Shown here: piece by piece, positions 1-64,000 of the stretch
How positions within the stretch are numbered: the stretch's first letter is position 1
How the letters are laid out: every line of letters begins with the position of its first letter
Assembly: GCF_003918875.1 (NCBI RefSeq)
Contig: NW_025765136.1
Coordinates: 124,001-188,000, forward strand
Direction: 5' to 3'
Source: Haliotis rubra
Lineage: Eukaryota
DNA length: 64,000 bases
Program-made: the position numbers and the translations under genes
The notes under the pieces: generated by a model
Told to the model about the DNA's origin: nothing
What the model saw: the letters and a program-made list of their open reading frames with translations, nothing else
The model's database searches: none

Positions 1-251
1 TGCCGTGTGTTTTAAAAACTTTAATCATACATTTAAACTTATTTGTATAATCATCACATGTCCGTCGAGCCTCGGATCAAAATATTATCAAGCTACGATT
101 TATTCATATCACCAAAGAGAAATATTTATATGTAATAATAATTTTGTAGTGTGTCTAATATCCATCTCAAAGATGCTAAGTTGCACAAAGGACATGTTTA
201 ACCCTGTTACCCAAGCTGCCTGTGAGGAAATGGACTGTTAACAGCCAAAGA

Positions 252-1469
252 TACTCTCCCAAAAAAAACCGCATAGGTGTATGCAGCGCAGGATAGGTAC
301 ATCCGGGTACTTCATTTGCGGAATCGAGCTGCTACTGCAAGTGCAAGTGCAGTGCCTGGTTTGAAGAGAATCTCGACGCAAACCATTCGTAATCGTTTAC
401 GAGAAGCTGGACTTAGAGCCAGAAGATCCTATTTTTTTGGCCCTGTGCTGCGACGATTACATCGACGTCGACAGGTCCAGTGGTGCAATAATGTTCTGAT
501 TCTGGAATCTACAAAACTGGCGACGTGTATGATTCAGTGACGAATCACGCTTTCCGCTTCAATGCCGTGACGGAAGAATACTTGTCTATCAACGTCGAAA
601 TGAACGTTTTGCCCAGAATTTTGTCGCCCTCGTTGACCGGACCGATATGGTGGTGAGAGTGTCATGATGTGGGGCAGCATATCTTAGACGCATAAATTTA
701 GCTTTGTGCGCTTTTATTTCAATTTAACTGCTATTCGGTAGAGAGACGAACTAAGATTCACATGGTTCCGATCATTGACCGCCAGTGGGAGGTGTTCCAG
801 CATGATAATGCCAGGCCCCACACAGCACATGCCACTGTTCACTATCTTCAAAATGACAGCACTACGGAGCTTTCAAGGCCTTCCAAATCGAACGACCTCA
901 ACCGCATCGATCATGCGTTGCATTTCCTCGGCCGACGTGTACGTGAACGTCAAACGGCACCCCAGACGTTAGATCAACTGAACTGTCGCAGGCATTGCAA
1001 GAGAAATGGGCCAGAATTCCACAAGGTCGAATTCAAAGACTTATTCAGCCCATGCCGAAACGGTGCAAAGGCATGTCTGGGGGCTCTGCAATCAGACAGA
1101 GTGGGCAGACATCGCGTAAGCAGACGATAAAAAAGTAAACGTAGGGCAGTAAACAGGGCGAAGGGGCGTAACTGCTTCTACCGGTGTTACACTGAATTTG
1201 CACCCAGTGAAATATTACCATACTGAGTTTCATGACGATTTATTGTCAAATACAGAGACACATTTAAATCCTACCTGGCGGTATGCACACTTTTCAGCGC
1301 AGACAGTGTTGCGAACTCACCTTTGGCCACTGACTGCATGTGCACATACATTTGAACTTTTATACTGTGATATTTGGCTTATCAATCCAGAATTACATGG
1401 GTTTACAAGTTAAAATTAGCAGATTAAGTTCGTGAAATCACAGCTATGCGTTTCCTTTTATGGAGAGTA
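252..1469 (+). mobile_element. Tc1-family DNA transposon, internally deleted and decayed
   Basis: TIRs tactctcc..aaa..gcatag / ctatgcgtttcctttt..gagagta. Transposase fragments QTIRNRLREAGLRARR, FQHDNARPHTA and S.DLN.IDH. Confidence 0.85.
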
Positions 1470-1785
1470 TGTAGCCATTATATGCAACAAGGCGCCCATT
1501 CACCTGGCACAAACTCACTTGCCTCAGTTGAGGTCATCATTGTGGGGCAGGACTGAAGTTCTAGAAACCCTCAGGTGTCAAGCTGCCTTACACAGTCACC
1601 CAGGATCAACGCTGAATCAACGTTGCTTAACTTCAACTAATTTGTGACCCGGGCTGCACAAAGTCACACACCACAACATTTAGCACTCCTGCCAAATTCT
1701 CTTATGAAATGAGAACTTTCACGTATAAAAGTAAGTTTCCTGCTATAATAATTCTGACTTTATTCGGCACATCTAATAGTTTACT

Positions 1786-1960
1786 GGGGCGGTGGGGTAG
1801 CCTAGTGGTTAAAGCGTTCGCTCGTCATGCTGAAGACCCGGGTTCGATTCCCCACATGGGTACAGTTTGTGAAGCCCATTTCTGTGTGCCCCCGCCGTGA
1901 TATTGCTGGAATATTGCTAAAAGCGGCGTAAAACCACACTCAAGTCAGTCAGTCAGTCTG
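1786..1960 (+). mobile_element. tRNA-derived SINE family 1 (other copies: 5163-5340, 35441-35612, 38984-39157, 55942-56100 and 59582-59706 on +; 29720-29850, 48090-48233 and 60212-60380 on -; tail only at 22560-22622)
   Basis: A box (tagcctagtggtt) and B box (ggttcgattcc), followed by a shared body and tail gatattgctggaatattgctaaaagcggcgtaaaac ending in (actc/agtc)n. Confidence 0.88.
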
Positions 1961-1992
1961 TCTAATAATTTACTGATATGTTACATTTTCAG

Positions 1993-4770
1993 ATGTGAGG
2001 GCAGAGTTCTGTGCCGGTAACATGGCGTATTGCGAGAGTGGTTGTTGTGGAAGCACTTGTTGTGCAGACAACATGTAAGTATTATACTATAGAACAGCAG
2101 TGCATCGACGACGCATAGAGCCTATCAAACGTGCAAGGAAGGCTTGTGGGATGTCACGCCAGATTCTCTCAAGTTCTGTTGCAAGGTCAAGGACGTTATC
2201 TGGCGGATGAGGAAGACGGCGTAGACGTCGATCCATCTCGTCCCAAACATGCTCTATCGGGGGAGATCCAGTGAATTTGCAGGCCAAGGCAGTGAAGTGA
2301 ACATTGTGGTGTTGCAAGAAACTATAGCAACCCTTGCCGTATGAGGGCGGACATTGTCCTGTTGGAATGTTAACCCAGGGCCATGACGTTGCAGAAAAGG
2401 AATTGCCACAGGTCGAAGAATCTGATCCCTGTAGCCCACACACCAGTTAAGTTATTCTTGAACAATCACCAAAGGAGTTCTTGGCGTGCTGTTATTCCAC
2501 CCCAAATCATCACGGAATCACTTCACCAAAGCGATTCCTCCAAGACACAGGCCTGTGCATAACGTTCTCCCACGCGTCTTAGGCACGTTGACGTCCATCA
2601 CTATGGGAAATGTTAAACCTGACTCATCTGTAAAACAACATTTCTCCACCAAACAAGGGTCTGCGGACATGATTTCGGCACCACATTCGGCGAGCTTGTC
2701 GATGACGTTGTGTCAGGATAGGCGTACATGGCGGGACGTCGTGGTCTGATCCCGTGATGACGTAAACGTTGTCGAACTGTGTTGGGGTGGATACGAGCGA
2801 AGTCCTGGGATGGTTCGGGCAGTCATCACTGCAGTCTGAAACCTGTGGCGAAGATTGGTCACCCTTTATCCATCTGTCCTGTCTTGGTGCTGTTACACGT
2901 GGACGTCCAGAACGCGAGCCGATCGATGACGTCATTTGTGTTCTTGTAGCGTCTCACCAGTGCAGAAATGGTGTTCCGGTGGCAGTGGAAATGTGCAGCC
3001 ACTTGTCGTTGAGGACGCTTCCACGGACCATCCCAATGGCCTCATGGCGTTGTGCAGATCGTGAGCCCTTGGCAGCTATGCGTTTCAATAGCCGTTTAAG
3101 CTTTTTGAACGATCGCAAGGGCAGGGTTGAGCTTTCCAAAGTGACAGTATTGTGTGGCATCTCATTAGCTGTTTCTTTTTCCGGAATGCACGTGCAACAA
3201 CGTATTGCACGTCTCAAGCTGACGAACCCACTGGACGTCACGGAACGTGGCACGTGCATGCATGTTGGATATATGTCACTAATCTCTGAGTTTAAATCCT
3301 TATGTGTCTACACAGGTTTGATAAATCTAGATTTTAAATTTTTGTATGCACAGTTTCTTTATGTGCCTAGTATATATGATAAATGCACGTTCTAACCATT
3401 CGTACTATTTTGTACCGGGCGACTTGAGTTTGTTGTTTTGGATATCTAACCGTTGGTCGGATATAGGCCTCGATGTTACATATGACTATTAAAAGGCGTT
3501 ATTGATATTTCCAAACAAGGCATAATACGACAGCGATGCATAGCACGTATACAATGAAAATCTAGTAGCTCTCTTGTATCTTTGTAGACGACTGACCGAA
3601 GCTGATCCGTCACCCCTGATGTATCACTGAATGACTAAAACAATTATTTCAGGACATGACATGTAGTGGCTAGCGGAACACACCAGTGTAAACCTTTTAC
3701 CGTAAAGATGAAGTTTTACTGCTAACTGTCTCTATACAACCCGTACCAAGTGATAGTAACACGCAACGTATACCGCATAGTAGGTGGGTATTGCAGAGAA
3801 TTTTCTATATTGCGATATATTGCGATGCAAAAGCATGTACAGCGATATGTATTTGCGTACGATATTACGGTAAAGTAAAAACTACTTACAATCGAGGTAA
3901 AGCTTGATTTATAGAGCAAAATACACAGCAAAATCACAATGCTTGATTAAGCTTTTAATAACAACTTTTGTTCATGATTAAAAAATAAAATGTGAATAAT
4001 ATTTGGCAATAAAATGAAAAAGGAAACATCCGAAGATTTCCGTGTGTTACGAAGTTTTCCGAATTCAAGCCGTAAATACCGGTTTTCGATCAGCGTATTG
4101 CAATACGCATCGTTTCTCTATGTCTGAACCTGGTAAATACCGGTAAACCGGTTATATTGCGCAGATCTACCACATAGGTTGTTAGTTTTCACACGACCAA
4201 ACTTCCAGGAGTTAGTGCTGGATTTGGCTTTATCGGCTTGCCACTTATCGTCACACTTCATCAATATTCCACCTCTATGGCGGCGGTCTGTACACATAAC
4301 GAGTCTGACCAGACAATCCAGTGATCACCATCATGAGCATCGGTCTCTAATCAATTCGATACGGTATATGTGTCAACCAAGTCAAAGCGATCCCGTCAAA
4401 CTTATCCCGTTAGTCGCCTCTCTTACGACAAGCATGGCTGCTGAAAACAGTTCTAACGCGGAGACCTTCATGATTTAACGCGCGATATAACGCAATGCAT
4501 AATTACACTCCTTCACTGATGATCAGTTTATCTTTTCTTATCATCCTATTTGTCAATTCTGCATTGTTCTGGTATACACGAAATCAGATGCGATAAATAA
4601 TACTATTGACTCCAATACCTACAGAAACATTCCAGTCATCGTCGGATCGCACCGTGGGTAGCTTAGCCTTCATCGTCATCGCTCATCATTTCCATCTGCG
4701 TCTATTTGAAGAAATCAAATAAATCAGCCCGCACCATCGGCGATGATCCAAACATGATGGCGAACTGCAG
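1993..4770 (+). pseudogene. Second copy (paralog or allele) of the CYYR1-like gene, exons 2 and 3 only; exon 3 has three 1-nt insertions
   Basis: Exon 1993-2074 (DVRAEFCAGNMAYCESGCCGSTCCADN) has intact splice sites. Exon 4625-4770 is 146 nt versus 143 nt in the 38467 copy. Exon 1 lies upstream of the window and exon 4 would fall at or after the gap. The frameshifts may be sequencing errors. Confidence 0.6.
2090..3372 (-). mobile_element. Tc1 transposon (copy of 35741-37254) lacking its 3' ~235 bp including one TIR
   Basis: FQQDNVRPHTAR and PIEHVWDEMDRRL fragments. The TIR is present at ~3346-3372; the other end is deleted just after the exon-2 donor. Confidence 0.88.
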
Positions 4771-5501
4771 GTTTGTAAGCTTTCCTCCAATACATTAGGA
4801 CGTGTTATTGTGGTAAATACTTTCAAAACGGGATTGGATGAAGTTTGGTTGGAAACACTGTATTGCTGAGGAGAACTGCGTATGTGCATAACGTGTCAAA
4901 GGATAAAAGCATGATATATGTGTAGGAATAGATGATATGCCACCTATTATGTCCTTTGTAACATACGCAGTAATTGTATTTTGGCATTGTACAGATTCTG
5001 TTCTTTGATTGGGCTGTGTCCCACCTGGAGATTCCAACCCACACAATCAGAGTCAGGCAATCTAATCCCCAGCACACAAAAAATGTCCATTCATCAACTT
5101 AGCCACGGCAGATTCCAATAAAATAAAGGAAGTCGGACATGTGGCAGCGTAAGAACGACCGGACGGGGTGGTGGGTAGCGCTTGTTACGACGGACGCGGT
5201 GGTGGTGCAGCCTGCTCTGGTCACGCCGATGACCCGGGTTCGATTCCCCATGGGCAACAACGTGAAGCCCATTTCGGTGTCCCCCGCCGTGATGTTGCTG
5301 GAAATTGCTAAAAGCGGCGTGAAAAACCACACTCTATCTCACCCTAAAGGCGTTTGTTCCGTGAATAAGTAAGGATTTTACGTCACTTTTTGCAGCATTC
5401 CAAGAATATCGCCAGAAAGGGACAACGGTACTTATCTTTAAGCATTATACCTATGCGAAACCGGAAACCCAAACAGATTCGGTGTGACGAACTAATGAAG
5501 T

Positions 5502-5601
5502 NNNNNNNNNNNNNNNNNNNNNNNNNNNNNNNNNNNNNNNNNNNNNNNNNNNNNNNNNNNNNNNNNNNNNNNNNNNNNNNNNNNNNNNNNNNNNNNNNNN
5601 N
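5502..5601. other. Assembly gap (100 N)
   Basis: Run of N. Confidence 1.
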
Positions 5602-7156
5602 TTGGTATGCGCCGTTCAGTTACGTATTATCAAAGTTGGGTGGATTTGAATAACATCTTGAACTTATAGTGCCGTTCGATGATGTTAGGAGTTAAGCAAT
5701 TTTGTTTGCATTACTTTCCGTTGCTGGTGGAGCTGTGGGATTCAGTAATTTTACCTGGTGGGTTTGGTGGTGTGCCAAAGCTTTTGGTCGAATTCCCTAG
5801 AACTGTATAATAGATGCCTCGGGGATGTTTGCTGAGATGTCTAGATGGATGGAGGATGTTGGTTGCGCTCATCAGTCTGCCAAAAATCGACGTTTCAAGA
5901 CCTGCCTCCAAAACCTCGTCTACATTGAACTTCATGGGTTTCCATAATCTTCAATCAGTACATGGGAATATCCAAGACTTTAATCAGTTATTTTGTTGCA
6001 TTGTATCAAGAATCCTAATGTCGACTCCAATTAGCACTGACTGTTGTAGACATATGGAGTTAGAACTATAGACATTTTCTGTTTTATTTTGCTGGTTAAA
6101 AAGGACCCCGGCAGCTATCTCAGTAATTTCAAAGACAAGTATTGCAGTGTGTGACATTTTGTTCCTCAAGTACTCTGGCTCCTGTTTTCCGGATTTTATT
6201 TGAATTGAGTCCAGTAGTATGCTAACATCCGAAGCCCAGTTTCAGTTTCTGCTTTTCAGTGACCTGTCCTGTACCTAACTGTATCCTTTCTGCATTAACA
6301 GGTTTCAGCTGTTGTTCCCCATGGAATGAATGTTTTGCAGGAAATATCCTGTACATTTTCAAGATTATGTTTAGATGATGTTCACTCTGCTACATTCTCT
6401 GGCATGGCGTAGAGTTGAGTTGGTGCCAAGGTAGTGTTGCCAGATGAAGGAATGGACTAACAAAATAGTCTCTTAAGATATCAAAGTTGACTGAAAAATA
6501 TACTCCATTTACACCGAAATGGAAAACCCACTCAAATGTGAGATTCGTAGCCCTAGGCTGCTTGCATTAATAGTGTCTATATTTATCCTTTGCATGGATA
6601 CGTTATGAATTGGTGTATGTTTGCAACAATCAAAACCACTTTAGCACAAATATTTCTTCAATTGAAATTTTCACCAGCAAGAGCCTTAAGGAGTCGAATT
6701 AGTCAGTTCATAAATCACAATGTAGGAGAACAAAGGTAACAGTGTGTGTTCATTTATCAGTAATATCTATGTAATAGGACAATAATGAATTGGACAGGAT
6801 CCACATATAAGATCTACCTCCGACACATAAACAATCTGATACCAAGAGGCAAGGAAGTCATAGCGAGCTGTGTGTTGTGCTACTCACACCTCTCATCACA
6901 GAAATTCCATCACCCTTCTGGCTGCTTTGTGATTCACAATGCTTACGTTGGGCTGCTGGGAAGCCCGAGATTTCGTGAAACACACACGGGAAATGCAGGC
7001 CCAGCTGGCATAAATCTACTGGAGGTGTTGTGGTTGCCCTGAGCCTTTTCTATACAAATGAGTGGAATAAGATCAAACTTTTACATCCCATCAGCAATGG
7101 CCACAGCTGTTCTGTCTTCTTCTCCCTGGAAGAAACATGTTGGAGAAGATCGTATG

Positions 7157-7225
7157 AACAGACAGACAGACGGACAGACGGACGGACAGACAGACAGACG
7201 GACAGACGGACGGACGGATGGATGT
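7157..7225 (+). repeat. (GACA/GACG)n microsatellite
   Basis: acagacagacagacggacagacggacgg... Confidence 0.9.
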
Positions 7226-10200
7226 ATGTTGTTTAAGGCTAGTAATAAAACCTACAATGCTTGCTTATAGAGGACAATACAATGCAAAACAGGCTATAGA
7301 TCGCCAACAACTGAAGTTAAGATACCATAGTATTAGGGACCATGGGACTTTTCTATACAAATGACACAAGTTCAGAAACTGCTTTAGAGTGGTCGTAATT
7401 CGTCATTAAGGCTATGTGTATGGAATATTGATTTTAATACTCTCTGGAATAGATTACAGGTTATCAGGTCAGAGGGCTGGTTGAAGTATTGTAAAATTAT
7501 TGTCCTCCTGAGGAGGGACCATTACCAGTCCGTTTGAGTCAGAAACGGACCGATGGAGTCTAGAGCATGGCTCGTGCCATGAATATAAATGATACATGTT
7601 TTGCATCGTTTGCTATTGCTTGGAAACCGGTTCTTATGTTGAAATTTTCCGGACTCCACCGAAGATTCTTTAGAGCTATCGTCGTGAAAACGCAAAGTTT
7701 GTTATCTGTCGGCGGGGGTGGAGGCCGTGAGCGGACATTGCTGTCTCGTCGTTGCTTTTGGGTTGTCACATGCCTGATGAAAATGAAGTTGAATGCTGAC
7801 GTGGAAACGGTTGATGATTAAGGTGCGCGATTTTTCCGTGCTGGAAGCCGAAGAGACAGGCCGTTCCATGGATAAAGTTCTGTGGCGAATGAGAGCTTGG
7901 GGTGTCGGCAGGTGCTGACCGATGTTCTGGAACACAAACGCGGTGTGAGGGTGCGAGCGGGTAGAGGTCGTGTCAAGAATCACTGGAGATTAGAAACGTT
8001 TGGACTGCGAGGACGGGCGGTCTGTCAATACGTTTCTGAAGCGTACATGTCGGCTGAAAGTTTGAAAAGCGTTTTGAGGCGGGCTTTAACCTCGAATTAT
8101 CCAGGTGCACTCTGGCGACTCTTGCATGGCGGGTGTCGTTGTAAAGGAAGATTTCGGGGAGAATAAGTCCAATTACCCTGTGAACGCCCTGATATCGTTC
8201 GGCGAGAAATAATTTTTCTGGGAGTTATAAAGAAGAAGCGCGAGAAGGGTTGAGCAAGTAATAGCTAATGGACGAGACCTGGAGTCCATCACCTCACCTA
8301 CCAGCAATCCAGTGGAGTACCCGATAAGTGATAAGGGACACATTAAGCTGCCTCCTAGGAAAGGAGAGACCAATCCATTCTCCATGCTGGATTTGCTCCA
8401 GCAAAGGGCACCTCTCAGAGCTGCGACTTAGGCTTATTCAGGGCAAAATCCTAGATAACAAGACTACCATTCCAGAGATAGATAGTGCAGTTTTCCTCGA
8501 TTAGATTTAAAAACAAGTTAATTACCATGATTTGGAATTTAGAGCTCCCAGAGTCAGTCCAGTTCCTCGTTGACTTTGTCAGCGGTCGCAGGGTTATTAT
8601 CGTCAATGTCTATGTTCTAGTCTACATTCATCCATAGCCCCTCAGATAATTACCTGCGGCGATGTTTAGTCCGCACGAAAGCTTATGGAGTCGGGACAGT
8701 AGACATTGTTTTAGAATAACAATCTCTAGATTGGAATACTGGCTAGGAAGGAGAGTAACTCTTCCAACCTTATCTTAATAAAAAATAAAGGCGCCCATAA
8801 ATTCCTTAATATATATTCGTCGTCGGACATGCCTCTGACCGGCGGACATTGCTTGAGTGGTGGGTTTCTTGTATTTTGCAACGAGGCGTCGACAATCATA
8901 TCTATCTCCCGTGTTGGTATACTAGTCCATCATCAAAGTAATTCCCAAATTGTGCCCCGGTCCGTAGTACATCAAACCTCTTTCACCATGATTGAAAATG
9001 CGAAGCCTCCAGGTCTTGTTTTATAGAGTTCGCCAACAATCAGAGGTTTGAAGTTACCGATATCTATACTTTACCTACATCCATCACCAGCTTCTCAGAC
9101 AACGACTTTCAGGAGTTCAACTTTCACGAACTGTAGACTATTCGTTATATATACCTAGTTACACCAATATTTAATAAACGCCCATCCTTGCACGCTCTAT
9201 CCTGAGGAGGCGCCTACGTTCATTTTAGTCCTTATTCTTCTCGTAGATAAGCTGGTGCCTAGTACGTTTGCCCGTAGTCTCTACATACAATTACAGATAT
9301 CGCTGGCCGGTCATGTGTCTTGCTGAGTATCCTCCATTGCTGAATTCGGTTGTGGGAACACATTAATCACTTCAGATGCATGGGTGGGTGTTTCCACATC
9401 CCTGCGTGGGATAGCCAAAGTTGTTAGAAAATTGCAGGGAGTCATTGATGAGTAAGATTAATGAAATAGATTATCAAAGATTCTATTTACACAGAAGAAA
9501 TAGACTTTTATGAAGTTTGAAGAGGTCGTTTTGGTTTTGAGCATATTTTGTTATTGTTTGTGAAGGTAGTTAGGATTGGTTGACGGCAATTACTGTATGT
9601 TAACACAGCTCCCCACATCAACATAAAATACAAAATGAAATGGAGGATGCTTGATAATTGTTGACTATTGCGCGATATGGCTTTTGGTATCAAATGCAAC
9701 TATTCTCTAAGAAATTGGTTATAATTAGAGTTACAGTTGTGTGTGGCGGTGCAAATCAATCTGTATGAGAAGGTTATTTGAGTTCATTTAAATTTTCCTG
9801 AAAGGTGCGGTAATGTGCGATGATGATATGATCATTGGACGGATTCGGCTGTTTTCTGGTTTTGCCACAAAGAATTAGATTCTTTTTGTTTCGCGTTCGA
9901 AGGCGTCAGGTTATAACGGGTAGTGCCGGGTAAAATTTGTATAAGGGCAGTTCGGCTGTAAACGTATTTCTCGGAATGTTCTTGAAGCTAGATCTTGTGG
10001 TTCCGGGAGACGGATGTAGATCTGGTGAACGGAACAAACGGACTGGTCGCGAGTTACCTGCGCAGAGTGTATGTTAATCAATTTATCTTATAAAGTTTCA
10101 TTCGGAGCTTCCACAAGATTCAGTTGCTTGTAGATCCAGTGGTGGTAGGGTTGATCGTTCCTCGGACGGAGGTGTTCTTTGTTAATTACCTACTCCACTG

Positions 10201-10879
10201 TTTCACGCTAGGAGTCTCTGATTGGAATTCTCACAAATGGGAGCGGGTCATCTTTACTCATCACATAGTTATATACGTTAGAGCGACATCACTCTTCATA
10301 TAGACATATCACCATAGTGTAAATTACCACATTTGTTTATCAATTTGACAGTCATGCAGAAAAATGTCGACTTATCTACTGAATAGTCGTTTCCGCTTTA
10401 ACAGGAATTATCTGAACCTGCAGGGCAGCCTATGTTTGTTAATAAGACGCGACTGCATGGATCAGGGTCCACAGGCTTGAGTCTATTTCACAGTATATCA
10501 TTGAATACCAGTAGCGTTCATCGCTGCTCATAGTTTTAAATACTGAATTGTCTTGTGCAGACGTTATGTACAGAAGCCGCCCTGATATCTGAATATTGCT
10601 GAGTGCGGCGGAAAAATGGATTTTTGCTCATAAAGGACGACTTAATATCTTTCGCTAAGAAACACAAAAAGCCGTTGGAAGCATTTTGCATGTATTCTGA
10701 ACATATTTTAATGAATCTTGGTCAAGTCCGTGAATGGGATGAAAGCATCTCGACGAACAATTCAGGCATTTGTTTCCGTATTCATCTGGACGGTTCGAAC
10801 TGCTGGATCTGACTCGTGACCAGGGCTTATCAGATTGAATTGAACCAGAGCATGGGCTTTGCGTACGCCTGATTGACCG

Positions 10880-11360
10880 TGTGATAAATGTCGGTGGCAC
10901 TATCGCAAACGCGATATTCGGCATCTGACGGATAGCAAGCTGTCGTGCATCGGTGACAATTATCGCATGATGCATGGCGTCAAACTTCGTCGTATAACTT
11001 TATCAGTGCAACATCAACATCAACTTGCACTATCGTGGAAAAGCGAACATGATAACGACCGTTACTGACATTACGTCATCGTTTGCATCGGTAGGCTTGC
11101 TGGCGAAGACTGATATTCAGCATATGAACGACGTATGAATCATATCGTGCATCAGTGACAAAACTTGCACTATCACGGAAAAACATGATATTCAACATTT
11201 GAACGACGTATAAGCTTCAACGTTGTGCATCAGTGACCAGCTTGCACTATCATGGAAAACCATGATATTCAGCAGGCATGACCGACGTATAGCGCTTCAA
11301 CGTGTGCATCAGTGGACAAAGAGCTTGCACTATCACAGAAAAGATGACATTCAGCTTCAC
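10880..11360 (+). repeat. Degenerate ~78-bp tandem repeat
   Basis: Recurrent gtgcatcagtgac..cttgcactatca.ggaaaa.catgatattcagca...acgacgtat units; clearest at 11146-11360. Confidence 0.7.
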
Positions 11361-14300
11361 AACTTCATCCTGTCAATAAAGTCAATAAAGAACGTCGATG
11401 CCGCAAAAGATCACACTAATTACATGATTATGAAGGATATAACTCCCGTGCTTGATATAACAAACTCAATGTCTCGGTTAACAATCGATATCGATGGACT
11501 GTGGTTGATTTCACGGATATGTTTTCCGAATTTTTTGTTGTGTGCATCCATAACAAAAGTTTCTTTCCTTATCAAATTTGTATTCAGATTATTTTGTTTA
11601 AAGGTGTCCATTAGGCATATGTTTTACCTTGTAGTAAAGCACCAAAGTCAAAGTAAGAGCTACAGTATGTGCAGTGCACGTCCTTGACAACAGGACTCAG
11701 TCTAAATTCATGAATTTGTCATAACATAAAAAAAGGAAATTTTGTGAAAAAAAGCAAAACGATAAATCATGGATGTATTCATGAGACGACATTATCTGTA
11801 CTCGGACACACTTCAACGCAGAACTTACGTACTGCTAAAGGCGTAGGCCCATTAGAGAATCATAGGCACCTTTTCTCTGTCGCGACGTATGTGTTATCGA
11901 CCATACGCCGATGAATTCTCAGTGAACATAATGACATGATATAACGTATGTTTTACTTTGAACTTTCTATAATGCAGCCATGCCAGATGTAGACAACGTG
12001 AACTACTGAGATTTTATTACACGCCGGTACGTGAATGAACTGTCAAAGATATCGGACCCAGATTTCTCATTTAAAGTATGCTTCGCTATTATATTTAGTA
12101 ATTTGGAACCTGAGAGATCACATATTGCTGTCGTTTTGTTGTCATATGAGTGGTTGGAACTGCATAAACTGATAAGCGAATCTACATAATAATACAACAA
12201 GCTATAATCCATGTTACGACAAAACAACAAAACTCAGTCGATCCTTAACGTTTACTAGTCCTCAAGGCCAGGGACGTAAACACGTTGGACCATTAAAATA
12301 CCAACGCTTAACTGACAACGAGACCGATACCATATTATGGCTTTACATTTCCGTATAAACGTTATCACATAGACAATTGCAAAACAGTGCGGTATACTGC
12401 ATAACTTCTACACTCAGTTGCTTTTATATATGTTATATGTGTGTATATCAGATGTCAGAGAACATATGGTGTATCATATCTATAAATAATCATTTCTTTC
12501 TGTATTATGCCATCGCGGTCATGCGAATGCAGTCATTATAGTCATATATACACGTATTCATGAAATCATGATCATCAGTCGTTAGGATTTACAATATGCT
12601 GTTTCCTAGGTAACAATAATTTCGATGCTTCCTATTATCAGTGGTTTCTTAAATATTGTCCCAGCATCTGTTTGATATTATTCACCCAAGTTGACTATTA
12701 TATTTTAATACTATTTCTTAAACGCTATCAAAATTAATCAAAATTGTGTTAACTAATTGTAATGATAAGTGAAAAGATTGGTTAAAATCCGATTCCGATA
12801 TTCCATTAGTCATAAACACTCATTTGCTACAATTTTACAAACTCATTAACAAACAATATAACTAGCAATATATTGCAAAATCCAACTGCGTTATTGTTGC
12901 GTGCGTGCCCGGCACGTCGTAGCTTATGATATAGATGTAGTTTTAACATACCCCTTTAGTTTACATGACCTGCATTCAAACATGAATGACTATCTCACTA
13001 CCATAATTTATTCGACTGTAAACCCTTATACTGAAAGTGTTGTTTACTATAAGCTGAAGCCGCCGCCATGTAAAGCGGGAATATTGCTGAGTGCGACGTA
13101 AAACTCAAACTAATGTATTTGTGTAACCATGTTAGAGGGGTATATTTTAAAATAAGTATTTTTCCTACATTTTTAAAGAGTGGTTTGGTCTGACATACTT
13201 GTGAATACCTTCACACACACACAAACATTGGTCGCACACACACGCACACCACCACACCACACCACACATACTCACTCACACAACAACATCATAACACCTC
13301 TAGATATGTACAGTGGCATTGCTTGATCCTTTACTTGATAAAGGTGGTGAGCATAGATACACTTACATATCTATTTTAAGAGTTTCACACAATGGAAGAA
13401 ATGAAAGCAAATGTCATCTGAAGTTTATTGAGAAATAATATGTGAAGTGATATAGTTTAAGAACATAAATAACATCTCTGAAAAATGAGAAGTAACATGT
13501 GGACAAGAAGTATGCATCCCAACTGCTGCAAAAATCAAAAGAAGGTAATTTGCAAAGTTTAACAAAAGTCTCAATGTATATTGATTGTCTGTTATCGTTC
13601 AATAACCATCAAACAGTGAATTTGAATAACTTCACATAAGGCACACCAGTGAGACCTTCTCGTGTGTTTCATAATGAGATATATGCATAAAGAGTCAGAG
13701 CGACAAAAGAAATACTTTCATCAAGACTGTGATACGAGAGGGATGATTTTAACTCTTCCAGTGGTCAAGTATGACCAGCAATATCCCAAAAGCCCAGGCC
13801 TATATTTCTCACAACTTTTAAAATGCAATCGAGATTTCAAAGTGCGCCATACTATCACGCCAACAGTCGTTCAGTAAAGCTTCCAAACGTCAAGGCTTCA
13901 GTAAACATTTTATGGTAGATATGTGGAGAACATTTCAAAGCTGACGCATTGTTACAAGCAATGATTATGGATACACTTACAACTTTGGCTACAGAGGTTC
14001 AGGACAATTTGGCAAAGATGAAGGCAAATATCATCAGATGTCGTTTGTGCAACAAACGGATTTATTTCGAGGGTCTATCATTCCGCTAATAATAAAAAAT
14101 AGTTCAACATGATTCACATCAGCCAATTGAGGAAGAAAATACTTTTGTCTATTGTTGTGTTTTGATGCTGTTTTTATTTGTTTTATGCATAAACAACTCT
14201 AAGTCTGACATACGTCGTTTTGTATGTATCCTTTTCGGGTGAACAGCTTTACCTCTTGCTGTACATGTTTTCAGCATTATTTACCATTTGATAGTGTTTC

Positions 14301-14546
14301 ATTTGTATATACATGCCAGCCCGTGGTATATCGGAATCGTACAGTCGATCCTGCTGTTGGCAGAGATTTGTAACAAGTTGCTATTATGCTATAAAGGGAA
14401 GCAATACAGACAGAGTAAGAACAAGGGTAGAGTAAAAGACTTTGCATGCTTTGGTTAAGAATAAGCGATTATTGTGGATCCATTCAACATTTCATTGAAG
14501 TTGTTTCCAGAGTATTTATCGCACTGATGAATTGACATATGTTGCA

Positions 14547-17500
14547 TCATATCTGCTCCTCAGCCATCTCCGTATAAAACGTTTCTGATATTTGTTCCAT
14601 TGTGGTCTGATCCAGAGAGGCGTACGGTTCATCACGTGTCGTTTCTAACGCTTTGAGTTTTTCATCTGCAGCCTGGGCGAAATGTGTAAAATTAAACTTT
14701 ATTCAACTCTTTCGTTAAACTAGATCGTTTCTTGTATTTGAATAGACTGACCTACATAAGCAACATCAAGAAAAGAGTTGCAGTTGATGCAAAACATGAA
14801 GTCGCCACCTGAGGTGTCCTCGAGAATGAGGTTTTGAATTCAGAGACAAATAAGAACGGGTGACCGTTTCGTGTCATTTGTGTCATAACAAAAGTACACA
14901 TTCAAATTGCAGGACAGAATAGGGTTTCGCCTGAAATCACAGATTTCAGTTAGAAACGACTGAAGTGGGTATTGGGTGTTATTTTGCTTTATGTTCTCTC
15001 TGATTACGAGTCATCACTAAGTGGTTGTAGGGACTGCTGTTCACAACATTTTTTTCTAATACTCTTCACTCTTCATGTACGTACATACACTAAAATCAAC
15101 AATTAAAGTTCTGACAATCTTCCCACCAAAACAACAGATTTCTTTATTCTATAGATGTTATACTACATGTTTGGATGATAAATAATAGGTGTTGTACTGG
15201 ATATACATTGAATACATAGAGAATAAGATACATTCATAAAAAATCGACCGGCAACATGTTGGTATCTGGTTTGTTTTCAGGCGGTTCCTGTACATACCAG
15301 GACATTGAATAGACTGTACACACGTCTGTCCCTGTATTATAAATCTTTGAAAGTAAAAAAGAAAAGAACATTTTAACACCCCCATTCAATAACTGCTCGG
15401 TACTAATAAGAGACCGATATACGCTGTTAACTCACCTCCTGATCCACAGAGAAGCCACCAGCACAATGATCAAATATGACAACTCCACATGAAATTCCAA
15501 CTGCTAACGTCATAGGACTAGAAGCTCGTTGGTCAGTATTTAAGGAGCGGGCTGAAAATGCAGTGTTGGCAATTAACTGATTTGCAAACATGCAGGACGT
15601 TACATGCAAACTATTGCCAAAGACGCAACAAAATGGAAGTTGTTCTTTGCAAATTCAGAGCCCTGGTTATTCGCTGGGTTCAAATCTGTTTGATGTAGGC
15701 AAAAATTAAGTGGAATTAAGAAACCGTAACATATTGGAAGGCAATCCCCAAATTTGCATGTATAACATACTAAGCAGTTTTAATGTAGTCTCTGCTTGAA
15801 TGTGTAGCTTTACTGGAGAAAGGGAAATACAAAATGTACCATATGATTTAGTGTAATATTTATGAAATCTAGATATCACATGTAATTAATGTTGGGGCAT
15901 TGTTGGATTAAAACGTTTTCATCTCAGATAATCAGAAAATCTCTACTTTTTGTACAAGGACAAATTTCATTTCTTAGTTAGCCTAATGCTTTGTTTCTTG
16001 TTAAGCAGAGAGAATAATATGTACTTGTCAACAATGAATACTATATTCGGAAAGTTATATGATCATATACCTTGTAAGTTTGGTTTCACGGTGGGATTAT
16101 CAGGTTTTAAAATTCAAAAGAAATACTCATCCCTTTTACGATTTTCCTCACTTCTAGAATGTCGTCGACAATACTCTTTATTCTTGTTTATTGGCTATTT
16201 TGTACGTACGTGTTTGAGGAATTTGCGCCGCTGAATGCAGGAGTGCATCCACTAGAGCAGAGCCCAGTGATCTTGTCACATACTTCCTTGGTGTCCAGAC
16301 AGCGACATTGTTTGTCACAGTTGTCACCAAACCAGCCGTCACTGCAAACTTTATTTCAGACATGGTAATTATCCAGTCGTGTATGTTCGTTAAACACCAG
16401 AAATACACAATGACATTTTGAAAAGGAGCGAGTGTTTTGTTTAAATATATTTTAATTGACTGTGAAAATACACTGCACCTAATTTTATTGGTAATTCTGA
16501 GTAAACAACATGTACGTACGTGTTTGACAATTTGCGCCGCTGAATCCAGGAGTACACCCACTAGTGCAGTGTCCAGTGATCTTGTCACACTTCTTTGTTA
16601 TCCAGACAGTGACATTGTTTGTCACAGTTGTCGCTAAACCAGCCGTCACTGCAAACTTTATTACAGAAAGTATCCAGTCGTGTATGTTCGTTAAACAGCA
16701 GAAATATACAATGGCACATTGTGTACGGATACGTAATGCGATACTCCTTCATTCGAGTATGTCTTGAACAGATTAAACACTATTCATTTTGGTCAGATAT
16801 TTAATGTACTTGTGACATTTTGAAAAGGAGCGAGTGCTTTTGTTTAAATGTATGTTCATTGACTGTGAAAATACACTGCATCTAATTTTATTGGTAATAA
16901 TTAACATGTACGTACCTGATTGACAGTTTGGTGCCGCTGAATCCAGGAGTGCACCCACTAGAGCAGTGTCCCGTCACCTTGTCACATATACTTCCTTGTT
17001 GTCCAAACAGTGACATTGTTTGTCACAGTTGTCACCAAACCATCCGTCACTGCAAACTATATATTAAAGATGGTATTGGTCCCTAAATACACTGAAATAC
17101 ACACTGAAAAAATGTTGAAAGATCAACTCTCCAGCCGCTTATAGCATGTGGTGGTCTGGAATGGTTCGGGTGGTCATGATCTGTGAATAATCTGGTTGTA
17201 TATCATTTGTTCTTTGACTTGATTCCTAAGAGTTATTCATTAACAGGCCACTGCGACGAGTAGGGATATTGTTGATTGAGGCATAAACTAACAAGATTGG
17301 GCCAGAGTGTGCAAAAACATCGTTGGCCCAACGAAAACATCGACGAACAATGGAACTTTAAATCCACATGGTATTAATTCCGCTTTCTCAAATACTTTCT
17401 ATGGATAAAGGAAAATTCCTGTCTAGTATTGAATATGATTGTTAATCTGTGAGACAGAGATTTTGTACTACATTTGCAAGACCAACCAATATATCTCTCC

Positions 17501-18503
17501 TTTGTACAGATGATTGTGTTGCTTTTGGAATCCAGTACAAGTGAGTGAGTGAGAAATTGAGAGAGGTGTGCGTGTGTGGTGACTGAGTGGAGTGAAGGTG
17601 TGAGGGAGGATTTACTCGCATCCGCAATATTTCAGTGCATATCGTGATTAAAACAACTTTTAAATTCACCATAAATATATATATATATATATATCTTGTC
17701 TTGTGTAGGAAGGACAGCAGGAACCACTAGAATATCACAGATGTGAATATAAAAGTAGCGGGTATGTAAGTCTGAACTATTTTAAGTCAGATGAACATAA
17801 CCATTAACAAAGTTTGGTACCTCCTGGATTATTTTGCTGATATTTGAATATAATTGGGTACATACCAAATATCTGCACCTCACACAGAGTCAGAAACTCT
17901 TGTGGTGTCCGTATGGTAACTGTGTTTCCTGAAAGTGGCTGTCTGCAGGTGACCTCCATGACATTATCAGGAGGTTCAGTTGATGACCAACTGTAGCAGA
18001 TCTGGCTGTCCACCAGAATCACCATGCCATCATTTCGACTTTGGTGCTGCAATTGAACTTATTTTGTGATAAATGTCAATGGTGAACAGTGTTGCTCTAA
18101 CTGTGAGTTATTTTAGATGTTTTACTTTGCTAAAGTCACAACGATGTACCTCTTTGCAATTCCAAATGAATTATTGGATGGTCTAAATACATCCGTTTCA
18201 GATTTTGCATTGTCCTAATCCATGAAATGTTGATATAGACTTCACAATACTCACATGTTTTGCGAAGATAGAGTTTCATGCGGTGTATTTTCTCATGGCT
18301 GCTTGCATTGAGAACTAGTGTCCATGATGGAGTCATGTCTCCATCACCCAGTGCGAGCTACACACGGACTGTCACTGAATTGATCTGAAATTAATCCATC
18401 CACCGCGTAGTCCGCTGTCAGGTTCAGTGGCTGGGAAGTTTCAGGATCTTCACTGTGGTAGACAGATGTCTGAGTTGCGGGTCTTTTTCAGAGCCGACGT
18501 TTC
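14547..18503 (-). pseudogene. 3' half of the same receptor gene: second F-type lectin domain, three EGF exons, TM exon and cytoplasmic exons; frameshifted as assembled
   Basis: Exons 18255-18503 and 17866-18046 (lectin 2). EGF exons 16916-17056, 16520-16655 and 16210-16348 are 141, 136 and 139 nt versus 138. TM exon 15436-15551 reads LAVGISCGVVILIIVLVASLWIRR after removing one T. Exons 15298-15344 and 14547-14665 follow (...EPYASL...FYTEM...). Splice sites are retained. The indels may be assembly errors. Confidence 0.65.
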
Positions 18504-18545
18504 CTTATGAAACAATTCATAGAAACTAGATATATTTGAATGATA

Positions 18546-19200
18546 TTAATCTAGTGTAATTTGCAATAACAACAAGGCATTGACGTTAGAATTGGCAAGG
18601 TAGCGGACCGTGACGCGTGATGTATGTGAAGTAGCGTTGTCATGCTGAAACATCTCCCCTTGTCGGTCCATAATCGGAAGCATGTGACGTGCAAGGACTT
18701 CGCTGATGCACCGAATTGCTGTCCAATTCCTCTGAACCACCACTAAATCAGACCTTTGTGTGTTCCATATCTTACCCCACACCATGACACTGTCTCCATC
18801 GAATCTGTCGACCTGTCGAATGCACCAAACTGCATCGTCTTGTCACAGTCGTGGAGACTGCACAAAGCATTCTGGTTTGAGACGAATTTTTGTCCACACT
18901 GTCAGGAAATCGATTGCGTGAAGTGGGGATTCGACAAAGAACGCCAGTAGTCGCCCCTGTTTTGAGAAACTTCCATCGGCGCAATCGCTTGCGATTTGAG
19001 ACGATGCAATTTGGGGCAGAATGTTGATTACTCAGACGGCCAAAACGCTGTCTTCCATGTCGCCGGTAAATAAGAAATCGTGATTCATTAATGAACCAGA
19101 TTAACCTCCAGTTTCTAAGGTTCCCGTTCCGGACTCTACATACCACCGCAAGCGATTGCGCCTAAAGAATTGGTGTGGTTAAAGACAAAATGTCGTCTGG
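18546..19200 (-). mobile_element. Tc1 transposase fragment
   Basis: ORFs 18546-18785 (FQHDNATSHTSR) and 18772-19146 (WRLIWFINESRF...HGRQR). Confidence 0.75.
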
Positions 19201-19345
19201 ATGATCTCATAATGTCATGGGAAAGTACCATTAGCATTTAGACGTCAGTACTTGGTTTAACTCTGTGTTTACGGCTGACTACCAAGAAGCTAAAATAGAA
19301 ACACTCAGTGTGTCGGTATGCTGACTCTAAAAAACAGACACACAG

Positions 19346-19590
19346 AGTGAGTGAGTGAGTTTAGTTTTGCACAGTACTCAGAAATAGTCAACTCTATAGC
19401 GGCGGTCTATAAATAATCGAAGTCTGGATCAGACAATCCAGTGATCAAGAGCATGAACATCTATCTCCGCAATTGGGATGCGATGACATGTATCAACCGA
19501 GTCAGCAAGCCTGACCACCCGATCCTGTTAGTCGCCTCTTACGACAAGCATGGGTTGCTGAAGACCATTTCTAACCGGATCTTCACGAGT
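19346..19590 (-). mobile_element. SINE family 2 (other copies ~4235-4470, 38095-38320 and 41585-41795 on -; ~10430-10620, 42640-42742 and 57612-57800 on +)
   Basis: Shared body gaagatcc..gttagaa...cttgtcgtaagaggcgactaac.ggatcgggtggtcaggct...cactggattgtctggtccagac, and a 3' tail related to family 1. Confidence 0.8.
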
Positions 19591-19594
19591 CAGA

Positions 19595-20380
19595 CACAAC
19601 CCATGTGAGTAAATTTGTTATTGCAACTTCCACAAGAAGGGAGATATTTGGTGGAAGGATAACTGCACAAACTGCCAGAAATCGAATCCGTGCCCATAAT
19701 GGAGCCCATAATGGAACAATTTTAACGCCTCTTCACCACCGCAATCGACACATAATGTTCAATGAAAGACAGTGGAATTCGATTGTCTTCAGCGACGAAT
19801 CTCGAGATCCCGTACAGGGATCAGATTTTGCAACCTGTCCTGCTTTATGCAGAGACATGACCCTTGACTGATGTTCCAAGAGAACGCTATACCGCATGCG
19901 GCAAATCTTACACAGAATTTTCTATGAAATGCCGGTGTTCAAGCTCTCGATTGGCCGTCGCGTAGCGCTTCGACCTCAATGATATCTAACACATCTGGGA
20001 CGAGCTGGGTCGACGTGTTCGTCAGCAAGTCAATCCACCACAGCCGTTGCAAGATATTCAACGTCCCCTTGTTTAGCAATGGCGACGTCTCCTCGGGGTG
20101 TGTTTGCTGACGTTCTAAGATCCACAAGGAGACGTTGTAGTTGTAAAGGACACTAGGAGGCCACAACCCTTACAGAAGACCTCAATCGAAATGTTCTCCA
20201 CACTGTGACCTTCATTCATGAACCTTATCGTTGTTAAAGTGTTGTAGCGTTTTTCCCCTTTGATGCCAAGCTGTTCTGTCCACAACATATGTACAACTAA
20301 ACTATTGTCCTAAACCTAAAATAAATGATCTAGTCCAAAACATCCCGAGTGTCAAGTTTTCAGTTTGGCTGAATATATAT
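19595..20380 (+). mobile_element. Tc1 transposase fragment
   Basis: ITAQTARNRIR...WNSIVFSDESR, then fragments resembling FQENA.PH, DWP and HIWDELGRRV. Confidence 0.7.
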
Positions 20381-20482
20381 ACTCATTCTCTTTCACGACT
20401 TTCTTCACTTCTACAGTGCCGTTGAAAATACACTGCAACTTTGTTTATTGGATATTCTGATTCAATAATAACATGCACGTAC

Positions 20483-23400
20483 GTGTCTGACAATTTGCGC
20501 CGCTGAATCCAAGAGTGCATCCACTAGGGCAGTGTCCCGTCATCTTGTTACATACGTCCGTATTGTCCAAACAGTGACATTGTTTGTCACAGTTGTCACC
20601 AAACCAGCCGTCACTGCAAACTATATAAGACAGATTGTATTTGTTCCCTCATGTGTGTACGTTAAACAACGAAATACACACTTATGTATTGTACTGCGTA
20701 AAGCCAAACTCCTCCTCAAAACTGAAAACTTCTCACCTTTTGTCTCGCATTTAATGTATTTGTAGCCTTTTGAAAAAGAGCGTGTTTACTATAATCTTAA
20801 AACAAAGTAAGGGAACCTGAAATTTCAATTTGGATAGGATTTATTAACGTTAACAAACCTTTCAAAGACAGACATCTTATGAACGCACCATTTTATCACC
20901 ATCCCTAAACATAACGCATGGAATGCACATGCACAACGCAGTAGCCCAATACACGTACATAGGGTGTCATTCTTGATTTTGACTGTTTTCAAGAAGGTTA
21001 ATTTATCACTGTGGAGCATTAATTTTGACAATCATCTTGCATCACACAGTTGTTAGTGTTTGTTTCCTGCCAGTTTTTTGGCGTGAAAATGAAAATTGTA
21101 CACATGCAAATTTCACTTCATACACCAATCATCTTTCAAGGGCGATGACTGTCAAACAACTGTGGTCATAAGGAAGTGCAAGTGGTGATGCACTCTAAAA
21201 CAGTCATTTATTTATTTAGTCATATATCATATCAACATTGATTGACTCCGATATATCCGATATTTTGTTCGTAAATTAAAAATGAAATTCACCTACTTTT
21301 TTGTAAGAGTATATACGTCCTTTATTGTCAGTAATAATACACGGAAATAGCTACCATGTACGTACGTGTCTGACAATTTGTACCGGTGAATCCAGAAATG
21401 CATCCACTAGAGCAGTATCCAGTGATCTTGTCACACATGTCCTTCTTGTTCAGACAGTGACATTGTTTGTCACAGTCGACACCAAACCAGCCGTCACTGC
21501 AAACTATAAAATAAAAGTGGTTTTGGTCGTCACATGCGTGTACGTTGAACACTGATATACACGCTGACATAATGTTCAAAGAGGCTCAATTACACTCCCT
21601 CGTCACTCGCGTGTAGCAATAATGTGTTGACAGTTAAGGTAAGAAAGGGTTTCCAGTACACATTTATTTTCCCGTAAGCACTCGTCACCAAAACAAGATA
21701 CAAGTGTCACAATGTCTTTTTGTGACATGGTCAGCCCAACGTATGGGTCAGTCCTGATTATCCCGGGAAACCTGAAATGTTTGTACCAATAAACGAATGC
21801 CATCACTGTCAACAATGCATTTTTAAGTTGATCTCACTTTGAACTCTATCCATGAAACGGAAACTTATTTAAATCCACCCTGTCTATCCCATTCTACTAA
21901 TGGATAATCTTTGAGAAAGGGCTTTGGTGGTACATTGCAGGATCAACTAATAGATCTCTCTTTGACCAGATGTTTATGTTGCTTTGAAATCCAATACAGA
22001 CGGACGGGGACTGGTCATGTCTTTACGTTGTAGAGTCAAGCCAAAGGTTACAAGCACTGATGAATGGTTTTGCAAGATTTATCACAGTGGCCTTATACGT
22101 GGTTCAAACAATTTATGTAAATTGATGTTATTTGAGGCCTTGTTAACAATATAACATATTAATGGAAGATGAAGTTGTGAAAGTAGTTTTCAACATCTTA
22201 AGATGGGAAGTCAGATGAACATACTAAAAAACATTTTTTGGGCAGTTCTGGGTGCTATGATATTTGGATATAATTGGGTACATTGAGAAATTGAGAGAGT
22301 GTGAGTGTGTGAGTGAGTGAGGGTGTGAGGGTGTGAGGGAGGATTTACTCTCACATCGGCAATATTTCAGGCATATCGGGACTAAAACAACTTTTAGATT
22401 CACCATATATATGTTGGTTTACAGGTATATATATATATGGTGAATTTAAAAGTTATATATATATATATGGTGAATTATATATATATATCTTGTCTTGTGT
22501 AGGGAGAACAGAAGGAACCACTAGAATATCACAGATGTGAATATAAAAGTAGTATGTAAATCCCCCGTGATGTGGCTGGAATGTTGCTAAAAGCGGCGTA
22601 AAACCAAACTCAGTCAGTCAGTATGTAAGTCTGAACTATTTTAAGCCAGATGAACATGACCATGAACAAAGTTTGGTACCTCTGGATTATTTTGCTGATA
22701 TTTGAATATAATTGGGTACATACCAAATATCTGCACCTCACACAGAGTTAGAAGCTCCTGTGGCGTCCGTATGGTAACTGAGGTTCCTGATAGTGGCCGT
22801 CTGCAGGTGACGTCCGTGACATTGTCAGGTCGTTCATTTGATGACCAATCGTAGCAGATCTGGTCGTCCACCAGAATCACCATGCCATCGTTTCGATTTG
22901 GCCCTGTAATCACACACATTTCGTAGAGTTAATATGATAAAAGTCGGTGATGAGTTATTTAGATGTTTCAGTTTGCTAACGTCACAACGTTTATACGTTA
23001 TTGGCAATTGGACCTGAGATATTGGAAGATCTCAAAAAGCATCCATTTCAGGTTCTGCATTTATCATAATTCTTAAAATGTTGATGTAGACGCCACAGTA
23101 CCCACATGTTGTGCGAAGATAGAGTTTCATGTTGTGTATTTTGTCATGACAGCTTGTATTGAGAAATACAGTCCATGATGGAGTCGTGTCTCCACCGTCA
23201 GTGTGAGCACATGGACTGTCTCGGAGGTGAGTGGAAACTAGTCCATCCACCGCGTAGTCCGCCGTCAGGTTCAGTGGCCGGGTAGTTTGAAACCATTCAT
23301 AGAAGACAGAGGTTTGAATTGCAGGTCTTTTCAGAGCAACGTTTTCTGATGAAACAATTTAAATTAGATATATTTAAATGACTATTATCAATCTAGAGAT

Positions 23401-26153
23401 GATATACATTAACAGATGCACTACCCATGTATTAACATGGAAGAGTGGTATTACACGTTTAAGCTACTTAAGAATAACCTCGTAAAATGACTACGTTCGA
23501 TGGTTGGAAACGTGTTTGATAAACAGAGAACGGAAAATGAACAGAACATCACTTAAACAAACTACAGCGGACTCCCCTAAACCGACATCCCTCTAATCCG
23601 ACATTACCTGTAAACCAACATAGTTATTTGGTCCCAAATTTCTCCCTATATAATATCATATAAGAAACTCCCTCTAATCCAACATTCCTCTCTTCCGAAT
23701 TCCGACACTAAAATATGTTTTTAGTGCAAATTAACTCTTTCCCAAACCGACACTGTAATTTCACAAGATATTGCATCAACTAAGACATGGTGTGTATAGT
23801 ATGACCAGAAATTATTGAGAATTTTAGGAATATGTTTAATTGGATTTCTAGTATAAACAACCTTGACCAGCTATCAAGTGTTTGGTTTCATTCAAGAGAG
23901 ACAACTCCGTTAATCCTTTTCCATTAGTTTGTGAAGAGTTATCCCCCTTTGTTTACTTGCTAGCAGACGACATTTTCAGTGATCCTCAGTATGGATGATT
24001 TAGAGAAGAGGAATTTGATTTTAGAGTATTATAACAAGGACATCAGATCAGCTAAAGTGATTTCAAGTAGAACAGGCATCCCTTTGTCCACTGTTTATCG
24101 TGTTTTGAAAAATATTGAAAATGGATATGGCAGTGAGCACCAGGAAGGCGCAGGTAGGCCCAGAATAATTGACTGTCGGTGACAGGAGGCGGCTTGGTAT
24201 TCTTGTTTCTAAAACCAACGAAGGAGTTAGAAACCTTAAGGCTGCATATGATTGATAGAGGAACTGTGGCTGTCTGTAAGGAGACAATAAGAACTGAGCT
24301 GCATGCAATGGGTTGGCAGAAAAGACGAGGAATTCCATCACCGATCATGAAACCTGAACAAAAGGAGCGAAGATTGAACTGGTGCTTACAGCATAGAAAT
24401 TTTAACTGGGACAATGTGATTTTCTCAGATGAAAGTTCTGTGTGGCTGTTTCCTAATACACTGAAATTCTGGACCAAACAAACTGAAAACCTTTGTATCA
24501 GTGCCCAAAGTACAGTCCGAAATTTAACGTGTGGGGTGGCATATCTGTGTTGGGGGTAACGCCCATCTGTGTATTTGAAGGGAATATGAACTGTGAGCGG
24601 TACACAGATATTCTCGAGGGACATTTACTTCCATCTGCTCACGTGTTCTATGGACATTTTTGATTTTCCAGCAGGACGACCAAAACATCGTTCAAAGCAT
24701 TCACCGGCCTGGTTTCGGACCCAAAATATGACATTATTAGATTGGCCAAGCTAAAGCCCTGACCTAAATCCAATAGAAAATGTTTGGGGACTTATGAAGG
24801 AAAGTGTCAATAAGAAAAATCTGACAAATATTGCTGAAATGAAAGAATAGGTGGTCCGATATTGGGACAGCATGGACCACGACTTTCTAACTTCTTTGAT
24901 CAGTAGTATGCCCCGCCGCATTGAAGCCTGCATTGCTGCCCATGGTGACTTGACAAAACACTAACTGTTCACCACTCTTTGAATCTGGAGTTATGTTGTG
25001 CTAATATTCACATTTAATACGTGAGTAATGAGTGAAAAATATACATAAAAATTACAATGTTAAATTCTCAATAATTTCTGGTTGTACTGTATTTAGTACG
25101 CTTGTATGAGAGATGGCCTGCCAAGGCGTTTTAGGATTAAGTGTTAATAACTTGCTAATTACTCACCAACTTCTAAACTGCCAATCAAACATACAATTAC
25201 ATTTTCAGTGGATTCATAGATTGGTGAAATCATGTGTTAAGTATTTGTTATGAGTTTCTAAAAAAAACCTCTATATCGACATCCCTCTAAACCGACATTT
25301 TCGACGGGTCCCAAGCGATGTTGGTTTAGAGAGAGTCCACTGTGCATACGACAGTAACTCCCACTGCATGCATATTTACCAGGGCCCTCTTATCCATCCT
25401 ATTCCATGCAATACATCGTATTGAAAAAAAACAGTGCGTTAATGTGTGTATCTCATGTAGGGGATTTTCTGTGTTGGATATGTTTAAAATGTAAAGTGAC
25501 CATCATCATAGCAAACGCTTAAAAATCGAAATTCGAAAATCTGATTAATGTGTTTTAAGAAGACAAAAATATGTTAATTCATGATCACAACATCACTGCT
25601 CACGTTTCTGGCAGGTCGGACCGAGCCATCCCTTGATGCAACCGCCGTTTTGGTGACTTGTGGTTGCCGGAGATGTTGTGCAGGAACTTGCATTGTAGCA
25701 ATGACATTCTCCAGCTGCAATAACGAAAATGCTTCACTTCAAACTCAAGACACAAAATGAGCTATTTCCCCTTCCTTGAAAATCAAGAATCCATAGTTCA
25801 GTTCGCATAATTGTAGTAGTGTTAAAACGGTGTCATATCATACGGTGCAATGTTACGGCCTCATACAAAGGTCAGAAATATACATGAGTGGTTTCATCGT
25901 AGCGGCAATGGGCCAGTATTGTTTTAGATGAAACACCTACTACTTTATTAACATAACTATGGTATTTGTATTATATATATTTAACTAAGACATATGTTAA
26001 GAGAAAGTTGACAGAGGTGCCATATACATTACACATTGCCATAGTTGCTTAATAATACAGTAGAATGAAATGCATGATCAAAGTGAAATAATATTTTATC
26101 TTACCAACTGCTGTGAACATCATGAACAGCTCAAACACAAAGAGCAGTCGCAT
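20483..26153 (-). CDS. F-type lectin (fucolectin-like) plus MEGF10/CED-1-type EGF-repeat receptor, intact 5' exons
   Basis: Minus-strand exons, all joined in phase 1 and in frame: 26105-26153 (MRLLFVFELFMMFTAV signal), 25604-25714 (ECHC...GCIKGWLGPTCQK), 23106-23345 (NVALKRPAIQTS...AVDG...CAHT...PSWTV...YLR), 22724-22903 (...LLTLCEVQIF), 21366-21503 and 20483-20620 (8-Cys units CSDGWFG..CDKQCHC...C..C..GC..GF.G.NCQ). Confidence 0.85.
23565..25342. mobile_element. pogo/Tigger-type non-autonomous element (MITE) interrupted by a Tc1
   Basis: Ends cagcggactcccctaaaccgacatc / gatgttggtttagagagagtccactg, left TA flank, subterminal 'ccctctaa.ccgaca' repeats. Confidence 0.75.
23797..25089 (+). mobile_element. 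Full-length Tc1 (DD34E) transposon with few inactivating mutations
   Basis: TIRs (c/t)agta..accagaaattattgagaattt at both ends, with TA flanks. Transposase from ATG 23991 to ~24964: HTH ...TVYRVLK...GAGRPR, WDNVIFSDES, FQQD, WPS*SPDLNPIENVW. D-to-E spacing is 34 once a small deletion is restored. Confidence 0.92.
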
Positions 26154-26344
26154 TGCTTTTGTCCATGTGGAGCCTACATAGATGAAAACAATATGCTTCA
26201 ATTCAAGAATCTAAATCAAATTGTTACAACATAGTAGTATGGATATAAACTTCTCAAAACTTGGTTGTAGTCTCTTTTAGCTTCAACACGTGTAAGAACT
26301 AACATCGAAACGTCGCCCTATGCAATAAACAAAAAGTTATAATC

Positions 26345-26860
26345 CATTTTTTTTTAATTATAGGATATTTATATCGCGCACATATCCACACAGCTAGTAC
26401 ATGCTCAATGCGCTGGTATTGTTTCGCTCGATCATTGCACAACGGCACATCGTATTATCAATCTCCATTCCCTGAGGATCATACAACTCTTGCAGCCACT
26501 AGGCGCACCGAGTTAATGTGGCTTTCCCATCCTTGCGAGGTACCCATTCACAGCTGGGTGGACGAGACACATAGTCACAGTACTTTGTTCAAGTTCACTG
26601 CACGTTGCTGTACCCGCAACCAGATGTTTGCATGTATTCACGTGTATCTGGTCATATACCAACGGATTCGTGGGTTCTTCTAAGTGCACAGGGTTGTGTA
26701 CTGTACTCTAGGGGTTGTGACAACACTGAGAGAGTCTGCACACAAAGTTGACTCCAACATTTGTTACACCCGGTCACAGGTGGGATCGATCCCGGGACCT
26801 CAAGCTCGCCGGATAACTAATCTGGGGCCGTAGACAGTTCTCCCACCACGCCTTCATTAA
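26345..26860 (-). mobile_element. SINE family 4 (Meta/MESC-like core, L2-like tail); a tail-only copy lies at ~51880-52045 on +
   Basis: On the minus strand: degenerate tRNA head, ggagtcaactttgtgtgcagactctc core, and tail gagattgataatacgatgtgc...tgagcatg...atataaatat followed by an A-rich end. Confidence 0.55.
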
Positions 26861-27649
26861 GCCTTTAGCTTTATTATTGGCTCACCAACTTCCAGAATAC
26901 CCACCACTTTATTCGATATACATATAATTGTTTGTTACTATCAAACAACACATTTAAGGGAACCAAATTAAGATTTCTACGGAGCACAACCATCTACGTC
27001 ATCCCATGGAAGTCTAAAAATTGTTTCGCAAGTCTTAATCAAGAACATAGAGGAGATAGCATCGTTTTGTCTCAATAAATTAAGTCATTAAACAATGATG
27101 TTACTTGGGCGGGGAATTCGATGACTTGAAAGCGCCAAGAAAACGTATTTGCTTCGATTGCCCATATACAGATAAAAGCAATGTTTTCGATATATGTCCT
27201 TCTGCCATTGTATTTGTACTAACATTAAGTGACGTCATGGCATATTCAAATCACAATGACGTCATCATTTGAAAGTGGAGTCACATATATCTCAAAACTA
27301 TGAAAGTTCACAAAGAGCATTATGGGAATAGTATTTGGCTTTGTATTTATATTTTAAGAAGAAACGTGCCATATCGAAGAGCAATTCCACCTCAAAACGT
27401 GCTGCGATTATAATTCACAAACAGTTAAGAATCTTATGTATAGTTTTGCATCAGATGTCTGGTGTTAGACGACCTACCACTGCGTGTAATTCTGACTAAT
27501 TTGTTGACAATGCAGTTTTGTCACATCACGTTATTATGATGTCATTCTGCAATTTAACGTATATGGAGAGCAATAGTACTTTGAGTTGATAATTCTTTGT
27601 TTGTTGTTGCTACACATATTGCTGAAAACCCAGTTCATATATATACAAT

Positions 27650-28173
27650 GTATTATGGTTCTAGATTCTGCCAAAGTGTCCACTGTCGCCTCAGACTCGA
27701 CTGCAGTGACTCAAACGCTGATAAGATAGGGCGCCATGTATCAGAAACCCCTCACTGCACATGTGGCTATCAATTTCTATATATCACTTTTTCTTTACCT
27801 GCCACAAATACGATAACATCAGAAAGACTATGTACTTTTACATACATGGGCATGACCTGACATCAATACTGTATGGCTATAGTTCAGTCAGCAGTTCCAT
27901 AAACATGGAAATCCTTCTATCAGTTCACGGCCTTATCATTAAAAGCAAAGTAATTGAGCAATTTTAACTTCATGTAGAAAGGATAACTGCACTATCGTAC
28001 TTTTCCATACACAACACTGACTCCAAAATACTGACGTTATATATTCCGTCTGTGCCACTGTATATTACGTTTAGCATTATCCTGCAAAACTTATTACCTG
28101 GAGATGTACTTATATAAGCAAATCTCGCTTTTTTACCGAACCAGATAACTTTGGAAATAAAAGTATGTTTAAG
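27650..28173 (+). mobile_element. 3' end of a non-LTR retrotransposon (CR1/L2-like ORF2 C-terminus and 3' UTR)
   Basis: HCRLRLDCSD...HVSETPHCTCG...HFFFTCHKY..IRK...LYG, the zinc-finger-like tail of LINE ORF2. AATAAA occurs just before the gap. Confidence 0.6.
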
Positions 28174-28336
28174 NNNNNNNNNNNNNNNNNNNNNNNNNNN
28201 NNNNNNNNNNNNNNNNNNNNNNNNNNNNNNNNNNNNNNNNNNNNNNNNNNNNNNNNNNNNNNNNNNNNNNNNNNNNNNNNNNNNNNNNNNNNNNNNNNNN
28301 NNNNNNNNNNNNNNNNNNNNNNNNNNNNNNNNNNNN
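28174..28336. other. Assembly gap (163 N)
   Basis: Run of N. Confidence 1.
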
Positions 28337-31300
28337 GTTACTCACCTGTATGTGCCTTCGATTGATAGTTGTGATACGAGGGGATGGGGAGTAAATGACA
28401 AATACCTGACCTGTGTTAGTGTTTGAATTAAATGCCAACGAGGGTTTCACAACCGATAAAGAGGAAACTGCACTTTATCTTTTCAATGAGGGAAGTAAAA
28501 TGATAAGGTACTTCCTTGCCGAACTTACGGCCGGAAAACTTGTTATCTACGTTAAATCACATTTTACACATGCATCCAAAGGAGCAAGATTACAATTTTG
28601 TGGTCTGAGAAGCAGTTTTAAGACTATGAATCGGCGATGCATGTAGGTTAGTAACTGTGACGCGAACCACATTGAACTTACATACGTGACTTCCTCAGTC
28701 GATGGTCACGTGGGGACATAAAATATTCCTTTTTGTGGTATATCTCATCATTATGTTTGATGTTTATTTTAAACTCCTTAATTCATATAGCTGCACCGGG
28801 TATGTTCCTGTTTTGTGCAAGGGTCTTAAGAAATATTTGCAACAGCACGTATTATCAACTGTAATGGTAATCGTTTGTCTATTTTGTTTCTTTTAGTTAT
28901 TTAGTCTTTTTCTAGTGGCGTAATTGAAGATGAATAAATTGGCAAATATGCAAATCATTCGTCTATTTTGTTTGTTTTAGTTACTTAGTCTCTTTCTGTC
29001 GCATCCCTTAAGATGAGTCGATTTGGTCAACCAGTCCATTTGGTCATACATTCCTTTTGGCAGAAGATGCTTGTGTCTCTTCATCTAGCCCTTGCAGAGA
29101 TCAAACGTCCCTTTATGTAAAATGATCACAAACAAATTGCAGGGGACAGCGTAAATTGAAAACATTTTTAAACTGGTTCTGGTATCAAATCTTCCATTTT
29201 CTAACTGAAGATGGTGCGTGAACAAACAGACTCGTCAAATCGATGAATATGTGGAAGGGGGACCAACAACCTGATGCTCTTGGGGTACATTCTATCCGGC
29301 GCGTGACGACCAAATGCAGATGCAAATGACCCATGCTGAAGCAATCTAACGAAATATCTCCTGGTGAAGAGATCACTCTGCGTTCACATTAATCCGCTGT
29401 CACGAGGTACTGACTATTAATATTGTATTCAGCTTCCGAGGAATATGTTGGGCTTCCCTTCTGTACCTTTTAGACCACCAAGGCAAACAACCGTGTAGAA
29501 TCATGTATCAATCCATCTTATCTGATTGTTACTTGTCTCTGGATTTATGCCACCAAAGTAGTGCAGACTGTGATCCGGGAAAAAGGGGCGATTTCCTTAG
29601 AGACTGGTCCCATCAGGGGACAGCTGATGTGGAATCTCCCTTTGTTGAACTCCCAACATACTATGTACCATTAGCCTGTGTATGCCCGCTCTTCATCCCA
29701 ATTCTATTGTGTAGAGAGTGAGTAGTGAGATGGGTTTTTCTCCGCCTTTAGAAATAATTCAGCATTATCGTGGCGGGAGACAGCAGAAATCGGCTTCACA
29801 CAAGTAGGAAATCGAAATCGGCTTTAACCACTAGACTACCCAATCGCCCGTCTGTTATGTAAGGGGGTCGTGTTCGTTTTATCATGTGTTGAAAAACCAA
29901 TAAAAGGTCCTCCAGGAGGTTCTCCAAACCTGTCCATCAATTGTGACAGATGGGAGGGAAAGGTACTTCTCTGTCCAACGTTGAAGTTTGTACTGAATTC
30001 ATCAATGTTTGTTGGTGCCGAAGCTGATGTCTGCCCCTATGGTACGAAACGATTTGGAGCCATGCGTTTTTTCGTGATGACATTCACCATCAGACATTGT
30101 GGTTGCGTCAATGGGCTACTTGGTTAACCACCCCTATAAGGTTCAGATGATGATCCAGCGGTGGTCGAGCAAGTCCCTTTTTGCATCGAGAATCTGTTCC
30201 TTACATAAATTATATCCAGCAACTTGTTGAATTCCAGTTTCTTTCAGAGGAGCAGAAATCAGAATAAAGCCAACAACTATATCGAAAAGATTTCAGTCTA
30301 TCTAATCAGATTTTTAACTGATAGGTTGTGAGGAAGTCATACGTGTATATCCTTGCAGGGGATTAGATAAGTGTCAATAAAGCTGGTGATCGGTGTGAAG
30401 AAATCCGAGTGAAGTATATCCTGATCTGAAGGACTTGAATTCATAATACATGCACTTGACATATCGGACATATTTCTTGAAATGTTGGGTGGAACTGGAC
30501 ATGAATCCAAAGGATCATCCAGTCCCCAGTCCTGTGTCATGTTCGAGATTTTCAAAAGGATTCCATCTGGAAGTAAATCTGTAGTCACTATTCCTTGTTG
30601 ACCTGAACTGTTGACGCACATGCTGTCAATCGGACCCGAGAGTACCGTGAAATCTAACGGGGCATTTGTAGTCAGGGGTGGTTTCTTCCAAGTACAATCT
30701 CTGTCAGCTACCTCCTCATACTGATGGTTTGATGTATTTTGCCCTCACACCTTCTGTAACACCTCTATATCCTGATATCCTCTTGTGCCTGATGACCTGC
30801 ACATTTCCCGTCATCAACTTTCCTGGATGAATTACTGCAGACATCGCGTCCATTTATGTATTGAAATAACACCTACACGTGTTTTCATCCTGAGTGACGT
30901 TTCAAGAGAAAAACAGATGAGTGCATATCGCATTGCGGAGTCTTCCGGAACCGAAGCTGTTTGGGACTTTGTCCTGGACGTGCATGTCCCCGGACTTATC
31001 GTGGTTTAGGGTGTAGCAATGAGATCCATGTGCTTCCTAACATTGTCTTTCCTTAAAAGCATGTCCCTGCATCTTAGAAAGCAGTTTGCGCCACTGTTGG
31101 TGACCTTTCGATTTGATCGATCGGGTATGTATCGTCACCATATTCGTCTCTACATCCATATCCAAACAAGGCTGCTTCATTACATATAGAAGCTTCCACA
31201 CAAGATGACCAGCAGTGTAAGTTGTATTACAAATGATTTACTTGTTTAATATGAAATTTACATGGTTGGCTCAGACTCGACACCACACGCCAGAGAATAA

Positions 31301-32706
31301 CCAGTCCAGATTATTCACCCTGATTTCATCGGGCGGATCGATCAAAATAGGGGAGAAAATTGTACGAGTGGATGACGGAATATCAGTGTCGACATAAGGT
31401 GTTCCCGAAAATGGCTACAAGGACACCCGAAGGGGTTGTTGGAGTTTGGTTTATTTAGTTTGTGTGTGTGAGTGTGTGTGTATGTGCGTGCGTGCGCAAG
31501 GGCGTGTGTGTGGGGGGGGGGCGGAGGGGCGTGTGAGGGCATGTTGTAATCATCAGTTAAGTAATTTTCAAGTATCGACAGAAATTAATATATGATAATG
31601 ATAACAATAACAGAGGATTGTTCTATTTATTGATCCTAATTGCGAGTAAGACACAAAACGTCTCCTGGTTATACGACCGTTACAACATAGCTCATAAGGT
31701 AAATAAATCGTAAACGTATATTATAAGTATCGTATCTGGGTATCATGTCTGAAGCGAAGACCTACACGGCATCGTAATATTGCAGTGCCTCAACGTCTCA
31801 ACGTTGGTACGTAACCAACGAGCATGCACTATCCGTTTATACAAGTAACTTTCTATTGCATAAAGTCCTGGAAAAAAGACAACTATCAGGTTAAGTAGTA
31901 TTTAAAAGAGAGGATCTCCAATATAACAGACAGCATCATTGGCCGTCACGACTTTAGGTCAGGTTCGAATCCAAACTCATGTACATTCTATAAAACGAAT
32001 TAATCGTTTCCCCTTTTCGATATTGCAAAGTGTGTCAGGTAAATGGCTGTAGATACTATCTGATTTTCAAATACGTATACACTTGTCAAAACAAACAAAC
32101 ATGTGTGTCTAGACATACTTTACAACTGTGCCCATTGTCCATTCGTATTCTTCATTATGAGATATTTCATACCAGGAAGGACTTAGTTTATCTCCCTGTG
32201 ACGCATATATGGCGCATACTGAACAACACCTACCTGGGGGTCTATGTAAATAATACAATGACACAAGACGTGATAAACCAAATCAATCGATTTGAAATCA
32301 GCCTCAGTTTTAGCTCACACATTTTTAGGGTATTGGAAGTATGTCCTTAACCCTTTGCCCACCAATGAGCTTGTTTGTGGCAACACATGTATGTGGCAAT
32401 CCTTGTGCACAATATTGTCAGTTGCTCTAGAACGCATAGTAGGCACGGGTTGTACATTAAGTGGTTGGTCTAAGAGTGGATTTAGTTCGAGAAATTTAGT
32501 TGTTACATTTCTTAACTTCAACAGAACTTTCGTCTGATTGATGGTTCGTCTGGTTATTCGTTAATCGGTTGTTCGATATCATAAACTGAAAACTCATTCA
32601 AAAAGAAAACGCACACAAGATGTTTGGGGAATATTTTCAAAAAAGCAAAGTAAATACTTTTGAAAGTGTTTTATATTGTGACTTACAGGTGTACATATTA
32701 GACAAG

Positions 32707-33040
32707 GTGAGGTGAAATTGGGTTGAACGTCGTGCTTGAGAATATTTCGCTCATGTGACGACGTGCATGCGTGTGTATATGTATGTGTATGTGCGGCTGC
32801 TTGTACTAGCCCAGACTTAGGCTGGTTTTATAGTGCTAGCTCACTGAGATACCATGCCGCAATGATGCATGAATACCCCACTCACACACATTATATTGAC
32901 TCCGAGCCGACCAGTCCTTGCCGAGCGCCAGGCAGGGACCAACAAGTACCATATTTTAACGGTATGACGCGGTCGGAGATCGAACCCGCGACCTTCCGCT
33001 CTCCGTGCAGACGCTCTAACCACTACACCAGGGAGGCGGT
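32707..33040 (-). mobile_element. tRNA-headed SINE family 3 with a Nin-like central domain (also 47276-47621 and 57246-57525)
   Basis: On the minus strand: ggtgtagtggttagagcg...ggttcgatc head, central ggcatggtatctcagtgagctagcactataaaacc, and (cacct)n tail. Three near-identical copies. Confidence 0.8.
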
Positions 33041-33534
33041 GCATATTAGACAAACATTGGTTGCATAATAGTAACGTTAGTTAGGTGTGTGCTTTCTTTT
33101 ACACGTCAGTTTAGTGGGGTTTTTTTAGGCTTAAGTTTGAAGTGATTCGAAAGTTTTAAGTCAAGTAAAATTTCAATAAAGTTTGATGTGTTTTGAATAC
33201 ATCCATGGTTTTGTTCGTTTGCCTGACAGTCTATATTGCTTGCCTGGAATTATGGGTGTTCTATCGCAAATTGTGTTTTGAACGTTATATATTTATCCTA
33301 CCCCATCTTTCGTTTTTAAGGAAGTCACCTACATTCTCTAACACATTTTTTTTAAAAATAAATACGTATACGTACATGCATTGGTTGTCAGCGGTGGTTG
33401 TTAGCCGCTGCTGTCATCACTCAGGGCTACTATCTGGTGAACTCATAGCGTCCTTAGTTACCGGTAGAAACACACAAGGAATGATGTGATATAAACTTGC
33501 GTTATTTCAGCTCACATTATATGAACGTAACACC

Positions 33535-36500
33535 ATGGAGGCCATCGGACTGGTCACAGGCCTTCTTCTGGTTCTTCTTGAAGGTAATTTGCCCTCAGTT
33601 GAAGTTCAACAGATAATTTTATACCAAAGATATTTATGAATAATGTCACGGGTTTATTTATTGCCGTGTGTTTTAAAAACTTTAATCATACATTTAAACT
33701 TATTTGTATAATCATCACATGTCCGGCGAGCTTCGGATAAAATATTATCAAGATACGATTTATTCATATCACCAAAGAGAAATATTTATATGTTATAATA
33801 ATTTTGTAGAGTGTCTAATATCCATCTCAAAGATGCTCAGTGGCACTAAGGACATTTTTCCAAGCTGCCTGCGAGGCGACGGACTGTTAACAGTCAAAGA
33901 TACTCTCCCCCCGGAAAAACGCATAGATGTATGCAGCGCAGGATAGGTACATTCGGGTAATTCATTTGCGGAATCGAGCTGCTACTGCAAGTGCAAGTGC
34001 AGTGCCTGGTTTGAGGAGAATCTCGACGCAAACCATTCGTAATCGTTTACGAGAAGCTGGACTTAGAGCCAGAAGACCCTATTTTGGCCCTGTGCTGCGA
34101 CGATTACATCGACGTCGAGTGGTGCAATAATGTTCTGTTCTGGAATCTACAAAACTGGCGACGTGTATGATTCAGTGACGAATCACGCTTTCCGCTTCAA
34201 TGCCGTGACGGAAGAATACTTGTCTATCAACGTCGAAGCGAACGTTTTGCCCAGAATTTTGTCGCCCACGTTGACCGGACCGATATGGTGGTGGGAGTGT
34301 CATGAAGTGGGGCGCCATATCCTACACGCATAAATTTAGCTTTGTGCGCTTTTAGGTCAATTTAACTGCTATTCGGTAGAGAGACGAAATCTTAAGGATT
34401 CACATGGTTCCGATCATTGGCCGCCAGTGGGAAGTGTTCCAGCATGATAATGCCAGGTCCCACACAGCACATGCCACTGTTCACTATCTTCAAAATGACA
34501 ACATTACGGAGCTTTCAAGGCCTTCCAAATCGAACGACCTCAACCGCATCGATCATGTGTTCGACGTGTACGTGTACGTGAACGTCAAACGGCACCCGAG
34601 ACGTTAATTAGATCAACTGAACTGTCGCAGCCATTGCAAGAGAAATGGGCCAGAATTCCACAAGGTCGAATTCAAAGACTTATTCAGCCCATGCCGAAAC
34701 GGTGCAAGGCATGTTTGGGGGCTCGTGGTGGCCACAACAGATATTGAATACAACGCCTGACTGCCAACGGACCCCTGAAACGTTTTTAAAAAATCTGCTC
34801 CATTAATGCCGATAATCTCTGCAATCAGACAGAGTGGGCAGACATCGCGTAGCAGACGATAAAAAAGTAAACGAAGGGGCGTAACTGCTTCTACCGGTGT
34901 TAGACTGAATTTGCACCCAGTGAAATATTATCATACTGAGTTTCATGACGATTTATTGTCAAATACAGAGACACATTTAAATCGTACCTAACGGTCTGCA
35001 CACTTTTCAGCGCAGACAGTGTTGCGAACTCACCTTTGGCAACTGACTGCATGTGCACAAAAATTTGAATATTTATTCTGTGATATTTGGCCTACCAGTC
35101 CAGAATTACATGGGTTTACACTTTAAAATCAGCAGATTAAGTTCGTGAAATCACACCTATGCGTTTCCTTTTGGGGAGAGTATGTAGCCAGTATATGCAA
35201 CAAGGCGCCCATTCACCTGGCACAAACTCACTTTCCTCAGTTGAGGTCATCATTGTGGGGCAGGACTGAAGTCCTAGAAACCCTCAGGTGTCAAGCTGCC
35301 TTACACAGTCACCCAGGACCACACACCACAACATTTAGCACTCCTGCCAAATTCTCTTATGAAATGAGAACTTTTCACGTATAAAGTAATTTTCCTGCTA
35401 TTATAATTCTGACTTTATTCGGCACATCTAATAGTTTACTGGGGCGGTGGGGTAGCCTAGTGGTTAAAGCGTTCGCTCGTCATGCTGAAGACCCGGGTTC
35501 GATTCCCCACATGGGTACAGTTTGTGAAGCCCATTTCTGGTATCCCCCGCCGTGATATTGCTGGAATATTGCTAAAAGCGGCGTAAAACCACACTCAAGT
35601 CAGTCAGTCAGTCTAATTATTTACTGATATGTTAAATTTTCAGATGTGAGGGCAGAGTTCTGTTCCAGTTACATGCCGTATTGTGAGAATGGTTGTTGCG
35701 GAAGCACTTGTTGTGTAGACAACATGTAAGTATTATACTATACTAGCCACATAAAGAAACTGTGCATTGTCAAAATATTATCACAGTTGATAAGTACGAT
35801 AACAATGTCAAAGGTACATATAAACTCTAATGGAGGGATCATGAGACCATACATAACAAGTCGGGAGAACTTCAATTGAAAAGTCAATCACAATGACGTC
35901 ACGAGTCCACAAGCGGGACAGGGGTCAAACGACCATGTCACAAGCTCAATAACGGGTATGTCCACCATCGGCGTTGAGAACAGCAGCGCATCGACGACGC
36001 ATAGAGCCTATCAACCGTGCAAGGGAGGCTTGTGGGATGTCACGCCAGATTCTCTCAAGTTCTGTTGCAAGGTCAAGGACGTTATCTGGCGGATGAGGAA
36101 GACGGCGTAGACGTCGATCCATCTCGTCCCAAACATGCTCTATCGGGGAGAGATCCAGTGAATTTGCAAGCCAAGGCAGTGAATCAACATTGTGGTGTTG
36201 CAAGAAATCCATAGCAACCCTTGCCGTATGAGGGCGGACATTGTCCTCTTGGAATGTTAACCCAGGGCCATGACGTTGCAGAAAAGGAATTGCCACAGGT
36301 CGTAGAGTCTGATCCCTGTAGCCCACACCAGTTAAGTTGCCCTGAACAATCACCAATGGAGTTCTTTGGCGTGCTGTTATTCCACCCCAAATCATCACGG
36401 AACCACCACCAAAGCGATTCCTCTCCAAGACACAGGCCTGTGCATAACGTTCTCCCACGCATCTTTATGCACGTTGACGTCCATCACTATGGGAAATGTT

Positions 36501-39500
36501 AAACCTGGAATCATCTGTAAAAACAACATTTCTCCACCAAAACAAGGGTCTGCGGACATGACTTCGGCATCACATTCGGCGAGCTTGTCGTTGACGTTGT
36601 GTCAGGATAGGCCGTATGGCGGGACGTCGTGGTCTGATCCCGTGATGACGTAAACGTTGTCGAACTGTGTTGGGGTGGATACGACGAAGTCCTGGGATGG
36701 TTCGGGCAGTCATCACTGCAGTCTGAAACCTGTGGCGCAGATTGGTCACCCTTATCCATCTGTCCTGTCTTGGCCTGTTACACGTGGACGTCCAGAACGC
36801 AGCCGATCGATGACGTCATTTGTGTTCTTGTAGCGTCTCACCAGTGCAGAAATGGTGTTCCGGTGGCAGTGGAAATGTGCAGCCACTTGTCGTTGAGACA
36901 TTCCCCCACGGGCCATCCCAATGGCCTCGTGGCGTTGTGCAGACGTGAGCCTTTGCAGCTATGCGTTTCAATAGCCGTTTAATTTTTTGAACGATCGCAA
37001 GGGCAGGGGTTGAGCTTTCCAAAGTGACAGTATTGTGTGGCACTCATTAGCTCTGTTTCTTTTTCCCGGAATGCACGTGCAACATCGTATTGCACGTCTC
37101 AAGGACGAACCCACTGACGTCACGGAAAGTGGCACGTGCATGCATGTTGGATATATGTCACTAATCTCTGAGTTTAAATCCTTATGTGTCTACACAGGTT
37201 TGATAAATCTAGATTTTAAATTTTTGTATGCACAGTTTCTTTATGTGCCTAGTATATATGATAATGTACGTTCTAACCATTCGTACTATTTGTACCGGGG
37301 CGATTTGAGTTGTTGCTCTTGATATCAACCGCTGGTTTGACAGGCCTCGATGTTACATATGACTATTAAAAGGCGTTGTTGATATTTCCAAACAAGGCAT
37401 AATACGACAGCGATGTGAGCACGTATACAATGAAAATCTAGTAGCTCTCTTGTATTCAGGTATGACTGAATCAGCTGATCCGTCACCCCTGATGTATCAC
37501 TGAATGACTAAACAATTATTTCAGGACATGTAAGTAGTGGTTAAGTGAAACACACCAGTGTAAACCTTACCGTAAAGATGAAGTTTTTACTGGTTAACTG
37601 TCTCTATACAACCCGTACCGCGTGATAGTAACACGTACCGTATACCGCATAGTAGGGGTGGGTATTGCAGAATTTTCATATTGCGATATATTGCGATGCA
37701 AAAGCATGTATAGCGATATGTATTGCAATATATTGCGTGAAGTAAAAACTACTTACAATCGAGGTAAAGCTTGATTTATAGAGCAAATACACAGCAAAAT
37801 CACAATGCTTGATTAAGCTTTAATAACAACTTTTATTCATGATTAAAAATAAAAATGTGAATAATATTTGGCACAAATGAAAAAAAGGAAATATCCGAAG
37901 ATTTCCGTGTGTTACGAAGTTTTCCGAATTCAAGTCAAAATACCGGTTTTCGATCAGCGTATTGCAATACGTATCGTTTTCATGTCTGAACCGGTAAATA
38001 CCGGTAAACCGGTTATATTGCGCAGACCTACCACATAGGTTGTTAGTTTTAATATGACCAAACCTAGGGAGTTAGTGCTGGGATTTGGTTGATTGGTTTG
38101 CTACTTAATGTCACACTCATCAATATTCCACCTCTATGGCGGCGGTCTGTACATAATCGAGTCTGGACCAGACAATCCAGTGATCACCATCATGAGCATC
38201 GTTCTAATCAATTCGATACGGTATGTGTCAACCAAGTCAGCGATCCTGTCAACCCGATCCCGTTAGTCGCCTCTTACGACAAGCATGGCTGCTGAAAACA
38301 GTTCTAACGCGGATCTTCACATTTAACGCGATATAACGTACGTATAATTACACTCCTTCACTGATGATCAGTTTATCTTTTTCTTATCATCCTATTTGTC
38401 AATTTGCATTGTTCTGTATACACGAAATCAGATGCGATACAATACTAATAATTCGTTGACTTACAGAAACATTCCAGTCATCGTCGGATCGACTGTGGGT
38501 AGCTTAGCCTTCATCGTCATCGTCATCATTTCCATCTGTGTCTATTTGAAGAAATCAAATAAATCAGCCCGCACTATCGGCGATGACCCAAACATGATGG
38601 CAACTGCAGGTTTGTAAGCTTTCCTTAATACATTAGGACGTGTTATTGTGGTAAATACTTTCAAACGGGATTGGATGAAGTTTGGTTGGAAACACTGTGG
38701 GCTGAGGAGAACTGCATGTGTATAACGTGTCAAAGGAGGTGTATGATATATGTGTATGAAGGATGATATGCCACCTATTATGCTCTTGTATCATATGCAG
38801 TACTGTATTTGGCATTGTACAGATTCTTGTTCTTTTATTGGGCTGTGTCCCACCCGAGATTCCAACCCACACAATCAGAGTCAGGCACCTAATCCCCAGC
38901 ACACAAAAACAACCATCTAACAACTTAGCCACGGCAGATTCCACAAATAAAGGAAGTCGGACATGTGGCAGCGTAGACGACGGACGGGGTGGTGGGTAGC
39001 CTTGTTGACGGACGCGGTGGTGGGTTCGCTCGTCACGCCGATGACCCGGGTTCGATTCCCCACATGGGCACAATGTGTGAAGCCCATTTCTGGTGTCCCC
39101 CGCCGTGATGTTGCTGGGAAATTGCTAAAAGCGGCGTAAAACCATACTCACTCACTCCTAAAGGCGTTTGTTCCGTGAATAAGTAAGGATTTTTACGTCA
39201 CTTTTTGCAATATTCCAGAATATCACAGAAAGGGACAACGGTACTTATCTTTAAGCATTATACCCATGCGGGAACCGAACTCAAACATTCGGTATGACGA
39301 TCTAATGGTTGAACTACTGTGTTGCCCCTTGGTCAATGATCTACCAGTAATTGTATTGCCCTCCCTATATACATACCTTGAACACTAACATGAATTCGTT
39401 TGCGCGTTGATAAGATGATAAGAGGCGAATGATTTAACTTCCGGGTTGTCCTGTAAACCACTCACTCACTAGACAACGGACTTTGTGTGTCTGATAAGTG

Positions 39501-40288
39501 GAAATTGGCATGGTTCCAACGATCGAAAGCTATGAGTACACAATGCCATTTACAATGTGGTCAAATGTAACACATGTATATTTGGGATTACACTTTCTCA
39601 GTAAAGTAACGATTCTGGTACTTTTACTATGCTCTTGTCAATTTCTGTTTTGTACCATACCGGCTGGGCTGGAAACTTTGACGATGACAGTTTAATTCAA
39701 GAATGTTAGAATGACCAGAATAGTTTGCCCTCGACAAGGTCTCACTGGGGCTCATGTGTTTGTACGTGCGTGCATGTACCTTTCTCTAAGGTTAGATATT
39801 TAGGTCAATTCCCTGAAACCACATCTTTTTTGGAAGAAGTAGCGTTATGTTTTTTCACAGAGATAATGATTATTTTTTTTCTCTCCCTGATTTTAGCACT
39901 TGCTGCCCAACAAGCTGGGATTTCACCCCAGATGGTCCCGCCGTTTGGATACAGTGCCTACCCCAGTCCGACAAATTATTATGGGATGCAGCCTAATCCT
40001 CTTCTTTCTTCCCCACTTTCTGCTAATCTTCCTCCTCCTTATCTTGCTCCTTATCTTGCTCCTGCTAATCATGCTCCTTATCTTGCTCCTGCTAATCATG
40101 CTCCTTATCTTGCTCCTCCTAATCTGACTTCTGCTAATCCAGCTCCTGCTAATCATCCTCCTCCTAATCCTGCTGCTGCTAATCCTGCTCCTCCTAATCC
40201 TCCCCCTGCTAATCCTCCTCCTAATCCCCCTCCTGAAAATCCTGCTCCTCCGAATCCTTCTCCTCAACAGGCGCCTTCCCCTAACTAA
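33535..40288 (+). CDS. Single-pass membrane protein with a six-Cys ectodomain and Pro-rich PPxY tail (CYYR1/WBP1/VOPP1/Shisa-like family), 221 aa, 4 coding exons
   Basis: Exons 33535-33583 (MEAIGLVTGLLLVLLE, signal peptide), 35644-35725 (DVRAEFCSSYMPYCENGCCGSTCCVDN; C-C-CC-CC pattern), 38467-38609 (TM VIVGSTVGSLAFIVIVIISICVYL followed by KKSNK) and 39897-40288 (Pro-rich, LPPPY, stop TAA). Intron phases 1, 2, 1 all match; total 666 nt. Confidence 0.85.
33901..35182 (+). mobile_element. Tc1-family DNA transposon (paralogous to 252-1469) in intron 1 of the CYYR1-like gene
   Basis: TIR 'tactctcccc..gaaaaacgcatag' versus the reverse complement of 'ctatgcgtttccttttggggagagta'; same transposase fragments. 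Confidence 0.85.
35741..37254 (-). mobile_element. Near full-length Tc1 transposon with a decayed transposase
   Basis: 27-bp TIRs with one mismatch (tactag[c/g]cacataaagaaactgtgcat) and TA flanks. ORF 35946-36458 reads GGGSVMIWGGI...FQEDNVRPHTA...WLANSLDLSPIEHVWD...GGHTRY. Confidence 0.92.
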
Positions 40289-40555
40289 ACAGTTAGCTTA
40301 GATGATGATTACAGCCTACCGCAATTGTGCACCCAGATATATGAAATACTTAGCTATACTGCTCAAAAGAAGTTAAAACACCCGATTCTGTCATGGTACT
40401 ACACAAGGTAGCTAATGTGTCAGTAATTACCGTCAGTAATATGGAAGAAAAATGGCGTGACATGTTAATCTTAGCGATATGAAAGAACTGGGTGTACTTT
40501 ATATTCACATATACGCTTCTTTGGAGATATATAAATTACACTTTGCAGACCAGTT

Positions 40556-40690
40556 NNNNNNNNNNNNNNNNNNNNNNNNNNNNNNNNNNNNNNNNNNNNN
40601 NNNNNNNNNNNNNNNNNNNNNNNNNNNNNNNNNNNNNNNNNNNNNNNNNNNNNNNNNNNNNNNNNNNNNNNNNNNNNNNNNNNNNNNNNN
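40556..40690. other. Assembly gap (135 N)
   Basis: Run of N. Confidence 1.
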
Positions 40691-42239
40691 NAATATTTTC
40701 CAAATAAGTGCAGCATTCAAAAGGGACTCATAAAATGAGTTAGAAAATACGACAAAGAGCAGTAAAATGGTGCTCTGTCAGGATCAGGTCCTTCAGCTTT
40801 TGAACTATGTGGGTTCTACCTGTCACTTCGGTGCCAAGGTATTCCAAAAGGTGTTTAATTGGGATCAAATCTCGTTTTGTCATTGTTAAATCACGTCGTA
40901 CTCAAGTTAATGTTCATGTGGATCAACATATTTTCACTTCACATCAGCTGAATAAAATAAGCTTCTCTTTCAAGATGATTTTGTAACATGCTTTATACAT
41001 TTAGAAAATACGCCTCTCTTTCAAGATAATGTTTTAACATGCCTTATTCATTTATTATAAGTGATTATCATAGCATCATATGTTTATTGTTCAAAAATGT
41101 TTATCCATATGGTTTGAGATACATGGAAAGGAAAAGTTTGTACGATTGTAATGTGATTTACAGCGTCGTCGACGTACCAGAGATAGCATTGTTGTCATGT
41201 TTAGCGACTTCACGTAGAGACAAGAGTCCATGTTAATGAAGTTCGATAGCAAAGGGCCTGAATGTGCTTTGAATCCCTGCTTCTTCGTGATCAGTCGGTA
41301 TAATTATAATTCATGGATAATAAAGGTAGTGTCGATAATAAAGACTTGTGGATGTAGTATGTTTGTGTGTTATCTATTATCATTGGTCGTTTTAAAATAG
41401 ACACAGCAAAGAGGATTCAGTGATGCTTGTAAAGTCTGGTTAAGCTCATCGCCAGCCTTCCTTTATTTACACGCAGCCCAGAGAGCGAATAGCACTTCTC
41501 CCATGAAGCACTGCCCAGTCGGACCCGCTGAGACGTTTTCGGTGCACAGGTAGAATTCCAAACACTGGAACTCAAAGTGTCAGAATGAGTGACTTTATTC
41601 AGCAATATTCCAGCTATATGACGGCGATCTGTAAATAAATCGGACCAGACAATCCAGTGATCAACAGCATGAGCATCGATCTACACAACTGGGATACGAT
41701 GACATGTGTCAACCAAGTCATTGAGCCTGACCACCCGATCCCGTTAGTCGCCTCTTACGACAAGCATGGGCTACTGAAGATCAATCCTAACCCGGTCCAA
41801 AGTGTCAGAAGGGCTGTGGTGCTGGCAGCAAAGGTGTGTACTCTCGTAATGTCAGTCAAAAGATTAGGGTAGCAAGAATAGTTGTGGGGTCGGACAACTT
41901 GGTACTCGGGCTTCAAGCGTGAAATTTTGCTAGCGGGATCGGTATATGTGCCATGTTTTTCCAAATTCTTGTCGGTTATAATTGAGTCAAAAGCACAGAA
42001 ACTTCAATGATACACATACTTTTGCTGGTTAACAAGACCCCCACAAAAAAATAATAAAACAAAATAAAAAAATAAAAAATAAAAAAATAAATAATTTAAA
42101 AAAATAAATAATAATAACAAAAAAGAAAAAAGAATTAAATCAAAAAAATCAAAAAAATCAATTAGGTTAATTAAGTCAACTTCATCATTCTCATCCATTG
42201 TGATTAGAGCTGACTGTTATAGCTTTTCTTCAAGAAGTG

Positions 42240-42480
42240 ATGATGACATCTGCCACATTGGAGTCTGTGCTGGTGTGCTGATGGGTCGGTATAGCCGCAA
42301 TCAGTTCGATCTCTGTACACAAAAAAATGTACATCTCTCGTGAAAAGGAAATTGGTCTACGACAGGCTGTTCAAGGAGAATCAAAATGTGGTGGGCAGGG
42401 TTTCACCAAATGCAAGTGCTGGAAACAGTTGCACGTTAATAAGGCCCATAATTAGGCCACGGCATTTCGCGAGACATTAC
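42240..42480 (+). mobile_element. Ginger/GIN-type (KRBA2/SCAND3-like) integrase C-terminal fragment
   Basis: Translates as GVLMGRYSRNQFDLCTQK ... IGLRQAVQGESKCGGQGFTKCKC, the Cys-rich tail typical of this transposase family. Confidence 0.6.
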
Positions 42481-42941
42481 GTTGTTTAGTACTTCCGGTG
42501 ACAAACAAAGTTTCATACCTTTTCGAATGGTCTCATGGTTGTCAGTTGACTGTATGGAACCGATAATCCTTGCAGAAATAACAAATTTCCGATCTAACTA
42601 TCCCCAAATTAGCCACATATTACGACTGTCAACAGCTGTGACATCCAGGATTGTCTGGTCCAGACTCGATTATTTACAGACCGCCGCCATATAGCTAGAA
42701 TATTGCTGAGTGCGGCGTAAAACTAAACTCACTCACTCACTCCAGGAATGGTTGTACACTTGGTCCGGTCTAGTAAAGTCATATTTGCCGGTCGCTCAAT
42801 TTCGAACCAGAACTGGTTCTTGAATATACGCTTGTCACCAGAAATTGGTAAATTTCATTGAGGGAGTTGTCCCAGCAAGATCATGCAATGCCTCACACAG
42901 CAAATACCACTATTCAGTAACTTAAGAATGAGAACATTACC

Positions 42942-45083
42942 GTGGTTGTTGTGGAAGCACTTGTTATGCAGACAACATGCAAGTATTATACTATGGACTA
43001 GTGGCTGCAGTATGTTTCCATGAGCCAGTCTTGTTGGTGAAAATACCAAATAACAATGTGCGGCCTAGCCAGTTGTACTATTTCTACCTCGACGATTTGA
43101 GTTGTTGCTCTCGATATCAACCGCTGGTTTGACTAGCCTCGATGTTACATATAACTATTTAAAGGGCGTCGTGGATATTTCAAAATACAGTGAGTGCTGC
43201 TGCTAAGCCTCCTCCCCCAAATCCCCCTCCTGATAATCCTGCTCCTCCTAATCCCCCTCCTGATAATCCTGCTCCTCCTAACCATCCTCCTTCTAATCCC
43301 CCTCCTGATAATCCTGCCCCTCCTAACTATCCCCTCCTGATAATCCTGCTCCTCCTAACCATCCTCCTTCTCCTCCTGATAATCCCCTCCTAACTATCCC
43401 TGATAATCCTGCTCCTCCTAACCATCCTTCTGCTAATCCCCTCCTGATAATCATGCTCCTCCTAACTATCCTCCTCCTAATCCCTCTCCTGATAATCCTG
43501 CTCCTCCTAACCATCCTCCTTCTAATCCCCTCCTGATAATCCTGCTCCTCCTAACCATCCTTCTAATCCCCTCCTGATAATCCTGCTCCTCCTAACCATC
43601 CTTCTAATCCCCTCCTGATAATCCTGCTCCTCCTAACCATCCTTCTATCCCCCTCCTGATAATCCTGCTCCTCCTAACTATCCTCCTCCTAATCCCCCTC
43701 CTGATAATCCTGCTCCTCCTAACCATCCTTCTGCTAATCCCCTTCCTGATAATCCTGCTCCTCCTAACCATCCTCCTTTTTATCCCCCTCCTGATAATCC
43801 TGCTCCTCCTAACCATCCTCCTCCTAATCCCCCTCTTGATAATCCTGCTCCTCCTAACCATCCTCCTTCTTATCCCCCTCCTGATAATCCTCCTCCTCCT
43901 AACAATCCTCCTCCTAATCCCCTCCTGATAATCCTGCGCCTCCCAATACCATCCCCCTCCTAATCCCCCGCCTGATAATCCTGCTCCTCCTAACCATCCC
44001 CTCCTGATAATCCAGCTCCTCCTAACCATCCTCCTCCTAATCCCCTCTTGATAATCCTGCTCCACCTAACCATCTTTCTATTCCCCCTCCTGTTAATCCT
44101 GCTTCTCCTAACCATCCCCATCCTCATAATCCTGCCCCTCCTAACATCCTCCTTCTAATCCCCCTCCTGATAATCCTGCTCCTCCTAACCATCTTTCTAA
44201 TCCCCCTCCTGATAATCCTGCTCCACCTAACTATCTTCCTAATCCCCCCTGATAATCCTGCTCCTCCTAACCATCCTCCTCCTCATCCCCCTCCCGATAA
44301 TCCTGCTCCTCCTAACCATACTCCTACTAATCCCCCTTTTGATAATCCTGCTCCACCTAACCATCCTCCTTCTAATCCCCTCCTGATAATCCTGCTCCTC
44401 CCAACCATCTTTCTAATCCCCTCCTGATAATCCTGCTCCCTCCTAACCATCTTTCTAATCCCCTCCTGATAATCCTGCTCCACCTAACTATCTTCCCTAA
44501 TCCCCCTGATAATCCTGCTCCCACCCAACCATCCTCCTCCTCATCCTGATAATCCTGCTCCTCCTAACCATCCTCCTTCTAATCCCCCTCTTGATAATCC
44601 TGCTCCACCTAACCATCCTCCTTCTAATCCCCCTCCTGATAATCCTGCTCCTCCTAACCATCTTTCTAATCCCCCTCCTGATAATCCTGCTCCACCTAAC
44701 CATCCTCCTCCTAATCCCCCTCCTGATAATCCTGCTCCTCCTAACCATCCTCCTCCTAATCCCTCCTGATAATCCTGCTCCACCTAACCATCCTCCTCCT
44801 ATCCCTCCTGATAATCCTGCTCCTCCTAACAATCCTTCTCCTAATCCCCCCTCCTGTTAATCCTGCTCCTCCTAACCATCCTCCTCCTAATCCCTCCTGA
44901 TAATCCTGCTCCACCTAACCATCCCTCCTAATCCCTCCTGATAATCCTGCTCCTCCTAACATCCTCATTTTCATCCCCCTCCTGATAATCTTGCTCCACC
45001 TAACCATCTTTCTAATCCCCCTCCTGATAATCCTGCTCCACCTAACCATCTTCCTCCTCAGTAGGCGCCGTCCCCTAACTAAC
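42942..45083 (+). pseudogene. Third, deleted copy of the CYYR1-like gene: 3' part of the Cys exon, part of intron 2, then an expanded Pro-rich terminal exon
   Basis: 42942-42978 matches exon 2 (GCCGSTCYADN; donor GTAAGT changed to GCAAGT). ~43050-43180 matches intron sequence ~37260-37390. The array ends in 'ggcgccgtcccctaactaa', like the end of exon 4 ('ggcgccttcccctaactaa'). The TM exon is absent. Confidence 0.7.
43195..45060 (+). repeat. ~45-bp tandem repeat encoding PPDNPAPPNHPPSNP-like units
   Basis: Unit cctcctgataatcctgctcctcctaaccatcctccttctaatccc, about 40 copies with length variants. Confidence 0.95.
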
Positions 45084-45145
45084 TTGACGTTTAAACTTCT
45101 TTGTTGGTTTGGTAACCTGTCCGTTCAAAATATAGCTAAACTCAA

Positions 45146-45535
45146 CAAAATTGTTAGTCTGTCATACAGAACTTGAAAGCAAATATATCCAAGAAATCCC
45201 ACGTAAGTCTAGAAAAAGTCTAGATTTCCACAGCTTCAGGAAGAGTCTTAGGCTCCTTTTTATTATATTTTGTTTTTTCACTATGAGCTTTTTTCGGTAA
45301 AACATGTTCATTTGAGAGACTGGTTGTTAGTCTACAAAATTGTTAGTCTGTCATACAGACCCTGAAGCAAATACATCCAAGAAATCCCACGCAAGTCTAG
45401 AAAATGTTGCAAGTCTAGATGAAGAAAGTCTATGGGGTCCTTTTTATTATATTTTGTTGCTTTTTTCACTATGAGCCTTTTTGTCTGTAAAACATGTTCA
45501 TTTCAGAGACTAGTTGTTAGTCTACAAAATTGTTA
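45146..45535 (+). repeat. Two tandem copies of a ~190-bp unit
   Basis: 'caaaattgtta' recurs at ~45146, 45335 and 45525 with matching sequence between. Confidence 0.75.
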
Positions 45536-48353
45536 ACCAAGCACGAAAAATCGATCATTGGCACTGAGTCAATAACATCTATCGGCCTACTTTACGAGCA
45601 GCAAATCATTAAAAAAAAGTGCGGAAAATTGTAAACGACAGTTCCCACATTCTGTTTTACGATTTTGAATTTCTTCCATCAGGTCGTCGTCTGCGCATGC
45701 CGATAGCTAGAACAAACATGTTCCCTTACTCTTTTGTACCAGCCGGTATTCATTATTTTAACAATAGTTAATCCTCAATATTTATATTCACCTTATTATC
45801 TTACCATTTCATACCATTTCACACCACTGCCTTATTTTACCTCATCATTTCAGTTCATCATATCCTACTTCTCCCCCGTTTTAGTGCTCTTAACTATTTA
45901 TTTGTTTACCATCTCAGTGCTTACTGAAATGTGATGTGTTGCGATTCCATGTTTTGTTCTGTCTCATGTGTTTTACGATGTAACCACAATTTCCTTCGGG
46001 ATAATAAAGTATTATCTTATCTTAACAAAATATAATAAATGGCGCTTTTTGACGTTTAGTTATAAAATGAGGGACTGCCTTGACAAGTATCCATATGAAA
46101 GATCGCATGTGTACCGAAAGTGTATATGTATATGTACCTAGGCTCTAAACAGTGACGTCGTTATGAATAACACATGCAATGAACAACACGCGGTGAAGTG
46201 GAGCTATAGATAGTCACCTTCACGGCAGCGGATGGAGGAAGAGTGATGTTTCCGTATGTTTCATCATCACTGTTGACGGGTCTAATACAAGGTATTGAAA
46301 TAATTATCTACTACTGACAACTCAAATGCTTAATAGCAGTTTACAGCTTGAAGCTGAACGAGGCGGTGATCGCAGTACTTGGATCGCACATCTCCCTATG
46401 TTTTCTTGACTCGGGGTCGTTTTCATCGTGGGTACTACAGATTTGTATCCCAGGCACATTTCTGGGCCTACCTTTAGAGCACAGCACCACAAACTGAAAA
46501 AATACGTCATAATACCCTTTTACGTATTTTTATGTGATTTTGTTCCAATGCACGTTTGCAGCGCACGCGTTCTCCAAACAATGCCCTATGACGGCGGCAT
46601 AGCAACACTGTCGAGCTAGTGCGTATAAGCTCCGCTCACTGATGTTTCATCTCTACTAGCTATGGCATTTCATAAGCCCAACTATGTTAAGAGTTTCCAG
46701 TAGTTGTTTACCGGCGGATGCGCAACTTTTCGCAAGCACCAGTTTCAAATATGTTTCTTTTATCACTGATACGCTCATATTTATTTGTATTAAGAGCTGC
46801 TGATGTGTTATATATTGTGTATTTTTGTATTTTGTATTTTTTAAAATTAAGTAAAAACCGGTCACATTCTGCCATATTCTATTATTTGCAGTTTGGGTCA
46901 ATTTCATTATTTAAATATATTTTAAGGTTTCAGTGTAACTATTAGGACTAAATGAAATATAAATATGTGAACTGATATATTTTTACATTCAGTAATTTAA
47001 TGCATCATTACACAGAAATGGAGTTTATTAGTATTTTATTTTTTGAAGCAGTAAATGCACAGTAGGCGCCGATCTGATATATTTATAAGTATGACCTATA
47101 TCTTATATCTTATACATATAGGTCATACTTATAAATATATCAGAGTCGGGCGCCTATGAGAATGCATTACACTGGAAATGTCAGTCATTTTCGTGACGGT
47201 TCGGTCAATGTATTCTACTAATTAGGATTATTTCAAGGGGTTAGGGTTAGGGTAAGGGACCTAATCCATTGTACATGTGAGGTGAGGTGAGGTGAAATTG
47301 GGTTTAACGTCGTGCTTGAGAGTATGTCGCTCATATGACGACGTGCATGCGTGTGTATGTGTATGTGCGGCTGCTTGTACTAGCCCAGACTTAAGCTGGT
47401 TTTATAGTGCTAGCCAACTGAGATACCATGCCGCAGTGAAGCATGAATACCCCACTCAGACACATCATACTGACTCTGTGCCGACCAGTTCTTGTTCCCA
47501 TTAATGCCGAGTGCCAGGCAGGGACCAACACTATTGTCTTTTGGTATGACGTAGTCAGGGATCGAACATGTGACCTACCGCTCTCCGGGCGGTGGTCTAA
47601 CCACTACACCAGGGAGGTGGTCCTAGTGACATGTGACCTTTGGCAGAGAACGTCCTCACGTGAAGTTGTGATGCTGATTTCTAAAGGTGCTCCAGATCTT
47701 TTACTGTGGGTTCTGGGATGCAGTTTAAATGGAGAGGTCAGGGGTCATTGGTCGTGAGACTGTATCATATTTTTTGCAATTATTCTTGCCTGTAAAAATT
47801 CCCATCATCATGATCAGGACCTAAATACTGCCGTCTATCCTCATGATCATCATAATCCCACTGACGCTGAATTACTCTATTAGGGATTGTTTTCATCGGG
47901 GGTACTAACAGATTTGTATCCCGGGCACATTTCTGTATCCAGAGATTTGCCATAGCCAAAATCATTATACAGAACAGTATCCATGCAGTACCGTAAATAG
48001 CAATATATGAGTACCACAAAAACAAAGCTGGTTCATGTTTTTCAGATTCATCTGATAACCATGCTAGATAATGCTCTGAATATAAGTGAACGAGTTGCAT
48101 GCTGTTTTTAGCCATATTCCAGCAATATCATGGCGGGGAACACTAGAAATGGGCTTCAAACATTGTACTTATGTGTGGAATCAAACCCAGTTCTTCAGAG
48201 TGACGAGTGAACACTTAAACCGCTACCCCACCACCGAAGACTAATATAGGAGCTAGGAATATAGGAGTACTGTTTGTGATATTGTCACTTTGTATCTTCG
48301 TGTTTTAAATAATTTGCTAAATGATTAGTGTTAAGATCCTGTCAGTGACAACA

Positions 48354-49032
48354 TATATACCATTAAAAAAATTAGGGGATATTCCATTTTGCTAGCATAC
48401 CACTAGCCAATGCCAATGCATATGAGAAAAAGTAATATATATCCATACAGATGAAGCATTTCCAAAGGAATGGAATAAATTGTCACATTTTCCTTAATTT
48501 CTCTTCATCATCTGTTTCCTCCTTGGCTTCATCATTTGCATTTTATCAATCTTGTAAATCCAGTTTCCCCTACTTTTTTGAATGGTATATAACGTTACTG
48601 TAGAAGGCTGTGGGATAACATTTGGTTTTATGTAGCCTGGAGCATTATGCAGCGGCGGCATAGCAAGACAGCGGGCGCGCTAAAGTGAGATTATTGCTCT
48701 GCGACAGGCAGGCAACGCTGCCTGGGGCTGTGCTCGGTGAATTGCACGTTTTTAGAGGTAAACAGACACACAGACAGACAGACAGACAGATATTTTGTTA
48801 AAGTATCACCTCGTATATTTACATGTGTACATGGAATGGCTGTTGACAGCCTGGAGGATTATAAAGAAAATATACCATTCAAAAGTAGGGGATATTCCAT
48901 TTCCAAAGGAATGGAATAAATTGTCACATTTTCCTTAATTTCTCTTCATCATCTGTTTCCTCCTTGGCTTCATCATTTGCATTTTATCAGTCTTGTAAAT
49001 CCAATATCCCCTACTTTTTTTGAATGGTATAT
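48354..49032. mobile_element. Two adjacent copies of a small TIR element (~48354-48590 and ~48870-49032)
   Basis: Each copy is bounded by atataccatt.aaaa..taggggatatt and its reverse complement; they share a ~130-bp near-identical segment. Confidence 0.6.
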
Positions 49033-49109
49033 CTTGATGTGAGATTTGTCATTACAGACCCCACTATACCTAACTATCTTATTGTTTGCACAATGCAGTT
49101 TACCAAGTA

Positions 49110-49608
49110 CAGTGAAACACTGTCTAAACCGGCACCCCATAGGACCAAAATAAAATGCCAGTTTAGGCAGCGGTGCCGGATTAGACAGTGACGATAATTT
49201 TCGAACATGGCTGCCAATTACACTCTGTAATCTCTTTATTTCTGATTATCTAGCCTGCCAGGAGGAGTGTATTGGATTAAGGGACCTTGATTGGACTGCT
49301 CATACCCATGCCGGCTTTGAGCGTTTGATTCACTGCGTAATCACTACTTCGATTTCCTGATTGTCTTGCGTGACAAGAGGATTAATTAGTGTATTGGATT
49401 ATGAGTCCTTGATTGGACTGCTCATACCCATTCCGGTTTAGACAGTGTTAATTACAGTTCAAATTGCTTGTTGTGACCGGAAAGTCGTGCCGGAATACGG
49501 AATGTTTTAATGATCATAATATCGTTGTAAAATGGCGGGACCAAAATCTTATGCCGGTTTTGACAGTGTGCCGGATTAGACAGGTGCCGGTGTTGGCAGG
49601 TTTTACTG
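49110..49608. mobile_element. pogo/Tigger-type MITE ending 35 bp upstream of the LARS ATG
   Basis: TA|cagtgaaacactgtctaaaccggcacc ... ggtgccggtgttggcaggttttactg|TA, with internal 'ccgg.ttagacagtg' subterminal repeats. Confidence 0.8.
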
Positions 49609-49642
49609 TATAATCAAAGCAGTGAACCTATTTCAACTCAAC

Positions 49643-52600
49643 ATGGAGAGAAAAAGTACCGCCAAATTGTCGGAACTACAGCAGATAGAGAAAGGAGTGC
49701 AAGCAAGATGGGAAAAGTTGAAAATCTTTGAAGAAGATGCTCCTCCAAGTGGGTCAGCAGAGGCAAAGTGAGTTTAAAGCTGGGTCTTAAAATATATTTT
49801 AACAACCTGTAGTGCTTTTACAAGAACTGAGGATATAAGGGTGTATATAAGGGTGTTTGTCATCATGGGTGACACGTAAGAAATGGTCAGGCTCGTAGAC
49901 TTGGTTGATGCCAGTCAACATATCCCATTTGCACAGAATGATGCTGATATTTCTCATGATGTCATTCGCTGGAATGTCTGGCATTTCAAGAGATCACGAA
50001 TAATGAAATAGTTTCTTGAAGGAATAGGGTTTAATTCACTGTAGGGCTGGGACGGGTCCAAATTTTCTACCTGGGTACCCCACCCCTATTACCCTACCCT
50101 ACCCGGATACCCATTATTGTAAATTCCTGACATCAAATTTGGAAGAAATGGCATATATTCTTCAGCTCAGAGGCTAAAATTCTGACTTTTTCAATATCTT
50201 AATCATGTATTATATTCAAAACAGGTGACTGTAAATTATGTCTAAATCTTCAAAGACAATACAACTTTTAAATCATGAAAGAATAACATATTACATTGTT
50301 TAATCTATTAGTCACATGATCATAACGAGTCCGGGTATTGAGACGGGTACCTGGGTCCAACTCATTACCCACCCGTCTCGGGTATCTGTGTTTCCCATCC
50401 CAGTCCTAATTCACTGAATATACAAGTAAATCAAAACAGCCCTGCAATTGAGTGGGGCTTTTGCACAACAATCATACAACATTGATGAAACAAACAATAC
50501 AATCTGATAATGTTTTGTTTATATAGACTAACATAGCATGTATAATAAATCTGTTTCAGACAAGAGAAGTACTTGGCGACATTCCCCTTTCCATACATGA
50601 ATGGCCGTCTTCACCTTGGCCACACGTTCTCGCTGTCCAAATGTGAGGTGGGATATATATCTGGTCATACTTTAAACCCTTCTTTATATTAGCATGTAGA
50701 GCTTACAATAGCTGTATGAATTAGTGCCTGTTTAGAATCGTACTTCTTTTAAGTGGTGCCTAAACAATAGCGATTTGAATCTATGATAATTGTTAAACAA
50801 CTTTTATCCAAAGTTGAATAAAATTCTGAGATTTAGATGTTCAACTGGCAAGATAAAATTATGACAATTCGCAATCTTAATTACACTTTATTCGATTTAC
50901 TTTTTTGTTTAAAGTGAAATTCATTGGTACGTTTTCACTACAAACAGACTATACATATAGAATTGAAAAGTTTCACCTTCAATATTTTTTTAATGCATGA
51001 TATTTGTGACACCACTTGCATGTTTCAGTTTGCTGTGGGGTACCAGAGGATGCTTGGGAAGAAGTGCCTGTTTCCATTTGGTTTCCACTGTACTGGCGTG
51101 CCAATCAAGGTGAGTAGCAAAGAAGAAGGAACATCGAATCTGTTGCCACTAAAGTGTTTCAGGGGTGGAAATAACCCATTGCCCGACGTCCGAGTCCAGT
51201 GTCTTTTTCTGTCGGGCAAGCAAATTTGTATATCACACTGTACCGGTGTCCAGTTGACTTTCCAATGTTTATTATGTTGTTTATTTAAAAAATCAGCAAG
51301 AAAACGGTTGGTAAAGTGGGAAAATTATCAGGGCAAGTGACTTTACATGTGCCACTGTACCTGGAGTACACTAGCAATTTTAAAGTTATTTCCACCCCTG
51401 TGTTTACAGATATGTTAGTAATAGAATCTTCAAGGGGCCAGTGTTATATGATATACCTGTCGTAAGAAGTACTTCGTCAGAAACTAACATTATAAATTTG
51501 GACTTGTATTGATAGAGGTCTGGTTTAGTAAGGTTCTGTTTTGGGGAGATGTCACTATACATGATTTGTGAGGTGATAGCAGGTGCCCATGTTTACCAGG
51601 CATGTGCAGATAAGCTGAAGCGGGAGATGGAAGACTATGGATTCCCCTCCTCCAGGTTTCCCCTCGAGACCACGGAGGAGGAGGTGGCGCCCACAGAAAA
51701 GGATGTCGTGATCAAGGACCAGGCTGTGGGCGAGAAGGTGAGGCTACTCTTGTAATATTTTACAGTATAAATTTTTCTGCAAGCTGATTGGCTGGGGTTG
51801 GACACGTTGAAAATAGTTTATCTGAGTGTTAGGCTATTGTATGAAGTAATTTGTGTTGATTAGTGAAAGTAAACATGAGCACGAGTTGTAATCTCCCCAA
51901 GGAGTTGAGATTGAAAATACGATGTGCTGTTGAGATTGACATCCAGTGATCGAGGGAACAGACAAAGCCCTTTGAGCATGCATGTAGATGGGATGGACTA
52001 TAGTGCTATATAAATACCCATATAATAATAATAATAATAATAATAAATGCTAAAAATGTCTTCATGCAGAATGTTTACCAGTTTGTAAGTACAGACTGTT
52101 GTGTTAAAGTTAAGTAACCTACACTTAAGTATCTCAGAGGTTTGACACAAGGGCAAAATGATGAACAGATAACGAGCTCCCAGTTTGTTTTCTTTCAACA
52201 CGTTCAAGATAACTGTAAGTTTGACTGTAGCATATTTGTGTTTGTATATCTGAGAGGGCTCTGATCTGATGATTATTTTTAGACCGCCGCTGCTGAGTGC
52301 GGCGTAAAACTAAACTCACTCACTCACTCTGATAATATCGTACATGATCATGTGTTCCTTTCAGAGTGAAGTGTTGGCGGAAACTGGTGGTCTTGAATAT
52401 CAGTGGCAGATCATGGCTGCCCTAGGACTGACCAATGATGAGATCAAATCCTTTGCTGACCCTGTACACTGGCTGAAGTACTTCTCCTCTCACTGCAAGA
52501 GTGACCTCATCAGATTGGGAGTCAGGGTAGGTGATTACTGGTGGGGGTGACAGTGTGTTGGGTTGGGAGTCAAGGAAGGTGATTACTGGATGGGGTGACA

Positions 52601-55600
52601 GTATGTTGGGGTGGGAATCAGGGTAGGTGATTACTGGTGGGGGTGACAGTGTGTTGGGATGGGAGTCAGGGTAGGTGATTACTGCTGGGGGTGAGAGTAT
52701 GTTGAGGTGGGAGTCAGGGTAGATGATTACTGTTGGGGTTGACAGTGTGTTGGGGTGGGATTAGGGGTAGGTGAATACTGCTGGGGGTGACAGTATGTTG
52801 AGGTGGGAGTCAGGGTAGATGATTACTGTTGGGGTTGACAGTGTTTTGGGGTAGGGGTAGGTGAATACTGCTGGGGGTGACAGTATGTTGGGGTGGGAGT
52901 CAGGGTAGATGATTACTGTTGGGGTTGACAGTGTGTTTGGGTGGGAGTCAGGGTAGATGATTACTGCTGGGGGTGACAGTGTGTTGAGGTGGAAGTCAGG
53001 GTTAAAGGTCACATGCAACATAAAACACAACTTTGCAGATTCTGATACCTTTCGGTATGGACTAACGACACAAAGTGTCAAAAATGCAAATTCAACTTAC
53101 AAAGTTGAAAAATAACGCAATGAAAAAAACCGCGCGAAAACGTTTCACTAATTTTCCCCAGACTTTTCTGGGGAATACGGGTTTCAACAGCTGGGCTGCG
53201 CTCATAGCACGTGCGCAGTGAAATAGGTTCGCGCAACTTGGAAGCGGGCTGTCTGGTGAATACCGGTGAAGGCTTTGGTGTGAGCTATTTTCATAATGTT
53301 TTGTTGATATCTCACAGGCACGAGCTTTTTGTATGTTATGACAGTAAATAAACTGTTTATATAATTTCATTTGTCTATTTCACCACACATTCTTCTTACC
53401 GAGTCACTTTCTCAGTTCGATACTTAAAAGCAATGTCATTATTTAGAGTTGACACAATTTCTAACTGTGATATAGATATGTCGCTGTCACAGACAAAACT
53501 CAATGTCTTGTTTTATTGACACCTGTGTGTCTGCCTGACTGTCTGCTAATGACAATATTCAATACACAACTGCGATCACTGACCACATGCAATTTGAACT
53601 TAACACCAATCAGGCTATACACCATAAACAAAACGCATTGATTTATGGCCCGAGTTCGGTCTCTGTCACATTATGTAATTACACAGACAGGCAGGTGTGA
53701 TACTTGAACACATGACATGTTATGATATCTGTTGATTGCAAAATGTTATACACAAGAAATGAGCATGTATTTACAAAACCCAACTTTCTATGTATACACA
53801 CACAATGAGCCGTGAAGGCGGCATCTGCTAATGAACCAGCCGTTACACTTGAGTGCACACCCACCCGCTCTGACTGGGTTCGGTATCCCGGCTGCTTCGT
53901 TTCGAGGGAGGTAAACCCAAGTACAAAATATTGCACTTTTGATTTGCGATTATACGCTTATAATTTTGTTTATTTGTTTTTTCATAATCAGCAATGCATA
54001 TTATATGTCATGAAGAAGTGATAATTGTGTTTTATTTATGTTTGATTTTTTGGTTGCATGTGACCTTTAATGATTTCTGTTGGGGTGACAGTGTGTTGGG
54101 GTGGGAGTAGGGGTAGGTGAATACTGCTGGGGTTGACAGTATGTTGGGGTGGGAGTCAGGGTAGATGATTACTGCTGGGGGTGACAGTGTTTTGGGATGG
54201 GAATCAAGGTAGATGATTACTCCAGGGGGTGACAGTGTCTTAGGATGGGAATCAAGGCAGATGATTAATGCTGGGGGTGACAGTATGTTGGGGTGGGAGT
54301 CGGGGTAGGTGATTACTGCTGGGGTTGACAGTGTCTTAGGATGGGAATCAAGGCAGATGATTACTGCTGGGGGTGACAGTATGTTGGGGTGGGAGTCAGG
54401 GTAGGTGATTGCTGCTGGGGGTGACAGTATGTTGAGGTGGGAGTCAGGGTAGGTGATTACTGCTGGGGGTGACAGTGTGTTAGGATGGGAATCAGGGTAG
54501 GTGATTACTGTTGGGGGTGACAGTATGTTGGGGTGGGAGTCAGGGTAGGTGATTACCGCTGGGGGTGACAGTGTGTTAGGATGGGAGTCAGGGTAGGTGA
54601 TTACTGCTGGGGGTGACAGTATGTTGGGGTGGGAGTCAGGGTAGATGATTACTGCTGGGGGTGACAGTATGTTGGGATGGGAGTCAGGGTAGGTGATTAC
54701 TGCTGGGGTGACAGTATGTTGGGATGGGAGTCAAGGTAGATGATTACTGCTGGGGGGGATGACAGTATGTTGGGGTGGGAGTCAGGGTAGGTGATTACTG
54801 CTGGGGGTGACAGTGTGTTGGGATGGGAGTCAGGGTAGATGATTACTGCTGGGGGTGACAGTATGTTGGGGTGGGAGTCAGGGTAGGTGATTACTGCTGG
54901 GGGTGACAGTGTGTTAGGGATAGGGAACTGCTGGGGGGTCAGGGTAGGTGATTACTGCTGGGAGTGACAGTATGTTGGGGTGGGAGTCAGGGTAGATGAT
55001 TACTGTTGGGGGTGACAGTATGTTGGGATGGGAGTCAGGGTAGGTGATTACTGCTGGGGGTGACAGTGTGTTAGGATGGGAGTCAAGGTAGATGATTACT
55101 GTTGGGGTGACAGTATGTTGGGGTGGGAGTCATGGTAGGTGATTACTGCTGGGGGTGACAGTGTGTTGGGGTGGGAGTCAGGGTAGATGATTTCTGCTGG
55201 GGGTGACAGTGTGTTGGTGTGTTGTGGGAGTCAGGGTAGATGATTACTGCTGGGGGTGACAGTGTGTTGGGGTGGAAGTCAGGGTTAATGATTTCTGTTG
55301 GGGTGACAGTGTGTTGGGGTGGGAGTAGGGGTAGATGAATACTGCTGGGGGTGACAGTATGTTGGGGTGGGAGTCAGGGTAGGTGATTACTGCTGGGGGT
55401 GACAGTATGTTGAGGTGGGAGTGATGGTAGGTGATTACTGGTGGGGGTGACAGTGTGTTGAGGTGGGAGTAGGGGTATTTGATTACTGCTGAGGGTGGCA
55501 GTGTGTTGAGGTGGGAGTAGGGGTATTTGATTACTGCTGGAGGTGGCAGTGTGTTAGGATGGGAATCTTTAACTGAGAGTGTTATCTCAAATCTTGCTTC

Positions 55601-58600
55601 AACCTGGATTATGTTTCTTCATTTATCTTATACCATATGTATGCTCATGAGATAGATATCTCAAATCTTGCTTCAGACTTTATGTTTCTTCATTTGTCTC
55701 TTACAGTATGTGATGCTCTGAAATTCTGCAAAGAGGCATAGAGGCCAAATGAGTTACTCCCTCACTTACAAACTCTCTGATTGGCTGCTGCAGGTTGACT
55801 GGAGGAGGAGCTTCATGACTACTGATTACAACCAGTACTTTGATTCCTTCGTCCGCTGGATGTGTATCAGGCTGAAGGAACGGGGCAAGTGCAAGTTTGG
55901 GAAAAGGTGGGAGATGTGATTGGACTGTGAATACAAATGGAGGGTGGTGGGGTAGCCTAGTGGTTGAGGCCTCGCTCATCGCAACGAAGACCCGGGTTCG
56001 ATTCCCCAAGTTGGAACAATGTGTGAAGCCCATTTCTGGTGTCCAATTCTCAAGATATTGCTGGAATATTGCTAAAAGCGGCATAAAACTAAACTCGGTC
56101 ACATTCATAAGGACACAGGATTTTGGAATCCTTCATTTTGCTATATATATATACAAAAAATGAGCTTGTCAGTTGGGGCGCTAAACTGGTATCAGATAGG
56201 ATGTTATTGTATGTTACACCAATGCTTGTACGGGTTATAAACAAAAATTTAGATCCAGGCCAGGAGTGATCTTTAGCAGCGTATGTTTTCGTAAGCGGTG
56301 ACTTACGAGATCGGGTAGGGAAGCCTAATACTGATTAGGTTAGTGTTGCGGCCTTGGATTTACCCTCTATGTCAATGAGAATAAAGGCTGCGGGTGTGAG
56401 GTCACTCGTTTATTTTGAGGATTTAGTGGATAGCAGTAGATATCAGTTGATATCAGTAGACGCTCCTGTGGGTGACACGGAAGTGTTGCTACCGGCGGTC
56501 AACCCTCCGCAAACTACAGGATTGTAATACCTTAGAAGTAGCTTATCATGTACTATGTTGATTTGCTGTCACATCAAGTGATCACATGTGCTGAGCTCAT
56601 AAGGTGACGGTGACAAGTGCTGTGTAAGTGAAAAATGGCTGATGACCTATGATTTGAAACAAGCCAATCCCAATGAACCAGGTGATCATTACAAATCACA
56701 TCACTGACAGTAAGATAGAATAACCTAATTGCCCTATGACCTTGTAATGGAATGATCCAAAACAATCAGAGACCTGCATTAAGCACTTAAAATACTACTT
56801 GCCGACAACTGCTTATTGTGAACACACTGAACCTCTGTTGAACCCAAAACAACACAGATGTATATACATTTTGATAAAAGATACGCAACACATGAAGTTA
56901 ATATAAATGCTTTTATTTCACCCTATGCATGTCATCGTATGCTTGAAATGTCCATCACTGGATTGTCAGGTCCAGACTCAATAATTTACAGACCATGATC
57001 AGAGCTGGATTATTGTTGAGTGTTGCATTAACAATTAATTGTAATGCGTATGAAAGGCTTTTCTTAGACTGAATAATGTCCTTTATACATGTGTACAGAC
57101 GTTGATGTTCTAAATGTACGTCAGGTACGTTTTGTTACAGGTACACCATCTTCTCCCCTAAAGACAACCAGCCCTGTATGGATCATGACCGTAGTTCAGG
57201 GGAGGTAAGTGGGGCTTATAATCCAGTACCACATTCCAGCTTAGAGGTGAGGTGAGGTGAAATTGGGTTTAACGTCGTGCTTGAGAATATTTCTCTCATA
57301 TGACGACGTGCATGCGTGTGTATGTGTATGTGCGGCTGCTTGTACTAGCCCAGACTTAAGCTGGTTTTATAGTGCTAGCCCACTGAGATACCATGCCGCA
57401 GTGAAGCATGAATACCCCAACAAGTACCATAATTTAACGTCTTTTGGTATGACGTGGTCAGGGATTGAACCCGCGACCTTCCGCTCTCTGGGTGGATGCT
57501 CTAACCACTACACCACGGAGGCGGTCCTCCAGCTTACAGATGACTTAGCATGTCATCACCTCCAAATGCTGACTTGCTTATCATTTGTTAACAAAAGCCT
57601 ATATTCTGATACTCGTGATGATCCGGGTTAGAATTGGATGGGTGGTCAGGCTTGGTTGACACATGTCATTGTATTCTAATTGTATAGATTGATGCTCATG
57701 CAGTTGATCAGTGTCTTGTCCAGACTCGATAATTACATTCTGTCGTTATATAGCTGGAATACTGCTGTGTGTGACGTGAGACAACAAACCAACCAAGCCA
57801 TATTCTGAAATCAGATGAGTCTGACCTAATGCAAGGTTTTCGGTGCACTCTTCATATTGTTTTGCGCAGTATATATATATGTTACTACAACTTGGGCTGA
57901 CTATCGATATTGATCATAGAGACAGATAATCATTAACTAAATATTGATCGATTGTCGATAAATATCAGAGACATAACTTTGAACAAAAATGTCTGACAAA
58001 TGAATATACTTCACATCATTGGCAAGTGGTGACATGTTTTTGTATAGATTATAAACAAAACAGAATACTGAACATAATTTAGAAGCAGACCATAAATAAA
58101 GTCCTAAACCTTTTTCTATCACAAAAGTTCATGTACGATATTATCGATAACACAATTTTCATGTCAATAATCATTTATAATCTTTACTATTGACGATATT
58201 TTCAATTATTGATAATTTTAGCCAGCCCTAACTGTAACAGTGAGTGAATAGTAACAGCCCTAATGGTGATTATTATTTTTTATTTTATTCATAAGATCAC
58301 TGCAATATTTCAGGGTGTGGCACCTCAAGAGTACACACTGATTAAGATGAAACTCACTGAACCTCTGCCTCAGAAACTCAGGTGAGTGTTTTGTTACCAT
58401 GGTTACAAAATTTCAGTGTAAGTTTTGTTATGTTATTCAAGCTCTCATTGTTATCAGTGTGTGAAATATTCTCAAAATATTGATGGACAGGTGGGCAAAC
58501 TGAACTTAAAACTTTCTGGTCATCTTCCAATTTCATTATCTTAATTTATGTGTAACAGTTATTTTTTTCCGAAATTCATTTATGGGAAGGTTTGATAGAT

Positions 58601-61600
58601 TATATTTCTTATATTTTTGGTAGTTGCATTGATCTTTAGAAATGGGAGAATCTTTTCTGTTCTGATCAAATGAGTGCATAAAAAATAACATGAAATCTCA
58701 GTATCAACTCTGGCTTGTCAGGGCTCCAGCTAATTATTTTGACTCAGTCATATTTACAAATATAATGAAATTATTTATTGACTGGTCAAGTATTATCGGG
58801 ATGAGTTTTAAAACTGACATATTCATGTGAGCACTGTTTGGGGACTGGTCTTTTATTATAGGGTGGCTGTCCTGAAAAATGGTTACATGGGAGATGATGA
58901 AAGTCATGAAAACATACTACAGAAAATGGTGTTGGGGTGTTAGCTAAGTATGATACAGCACTAAGACCAATGACATCGCACACACAGCTCACCACAAAGC
59001 CCGCACACACACTCACCACCCACACTCACACACAATGCCCACGCCCCATGCCAACATGCACACCCACCCCACACCACTGCACGACACCCACACACCTTAA
59101 TAAATGACCAGTTCCTTGACTTTACTATTCAAGTCATTTGGTGTGAAGGGAAAAATAGCCATGAAAAGAGTTGGCAAGGAGGTAACTTTGACCTCCCAAA
59201 TGATCATGCCCTTTGGGTTTGTCATATTCATTTTATTTCAGCCAATATATATGCTTCGTTTCTTTCATTCCACAGTTCTCTGACGGGTCGTCCGGTGTTC
59301 CTGGTTCCTGCAACTCTGCGCCCAGAGACCATGTTTGGACAGACAAACTGTTGGTTGCATCCGGACATGAAGTATGTGGCCATAGAGATTGTGACTGGAG
59401 AGGTGTTTGTGTGCACACGCAGAGCAGCACGGAACATGAGCTACCAGGGATTCACAGCGGTCAATGGAGAGTACAAGGTCCTGGTGGAACTCGTGGGACA
59501 GGTACGGCATGTTGATACAGGTAGAGACAGGTAGATAGGTTGCCGGACTCAGAGACTTGGTTCATGTCTGCATACTCTTGGGGGGGTGGGGTAGTCTAGA
59601 GGTTAAAGCACTGGCTCGTCACGCCATGTGTGAAGCCCTTTTCTGGTGTCCCCCGCCATGATATTGCTGAAATATTGCTAAAAGCATTGTAAAACCACAC
59701 TCACTCAAGGATAGTAACTGTAAATATGAATCATTTGATTGTCTGGTCCAAGCACAAATATAAATACAGGTCATCATGATGTAGCTCAGGGTTCGCACGG
59801 GCTTGAAAACGCCTGAAATTTGGACATTTAACCCCGAAAGGCCATACATTTATTTTAGCTTTCAAAAGGCCCTAAATGCCAGTGATTTGCCCTAAAATGG
59901 TCCCATATTTAGCAAAACTTGTCAAGTTAGGATTTTACAGAAAACTAATACATAATAAATTGTAGCTTGCAATGACAATGGGCGTTAATTAATCTCCATT
60001 GCCCCTTTATACTTTCGGCCAGATTTTCAAATTTAAAGTGTTGATTAGGCCTTGAAAACAGCCTAAAAACTTGTTAAATTTGATGGCTGACAATCTGTCA
60101 AACCCTGTTGCTGGAATACAGCTGAGAGACACATCATCGACAGGTAGTCAAATGTATTGTCCACTGAGCTACCTGGTGTGATCCTTCATCTGCCAGAACC
60201 CATCTGTACTAGAGTGAGTGAGTGAGTATTGTTTTACACCGCTTTTAGCAACACTCCAGCAATATCATGACGGGGGACACCAGAAATGGGCTTCACACCT
60301 TGTACCCATTTGGGGAATCGAACCCAGGTCTTCGGCGCGACGAGCGAACACTTTACTCACCAGGCTACCCAACCGCCCCCAATTTGTACCAGAGCCTTTT
60401 ACCTAAGTGATTACTGTCTACATCCTGGGTCACTCTGTGGACACCCCAGTTGTGTAAACTCCAACAGAAGGATAACTGCAACACAAAAAGTAATATTCAG
60501 ACCATATTGTGCACGCTTTATTTGGTGAGTGCACAGGCGCGTAGCAAGCCATTTTTTTGTGTGTAAGCCCGATAGAGCAAGGTAAAGCAGTATTTCTGGT
60601 GCCATTTCTATCAGCATAATTTCTGGTTAATTTTCAGGACGTGATGGGTCATGCCCTGTCAGCGCCTCTGTCAGCGTACAAGACAATCTACACCCTGCCA
60701 ATGCTGACCATCAAAGATGATAAAGGTAGGAAGATACTGTCAATGAAGTGGCCCTCCACTATTGTTCATACACAACGAATTTCAACTCATACAGTCAGTA
60801 CATGGCCAATTTCATACATTTTAACTTACAATGCAACACAGCTGTATTAATATATACACAGTACTACACAGAGCTACACAGTACTACACACAGCTACACA
60901 GTACTACACAGCTACACAGTACTACACAGCTACACAGTACTACACAGAGCTACACAGCACAACACAGTACTACAGAGCTACACAGTACTACACAGAGCTA
61001 CACAGTGCTACACAGTACTACACAGAGCTACACAGAGCTACACAGTACTACACAGAGCTACACAGTACTACACAGAGCTACACAGTACTACATTTCTGAG
61101 GGTGTCCCCACAGTACTACACAGAGCTGCTACACACTACAGTAATCACAGAGCTACAAAGTACTACACAGTACTACACAGAGCTCTTAGTACTACACAGA
61201 GCTACATTGCTACACAGTACTACACAGAGCTACTCAGTACTACACAGTACTACACATTGCTACACAGTACTACACAGAGCTCTTAGTACTACACAGTACT
61301 ACACATTGCTACACATTGTACTACACAGTACTACGCACATTGCTGAACAGTACTACACACTACACAGTGCTACACAGTACTACACATACACAGTGCTACA
61401 CACACAAAGTGCTACACACACTAAGTACTACACAGAGCTACACAGTACTACACATTGCTGAACAGTACTACACAGAGCTCACAGTACTACACAGTACTAC
61501 ACATTTGCTACACAGTACTACACACACAGTGCTACACAGTACTACAGTACTACACATTGCTGCACAGCTACTACAGTGCTACACATTGCTACACAGTACT

Positions 61601-63964
61601 ACATTGCTACACACACAGTGCTACTATGGTACTACACATTGCTACAAAGTGCTACACAAAGCTCTACAAATTGCTACACAGAGCTACACATTGCTACACA
61701 GTACTACACATTGCTGAACAGTACTACACATTGCTCAACAGTACTACAGTACTACACACAGTACTACACAGTACTACATTGCTACACAGTACTACACACA
61801 GAGCTGCAAAGTGCTACACAGTCCTAAAAGTATTACACATACAGAGCTCACAGTACTACACATTGCTGCACAGTACTAAACAGAGCCTATAGTACTACAC
61901 AGTACTACACATTACTACACAGTCCTATAGTACTACACAGAGCTGCAAAGTGCTACACAGTCCTAAAGTATTACACAGAGCTGCAAAGTGCTACACAGTC
62001 CTAAAGTATTACACAGAGCTACAAAGTGGTACACAGAGCTACAAAATACTACAGAGAGCTACAAAGTGCTACACAGAGCTACAAATATGCTATAGAGCTA
62101 CAAGGTACTACACACAGCTACAAAGTGCTACACAGAGCTACAAATATGCTTTAGAGCTACAAGGTACTACACAGAGCTACAAAGTGCTACACAGAGCTAC
62201 AAATATGCTATAGAGCTACAAGGTACTACACACAGCTACAAAGTGCTACACAGAGCTACAAAATACTACATAGTGCCTTAGTGTCTCTACTTTTACAGAC
62301 AGGGAAGAAGTTCTATCACTGTGTTGAACTGTGTAACATCAGATTAGTATAACAATTACATTTATCCTAAAATCCTTGTTTTTGTTCAAATTGTCCACTT
62401 ATTTCAGTATGAGCCTATAAGCTGATGTTTTATGATACTCAGTTATCGTGTGTATGTGATTCAGGGACAGGTATTGTGGCTAGTGTTCCCTCAGATTCGC
62501 CTGATGACATCGCAGCTCTCCGAGATCTCAAGAAGAAAGAAGTTAGTATACTTTTTAATTACAAAAAATATATTGCGTTTTTAAACTTATCCTATCTCAC
62601 GGTATGCACTTCTCTCTCTTCCTTCGACCATGGCGTGGAAACGTGCTGTAGGCTAAGTTGAATCAAATCTTCTGGACTCTCTCCCAACTGTTCGCTGCCC
62701 CCGGTACCACCCACTCCACTTGTGCTGTGTAAGCCAAGGGGTTTATAAATCAGAAGCAACTTATCACAAGTATTGGAGTTTAGCAAATTGGGAGTTAGTG
62801 CTTTCTCCTGGCCTCCTTGTGTGTAGGGACCACCCACTCCTAGAGTTTTTGTGCTGTGTAAGCCAAGGGGTTAAAATCAGAAGCAATCCTATCACAAGTA
62901 TTGCGACCTCACGGTTGTAGAGTTGACACAGGGTAATCTGCGGCCCACCAGCCAACCGTGGGATAATGCATACCATGAGATAGGATAAGTTTAAAAAATT
63001 GGAAATTTTAACTATAATTTGTATATTTATATACTTATCCTATGGATGCCCACCCAACCTTCCCCACATCACAGATTACTGGGGGCTCCAAGTCGAAAAT
63101 GACCATCTGAGCGCAAAGCACGTTTCACAGAGATGATTGACAGGTCCAGTGGGGGGAGCCATCGGGTGGGAGAGAGGCCAGAAGATTTGATTCAGCTTAG
63201 CCTACAGAACGTTTCCACACCGTGGTCGAAGTAAGAGAGAGAAGTGCATACCATGAGGTAGAATAAGTATATAAATATACAATTTATAGTTAAAATCTGC
63301 AAAATGTGAGCCAGGAGTGATACCAAATTGAGAATTTTTGAAAACACAGCAAGTCTATCTGTGAACTGAACCCTGTCAGCACAGATGAAACGCTGGTTTG
63401 CCTGGTTAAACATTTGTATATTTACACAATGTTGTGATATGCCTCACAGTGCAGTGTAAGTTATGAACACTCTGAAAATACTTCTTTCGTCATTCGATGT
63501 TTGATACAGGAAAAGTATCAGGATTAGGTGTCTGACTTTGTGTGCTGGCGATTAGGTCCCTGACTCTGAGGGTGTGTTTGTTCAAATCCTTGATGGGACT
63601 CAACCCTCCAAAAAGAACTAGAATTTGTACTTTACTAAGAAAGTGTAATCCCAAATGTTACATGAAAAGTGGCCAGTGATCACTATGCTGAGCTTTGTTG
63701 CTACCTGTAAGTATTAATTTCAGATTAAATATTATGGCTGGTATGCTTCATATGCAAATTATTAGAATGGGTCCTAGCCAGTTAGATTCGAAAATCTGCA
63801 GGAGTTACGATAACTTTGTGACAAGTGTGACAAATTCATGATTAGAGATTGATGTTTGTGTTAATGTCTTTACTGTGTTTGCTGTGATTATTATGTTTAC
63901 TTTGTTCCAGCCTTTCAGGCAAAAGTATGGCATCAAGGATCACATGGTGTTGCCCTTTGAACCC
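49643..63964 (+). CDS. LARS1: Leucyl-tRNA synthetase, cytoplasmic type (N-terminal 428 codons; gene continues beyond the window); sequence-divergent copy
   Basis: Manual splicing with GT-AG sites and matching phases. Exons: 49643-49767, 50560-50647, 51029-51109, 51600-51737, 52365-52526, 55794-55906, 57141-57204, 58314-58381, 59276-59501, 60638-60725, 62465-62541, 63911-63964 (1284 nt, no stops). Translation MERKSTAK...[14 protein letters not shown] (HIGH motif)...[17 protein letters not shown]...VDWRRSF...[12 protein letters not shown]...[15 protein letters not shown]...[15 protein letters not shown] (CP1 editing domain)...[13 protein letters not shown] is colinear with human LARS1 as recalled. 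Confidence 0.96.
50042..50408. mobile_element. hAT-type MITE with a perfect 8-bp TSD
   Basis: attcactg|tagggctgggacggg ... cccatcccagtccta|attcactg. Confidence 0.85.
51160..51400. mobile_element. hAT-like MITE
   Basis: 16-bp TIR caggggtggaaataac / gttatttccacccctg; no clean 8-bp TSD. Confidence 0.6.
52513..55568 (+). repeat. 48-bp G-rich minisatellite (~41 units) in LARS intron 5, split by the Kolobok-like MITE
   Basis: Unit gggagtcagggtaggtgattactgctgggggtgacagtatgttggggt; the first unit overlaps the exon 5 end and donor. Confidence 0.95.
53006..54066. mobile_element. Non-autonomous Kolobok-like DNA transposon with TTAA target-site duplication
   Basis: TTAA|aggtcacatgcaac ... gttgcatgtgacct|TTAA. 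An empty-site unit of the same minisatellite (gtcagggTTAAtgatttctg) lies at 55278-55297. Confidence 0.85.
57892..58230. mobile_element. hAT-like MITE
   Basis: Ends ttgggctg / cagcccta with a degenerate 8-bp TSD actacaac / actgtaac. Confidence 0.55.
59787..60107. mobile_element. hAT-like MITE
   Basis: Ends cagggtt / aaccctg, with subterminal 'cttgaaaa..gcct' motifs near both ends. Confidence 0.5.
60212..60380 (-). mobile_element. tRNA-derived SINE family 1, full-length copy in a LARS intron
   Basis: Reverse complement of the 1786-1960 consensus. Confidence 0.85.
60855..62270 (+). repeat. ~10-bp satellite (tacacagtac / tacacagagc variants) in LARS intron 10
   Basis: Visible tandem array of ~1.4 kb, with variant units drifting to tacaaagtgc toward the 3' end. 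Confidence 0.95.
62578..63296. mobile_element. Non-autonomous DIRS-like (tyrosine-recombinase retrotransposon) mini-element
   Basis: ~100-bp inverted terminal repeats (62585-62687 versus 63165-63268), plus an internal region 62967-63043 complementary to both the left terminus and the right terminal extension. Confidence 0.65.
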
Positions 63965-64000
63965 GTGAGTATCGTTTTCAACAATCAATTGAGTCATACA

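What the first reader, a model, noticed from the sequence alone, without database searches (positions are those of the whole stretch)
51717..52397. Coordinated charge reversal of the conserved basic segment of LeuRS: candidate neofunctionalised aminoacyl-tRNA synthetase paralog
Seen: the exon 4/5 junction encodes [21 protein letters not shown]. Established (from recall): human LARS1 has [21 protein letters not shown] here, and yeast has a similar Lys-rich KKSKAAAK stretch. Six of seven lysines are lost, four of them to Glu, so the segment changes from about +6 to about -4. All 12 exons nevertheless stay in frame with perfect splice sites. Inference: four K-to-E changes in 18 residues are hard to explain as drift or sequencing error. 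They suggest a second, repurposed LeuRS that has lost or inverted a nucleic-acid or partner-binding surface, for example a tRNA-independent or signalling copy. I know of no such cytoplasmic LeuRS paralog described in molluscs.
Basis: partly seen in the sequence, partly recalled or inferred. Interest (0 to 1): 0.85.

Follow-up and report, generated by a model that had tools for sequence, protein, structure and literature searches.

The report
Charge-reversed duplicate LeuRS gene in abalone
Blacklip abalone carries a second, intact copy of the essential leucyl-tRNA synthetase gene in which five otherwise almost invariant lysines of a flexible arm beside the active site have become acidic or neutral, a natural experiment on an arm whose job is still unknown.

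Summary
The window is Haliotis rubra contig QXJH01001219.1. Its + strand from 49643 holds the first 12 of 30 exons of an annotated LARS1-like gene, "copy A" (XP_046556656). The exon 4/5 junction encodes KDQAVGEK|[15 protein letters not shown] second gene, "copy B" (XP_046556271), sits on another contig and keeps the canonical KDKAVGKKSKVLAKTGGLKYQW. Copy B also keeps the ancestral neighbouring gene.

A and B are not alleles. Their introns are about 80% identical and dS is 0.18. The duplication probably followed the split from H. asinina.

Copy A has been under purifying selection (omega 0.28, intact 30-exon ORF). It has also gained 58 lineage-specific replacements against 16 in B. Exons 4-5 are the hot spot, with omega 1.8.

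In the 22-residue motif only lysines changed, five of seven (p = 0.0008). Among 220 full-length LARS1 proteins the motif charge is +5 to +8 in 218. Copy A is -3.

The segment lies in the disordered LSD1 insertion, whose function is unknown.

No copy-A transcript was seen. The RNA-like contigs examined are B-type. Repurposing is therefore inferred, not shown. The scan had not noted this on other DNA.

The parts
46024..49642 (+). 5' flank of copy A. It holds about 1.5 kb inherited from the ancestral LARS1 upstream region, now split by three insertions (46386-47987, 48358-49028, 49117-49608). The duplication breakpoint lies just short of the neighbouring CS-domain gene's first exon.
   Evidence: blastn of copy B upstream against the window. 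CS-domain exons are absent from the 49.6 kb upstream of copy A.
49643..49767 (+). Exon 1 (start codon at 49643)
50560..50647 (+). Exon 2. The HIGH motif (HLGH) is intact. A-specific changes M47L and V48A.
51029..51109 (+). Exon 3. A-specific M95V in the otherwise invariant HCTGMPIK.
51600..51737 (+). Exon 4: start of the LSD1 insertion. Carries the inserted Ser115 plus P116S, K117R, P120L, A130T, K139Q and K143E.
51714..51737 (+). First half of the charge-reversed motif (residues 137-144, KDQAVGEK)
52365..52406 (+). Second half of the motif (residues 145-158, [14 protein letters not shown])
52365..52526 (+). Exon 5. Carries K146E, K150E, K155E, L159Q, A173S, P185S and P186S.
52516..55564 (+). 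Intron-5 minisatellite, two arrays of a 48-bp unit that repeats the exon-5 end plus its splice donor
55794..55906 (+). Exon 6
57141..57204 (+). Exon 7
58314..58381 (+). Exon 8
59276..59501 (+). Exon 9 (CP1 editing domain; the T-rich TLRPET motif is intact)
60638..60725 (+). Exon 10
62465..62541 (+). Exon 11 (GTG loop and Asp399 equivalent intact; A-specific T390A)
63911..63964 (+). Exon 12. The gene continues beyond the window for 18 more exons.

Best explanation
The window carries the 5' third of 'copy A'. This is a DNA-level, intron-containing duplicate of the cytoplasmic leucyl-tRNA synthetase gene (LARS1) of Haliotis rubra, moved away from the ancestral locus. The canonical 'copy B' stays beside the ancestral neighbour. 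Those points are shown. It is also shown that copy A has been kept intact by purifying selection for most of its history, and that it evolved about 3.6 times faster than B at replacement sites. The changes concentrate in the LSD1 module (exons 4-5). In the conserved KxKxxGKKSKxxAKxGGxKYQW arm only the lysines were replaced, five of seven, four of them by Glu. The rest is inferred. In ordinary eukaryotic LeuRS this disordered polycationic arm sits about 6 A from the KMSKS loop, and it most likely helps capture a polyanionic partner, above all the tRNA acceptor end. Turning it anionic should weaken or re-time tRNA engagement. The same copy also has KMSKS changed to KMSKG, plus A706V, E592G and M95V. 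Leucine and ATP binding and the RagD-binding and UNE-L domains are left in place. Copy A would then be a specialised LeuRS, either a low-tRNA-affinity form or a signalling/regulatory form, working beside the housekeeping copy B.
For: Identity: the window is 100% identical to H. rubra GCA_003918875.1 contig QXJH01001219.1. Its 30-exon CDS translates exactly to P0382.
Second gene: P0383 on contig QXJH01000981.1 has the same 30-exon structure.
Not alleles: introns align at about 80% identity and dS(A,B) is 0.176, uniform along the gene. The CS-domain neighbour is present next to B, H. asinina and H. rufescens but absent from the 49.6 kb upstream of A.
Timing: ((A,B),asinina,rufescens) is the best ML tree, RELL 0.90.
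Selection: the A branch has Nd 58 and Sd 55, omega 0.28, a deficit of replacements versus neutrality with p = 2e-10. About 10 stop codons would be expected under neutrality and none is observed.
Acceleration: 58 versus 16 replacements, chi2 23.8, p = 1e-6. Synonymous counts are 55 versus 39, not significant.
Hot spot: exons 4-5 have Nd 13 and Sd 2, omega 1.84, against 0.22 for the rest (Fisher p = 0.004). The same region in B has omega 0.04.
Lysine targeting: the 5 changed residues in the 22-residue motif are all among its 7 Lys, p = 0.0008.
Uniqueness: motif charge is -3, against +5 to +8 in 218 of 220 LARS1 proteins.
Catalytic and domain integrity: HLGH, TLRPET, GTG, the Asp399 equivalent and the leucine-pocket residues Leu594 and Ser597 are intact. 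The Pfam domains tRNA-synt_1, Anticodon_1, RBD_LARS1 and ULD_3 all score above cut-off.
Structure context: residues 122-152 have pLDDT below 50 in the AF2 model. In human LARS1 the equivalent insertion (Arg106-Ser154) is disordered, is called conserved in all eukaryotic LRSs, lies 6 A from the KMSKS loop and has unknown function (PMC7229842).
Precedent: in bacterial LeuRS a single LSD lysine is critical for tRNA binding (PMC3643597).
Against: No transcript of copy A was seen. In two RNA-like runs the contigs over exons 2 and 5 are B-type, and there is essentially no depth over the variable part of exon 4.
A fragment search for spliced exon-4/5 peptides found no Haliotis sequence.
The omega of 1.84 in exons 4-5 is not significantly above 1 (p = 0.34), so positive selection is not formally shown.
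The role of the lysine arm in tRNA binding is an inference; its function is unknown in the literature searched.
At 52395 all contigs laid from an independent DNA run read A (Lys). E155 may therefore be polymorphic, or those contigs may all be copy B.
A duplication before the asinina split is not rejected (AU p = 0.097).
The inherited promoter region is broken by three insertions.
Confidence: 0.55

Rival explanations
1. Copy A is an ordinary, fully active housekeeping LeuRS duplicate, retained for dosage or for tissue- or stage-specific expression. On this view the lysine arm is dispensable, and its loss is a tolerated or compensated change with no new function.
For: All catalytic and editing motifs and all domains are present. 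Overall omega is 0.28. Some LARS1 proteins lack much of the arm, for example P0084 and P0097. The arm has no known function. A duplicated vertebrate ThrRS (TARSL2) keeps its canonical activities (abstract of PMC10200997).
Against: If the arm were simply unconstrained, changes should fall on any of its 22 residues and should include K-to-R. Instead only lysines changed, to E or Q (p = 0.0008). The same copy also changed 13 further positions that are at least 90% conserved, including the last residue of KMSKS.
Confidence: 0.2
2. Copy A is a duplicate on its way to becoming a pseudogene. It was constrained for a while, is now silenced or decaying, and the odd substitutions reflect relaxed selection.
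For: The replacement rate is 3.6-fold that of B, with hits at invariant sites. There are insertions in the inherited promoter region. A 3.5-kb internal tandem duplication repeats exon 24.
Against: The 3531-nt ORF is intact and all 29 introns have canonical splice sites, despite about 8-11% synonymous divergence on the A branch. About 10 stops are expected under neutrality, and fewer than 0.1% of simulations stay intact. Replacements are strongly depleted relative to neutrality (p = 2e-10). Within the motif the non-lysine residues are perfectly conserved.
Confidence: 0.2
3. Artefact: the two 'genes' are uncollapsed haplotypes, a contaminating or hybrid genome, or sequencing errors.
For: The assembly is contig-level and the two copies lie on separate contigs. 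Read-level support for the exon-5 letters is incomplete.
Against: dS is 0.18, and intron identity of about 80% with many indels is far beyond allelic variation. The upstream neighbour differs between the copies. An independent DNA run holds A-type intron contigs at 97-98% identity as well as B-type contigs. Differences are spread over all 30 exons and are mostly substitutions.
Confidence: 0.03

Closest known systems
Canonical cytoplasmic LeuRS / LARS1 (human structures 6LPF, 6KQY; H. rubra copy B XP_046556271)
   Same: The 30-exon gene structure matches copy B. Copy A is 93% identical in protein to copy B and about 60% to human. It has the HIGH motif, the CP1 editing motifs, the anticodon-binding, RagD-binding and UNE-L/ULD domains, and a disordered LSD1 insertion at the same place.
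   Different: The LSD1 arm has charge -3 instead of +5 to +8. KMSKS is KMSKG. There are thirteen extra deviations at columns that are at least 90% conserved. The gene sits at a non-ancestral locus.
Human LARS splice variant LSV3 (exon-20 skipping; PMC8941210)
   Same: It is a LARS-derived protein that coexists with the full enzyme and separates functions. LSV3 is catalytically dead yet still senses leucine for mTORC1 and binds RagD. That is the kind of split proposed here.
   Different: LSV3 arises by splicing and deletes 71 residues of the catalytic core. Copy A arises by gene duplication and keeps the core, changing a surface arm by point substitutions. No activity data exist for copy A.
TARSL2, the duplicated cytoplasmic ThrRS of vertebrates (PMC10200997)
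   Same: A lineage-specific duplicate of a cytoplasmic aminoacyl-tRNA synthetase kept alongside the housekeeping gene (abstract seen).
   Different: According to that abstract TARSL2 retains canonical aminoacylation and editing. No inversion of a conserved motif is reported for it.
Leucine-specific domain (LSD) of bacterial LeuRS (PMC3643597)
   Same: An inserted module next to the KMSKS loop in which a lysine (E. coli K598) is critical for tRNA binding and couples to aminoacylation and editing. This is the functional analogy used for the mechanism.
   Different: The bacterial LSD is a folded module at a different insertion point. Eukaryotic LSD1 carries a disordered low-complexity arm of unknown function.
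Two cytoplasmic LeuRSs of Natrialba magadii (PMC4005665)
   Same: Two LeuRS genes in one compartment of one organism (abstract).
   Different: An archaeon with enzymes of mixed bacterial and archaeal domain types. It is unrelated to the LSD1 arm.

Membership tests
Eukaryotic cytoplasmic LeuRS (LARS1, class Ia) | HIGH signature in the Rossmann fold | tested here: met
   HLGH is present at residues 60-63, identical to human and to copy B.
Eukaryotic cytoplasmic LeuRS (LARS1, class Ia) | KMSKS signature | tested here: inconclusive
   Copy A reads KMSKG. Both lysines are kept and the last Ser is Gly. Gly occurs at this column in none of 113 representatives, which have S, N or Q.
Eukaryotic cytoplasmic LeuRS (LARS1, class Ia) | CP1 editing domain with T-rich motif, GTG loop and conserved Asp | tested here: met
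   TLRPET, KGTG and SDSPDD are present. The only change is T390A next to the GTG loop.
Eukaryotic cytoplasmic LeuRS (LARS1, class Ia) | Anticodon-binding, RagD-binding and UNE-L/ubiquitin-like C-terminal domains | tested here: met
   Pfam Anticodon_1 scores 62 bits, RBD_LARS1 96 bits and ULD_3 126 bits, all above cut-off.
Eukaryotic cytoplasmic LeuRS (LARS1, class Ia) | Lys-rich low-complexity arm in LSD1 (KxKxKGKKSKxxAK...KYQW), described as conserved in all eukaryotic LRSs | tested here: not met
   Only 2 of the 7 K/R positions are kept and the net charge is -3. Of 220 proteins, 199 keep all seven and 218 have charge +5 to +8 (PMC7229842).
Eukaryotic cytoplasmic LeuRS (LARS1, class Ia) | Leucylation of tRNA-Leu | not testable with these tools
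   This needs enzyme assays.
Functionally diverged aaRS paralog (neo- or subfunctionalised duplicate) | A canonical copy coexists in the same genome and the two are not alleles | tested here: met
   
Functionally diverged aaRS paralog (neo- or subfunctionalised duplicate) | The paralog is kept by purifying selection yet shows asymmetric, localised acceleration | tested here: met
   Omega is 0.28 for A against 0.11 for B. Replacements are 58 against 16. Exons 4-5 have omega 1.84 against 0.22 for the rest.
Functionally diverged aaRS paralog (neo- or subfunctionalised duplicate) | The paralog is expressed | tested here: inconclusive
   Only B-type contigs appeared in two small RNA-like runs. No Haliotis fragment was found in the protein collection.
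Functionally diverged aaRS paralog (neo- or subfunctionalised duplicate) | A changed biochemical function | not testable with these tools
   This rests on inference only.
Processed pseudogene / retrocopy | Loss of introns, a poly-A remnant, disabling mutations | tested here: not met
   All 29 introns are present at the same positions as in copy B, and the ORF is intact.

The most novel reading that the evidence does not exclude
Copy A is a naturally evolved separation-of-function LeuRS. Its anionic arm repels tRNA, so the protein acts mainly as a leucine-binding signalling or regulatory subunit (RagD/mTORC1 or multi-synthetase-complex scaffold) rather than as a charging enzyme. If so, it would reveal that the universally conserved, function-unknown lysine arm of eukaryotic LeuRS is its tRNA-capturing tether.
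Probability: 0.2. Interest if true: 0.8.

Novelty: new variant of a known kind. Interest (0 to 1): 0.58.

Why it matters
The Lys-rich disordered insertion of LSD1 is conserved from fungi-like lineages to humans. The human LARS1 structure paper states explicitly that its function is unclear (PMC7229842).

Here nature supplies a matched pair in one genome. One copy has the canonical arm. The other is 93% identical, and in its arm only the lysines were replaced. Comparing the two proteins for tRNA binding, charging kinetics, localisation, RagD binding and complex assembly would test the arm's function directly. The same five substitutions could also be transplanted into human or yeast LeuRS.

The case adds a rare example of a long-lived duplicate of a cytoplasmic aminoacyl-tRNA synthetase in an animal. 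It shows clear asymmetric evolution.

Tried and rejected
1. Alleles or haplotigs: rejected. dS is 0.18, introns are about 80% identical and the upstream neighbour differs.
2. Retrocopy: rejected, because all introns are kept.
3. Gene-conversion mosaic explaining mixed phylogenetic signal: dS(A,B) is uniform at 0.15-0.19 in six windows, so no mosaic was seen.
4. The acidic segment as a mollusc or gastropod trait: rejected. Lymnaea, Aplysia, Biomphalaria, Littorina, Babylonia, Gigantopelta, the bivalves and three other Haliotis species all keep the lysines.
5. A hidden alternative exon in intron 4 encoding the basic segment: not pursued. Exons 4 and 5 already align gap-free with human and with copy B.
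6. Expression evidence: the single reads call showed only B-type transcripts. A search with the spliced exon-4/5 peptide for short database fragments found nothing from Haliotis. The first representative search returned mostly fragments.
7. A bootstrap tree run timed out. It was replaced by site-pattern counts and a topology test.
8. Global charge compensation: net charge is +5 for A, +11 for B, +1 for asinina and +7 for rufescens, so there is no conserved total and the idea was dropped.
9. Literature: no paper on a Haliotis LARS paralog or on the function of the LSD1 arm was found in the held library.
Full report
**The observation**

The + strand at 51600-51737 (exon 4) and 52365-52526 (exon 5) encodes ...[13 protein letters not shown]|[22 protein letters not shown]... 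Both exons are phase 0 with AG/GT borders. HMMER against PDB chains aligns these exons without gaps to human LARS1 residues 99-144 and 147-197. This confirms the human sequence [22 protein letters not shown] at 137-158.

**What the gene is**

Twelve GT-AG exons in the window give a 428-residue N-terminal LeuRS part with an intact HLGH motif. The closest proteins are from abalone. The window part matches Haliotis rubra XP_046556656/7 (P0382, 1177 aa) at every residue except where I had misplaced the exon-12 donor. The window is 100% identical to H. rubra assembly GCA_003918875.1 contig QXJH01001219.1. I rebuilt the full gene. It has 30 exons, all junctions are canonical, and the CDS translates exactly to P0382. 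Pfam finds every LARS1 domain above cut-off.

**A second, canonical gene**

The same 90% cluster holds a second H. rubra protein, XP_046556271 (P0383, "copy B"), on contig QXJH01000981.1. Copy B has the same 30-exon structure. It reads KDKAVGKKSKVLAKTGGLKYQW, as do H. asinina, H. rufescens and H. cracherodii.

- In B, H. asinina and H. rufescens a 154-residue CS-domain gene lies head-to-head just upstream. Its exons are not found in the 49.6 kb upstream of copy A.
- Homology between A and B starts about 1.5 kb upstream of the start codon of B. It ends about 100-160 bp after the stop codon.
- B is therefore the parental copy in place, and A is a gene-sized DNA duplicate inserted elsewhere.

**Not alleles, and when the duplication happened**

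- Introns of A and B align colinearly over 14.6 kb at 80% identity.
- dS(A,B) is 0.176, and 0.15-0.19 in every sixth of the gene.
- dS(B,asinina) is 0.27 and dS(A,asinina) is 0.31.
- Informative sites favour (A,B) by 32, against 20 and 6 for the alternatives.
- The ML topology test favours ((A,B),asinina,rufescens) with RELL 0.90. It does not reject a duplication before the asinina split (AU p = 0.097).
- No A-like protein from H. asinina, H. rufescens or H. cracherodii appeared among the hits.

**Selection**

I used a parsimony ancestor of A and B with two outgroups.

| Measure | Copy A branch | Copy B branch |
|---|---|---|
| Replacements (Nd) | 58 | 16 |
| Synonymous changes (Sd) | 55 | 39 |
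| omega | 0.28 | 0.11 |

- The relative-rate test on replacements gives chi2 23.8, p = 1e-6. Synonymous rates do not differ significantly.
- Copy A is nevertheless constrained. Replacements are far fewer than neutral expectation (p = 2e-10). At its synonymous divergence about 10 premature stops would be expected, and fewer than 0.1% of simulated neutral copies stay open.
- Exons 4-5 (residues 99-199, the LSD1 module) are the hot spot. The A branch has Nd 13 and Sd 2 there, omega 1.84, against 0.22 for the rest (Fisher p = 0.004). The same region has omega 0.04 in B.
- An omega above 1 is not itself significant in exons 4-5 (p = 0.34).

**The motif**

- In the 22 residues 137-158 the only A-specific changes are K139Q, K143E, K146E, K150E and K155E. 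All fifteen non-lysine residues are untouched.
- The chance that five hits all fall on the seven lysines is 0.0008.
- These are the only K-to-E changes in the whole protein on this branch.
- The five positions are K in 90-100% of 113 non-redundant LARS1 representatives.
- Of 220 full-length proteins, 199 keep K/R at all seven positions and 218 have motif charge +5 to +8. Copy A is -3.

**Other changes in copy A**

A-specific replacements also hit other highly conserved columns:

- M95V in HCTGMPIK
- P116S, P185S and P186S
- T390A beside the GTG loop
- E592G, two residues from the leucine-pocket residue Leu594
- I599V and A706V
- the last residue of KMSKS changed to Gly
- D833N

These come; the pocket residues are from PMC7229842. 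At 394 columns that are at least 90% conserved, copy A deviates 29 times. Copy B deviates 19 times, four of them from a probable annotation choice. The single-copy abalone genes deviate 13-16 times. Part of what looks odd is therefore genus-wide.

**Structural context**

[quoted passage not shown] It is invisible in the crystal beyond its first 13 residues, lies 6 A from the KMSKS loop, and has unclear function (PMC7229842).
- An AlphaFold2 model of copy A (mean pLDDT 79.5) has pLDDT below 50 for residues 122-152. Order resumes near residue 156.
- In bacterial LeuRS a different leucine-specific module positions the KMSKS loop and binds tRNA through a critical lysine (PMC3643597).
- I found no later paper that assigns a function to the eukaryotic arm.

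**Expression**

- Two small RNA-like runs of a coded organism gave contigs that end at the exon-5 borders. They differ from the window at 12 and 14 positions.
- Copy B differs from the window at exactly 14 positions there, including 52395 G>A. At exon 2, copy B differs at 11 of the 12 positions listed for the reads. These transcripts therefore come from copy B.
- Depth over the variable part of exon 4 is near zero in both runs. This is a weak negative.
- An independent DNA run holds A-type intron pieces at 97-98% identity and B-type pieces as well.
- RefSeq lists two isoforms for copy A. From my own knowledge of that pipeline this usually needs transcript support, but I could not check it.

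**Verdict**

This is a second LeuRS gene with a directed loss of the basic arm. What the copy does remains inference.

My best reading (0.55) is a specialised LeuRS. It would have weakened or re-timed tRNA engagement and retained leucine and partner binding. The rivals are:

- an ordinary duplicate with a dispensable arm (0.2)
- a recently silenced copy (0.2)
- an artefact (0.03)

The gene is annotated in RefSeq only as "cytoplasmic-like". I found nothing in the held literature on it.

Noticed in passing
window 52516-53002 and 54070-55564 (intron 5); L006 16059-17490; L007 15384-16563; L001 14104-14391: The 48-bp minisatellite that repeats the exon-5 end plus its splice donor is not peculiar to copy A. 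Donor-like 21-mers occur 31 times in A's intron 5, 18 times in H. asinina and 9 times in H. rufescens (both single-copy, essential genes). Copy B has none beyond the real donor, and its intron 5 is only 288 bp. The repeat is therefore ancestral and evidently tolerated.
   Followed up: partly
L002 58398-61900 versus 61978-65482 (outside the window, downstream in the same gene): A 3.5-kb tandem duplication at 99.7% identity repeats the 3' part of exon 23 and all of exon 24 with its splice sites. It is either an assembly artefact or a very recent event. It could add an in-frame 47-residue repeat if both copies of exon 24 were spliced in.
   Followed up: partly
window 46386-47987, 48358-49028, 49117-49608: Three insertions split the roughly 1.5 kb of upstream sequence that copy A inherited from the ancestral LARS1/CS-gene intergenic region. 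One lies only about 35 bp before the start codon. This could change the expression of copy A.
   Followed up: partly
whole CDS of copy A (window exons plus L002/L003): On the A branch, A>G changes on the sense strand outnumber T>C by 26 to 9. On the B branch the counts are 5 and 6. Most of the A>G changes are replacements (K>E, M>V, I>V, E>G, D>G). The cause is unknown: selection, transcription-linked asymmetry or something else.
   Followed up: no
all Haliotis LARS1 (P0282, P0286, P0383, P0384, P0382): The genus as a whole deviates at 13-16 of 394 columns that are at least 90% conserved in other animals. Examples in human numbering are K141V, Q221M, F222C/Y, G260A, C573F and M739T. Human deviates at 2 of these columns and Lymnaea at 4.
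   Followed up: partly
L001 29780-29880 and 30741-30800 (copy B exons 14/15): Copy B's annotated exon 14/15 borders (101 + 60 nt) differ from the 78 + 86 nt used in A, asinina and rufescens. This creates eight apparent B-specific residue differences at 502-511. It is probably an annotation choice, and I left it out of the rate counts.
   Followed up: partly
copy A residues 1151-1174 (outside the window): Six A-specific replacements cluster in the last 27 residues of the UNE-L/ubiquitin-like domain. In human LARS1 this domain binds IARS1 in the multi-synthetase complex (PMC13439101). The columns are poorly conserved in general.
   Followed up: no
window 43195-45058 and 60855-62276: There are two further satellite arrays. 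One is a C/T-rich array of 15/45-bp units upstream of the gene with very strong GC skew. The other is a 10/20-bp TACACAGTGC array in intron 10.
   Followed up: no
window 51693 and 52395: An independent DNA run reads G at 51693. That gives Ala130, the ancestral state, where the window has Thr. All contigs laid at 52395 read A (Lys155). This could be polymorphism in copy A, or contigs of copy B only.
   Followed up: partly

Follow-up and report, generated by a model that had tools for sequence, protein, structure and literature searches.

Duplicated synthetases as reference systems

Duplicated genes for cytoplasmic aminoacyl-tRNA synthetases are rare in animals. The vertebrate cytoplasmic ThrRS duplicate TARSL2 (ThrRS-L), described as the only cytoplasmic synthetase duplicate in vertebrates (PMC10200997), keeps its catalytic apparatus, is expressed at a low level and is thought to act outside bulk translation (PMC10200997, PMC9437257). 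Among LeuRS paralogues, archaeal LeuRS-I (Sulfolobaceae) and LeuRS2 (Halobacteria) have lost charging activity or show it much reduced, while substrate binding stays (PMC9437257, PMC4005665), so there is precedent for a LeuRS duplicate moving away from translation. In human LARS1 (6LPF/6LR6, 6KQY), leucine is bound by Y54, H251, L594 and S597, editing and benzoxaborole contacts involve T293, T298 and D399, and LSD1 lies approximately 6 Å from the KMSKS loop (PMC7229842).

Here, we analysed a 64,000-nucleotide stretch of DNA from the blacklip abalone Haliotis rubra (the window), which carries exons 1–12 of a cytoplasmic leucyl-tRNA synthetase (LARS1) gene that has 30 exons and is intact. Like TARSL2, the window copy is an animal cytoplasmic synthetase duplicate with its catalytic apparatus kept, but TARSL2 is old, vertebrate-wide and carries an N-terminal extension, whereas the window copy is young, belongs to a single abalone lineage and has no new domain. 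The archaeal duplicates are ancient, with a disrupted CP1 or a foreign tRNA-binding domain; in the window copy, CP1 and the catalytic motifs are intact, and the features of a LeuRS-I-type non-aminoacylating paralogue (disrupted CP1, lost motifs) were thus not found. With human LARS1 (PMC7229842), it shares a ten-part architecture, near-identical numbering, the HIGH signature, the KMSK lysines, the pocket and editing residues and the RagD-binding and ubiquitin-like domains; it differs in being approximately 60% identical, in its private changes (M95V, P185S/P186S, T390A, E592G, I599V, A706V, S720G and D833N) and in the loss of five LSD1 lysines.

Structure of the window gene

The window LARS1 gene, on the + strand, comprises 1177 codons (3534 nt) in 30 exons with GT–AG introns throughout. 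All 58 splice sites are canonical, and there is neither a stop nor a frameshift, which bears out the intact frame claimed by an earlier sequence-only reading and extends it well past the window. The gene corresponds to RefSeq XP_046556656/7, with two annotated transcript isoforms, and continues for 47 kb beyond the window, exons 13–30 lying at G000:C246 189199–235442 (65199–111442 in continued window numbering, +). Each of the 30 exon peptides is present in RefSeq protein P0434, in exon-for-exon agreement. Splice-site scoring joined only approximately 40 codons on each side of a candidate intron, and the full-length window-copy sequence used in the alignments and tree was the public RefSeq protein. 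Other abalone LARS1 genes likewise have 30 exons, of equal length except for exons 4 and 15.

The ATG is at 49643, in exon 1 (49643–49767), the peptide of which matches P0434 exactly. Exons 10 (60638–60725) and 12 (63911–63964, the final exon inside the window) complete the set together with those described below. A minisatellite with a 48-nt unit begins at the exon 5 donor and fills 52516–55564 of intron 5 (no strand assigned); in the other H. rubra copy, which lies on contig C2835, intron 5 is 288 nt and lacks the array. A second minisatellite, with a 10/20-nt unit, occupies 60855–62276 of intron 10 (no strand assigned), and the C2835 copy has one too.

Duplication, direction and timing

Whole-genome searches with the exon 9 protein and the exon 15 DNA recovered two genomic copies, C246 (the window gene) and C2835, and no third LARS1 copy. 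The exons of the two are 88–93% identical and the introns 72–87%, with a protein identity of 92.7% and a synonymous divergence of 0.18. Homology ends at the gene edges, beyond which the flanks are unrelated. In H. asinina and H. rufescens, a CS-domain gene lies upstream of LARS1, and the flanks of these loci align colinearly with those of C2835, whereas colinearity with C246 sets in only approximately 1.8 kb ahead of the ATG. C2835 retains the ancestral neighbouring DNA and is therefore the parental locus (RefSeq XP_046556271), while the window gene arose by DNA duplication with relocation and, unlike other abalone LARS1 genes, sits at a new position without its ancestral neighbours. A 5′ flank, likely including the promoter region, was copied along with the gene (46024–49642, +); the copied segment starts near 46024. 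In blastn, both the C2835 copy and the sequence upstream of the H. asinina gene align colinearly from 46024–46386 and again at 47695–48311, and farther upstream the matches are to dispersed repeats only.

The duplication is younger than the divergence of H. rubra and H. asinina. Tree reconstruction placed the H. rubra copies as sisters, with H. asinina as the next branch and moderate support (83/74) for the node that unites the two copies; these also have 22 derived codon changes in common. The window copy belongs to the LARS1 clade, nested among the gastropods in a group of abalone sequences with 100% support; the gastropod homologues were recovered when only the C-terminal region was scored, and nematode and annelid queries yielded no gastropods. 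Exons 14 and 28 are near-identical between the copies, and local gene conversion of this kind can blur dating.

Residues that differ from human LARS1

The sequence-only reading had listed eight strings departing from human LARS1 at positions described as normally invariant. All eight were found in + strand frames, in exons 2, 3, 5, 6, 8, 9 and 11, and the human counterpart of one of them (LVAATLRPET) was verified against solved human LARS1 chains. Scored on 60 non-abalone animal LARS1 sequences, the description holds for M95 and P185 (60/60 each), A291 (58/60), T390 (57/60), G260 and F222 (56/60 each), but not for Y52 (F in 11 of 60 animals, including four of nine other gastropods), V388 (I in 14/60), V210 (V in 32 and A in 22 of 60), P212 (54/60), Q221 (51/60) or P186 (50/60). 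Five of the eight changes were inherited and are older than the window gene. FPFPY in exon 2 (50560–50647; Y52F), RWMC in exon 6 (55794–55906) and GVAPQEY in exon 8 (58314–58381; G260A) occur in H. asinina, H. rufescens and H. cracherodii, for each of which a single LARS1 was found, Y52F and G260A being present in all abalone sequences. DYNQY in exon 6 and [10 protein letters not shown] in exon 9 (59276–59501; A291P) are also present in the C2835 copy and are found in part among other abalones, A291P being common to both H. rubra copies and H. asinina. Exon 6 further carries Y214F, which is private between the two H. rubra copies, yet F is also present in H. asinina and H. rufescens.

Among the listed changes, only M95V, P185S/P186S and T390A combine a window-copy-specific replacement with a near-invariant column. 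M95V gives HCTGVPI in exon 3 (51029–51109), where M is found in all 60 outgroups; P185S and P186S give YFSS in exon 5 (52365–52526); and T390A lies in GTGIVASVP of exon 11 (62465–62541; donor GTTAGT), next to V388I, which is as in the parental copy. Since most of these residues are ordinary in abalone, their oddity had been overstated, and comparison with human alone exaggerates the strangeness of an invertebrate enzyme.

Catalytic and editing features

The earlier observation that HLGH, TLRPET and PDD are retained was correct. The HIGH signature HLGH (residues 60–63, exon 2) has the same residue in 59–60 of the 60 outgroups at each position. Exon 7 (57141–57204) carries the MDHDR motif with His251, and Y54, L594 and S597 of the leucine pocket are likewise kept, whereas pocket residue Y52 is F as in all abalone; E592G and I599V flank the L594/S597 motif. 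The KMSKS loop reads KMSKG: both lysines (K716 and K719) remain, as do the Met and the first Ser, while the last Ser is Gly in the window copy only (S720G; Ser in 45 and Q or N in 13 of 60 outgroups). The CP1 editing domain begins in exon 9, with T293 and T298 kept, and D399 is kept in the PDD of exon 11; within CP1, A291P is inherited and T390A private. In P0434, the Pfam domains tRNA-synt_1, Anticodon_1, RBD_LARS1 and ULD_3 all score above cut-offs, so that the full LARS1 domain set is present.

The sequence-only reading had proposed altered amino acid specificity or editing, or else inhibitor resistance. The first proposal finds no support as worded, because five of the eight changes date from a time when LARS1 was the animal's only cytoplasmic LeuRS, and the signature residues are kept. 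The second fares likewise: T293, T298 and D399, the editing and benzoxaborole contacts, are as in human, and the changed inhibitor contacts of a self-resistance paralogue were not found. With the catalytic and editing residues in place, we infer that the window product most likely retains its fold and the capacity for leucine and ATP binding, while its handling of tRNA is probably weakened.

Probably relaxed but persisting constraint

The alternative named in that reading, a young relaxed duplicate, is what the relocation of the copy and its rates point to. The branch length of the window copy in the protein tree is 0.056, compared with 0.019 for the parental copy (approximately threefold), and polarised replacements number 50 and 19, respectively. 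The window branch carries 63.5 synonymous and 45.5 non-synonymous changes (dN/dS 0.20) and the parental branch 38 and 12 (dN/dS 0.09); the two ratios differ (Fisher p=0.034), and that of the window branch is below 1 (p=4e-16). Across five separate domains other than LSD1, dN/dS is 0.12–0.25.

Twelve of 57 private replacements fall at columns conserved in at least 95% of the 60 animals, including E592G and four of the five lost LSD1 lysines; in other abalone lineages, the same class accounts for 0/15, 2/23, 1/90 and 3/215 replacements. The replacements of the window copy are thus nearly blind to conservation (12/57 against an expected fraction of 0.268, p=0.37). Such a near-uniform spread over conserved and variable columns is also compatible with a recently silenced gene.

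The LSD1 segment is, to our knowledge, conserved in all eukaryotic LeuRS. Its first half lies in exon 4 (51600–51737), with an extra Ser codon that other abalone LARS1 genes lack, P115S (human numbering), K139Q and K143E, and its second half in exon 5, with K146E, K150E and K155E; all of these changes, and those of YFSS, are private. Five conserved lysines within 17 residues have been replaced by E, E, E, E and Q, none by R, and 14 of the 60 private residues of the window copy lie within residues 115–186. Over exons 4–5, LSD1 shows 13 non-synonymous and four synonymous changes (dN/dS 0.92), and exon 5 alone has a branch dN/dS of approximately 1.0. LSD1 of the window copy evolves neutrally.

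Taken together, the window gene is a young duplicate under constraint that is real but probably relaxed. A DNA segment with the whole gene, approximately 2–3.6 kb upstream and approximately 0.1 kb downstream was copied from the ancestral locus, now C2835, to a new genomic place once the H. asinina lineage had split off. The new copy was then probably less constrained because the parental gene carried on the essential task; most of the protein stays under purifying selection at approximately two- to fourfold the parental dN/dS, while the disordered, lysine-rich LSD1 stretch beside the KMSKS loop has lost constraint and turned from basic to acidic. The young LARS1 pair thereby shows the first steps after duplication, with selection eased unevenly along the protein, constraint fully released on one conserved and unexplained segment, and an unexpected lesion in the parental copy.

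Expression of the two copies

The parental copy is present as a 4954-nt spliced contig. No window-type transcript was seen in two transcriptome assemblies, in which contigs show presence and not absence. In three RNA-like runs, one of 13 sampled exon 5 words was found, approximately the level predicted from words common with C2835, and in two of these runs the exon 16 contigs were of the C2835 type only. Exons 3, 6, 7, 8, 11, 12, 16, 19, 20 and 24 have no 31-letter word in common between the two copies. Expression of the window copy is most likely low or restricted. If it is expressed, its lysine-to-glutamate LSD1 is a ready-made natural mutant for probing the role of this segment.

Alternative explanations

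Both the capability of the window protein and the reason for its retention are matters that we infer, and it is possible, if on the unlikely side, that the copy is being turned to a task outside bulk charging, for example leucine sensing, regulation or activity on a changed substrate, with adaptive changes in LSD1, beside the pocket and in the KMSKS loop. The clustering of private residues and the one-sided replacement of the LSD1 lysines would fit, as would E592G and I599V beside L594 and S597, S720G in the loop that LSD1 approaches (PMC7229842), and the constraint on the remainder of the protein, which has all Pfam domains and includes the RagD-binding and ubiquitin-like C-terminal domains. 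However, the LSD1 ratio is approximately 0.9 and not above 1, replacements outside LSD1 are scattered with no focus on a single site, window-type transcripts were not seen in the RNA-like assemblies, and no function has been assigned to LSD1 even in human LARS1 (PMC7229842).

A more tentative and rather unlikely reading takes both H. rubra genes together. In C2835, the acceptor AG of exon 15 is gone and 14 bases are inserted, and RNA contigs fit a 56-nt exon 15 without ten codons (KEAVLYMEPE), which include Y505, E507 and E509, invariant in 58–60 of 60 animals; the window copy, unlike its parent, keeps this decapeptide intact. In-frame acceptors upstream of the in-frame stop of C2835 exon 15 were all checked by hand and none is canonical, and the RefSeq solution, with read-through of the exon 14 donor, predicts 38 nt where 36 were seen in both runs. 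Given this damaged exon, that the parent does the essential job is an assumption of the relaxed-duplicate model. Each LARS1 would have lost a different conserved element, the parent a decapeptide tying the editing domain to the catalytic core and the daughter a basic LSD1, along with changed residues near the KMSKS loop and the leucine pocket. This could represent complementary degeneration, or the daughter could be a leucine-binding protein with weak tRNA binding and a role other than bulk charging; if true, the pair would be a natural experiment on LSD1 function.

We judged a recently dead gene, normally constrained for most of its life and then silenced, its frame open for lack of time, to be less likely than the relaxed duplicate, and doubtful in itself. 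The lack of window-type transcripts in the RNA-like assemblies and the near-uniform rate at conserved columns would agree with it, as would the untidy locus, in which 3.58 kb are tandemly duplicated internally, an inverted piece of exon 7 is present and the introns have expanded to 62 kb, compared with 40–48 kb elsewhere. Against this, a dN/dS of 0.07 followed by 1 needs approximately 14% of the branch to be neutral, over which, as a rough estimate, several frame-breaking changes are expected, whereas no stop, frameshift or lost splice site was found in the 30 exons; the five domains outside LSD1 show no general upward drift, and RefSeq annotates two isoforms. The simple pseudogene that the sequence-only reading had considered is likewise at odds with the clean downstream exons and a dN/dS far below 1.

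The intact exon 15 of the window copy, set beside the loss of near-invariant residues in C2835, might suggest that most LeuRS work has now passed to the window copy. This is very improbable: the spliced contig belongs to the parental copy, which shows the lower dN/dS and no other changes at conserved columns, and an essential housekeeping transcript would be expected to have been assembled, which the window type was not.

An assembly artefact, with diverged haplotypes of a single locus or a misassembly posing as two genes, is hardly tenable: the high heterozygosity of marine molluscs and an assembly consisting of contigs would favour it, but synonymous divergence is 0.18, a single DNA run yields contigs of both forms, RefSeq annotates two genes, and the flanks beyond the gene are unrelated, for which reason the haplotig or allele reading was rejected. 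The window copy is not an assembly slip, because 31-letter words from its exon 5 occur in four DNA runs and its exon 16 letters are also present in an independent DNA run.

Structure and origin of the LARS1 gene

The LARS1 gene in the window is a young, intact, relocated duplicate in which purifying selection is relaxed yet clear, the LSD1 insertion (exons 4–5) is freed of constraint, and expression has so far gone undetected. A literature search yielded no publication on LARS1 in abalone or on its duplication there. The window covers positions 124001–188000 of contig C246; the gene starts at window position 49643 on the + strand, with its first 12 exons in the window and the other 18 on the following 47 kb of the contig. 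Exon limits were set using tblastn seeds and splice-site scoring, giving 30 exons (3534 nt) and exclusively GT-AG introns. The sequence-only reading had left room for a pseudogene with downstream stops or frameshifts; none was detected across the 30 exons. All 30 exon peptides exactly matched the RefSeq protein P0434 (XP_046556656/7, 'leucine--tRNA ligase, cytoplasmic-like', 1177 aa), in which Pfam recovers the complete LARS1 domain set. The gene is already annotated in RefSeq, with two isoforms. The window contains three runs of N (5502–5601, 28174–28336 and 40556–40691; 399 bases in total), none of which lies in the LARS1 gene.

A whole-genome search with exon 9 (1.38 Gb, 2855 contigs) revealed one further locus, on contig C2835, annotated in RefSeq as P0435. 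Colinearity between the two loci extends from about 2–3.6 kb before the ATG to approximately 100 bp after the stop, with identities of 88–93 % in exons and 72–87 % in introns; beyond these limits, no match other than dispersed repeats was found between C2835 and the window contig, C246. Exon lengths are equal in 29 of the 30 exons, save for one codon in exon 4, and the splice sites are kept there. Haliotis asinina and Haliotis rufescens each carry a single LARS1 locus with a CS-domain gene immediately upstream, and their flanks, both upstream and downstream, are colinear with C2835, whereas C246 is matched from no further than about 1.8 kb upstream of the ATG and as far as the gene end. Therefore, C2835 represents the ancestral locus, from which the window gene was copied as DNA, introns included, to a new position. 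Among readable protein clusters, one LARS1 each was counted in H. asinina, H. rufescens and Haliotis cracherodii. Just upstream of the boundary of the duplicated segment lies a C-rich minisatellite (window 43195–45058; 15/45-nt unit CTAATCCCCCTCCTC, approximately 125 copies) that gives rise to a strong negative GC skew.

Timing of the duplication

In a maximum-likelihood protein tree of 18 sequences, the two Haliotis rubra copies were sisters (support 83/74), with H. asinina next; the abalone clade that contains them had full support and a long stem (0.27). With H. asinina as the outgroup, the derived changes common to both H. rubra copies comprised 18 synonymous and 4 non-synonymous changes. 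Pairwise dS between the copies was 0.177, and that to H. asinina 0.28–0.33. Compared with a gene-wide dS of 0.18, exons 14 and 28 with their near flanks (L003:2677–2754 and L007:4036–4131, on C246 beyond the window) were 0 and 1 base apart between the copies. This suggests that the paralogues have undergone gene conversion in local patches, and makes the duplication dates soft. Nine of ten window-type exon 16 letters were present, beside the parental type, in DNA contigs bearing a second species label; therefore, the duplicate is not peculiar to the assembled individual.

Distribution of the motif changes among animals

The sequence-only reading had listed eight motif strings that differ from human LARS1. 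All eight were present where it placed them, and the exon 9 change (the A291P string) was confirmed against solved human LARS1 chains. Each changed column was scored against 60 LARS1 sequences from animals other than abalone, together with four further abalone sequences (residue numbers are human). Three changes were confined to the window copy: M95V (M in 60/60 outgroups), P185S with P186S (P in 60/60 and 50/60) and T390A (T in 57/60). The parental H. rubra copy also has Q at P212Q (P in 54/60 outgroups) and I at V388I (I in 14/60), and shares with H. asinina both the Y of V210Y, at a column variable in outgroups, and the P of A291P (A in 58/60), a residue also found in about eight of some 120 fragment representatives. 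All abalone sequences have F at Y52F (F in 11/60 outgroups) and A at G260A (G in 56/60), and the abalone states at Q221M and F222C (Q in 51/60, F in 56/60) are likewise genus-wide. Such genus-wide departures from human LARS1 arise from the long abalone stem. Thus, the strings described as substitutions at normally invariant positions are real, but their oddity was overstated: only three of the eight changes, covering four residues, combine a near-invariant position with restriction to the window copy, the other five being shared with the parental copy, other abalone or both.

Relaxed selection on the window copy

The tree branch of the window copy was threefold that of the parent (0.056 vs 0.019), and the parent was the closer copy for 181 of 183 full-length outgroup proteins. 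Polarization with 25 non-nematode outgroups assigned 50 derived replacements to the window copy and 19 to the parent, of which 12 and 1, respectively, fell at strongly conserved columns. When changes were counted by parsimony in 1093 codons, using H. asinina as the outgroup, the window branch had 63.5 synonymous and 45.5 non-synonymous ones (dN/dS 0.20), compared with 38 and 12 on the parental branch (dN/dS 0.09; background 0.06–0.07). The two branches differed (Fisher P=0.034), and the window branch departed strongly from neutrality (P=4e-16). The fallback of the sequence-only reading, a young relaxed duplicate, is borne out by these values and by the relocation of the copy. Among the private replacements of the window copy, 12 of 57 lay in columns conserved at ≥95 %, a share near the 26.8 % expected of a blind process (P=0.37); in other abalone lineages such columns were hardly ever hit (0/15, 2/23, 1/90 and 3/215).

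Relaxation of the window copy is uneven across the protein. On the window branch, the LSD1 exons accumulated 13 non-synonymous changes against 4 synonymous (dN/dS 0.92), vs 1 and 6 on the parental branch; the Rossmann, editing, anticodon-binding and C-terminal regions of the window copy showed dN/dS of 0.12–0.25, and LSD1 differed from the remainder (Fisher P=0.007).

The residues private to the window copy include M95V in HCTGMPI; P115S and an additional Ser at the start of LSD1; and K139Q, K143E, K146E, K150E and K155E in its disordered Lys/Glu stretch. According to PMC7229842, every eukaryotic LeuRS conserves this stretch, for which no function is known and which sits some 6 Å from the KMSKS loop. 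The other private residues are P185S and P186S; T390A, nine residues ahead of the editing Asp399; E592G and I599V within ESLSDSTIY, the source of the pocket residues L594 and S597; A706V within RANGH; S720G, which converts KMSKS to KMSKG; and D833N. The residues named for the chemistry (HIGH, K716, K719, Y54, H251, L594, S597, T293, T298 and D399; roles according to PMC7229842) are all retained. Together with the pattern of private changes, this suggests a product that would still fold and bind leucine and ATP. As the named residues are kept and most of the listed changes are inherited, the favoured proposal of altered specificity or editing, or of inhibitor resistance, is unsupported. Judging from the sequence, weaker tRNA handling would be expected from the loss of about nine charge units beside the tRNA-gripping loop.

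Expression of the two copies

The window copy and the parent have 13 of 132 31-letter words of exon 5 in common. Four DNA runs contained 31–61 % of 13 sampled window exon 5 words; three RNA-like runs contained one of the 13, approximately the level given by words shared with the parent. In addition, two RNA-like and two DNA runs were matched to the parental exon 15–16 stretch at 88 % likeness, a level that window-type exon 16 (93 % alike) would pass. In both RNA-like runs exon 16 was of the parental type only, in one case within a 4954-nt contig ending exactly at exon edges; therefore, the parent is transcribed and spliced. No window-copy transcript was detected in the RNA-like contig assemblies, whose tissues of origin are not given; at most, this shows that its expression is low or restricted. 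At L010:4573, in parental exon 16, contigs otherwise of the parental type showed the letter of the window copy (T) at full depth in one RNA and one DNA run, owing either to polymorphism or to a small tract of conversion.

Repeats within the gene and the exon 15 lesion in the parent

Several introns of the window gene contain minisatellites whose unit resembles the adjacent splice site. An array of a 48-nt unit lies at the exon 5 donor (window 52516–55564) and is absent from the parental copy, where intron 5 is only 288 nt. In intron 14, the repeated unit is 32 nt long and resembles the exon 15 acceptor region; such arrays occur at L003:2861–4241 and on C2835. Inside the window gene, a 3.58-kb tandem duplication (99.75 % identical; window-continued 98040–105203, L006:4040 to L007:1203) has doubled the final 102 nt of exon 23 together with intron 23 and exon 24. 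It must be very recent unless the assembly created it, and the frame stays open if one exon 24 is used. Intron 22 contains an inverted, degenerate exon 7 fragment on the minus strand (window-continued 90829–90903, L005:6829–6903) with 85 % blastn identity to the C2835 exon 7 region.

Parental exon 15 (C2835:296197–296330, L010:6197–6330) has lost its acceptor AG and carries 14 extra bases in its 5′ part, where the 32-nt minisatellite abuts the exon. In the RefSeq model (XP_046556271), the frame is rescued via read-through of the exon 14 donor, replacing KEAVLYMEPE with V-SVKILHP. This form does not fit the contig depth: it predicts 38 bases, and the RNA contigs give 36. By bin arithmetic from contigs, depth over parental exon 15 in both RNA runs was 24 + 36 aligned bases, which fits use of the normal exon 14 donor with an AAAG|AGG acceptor; exon 15 would then be 56 nt long and ten codons (KEAVLYMEPE) would be missing in frame. 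Among the residues lost are Y505, E507 and E509, which are invariant in 58–60 of 60 animals and sit where the CP1 editing domain meets the CP core (domain boundaries according to PMC7229842). The lesion raises the possibility that each H. rubra copy has lost a different element.
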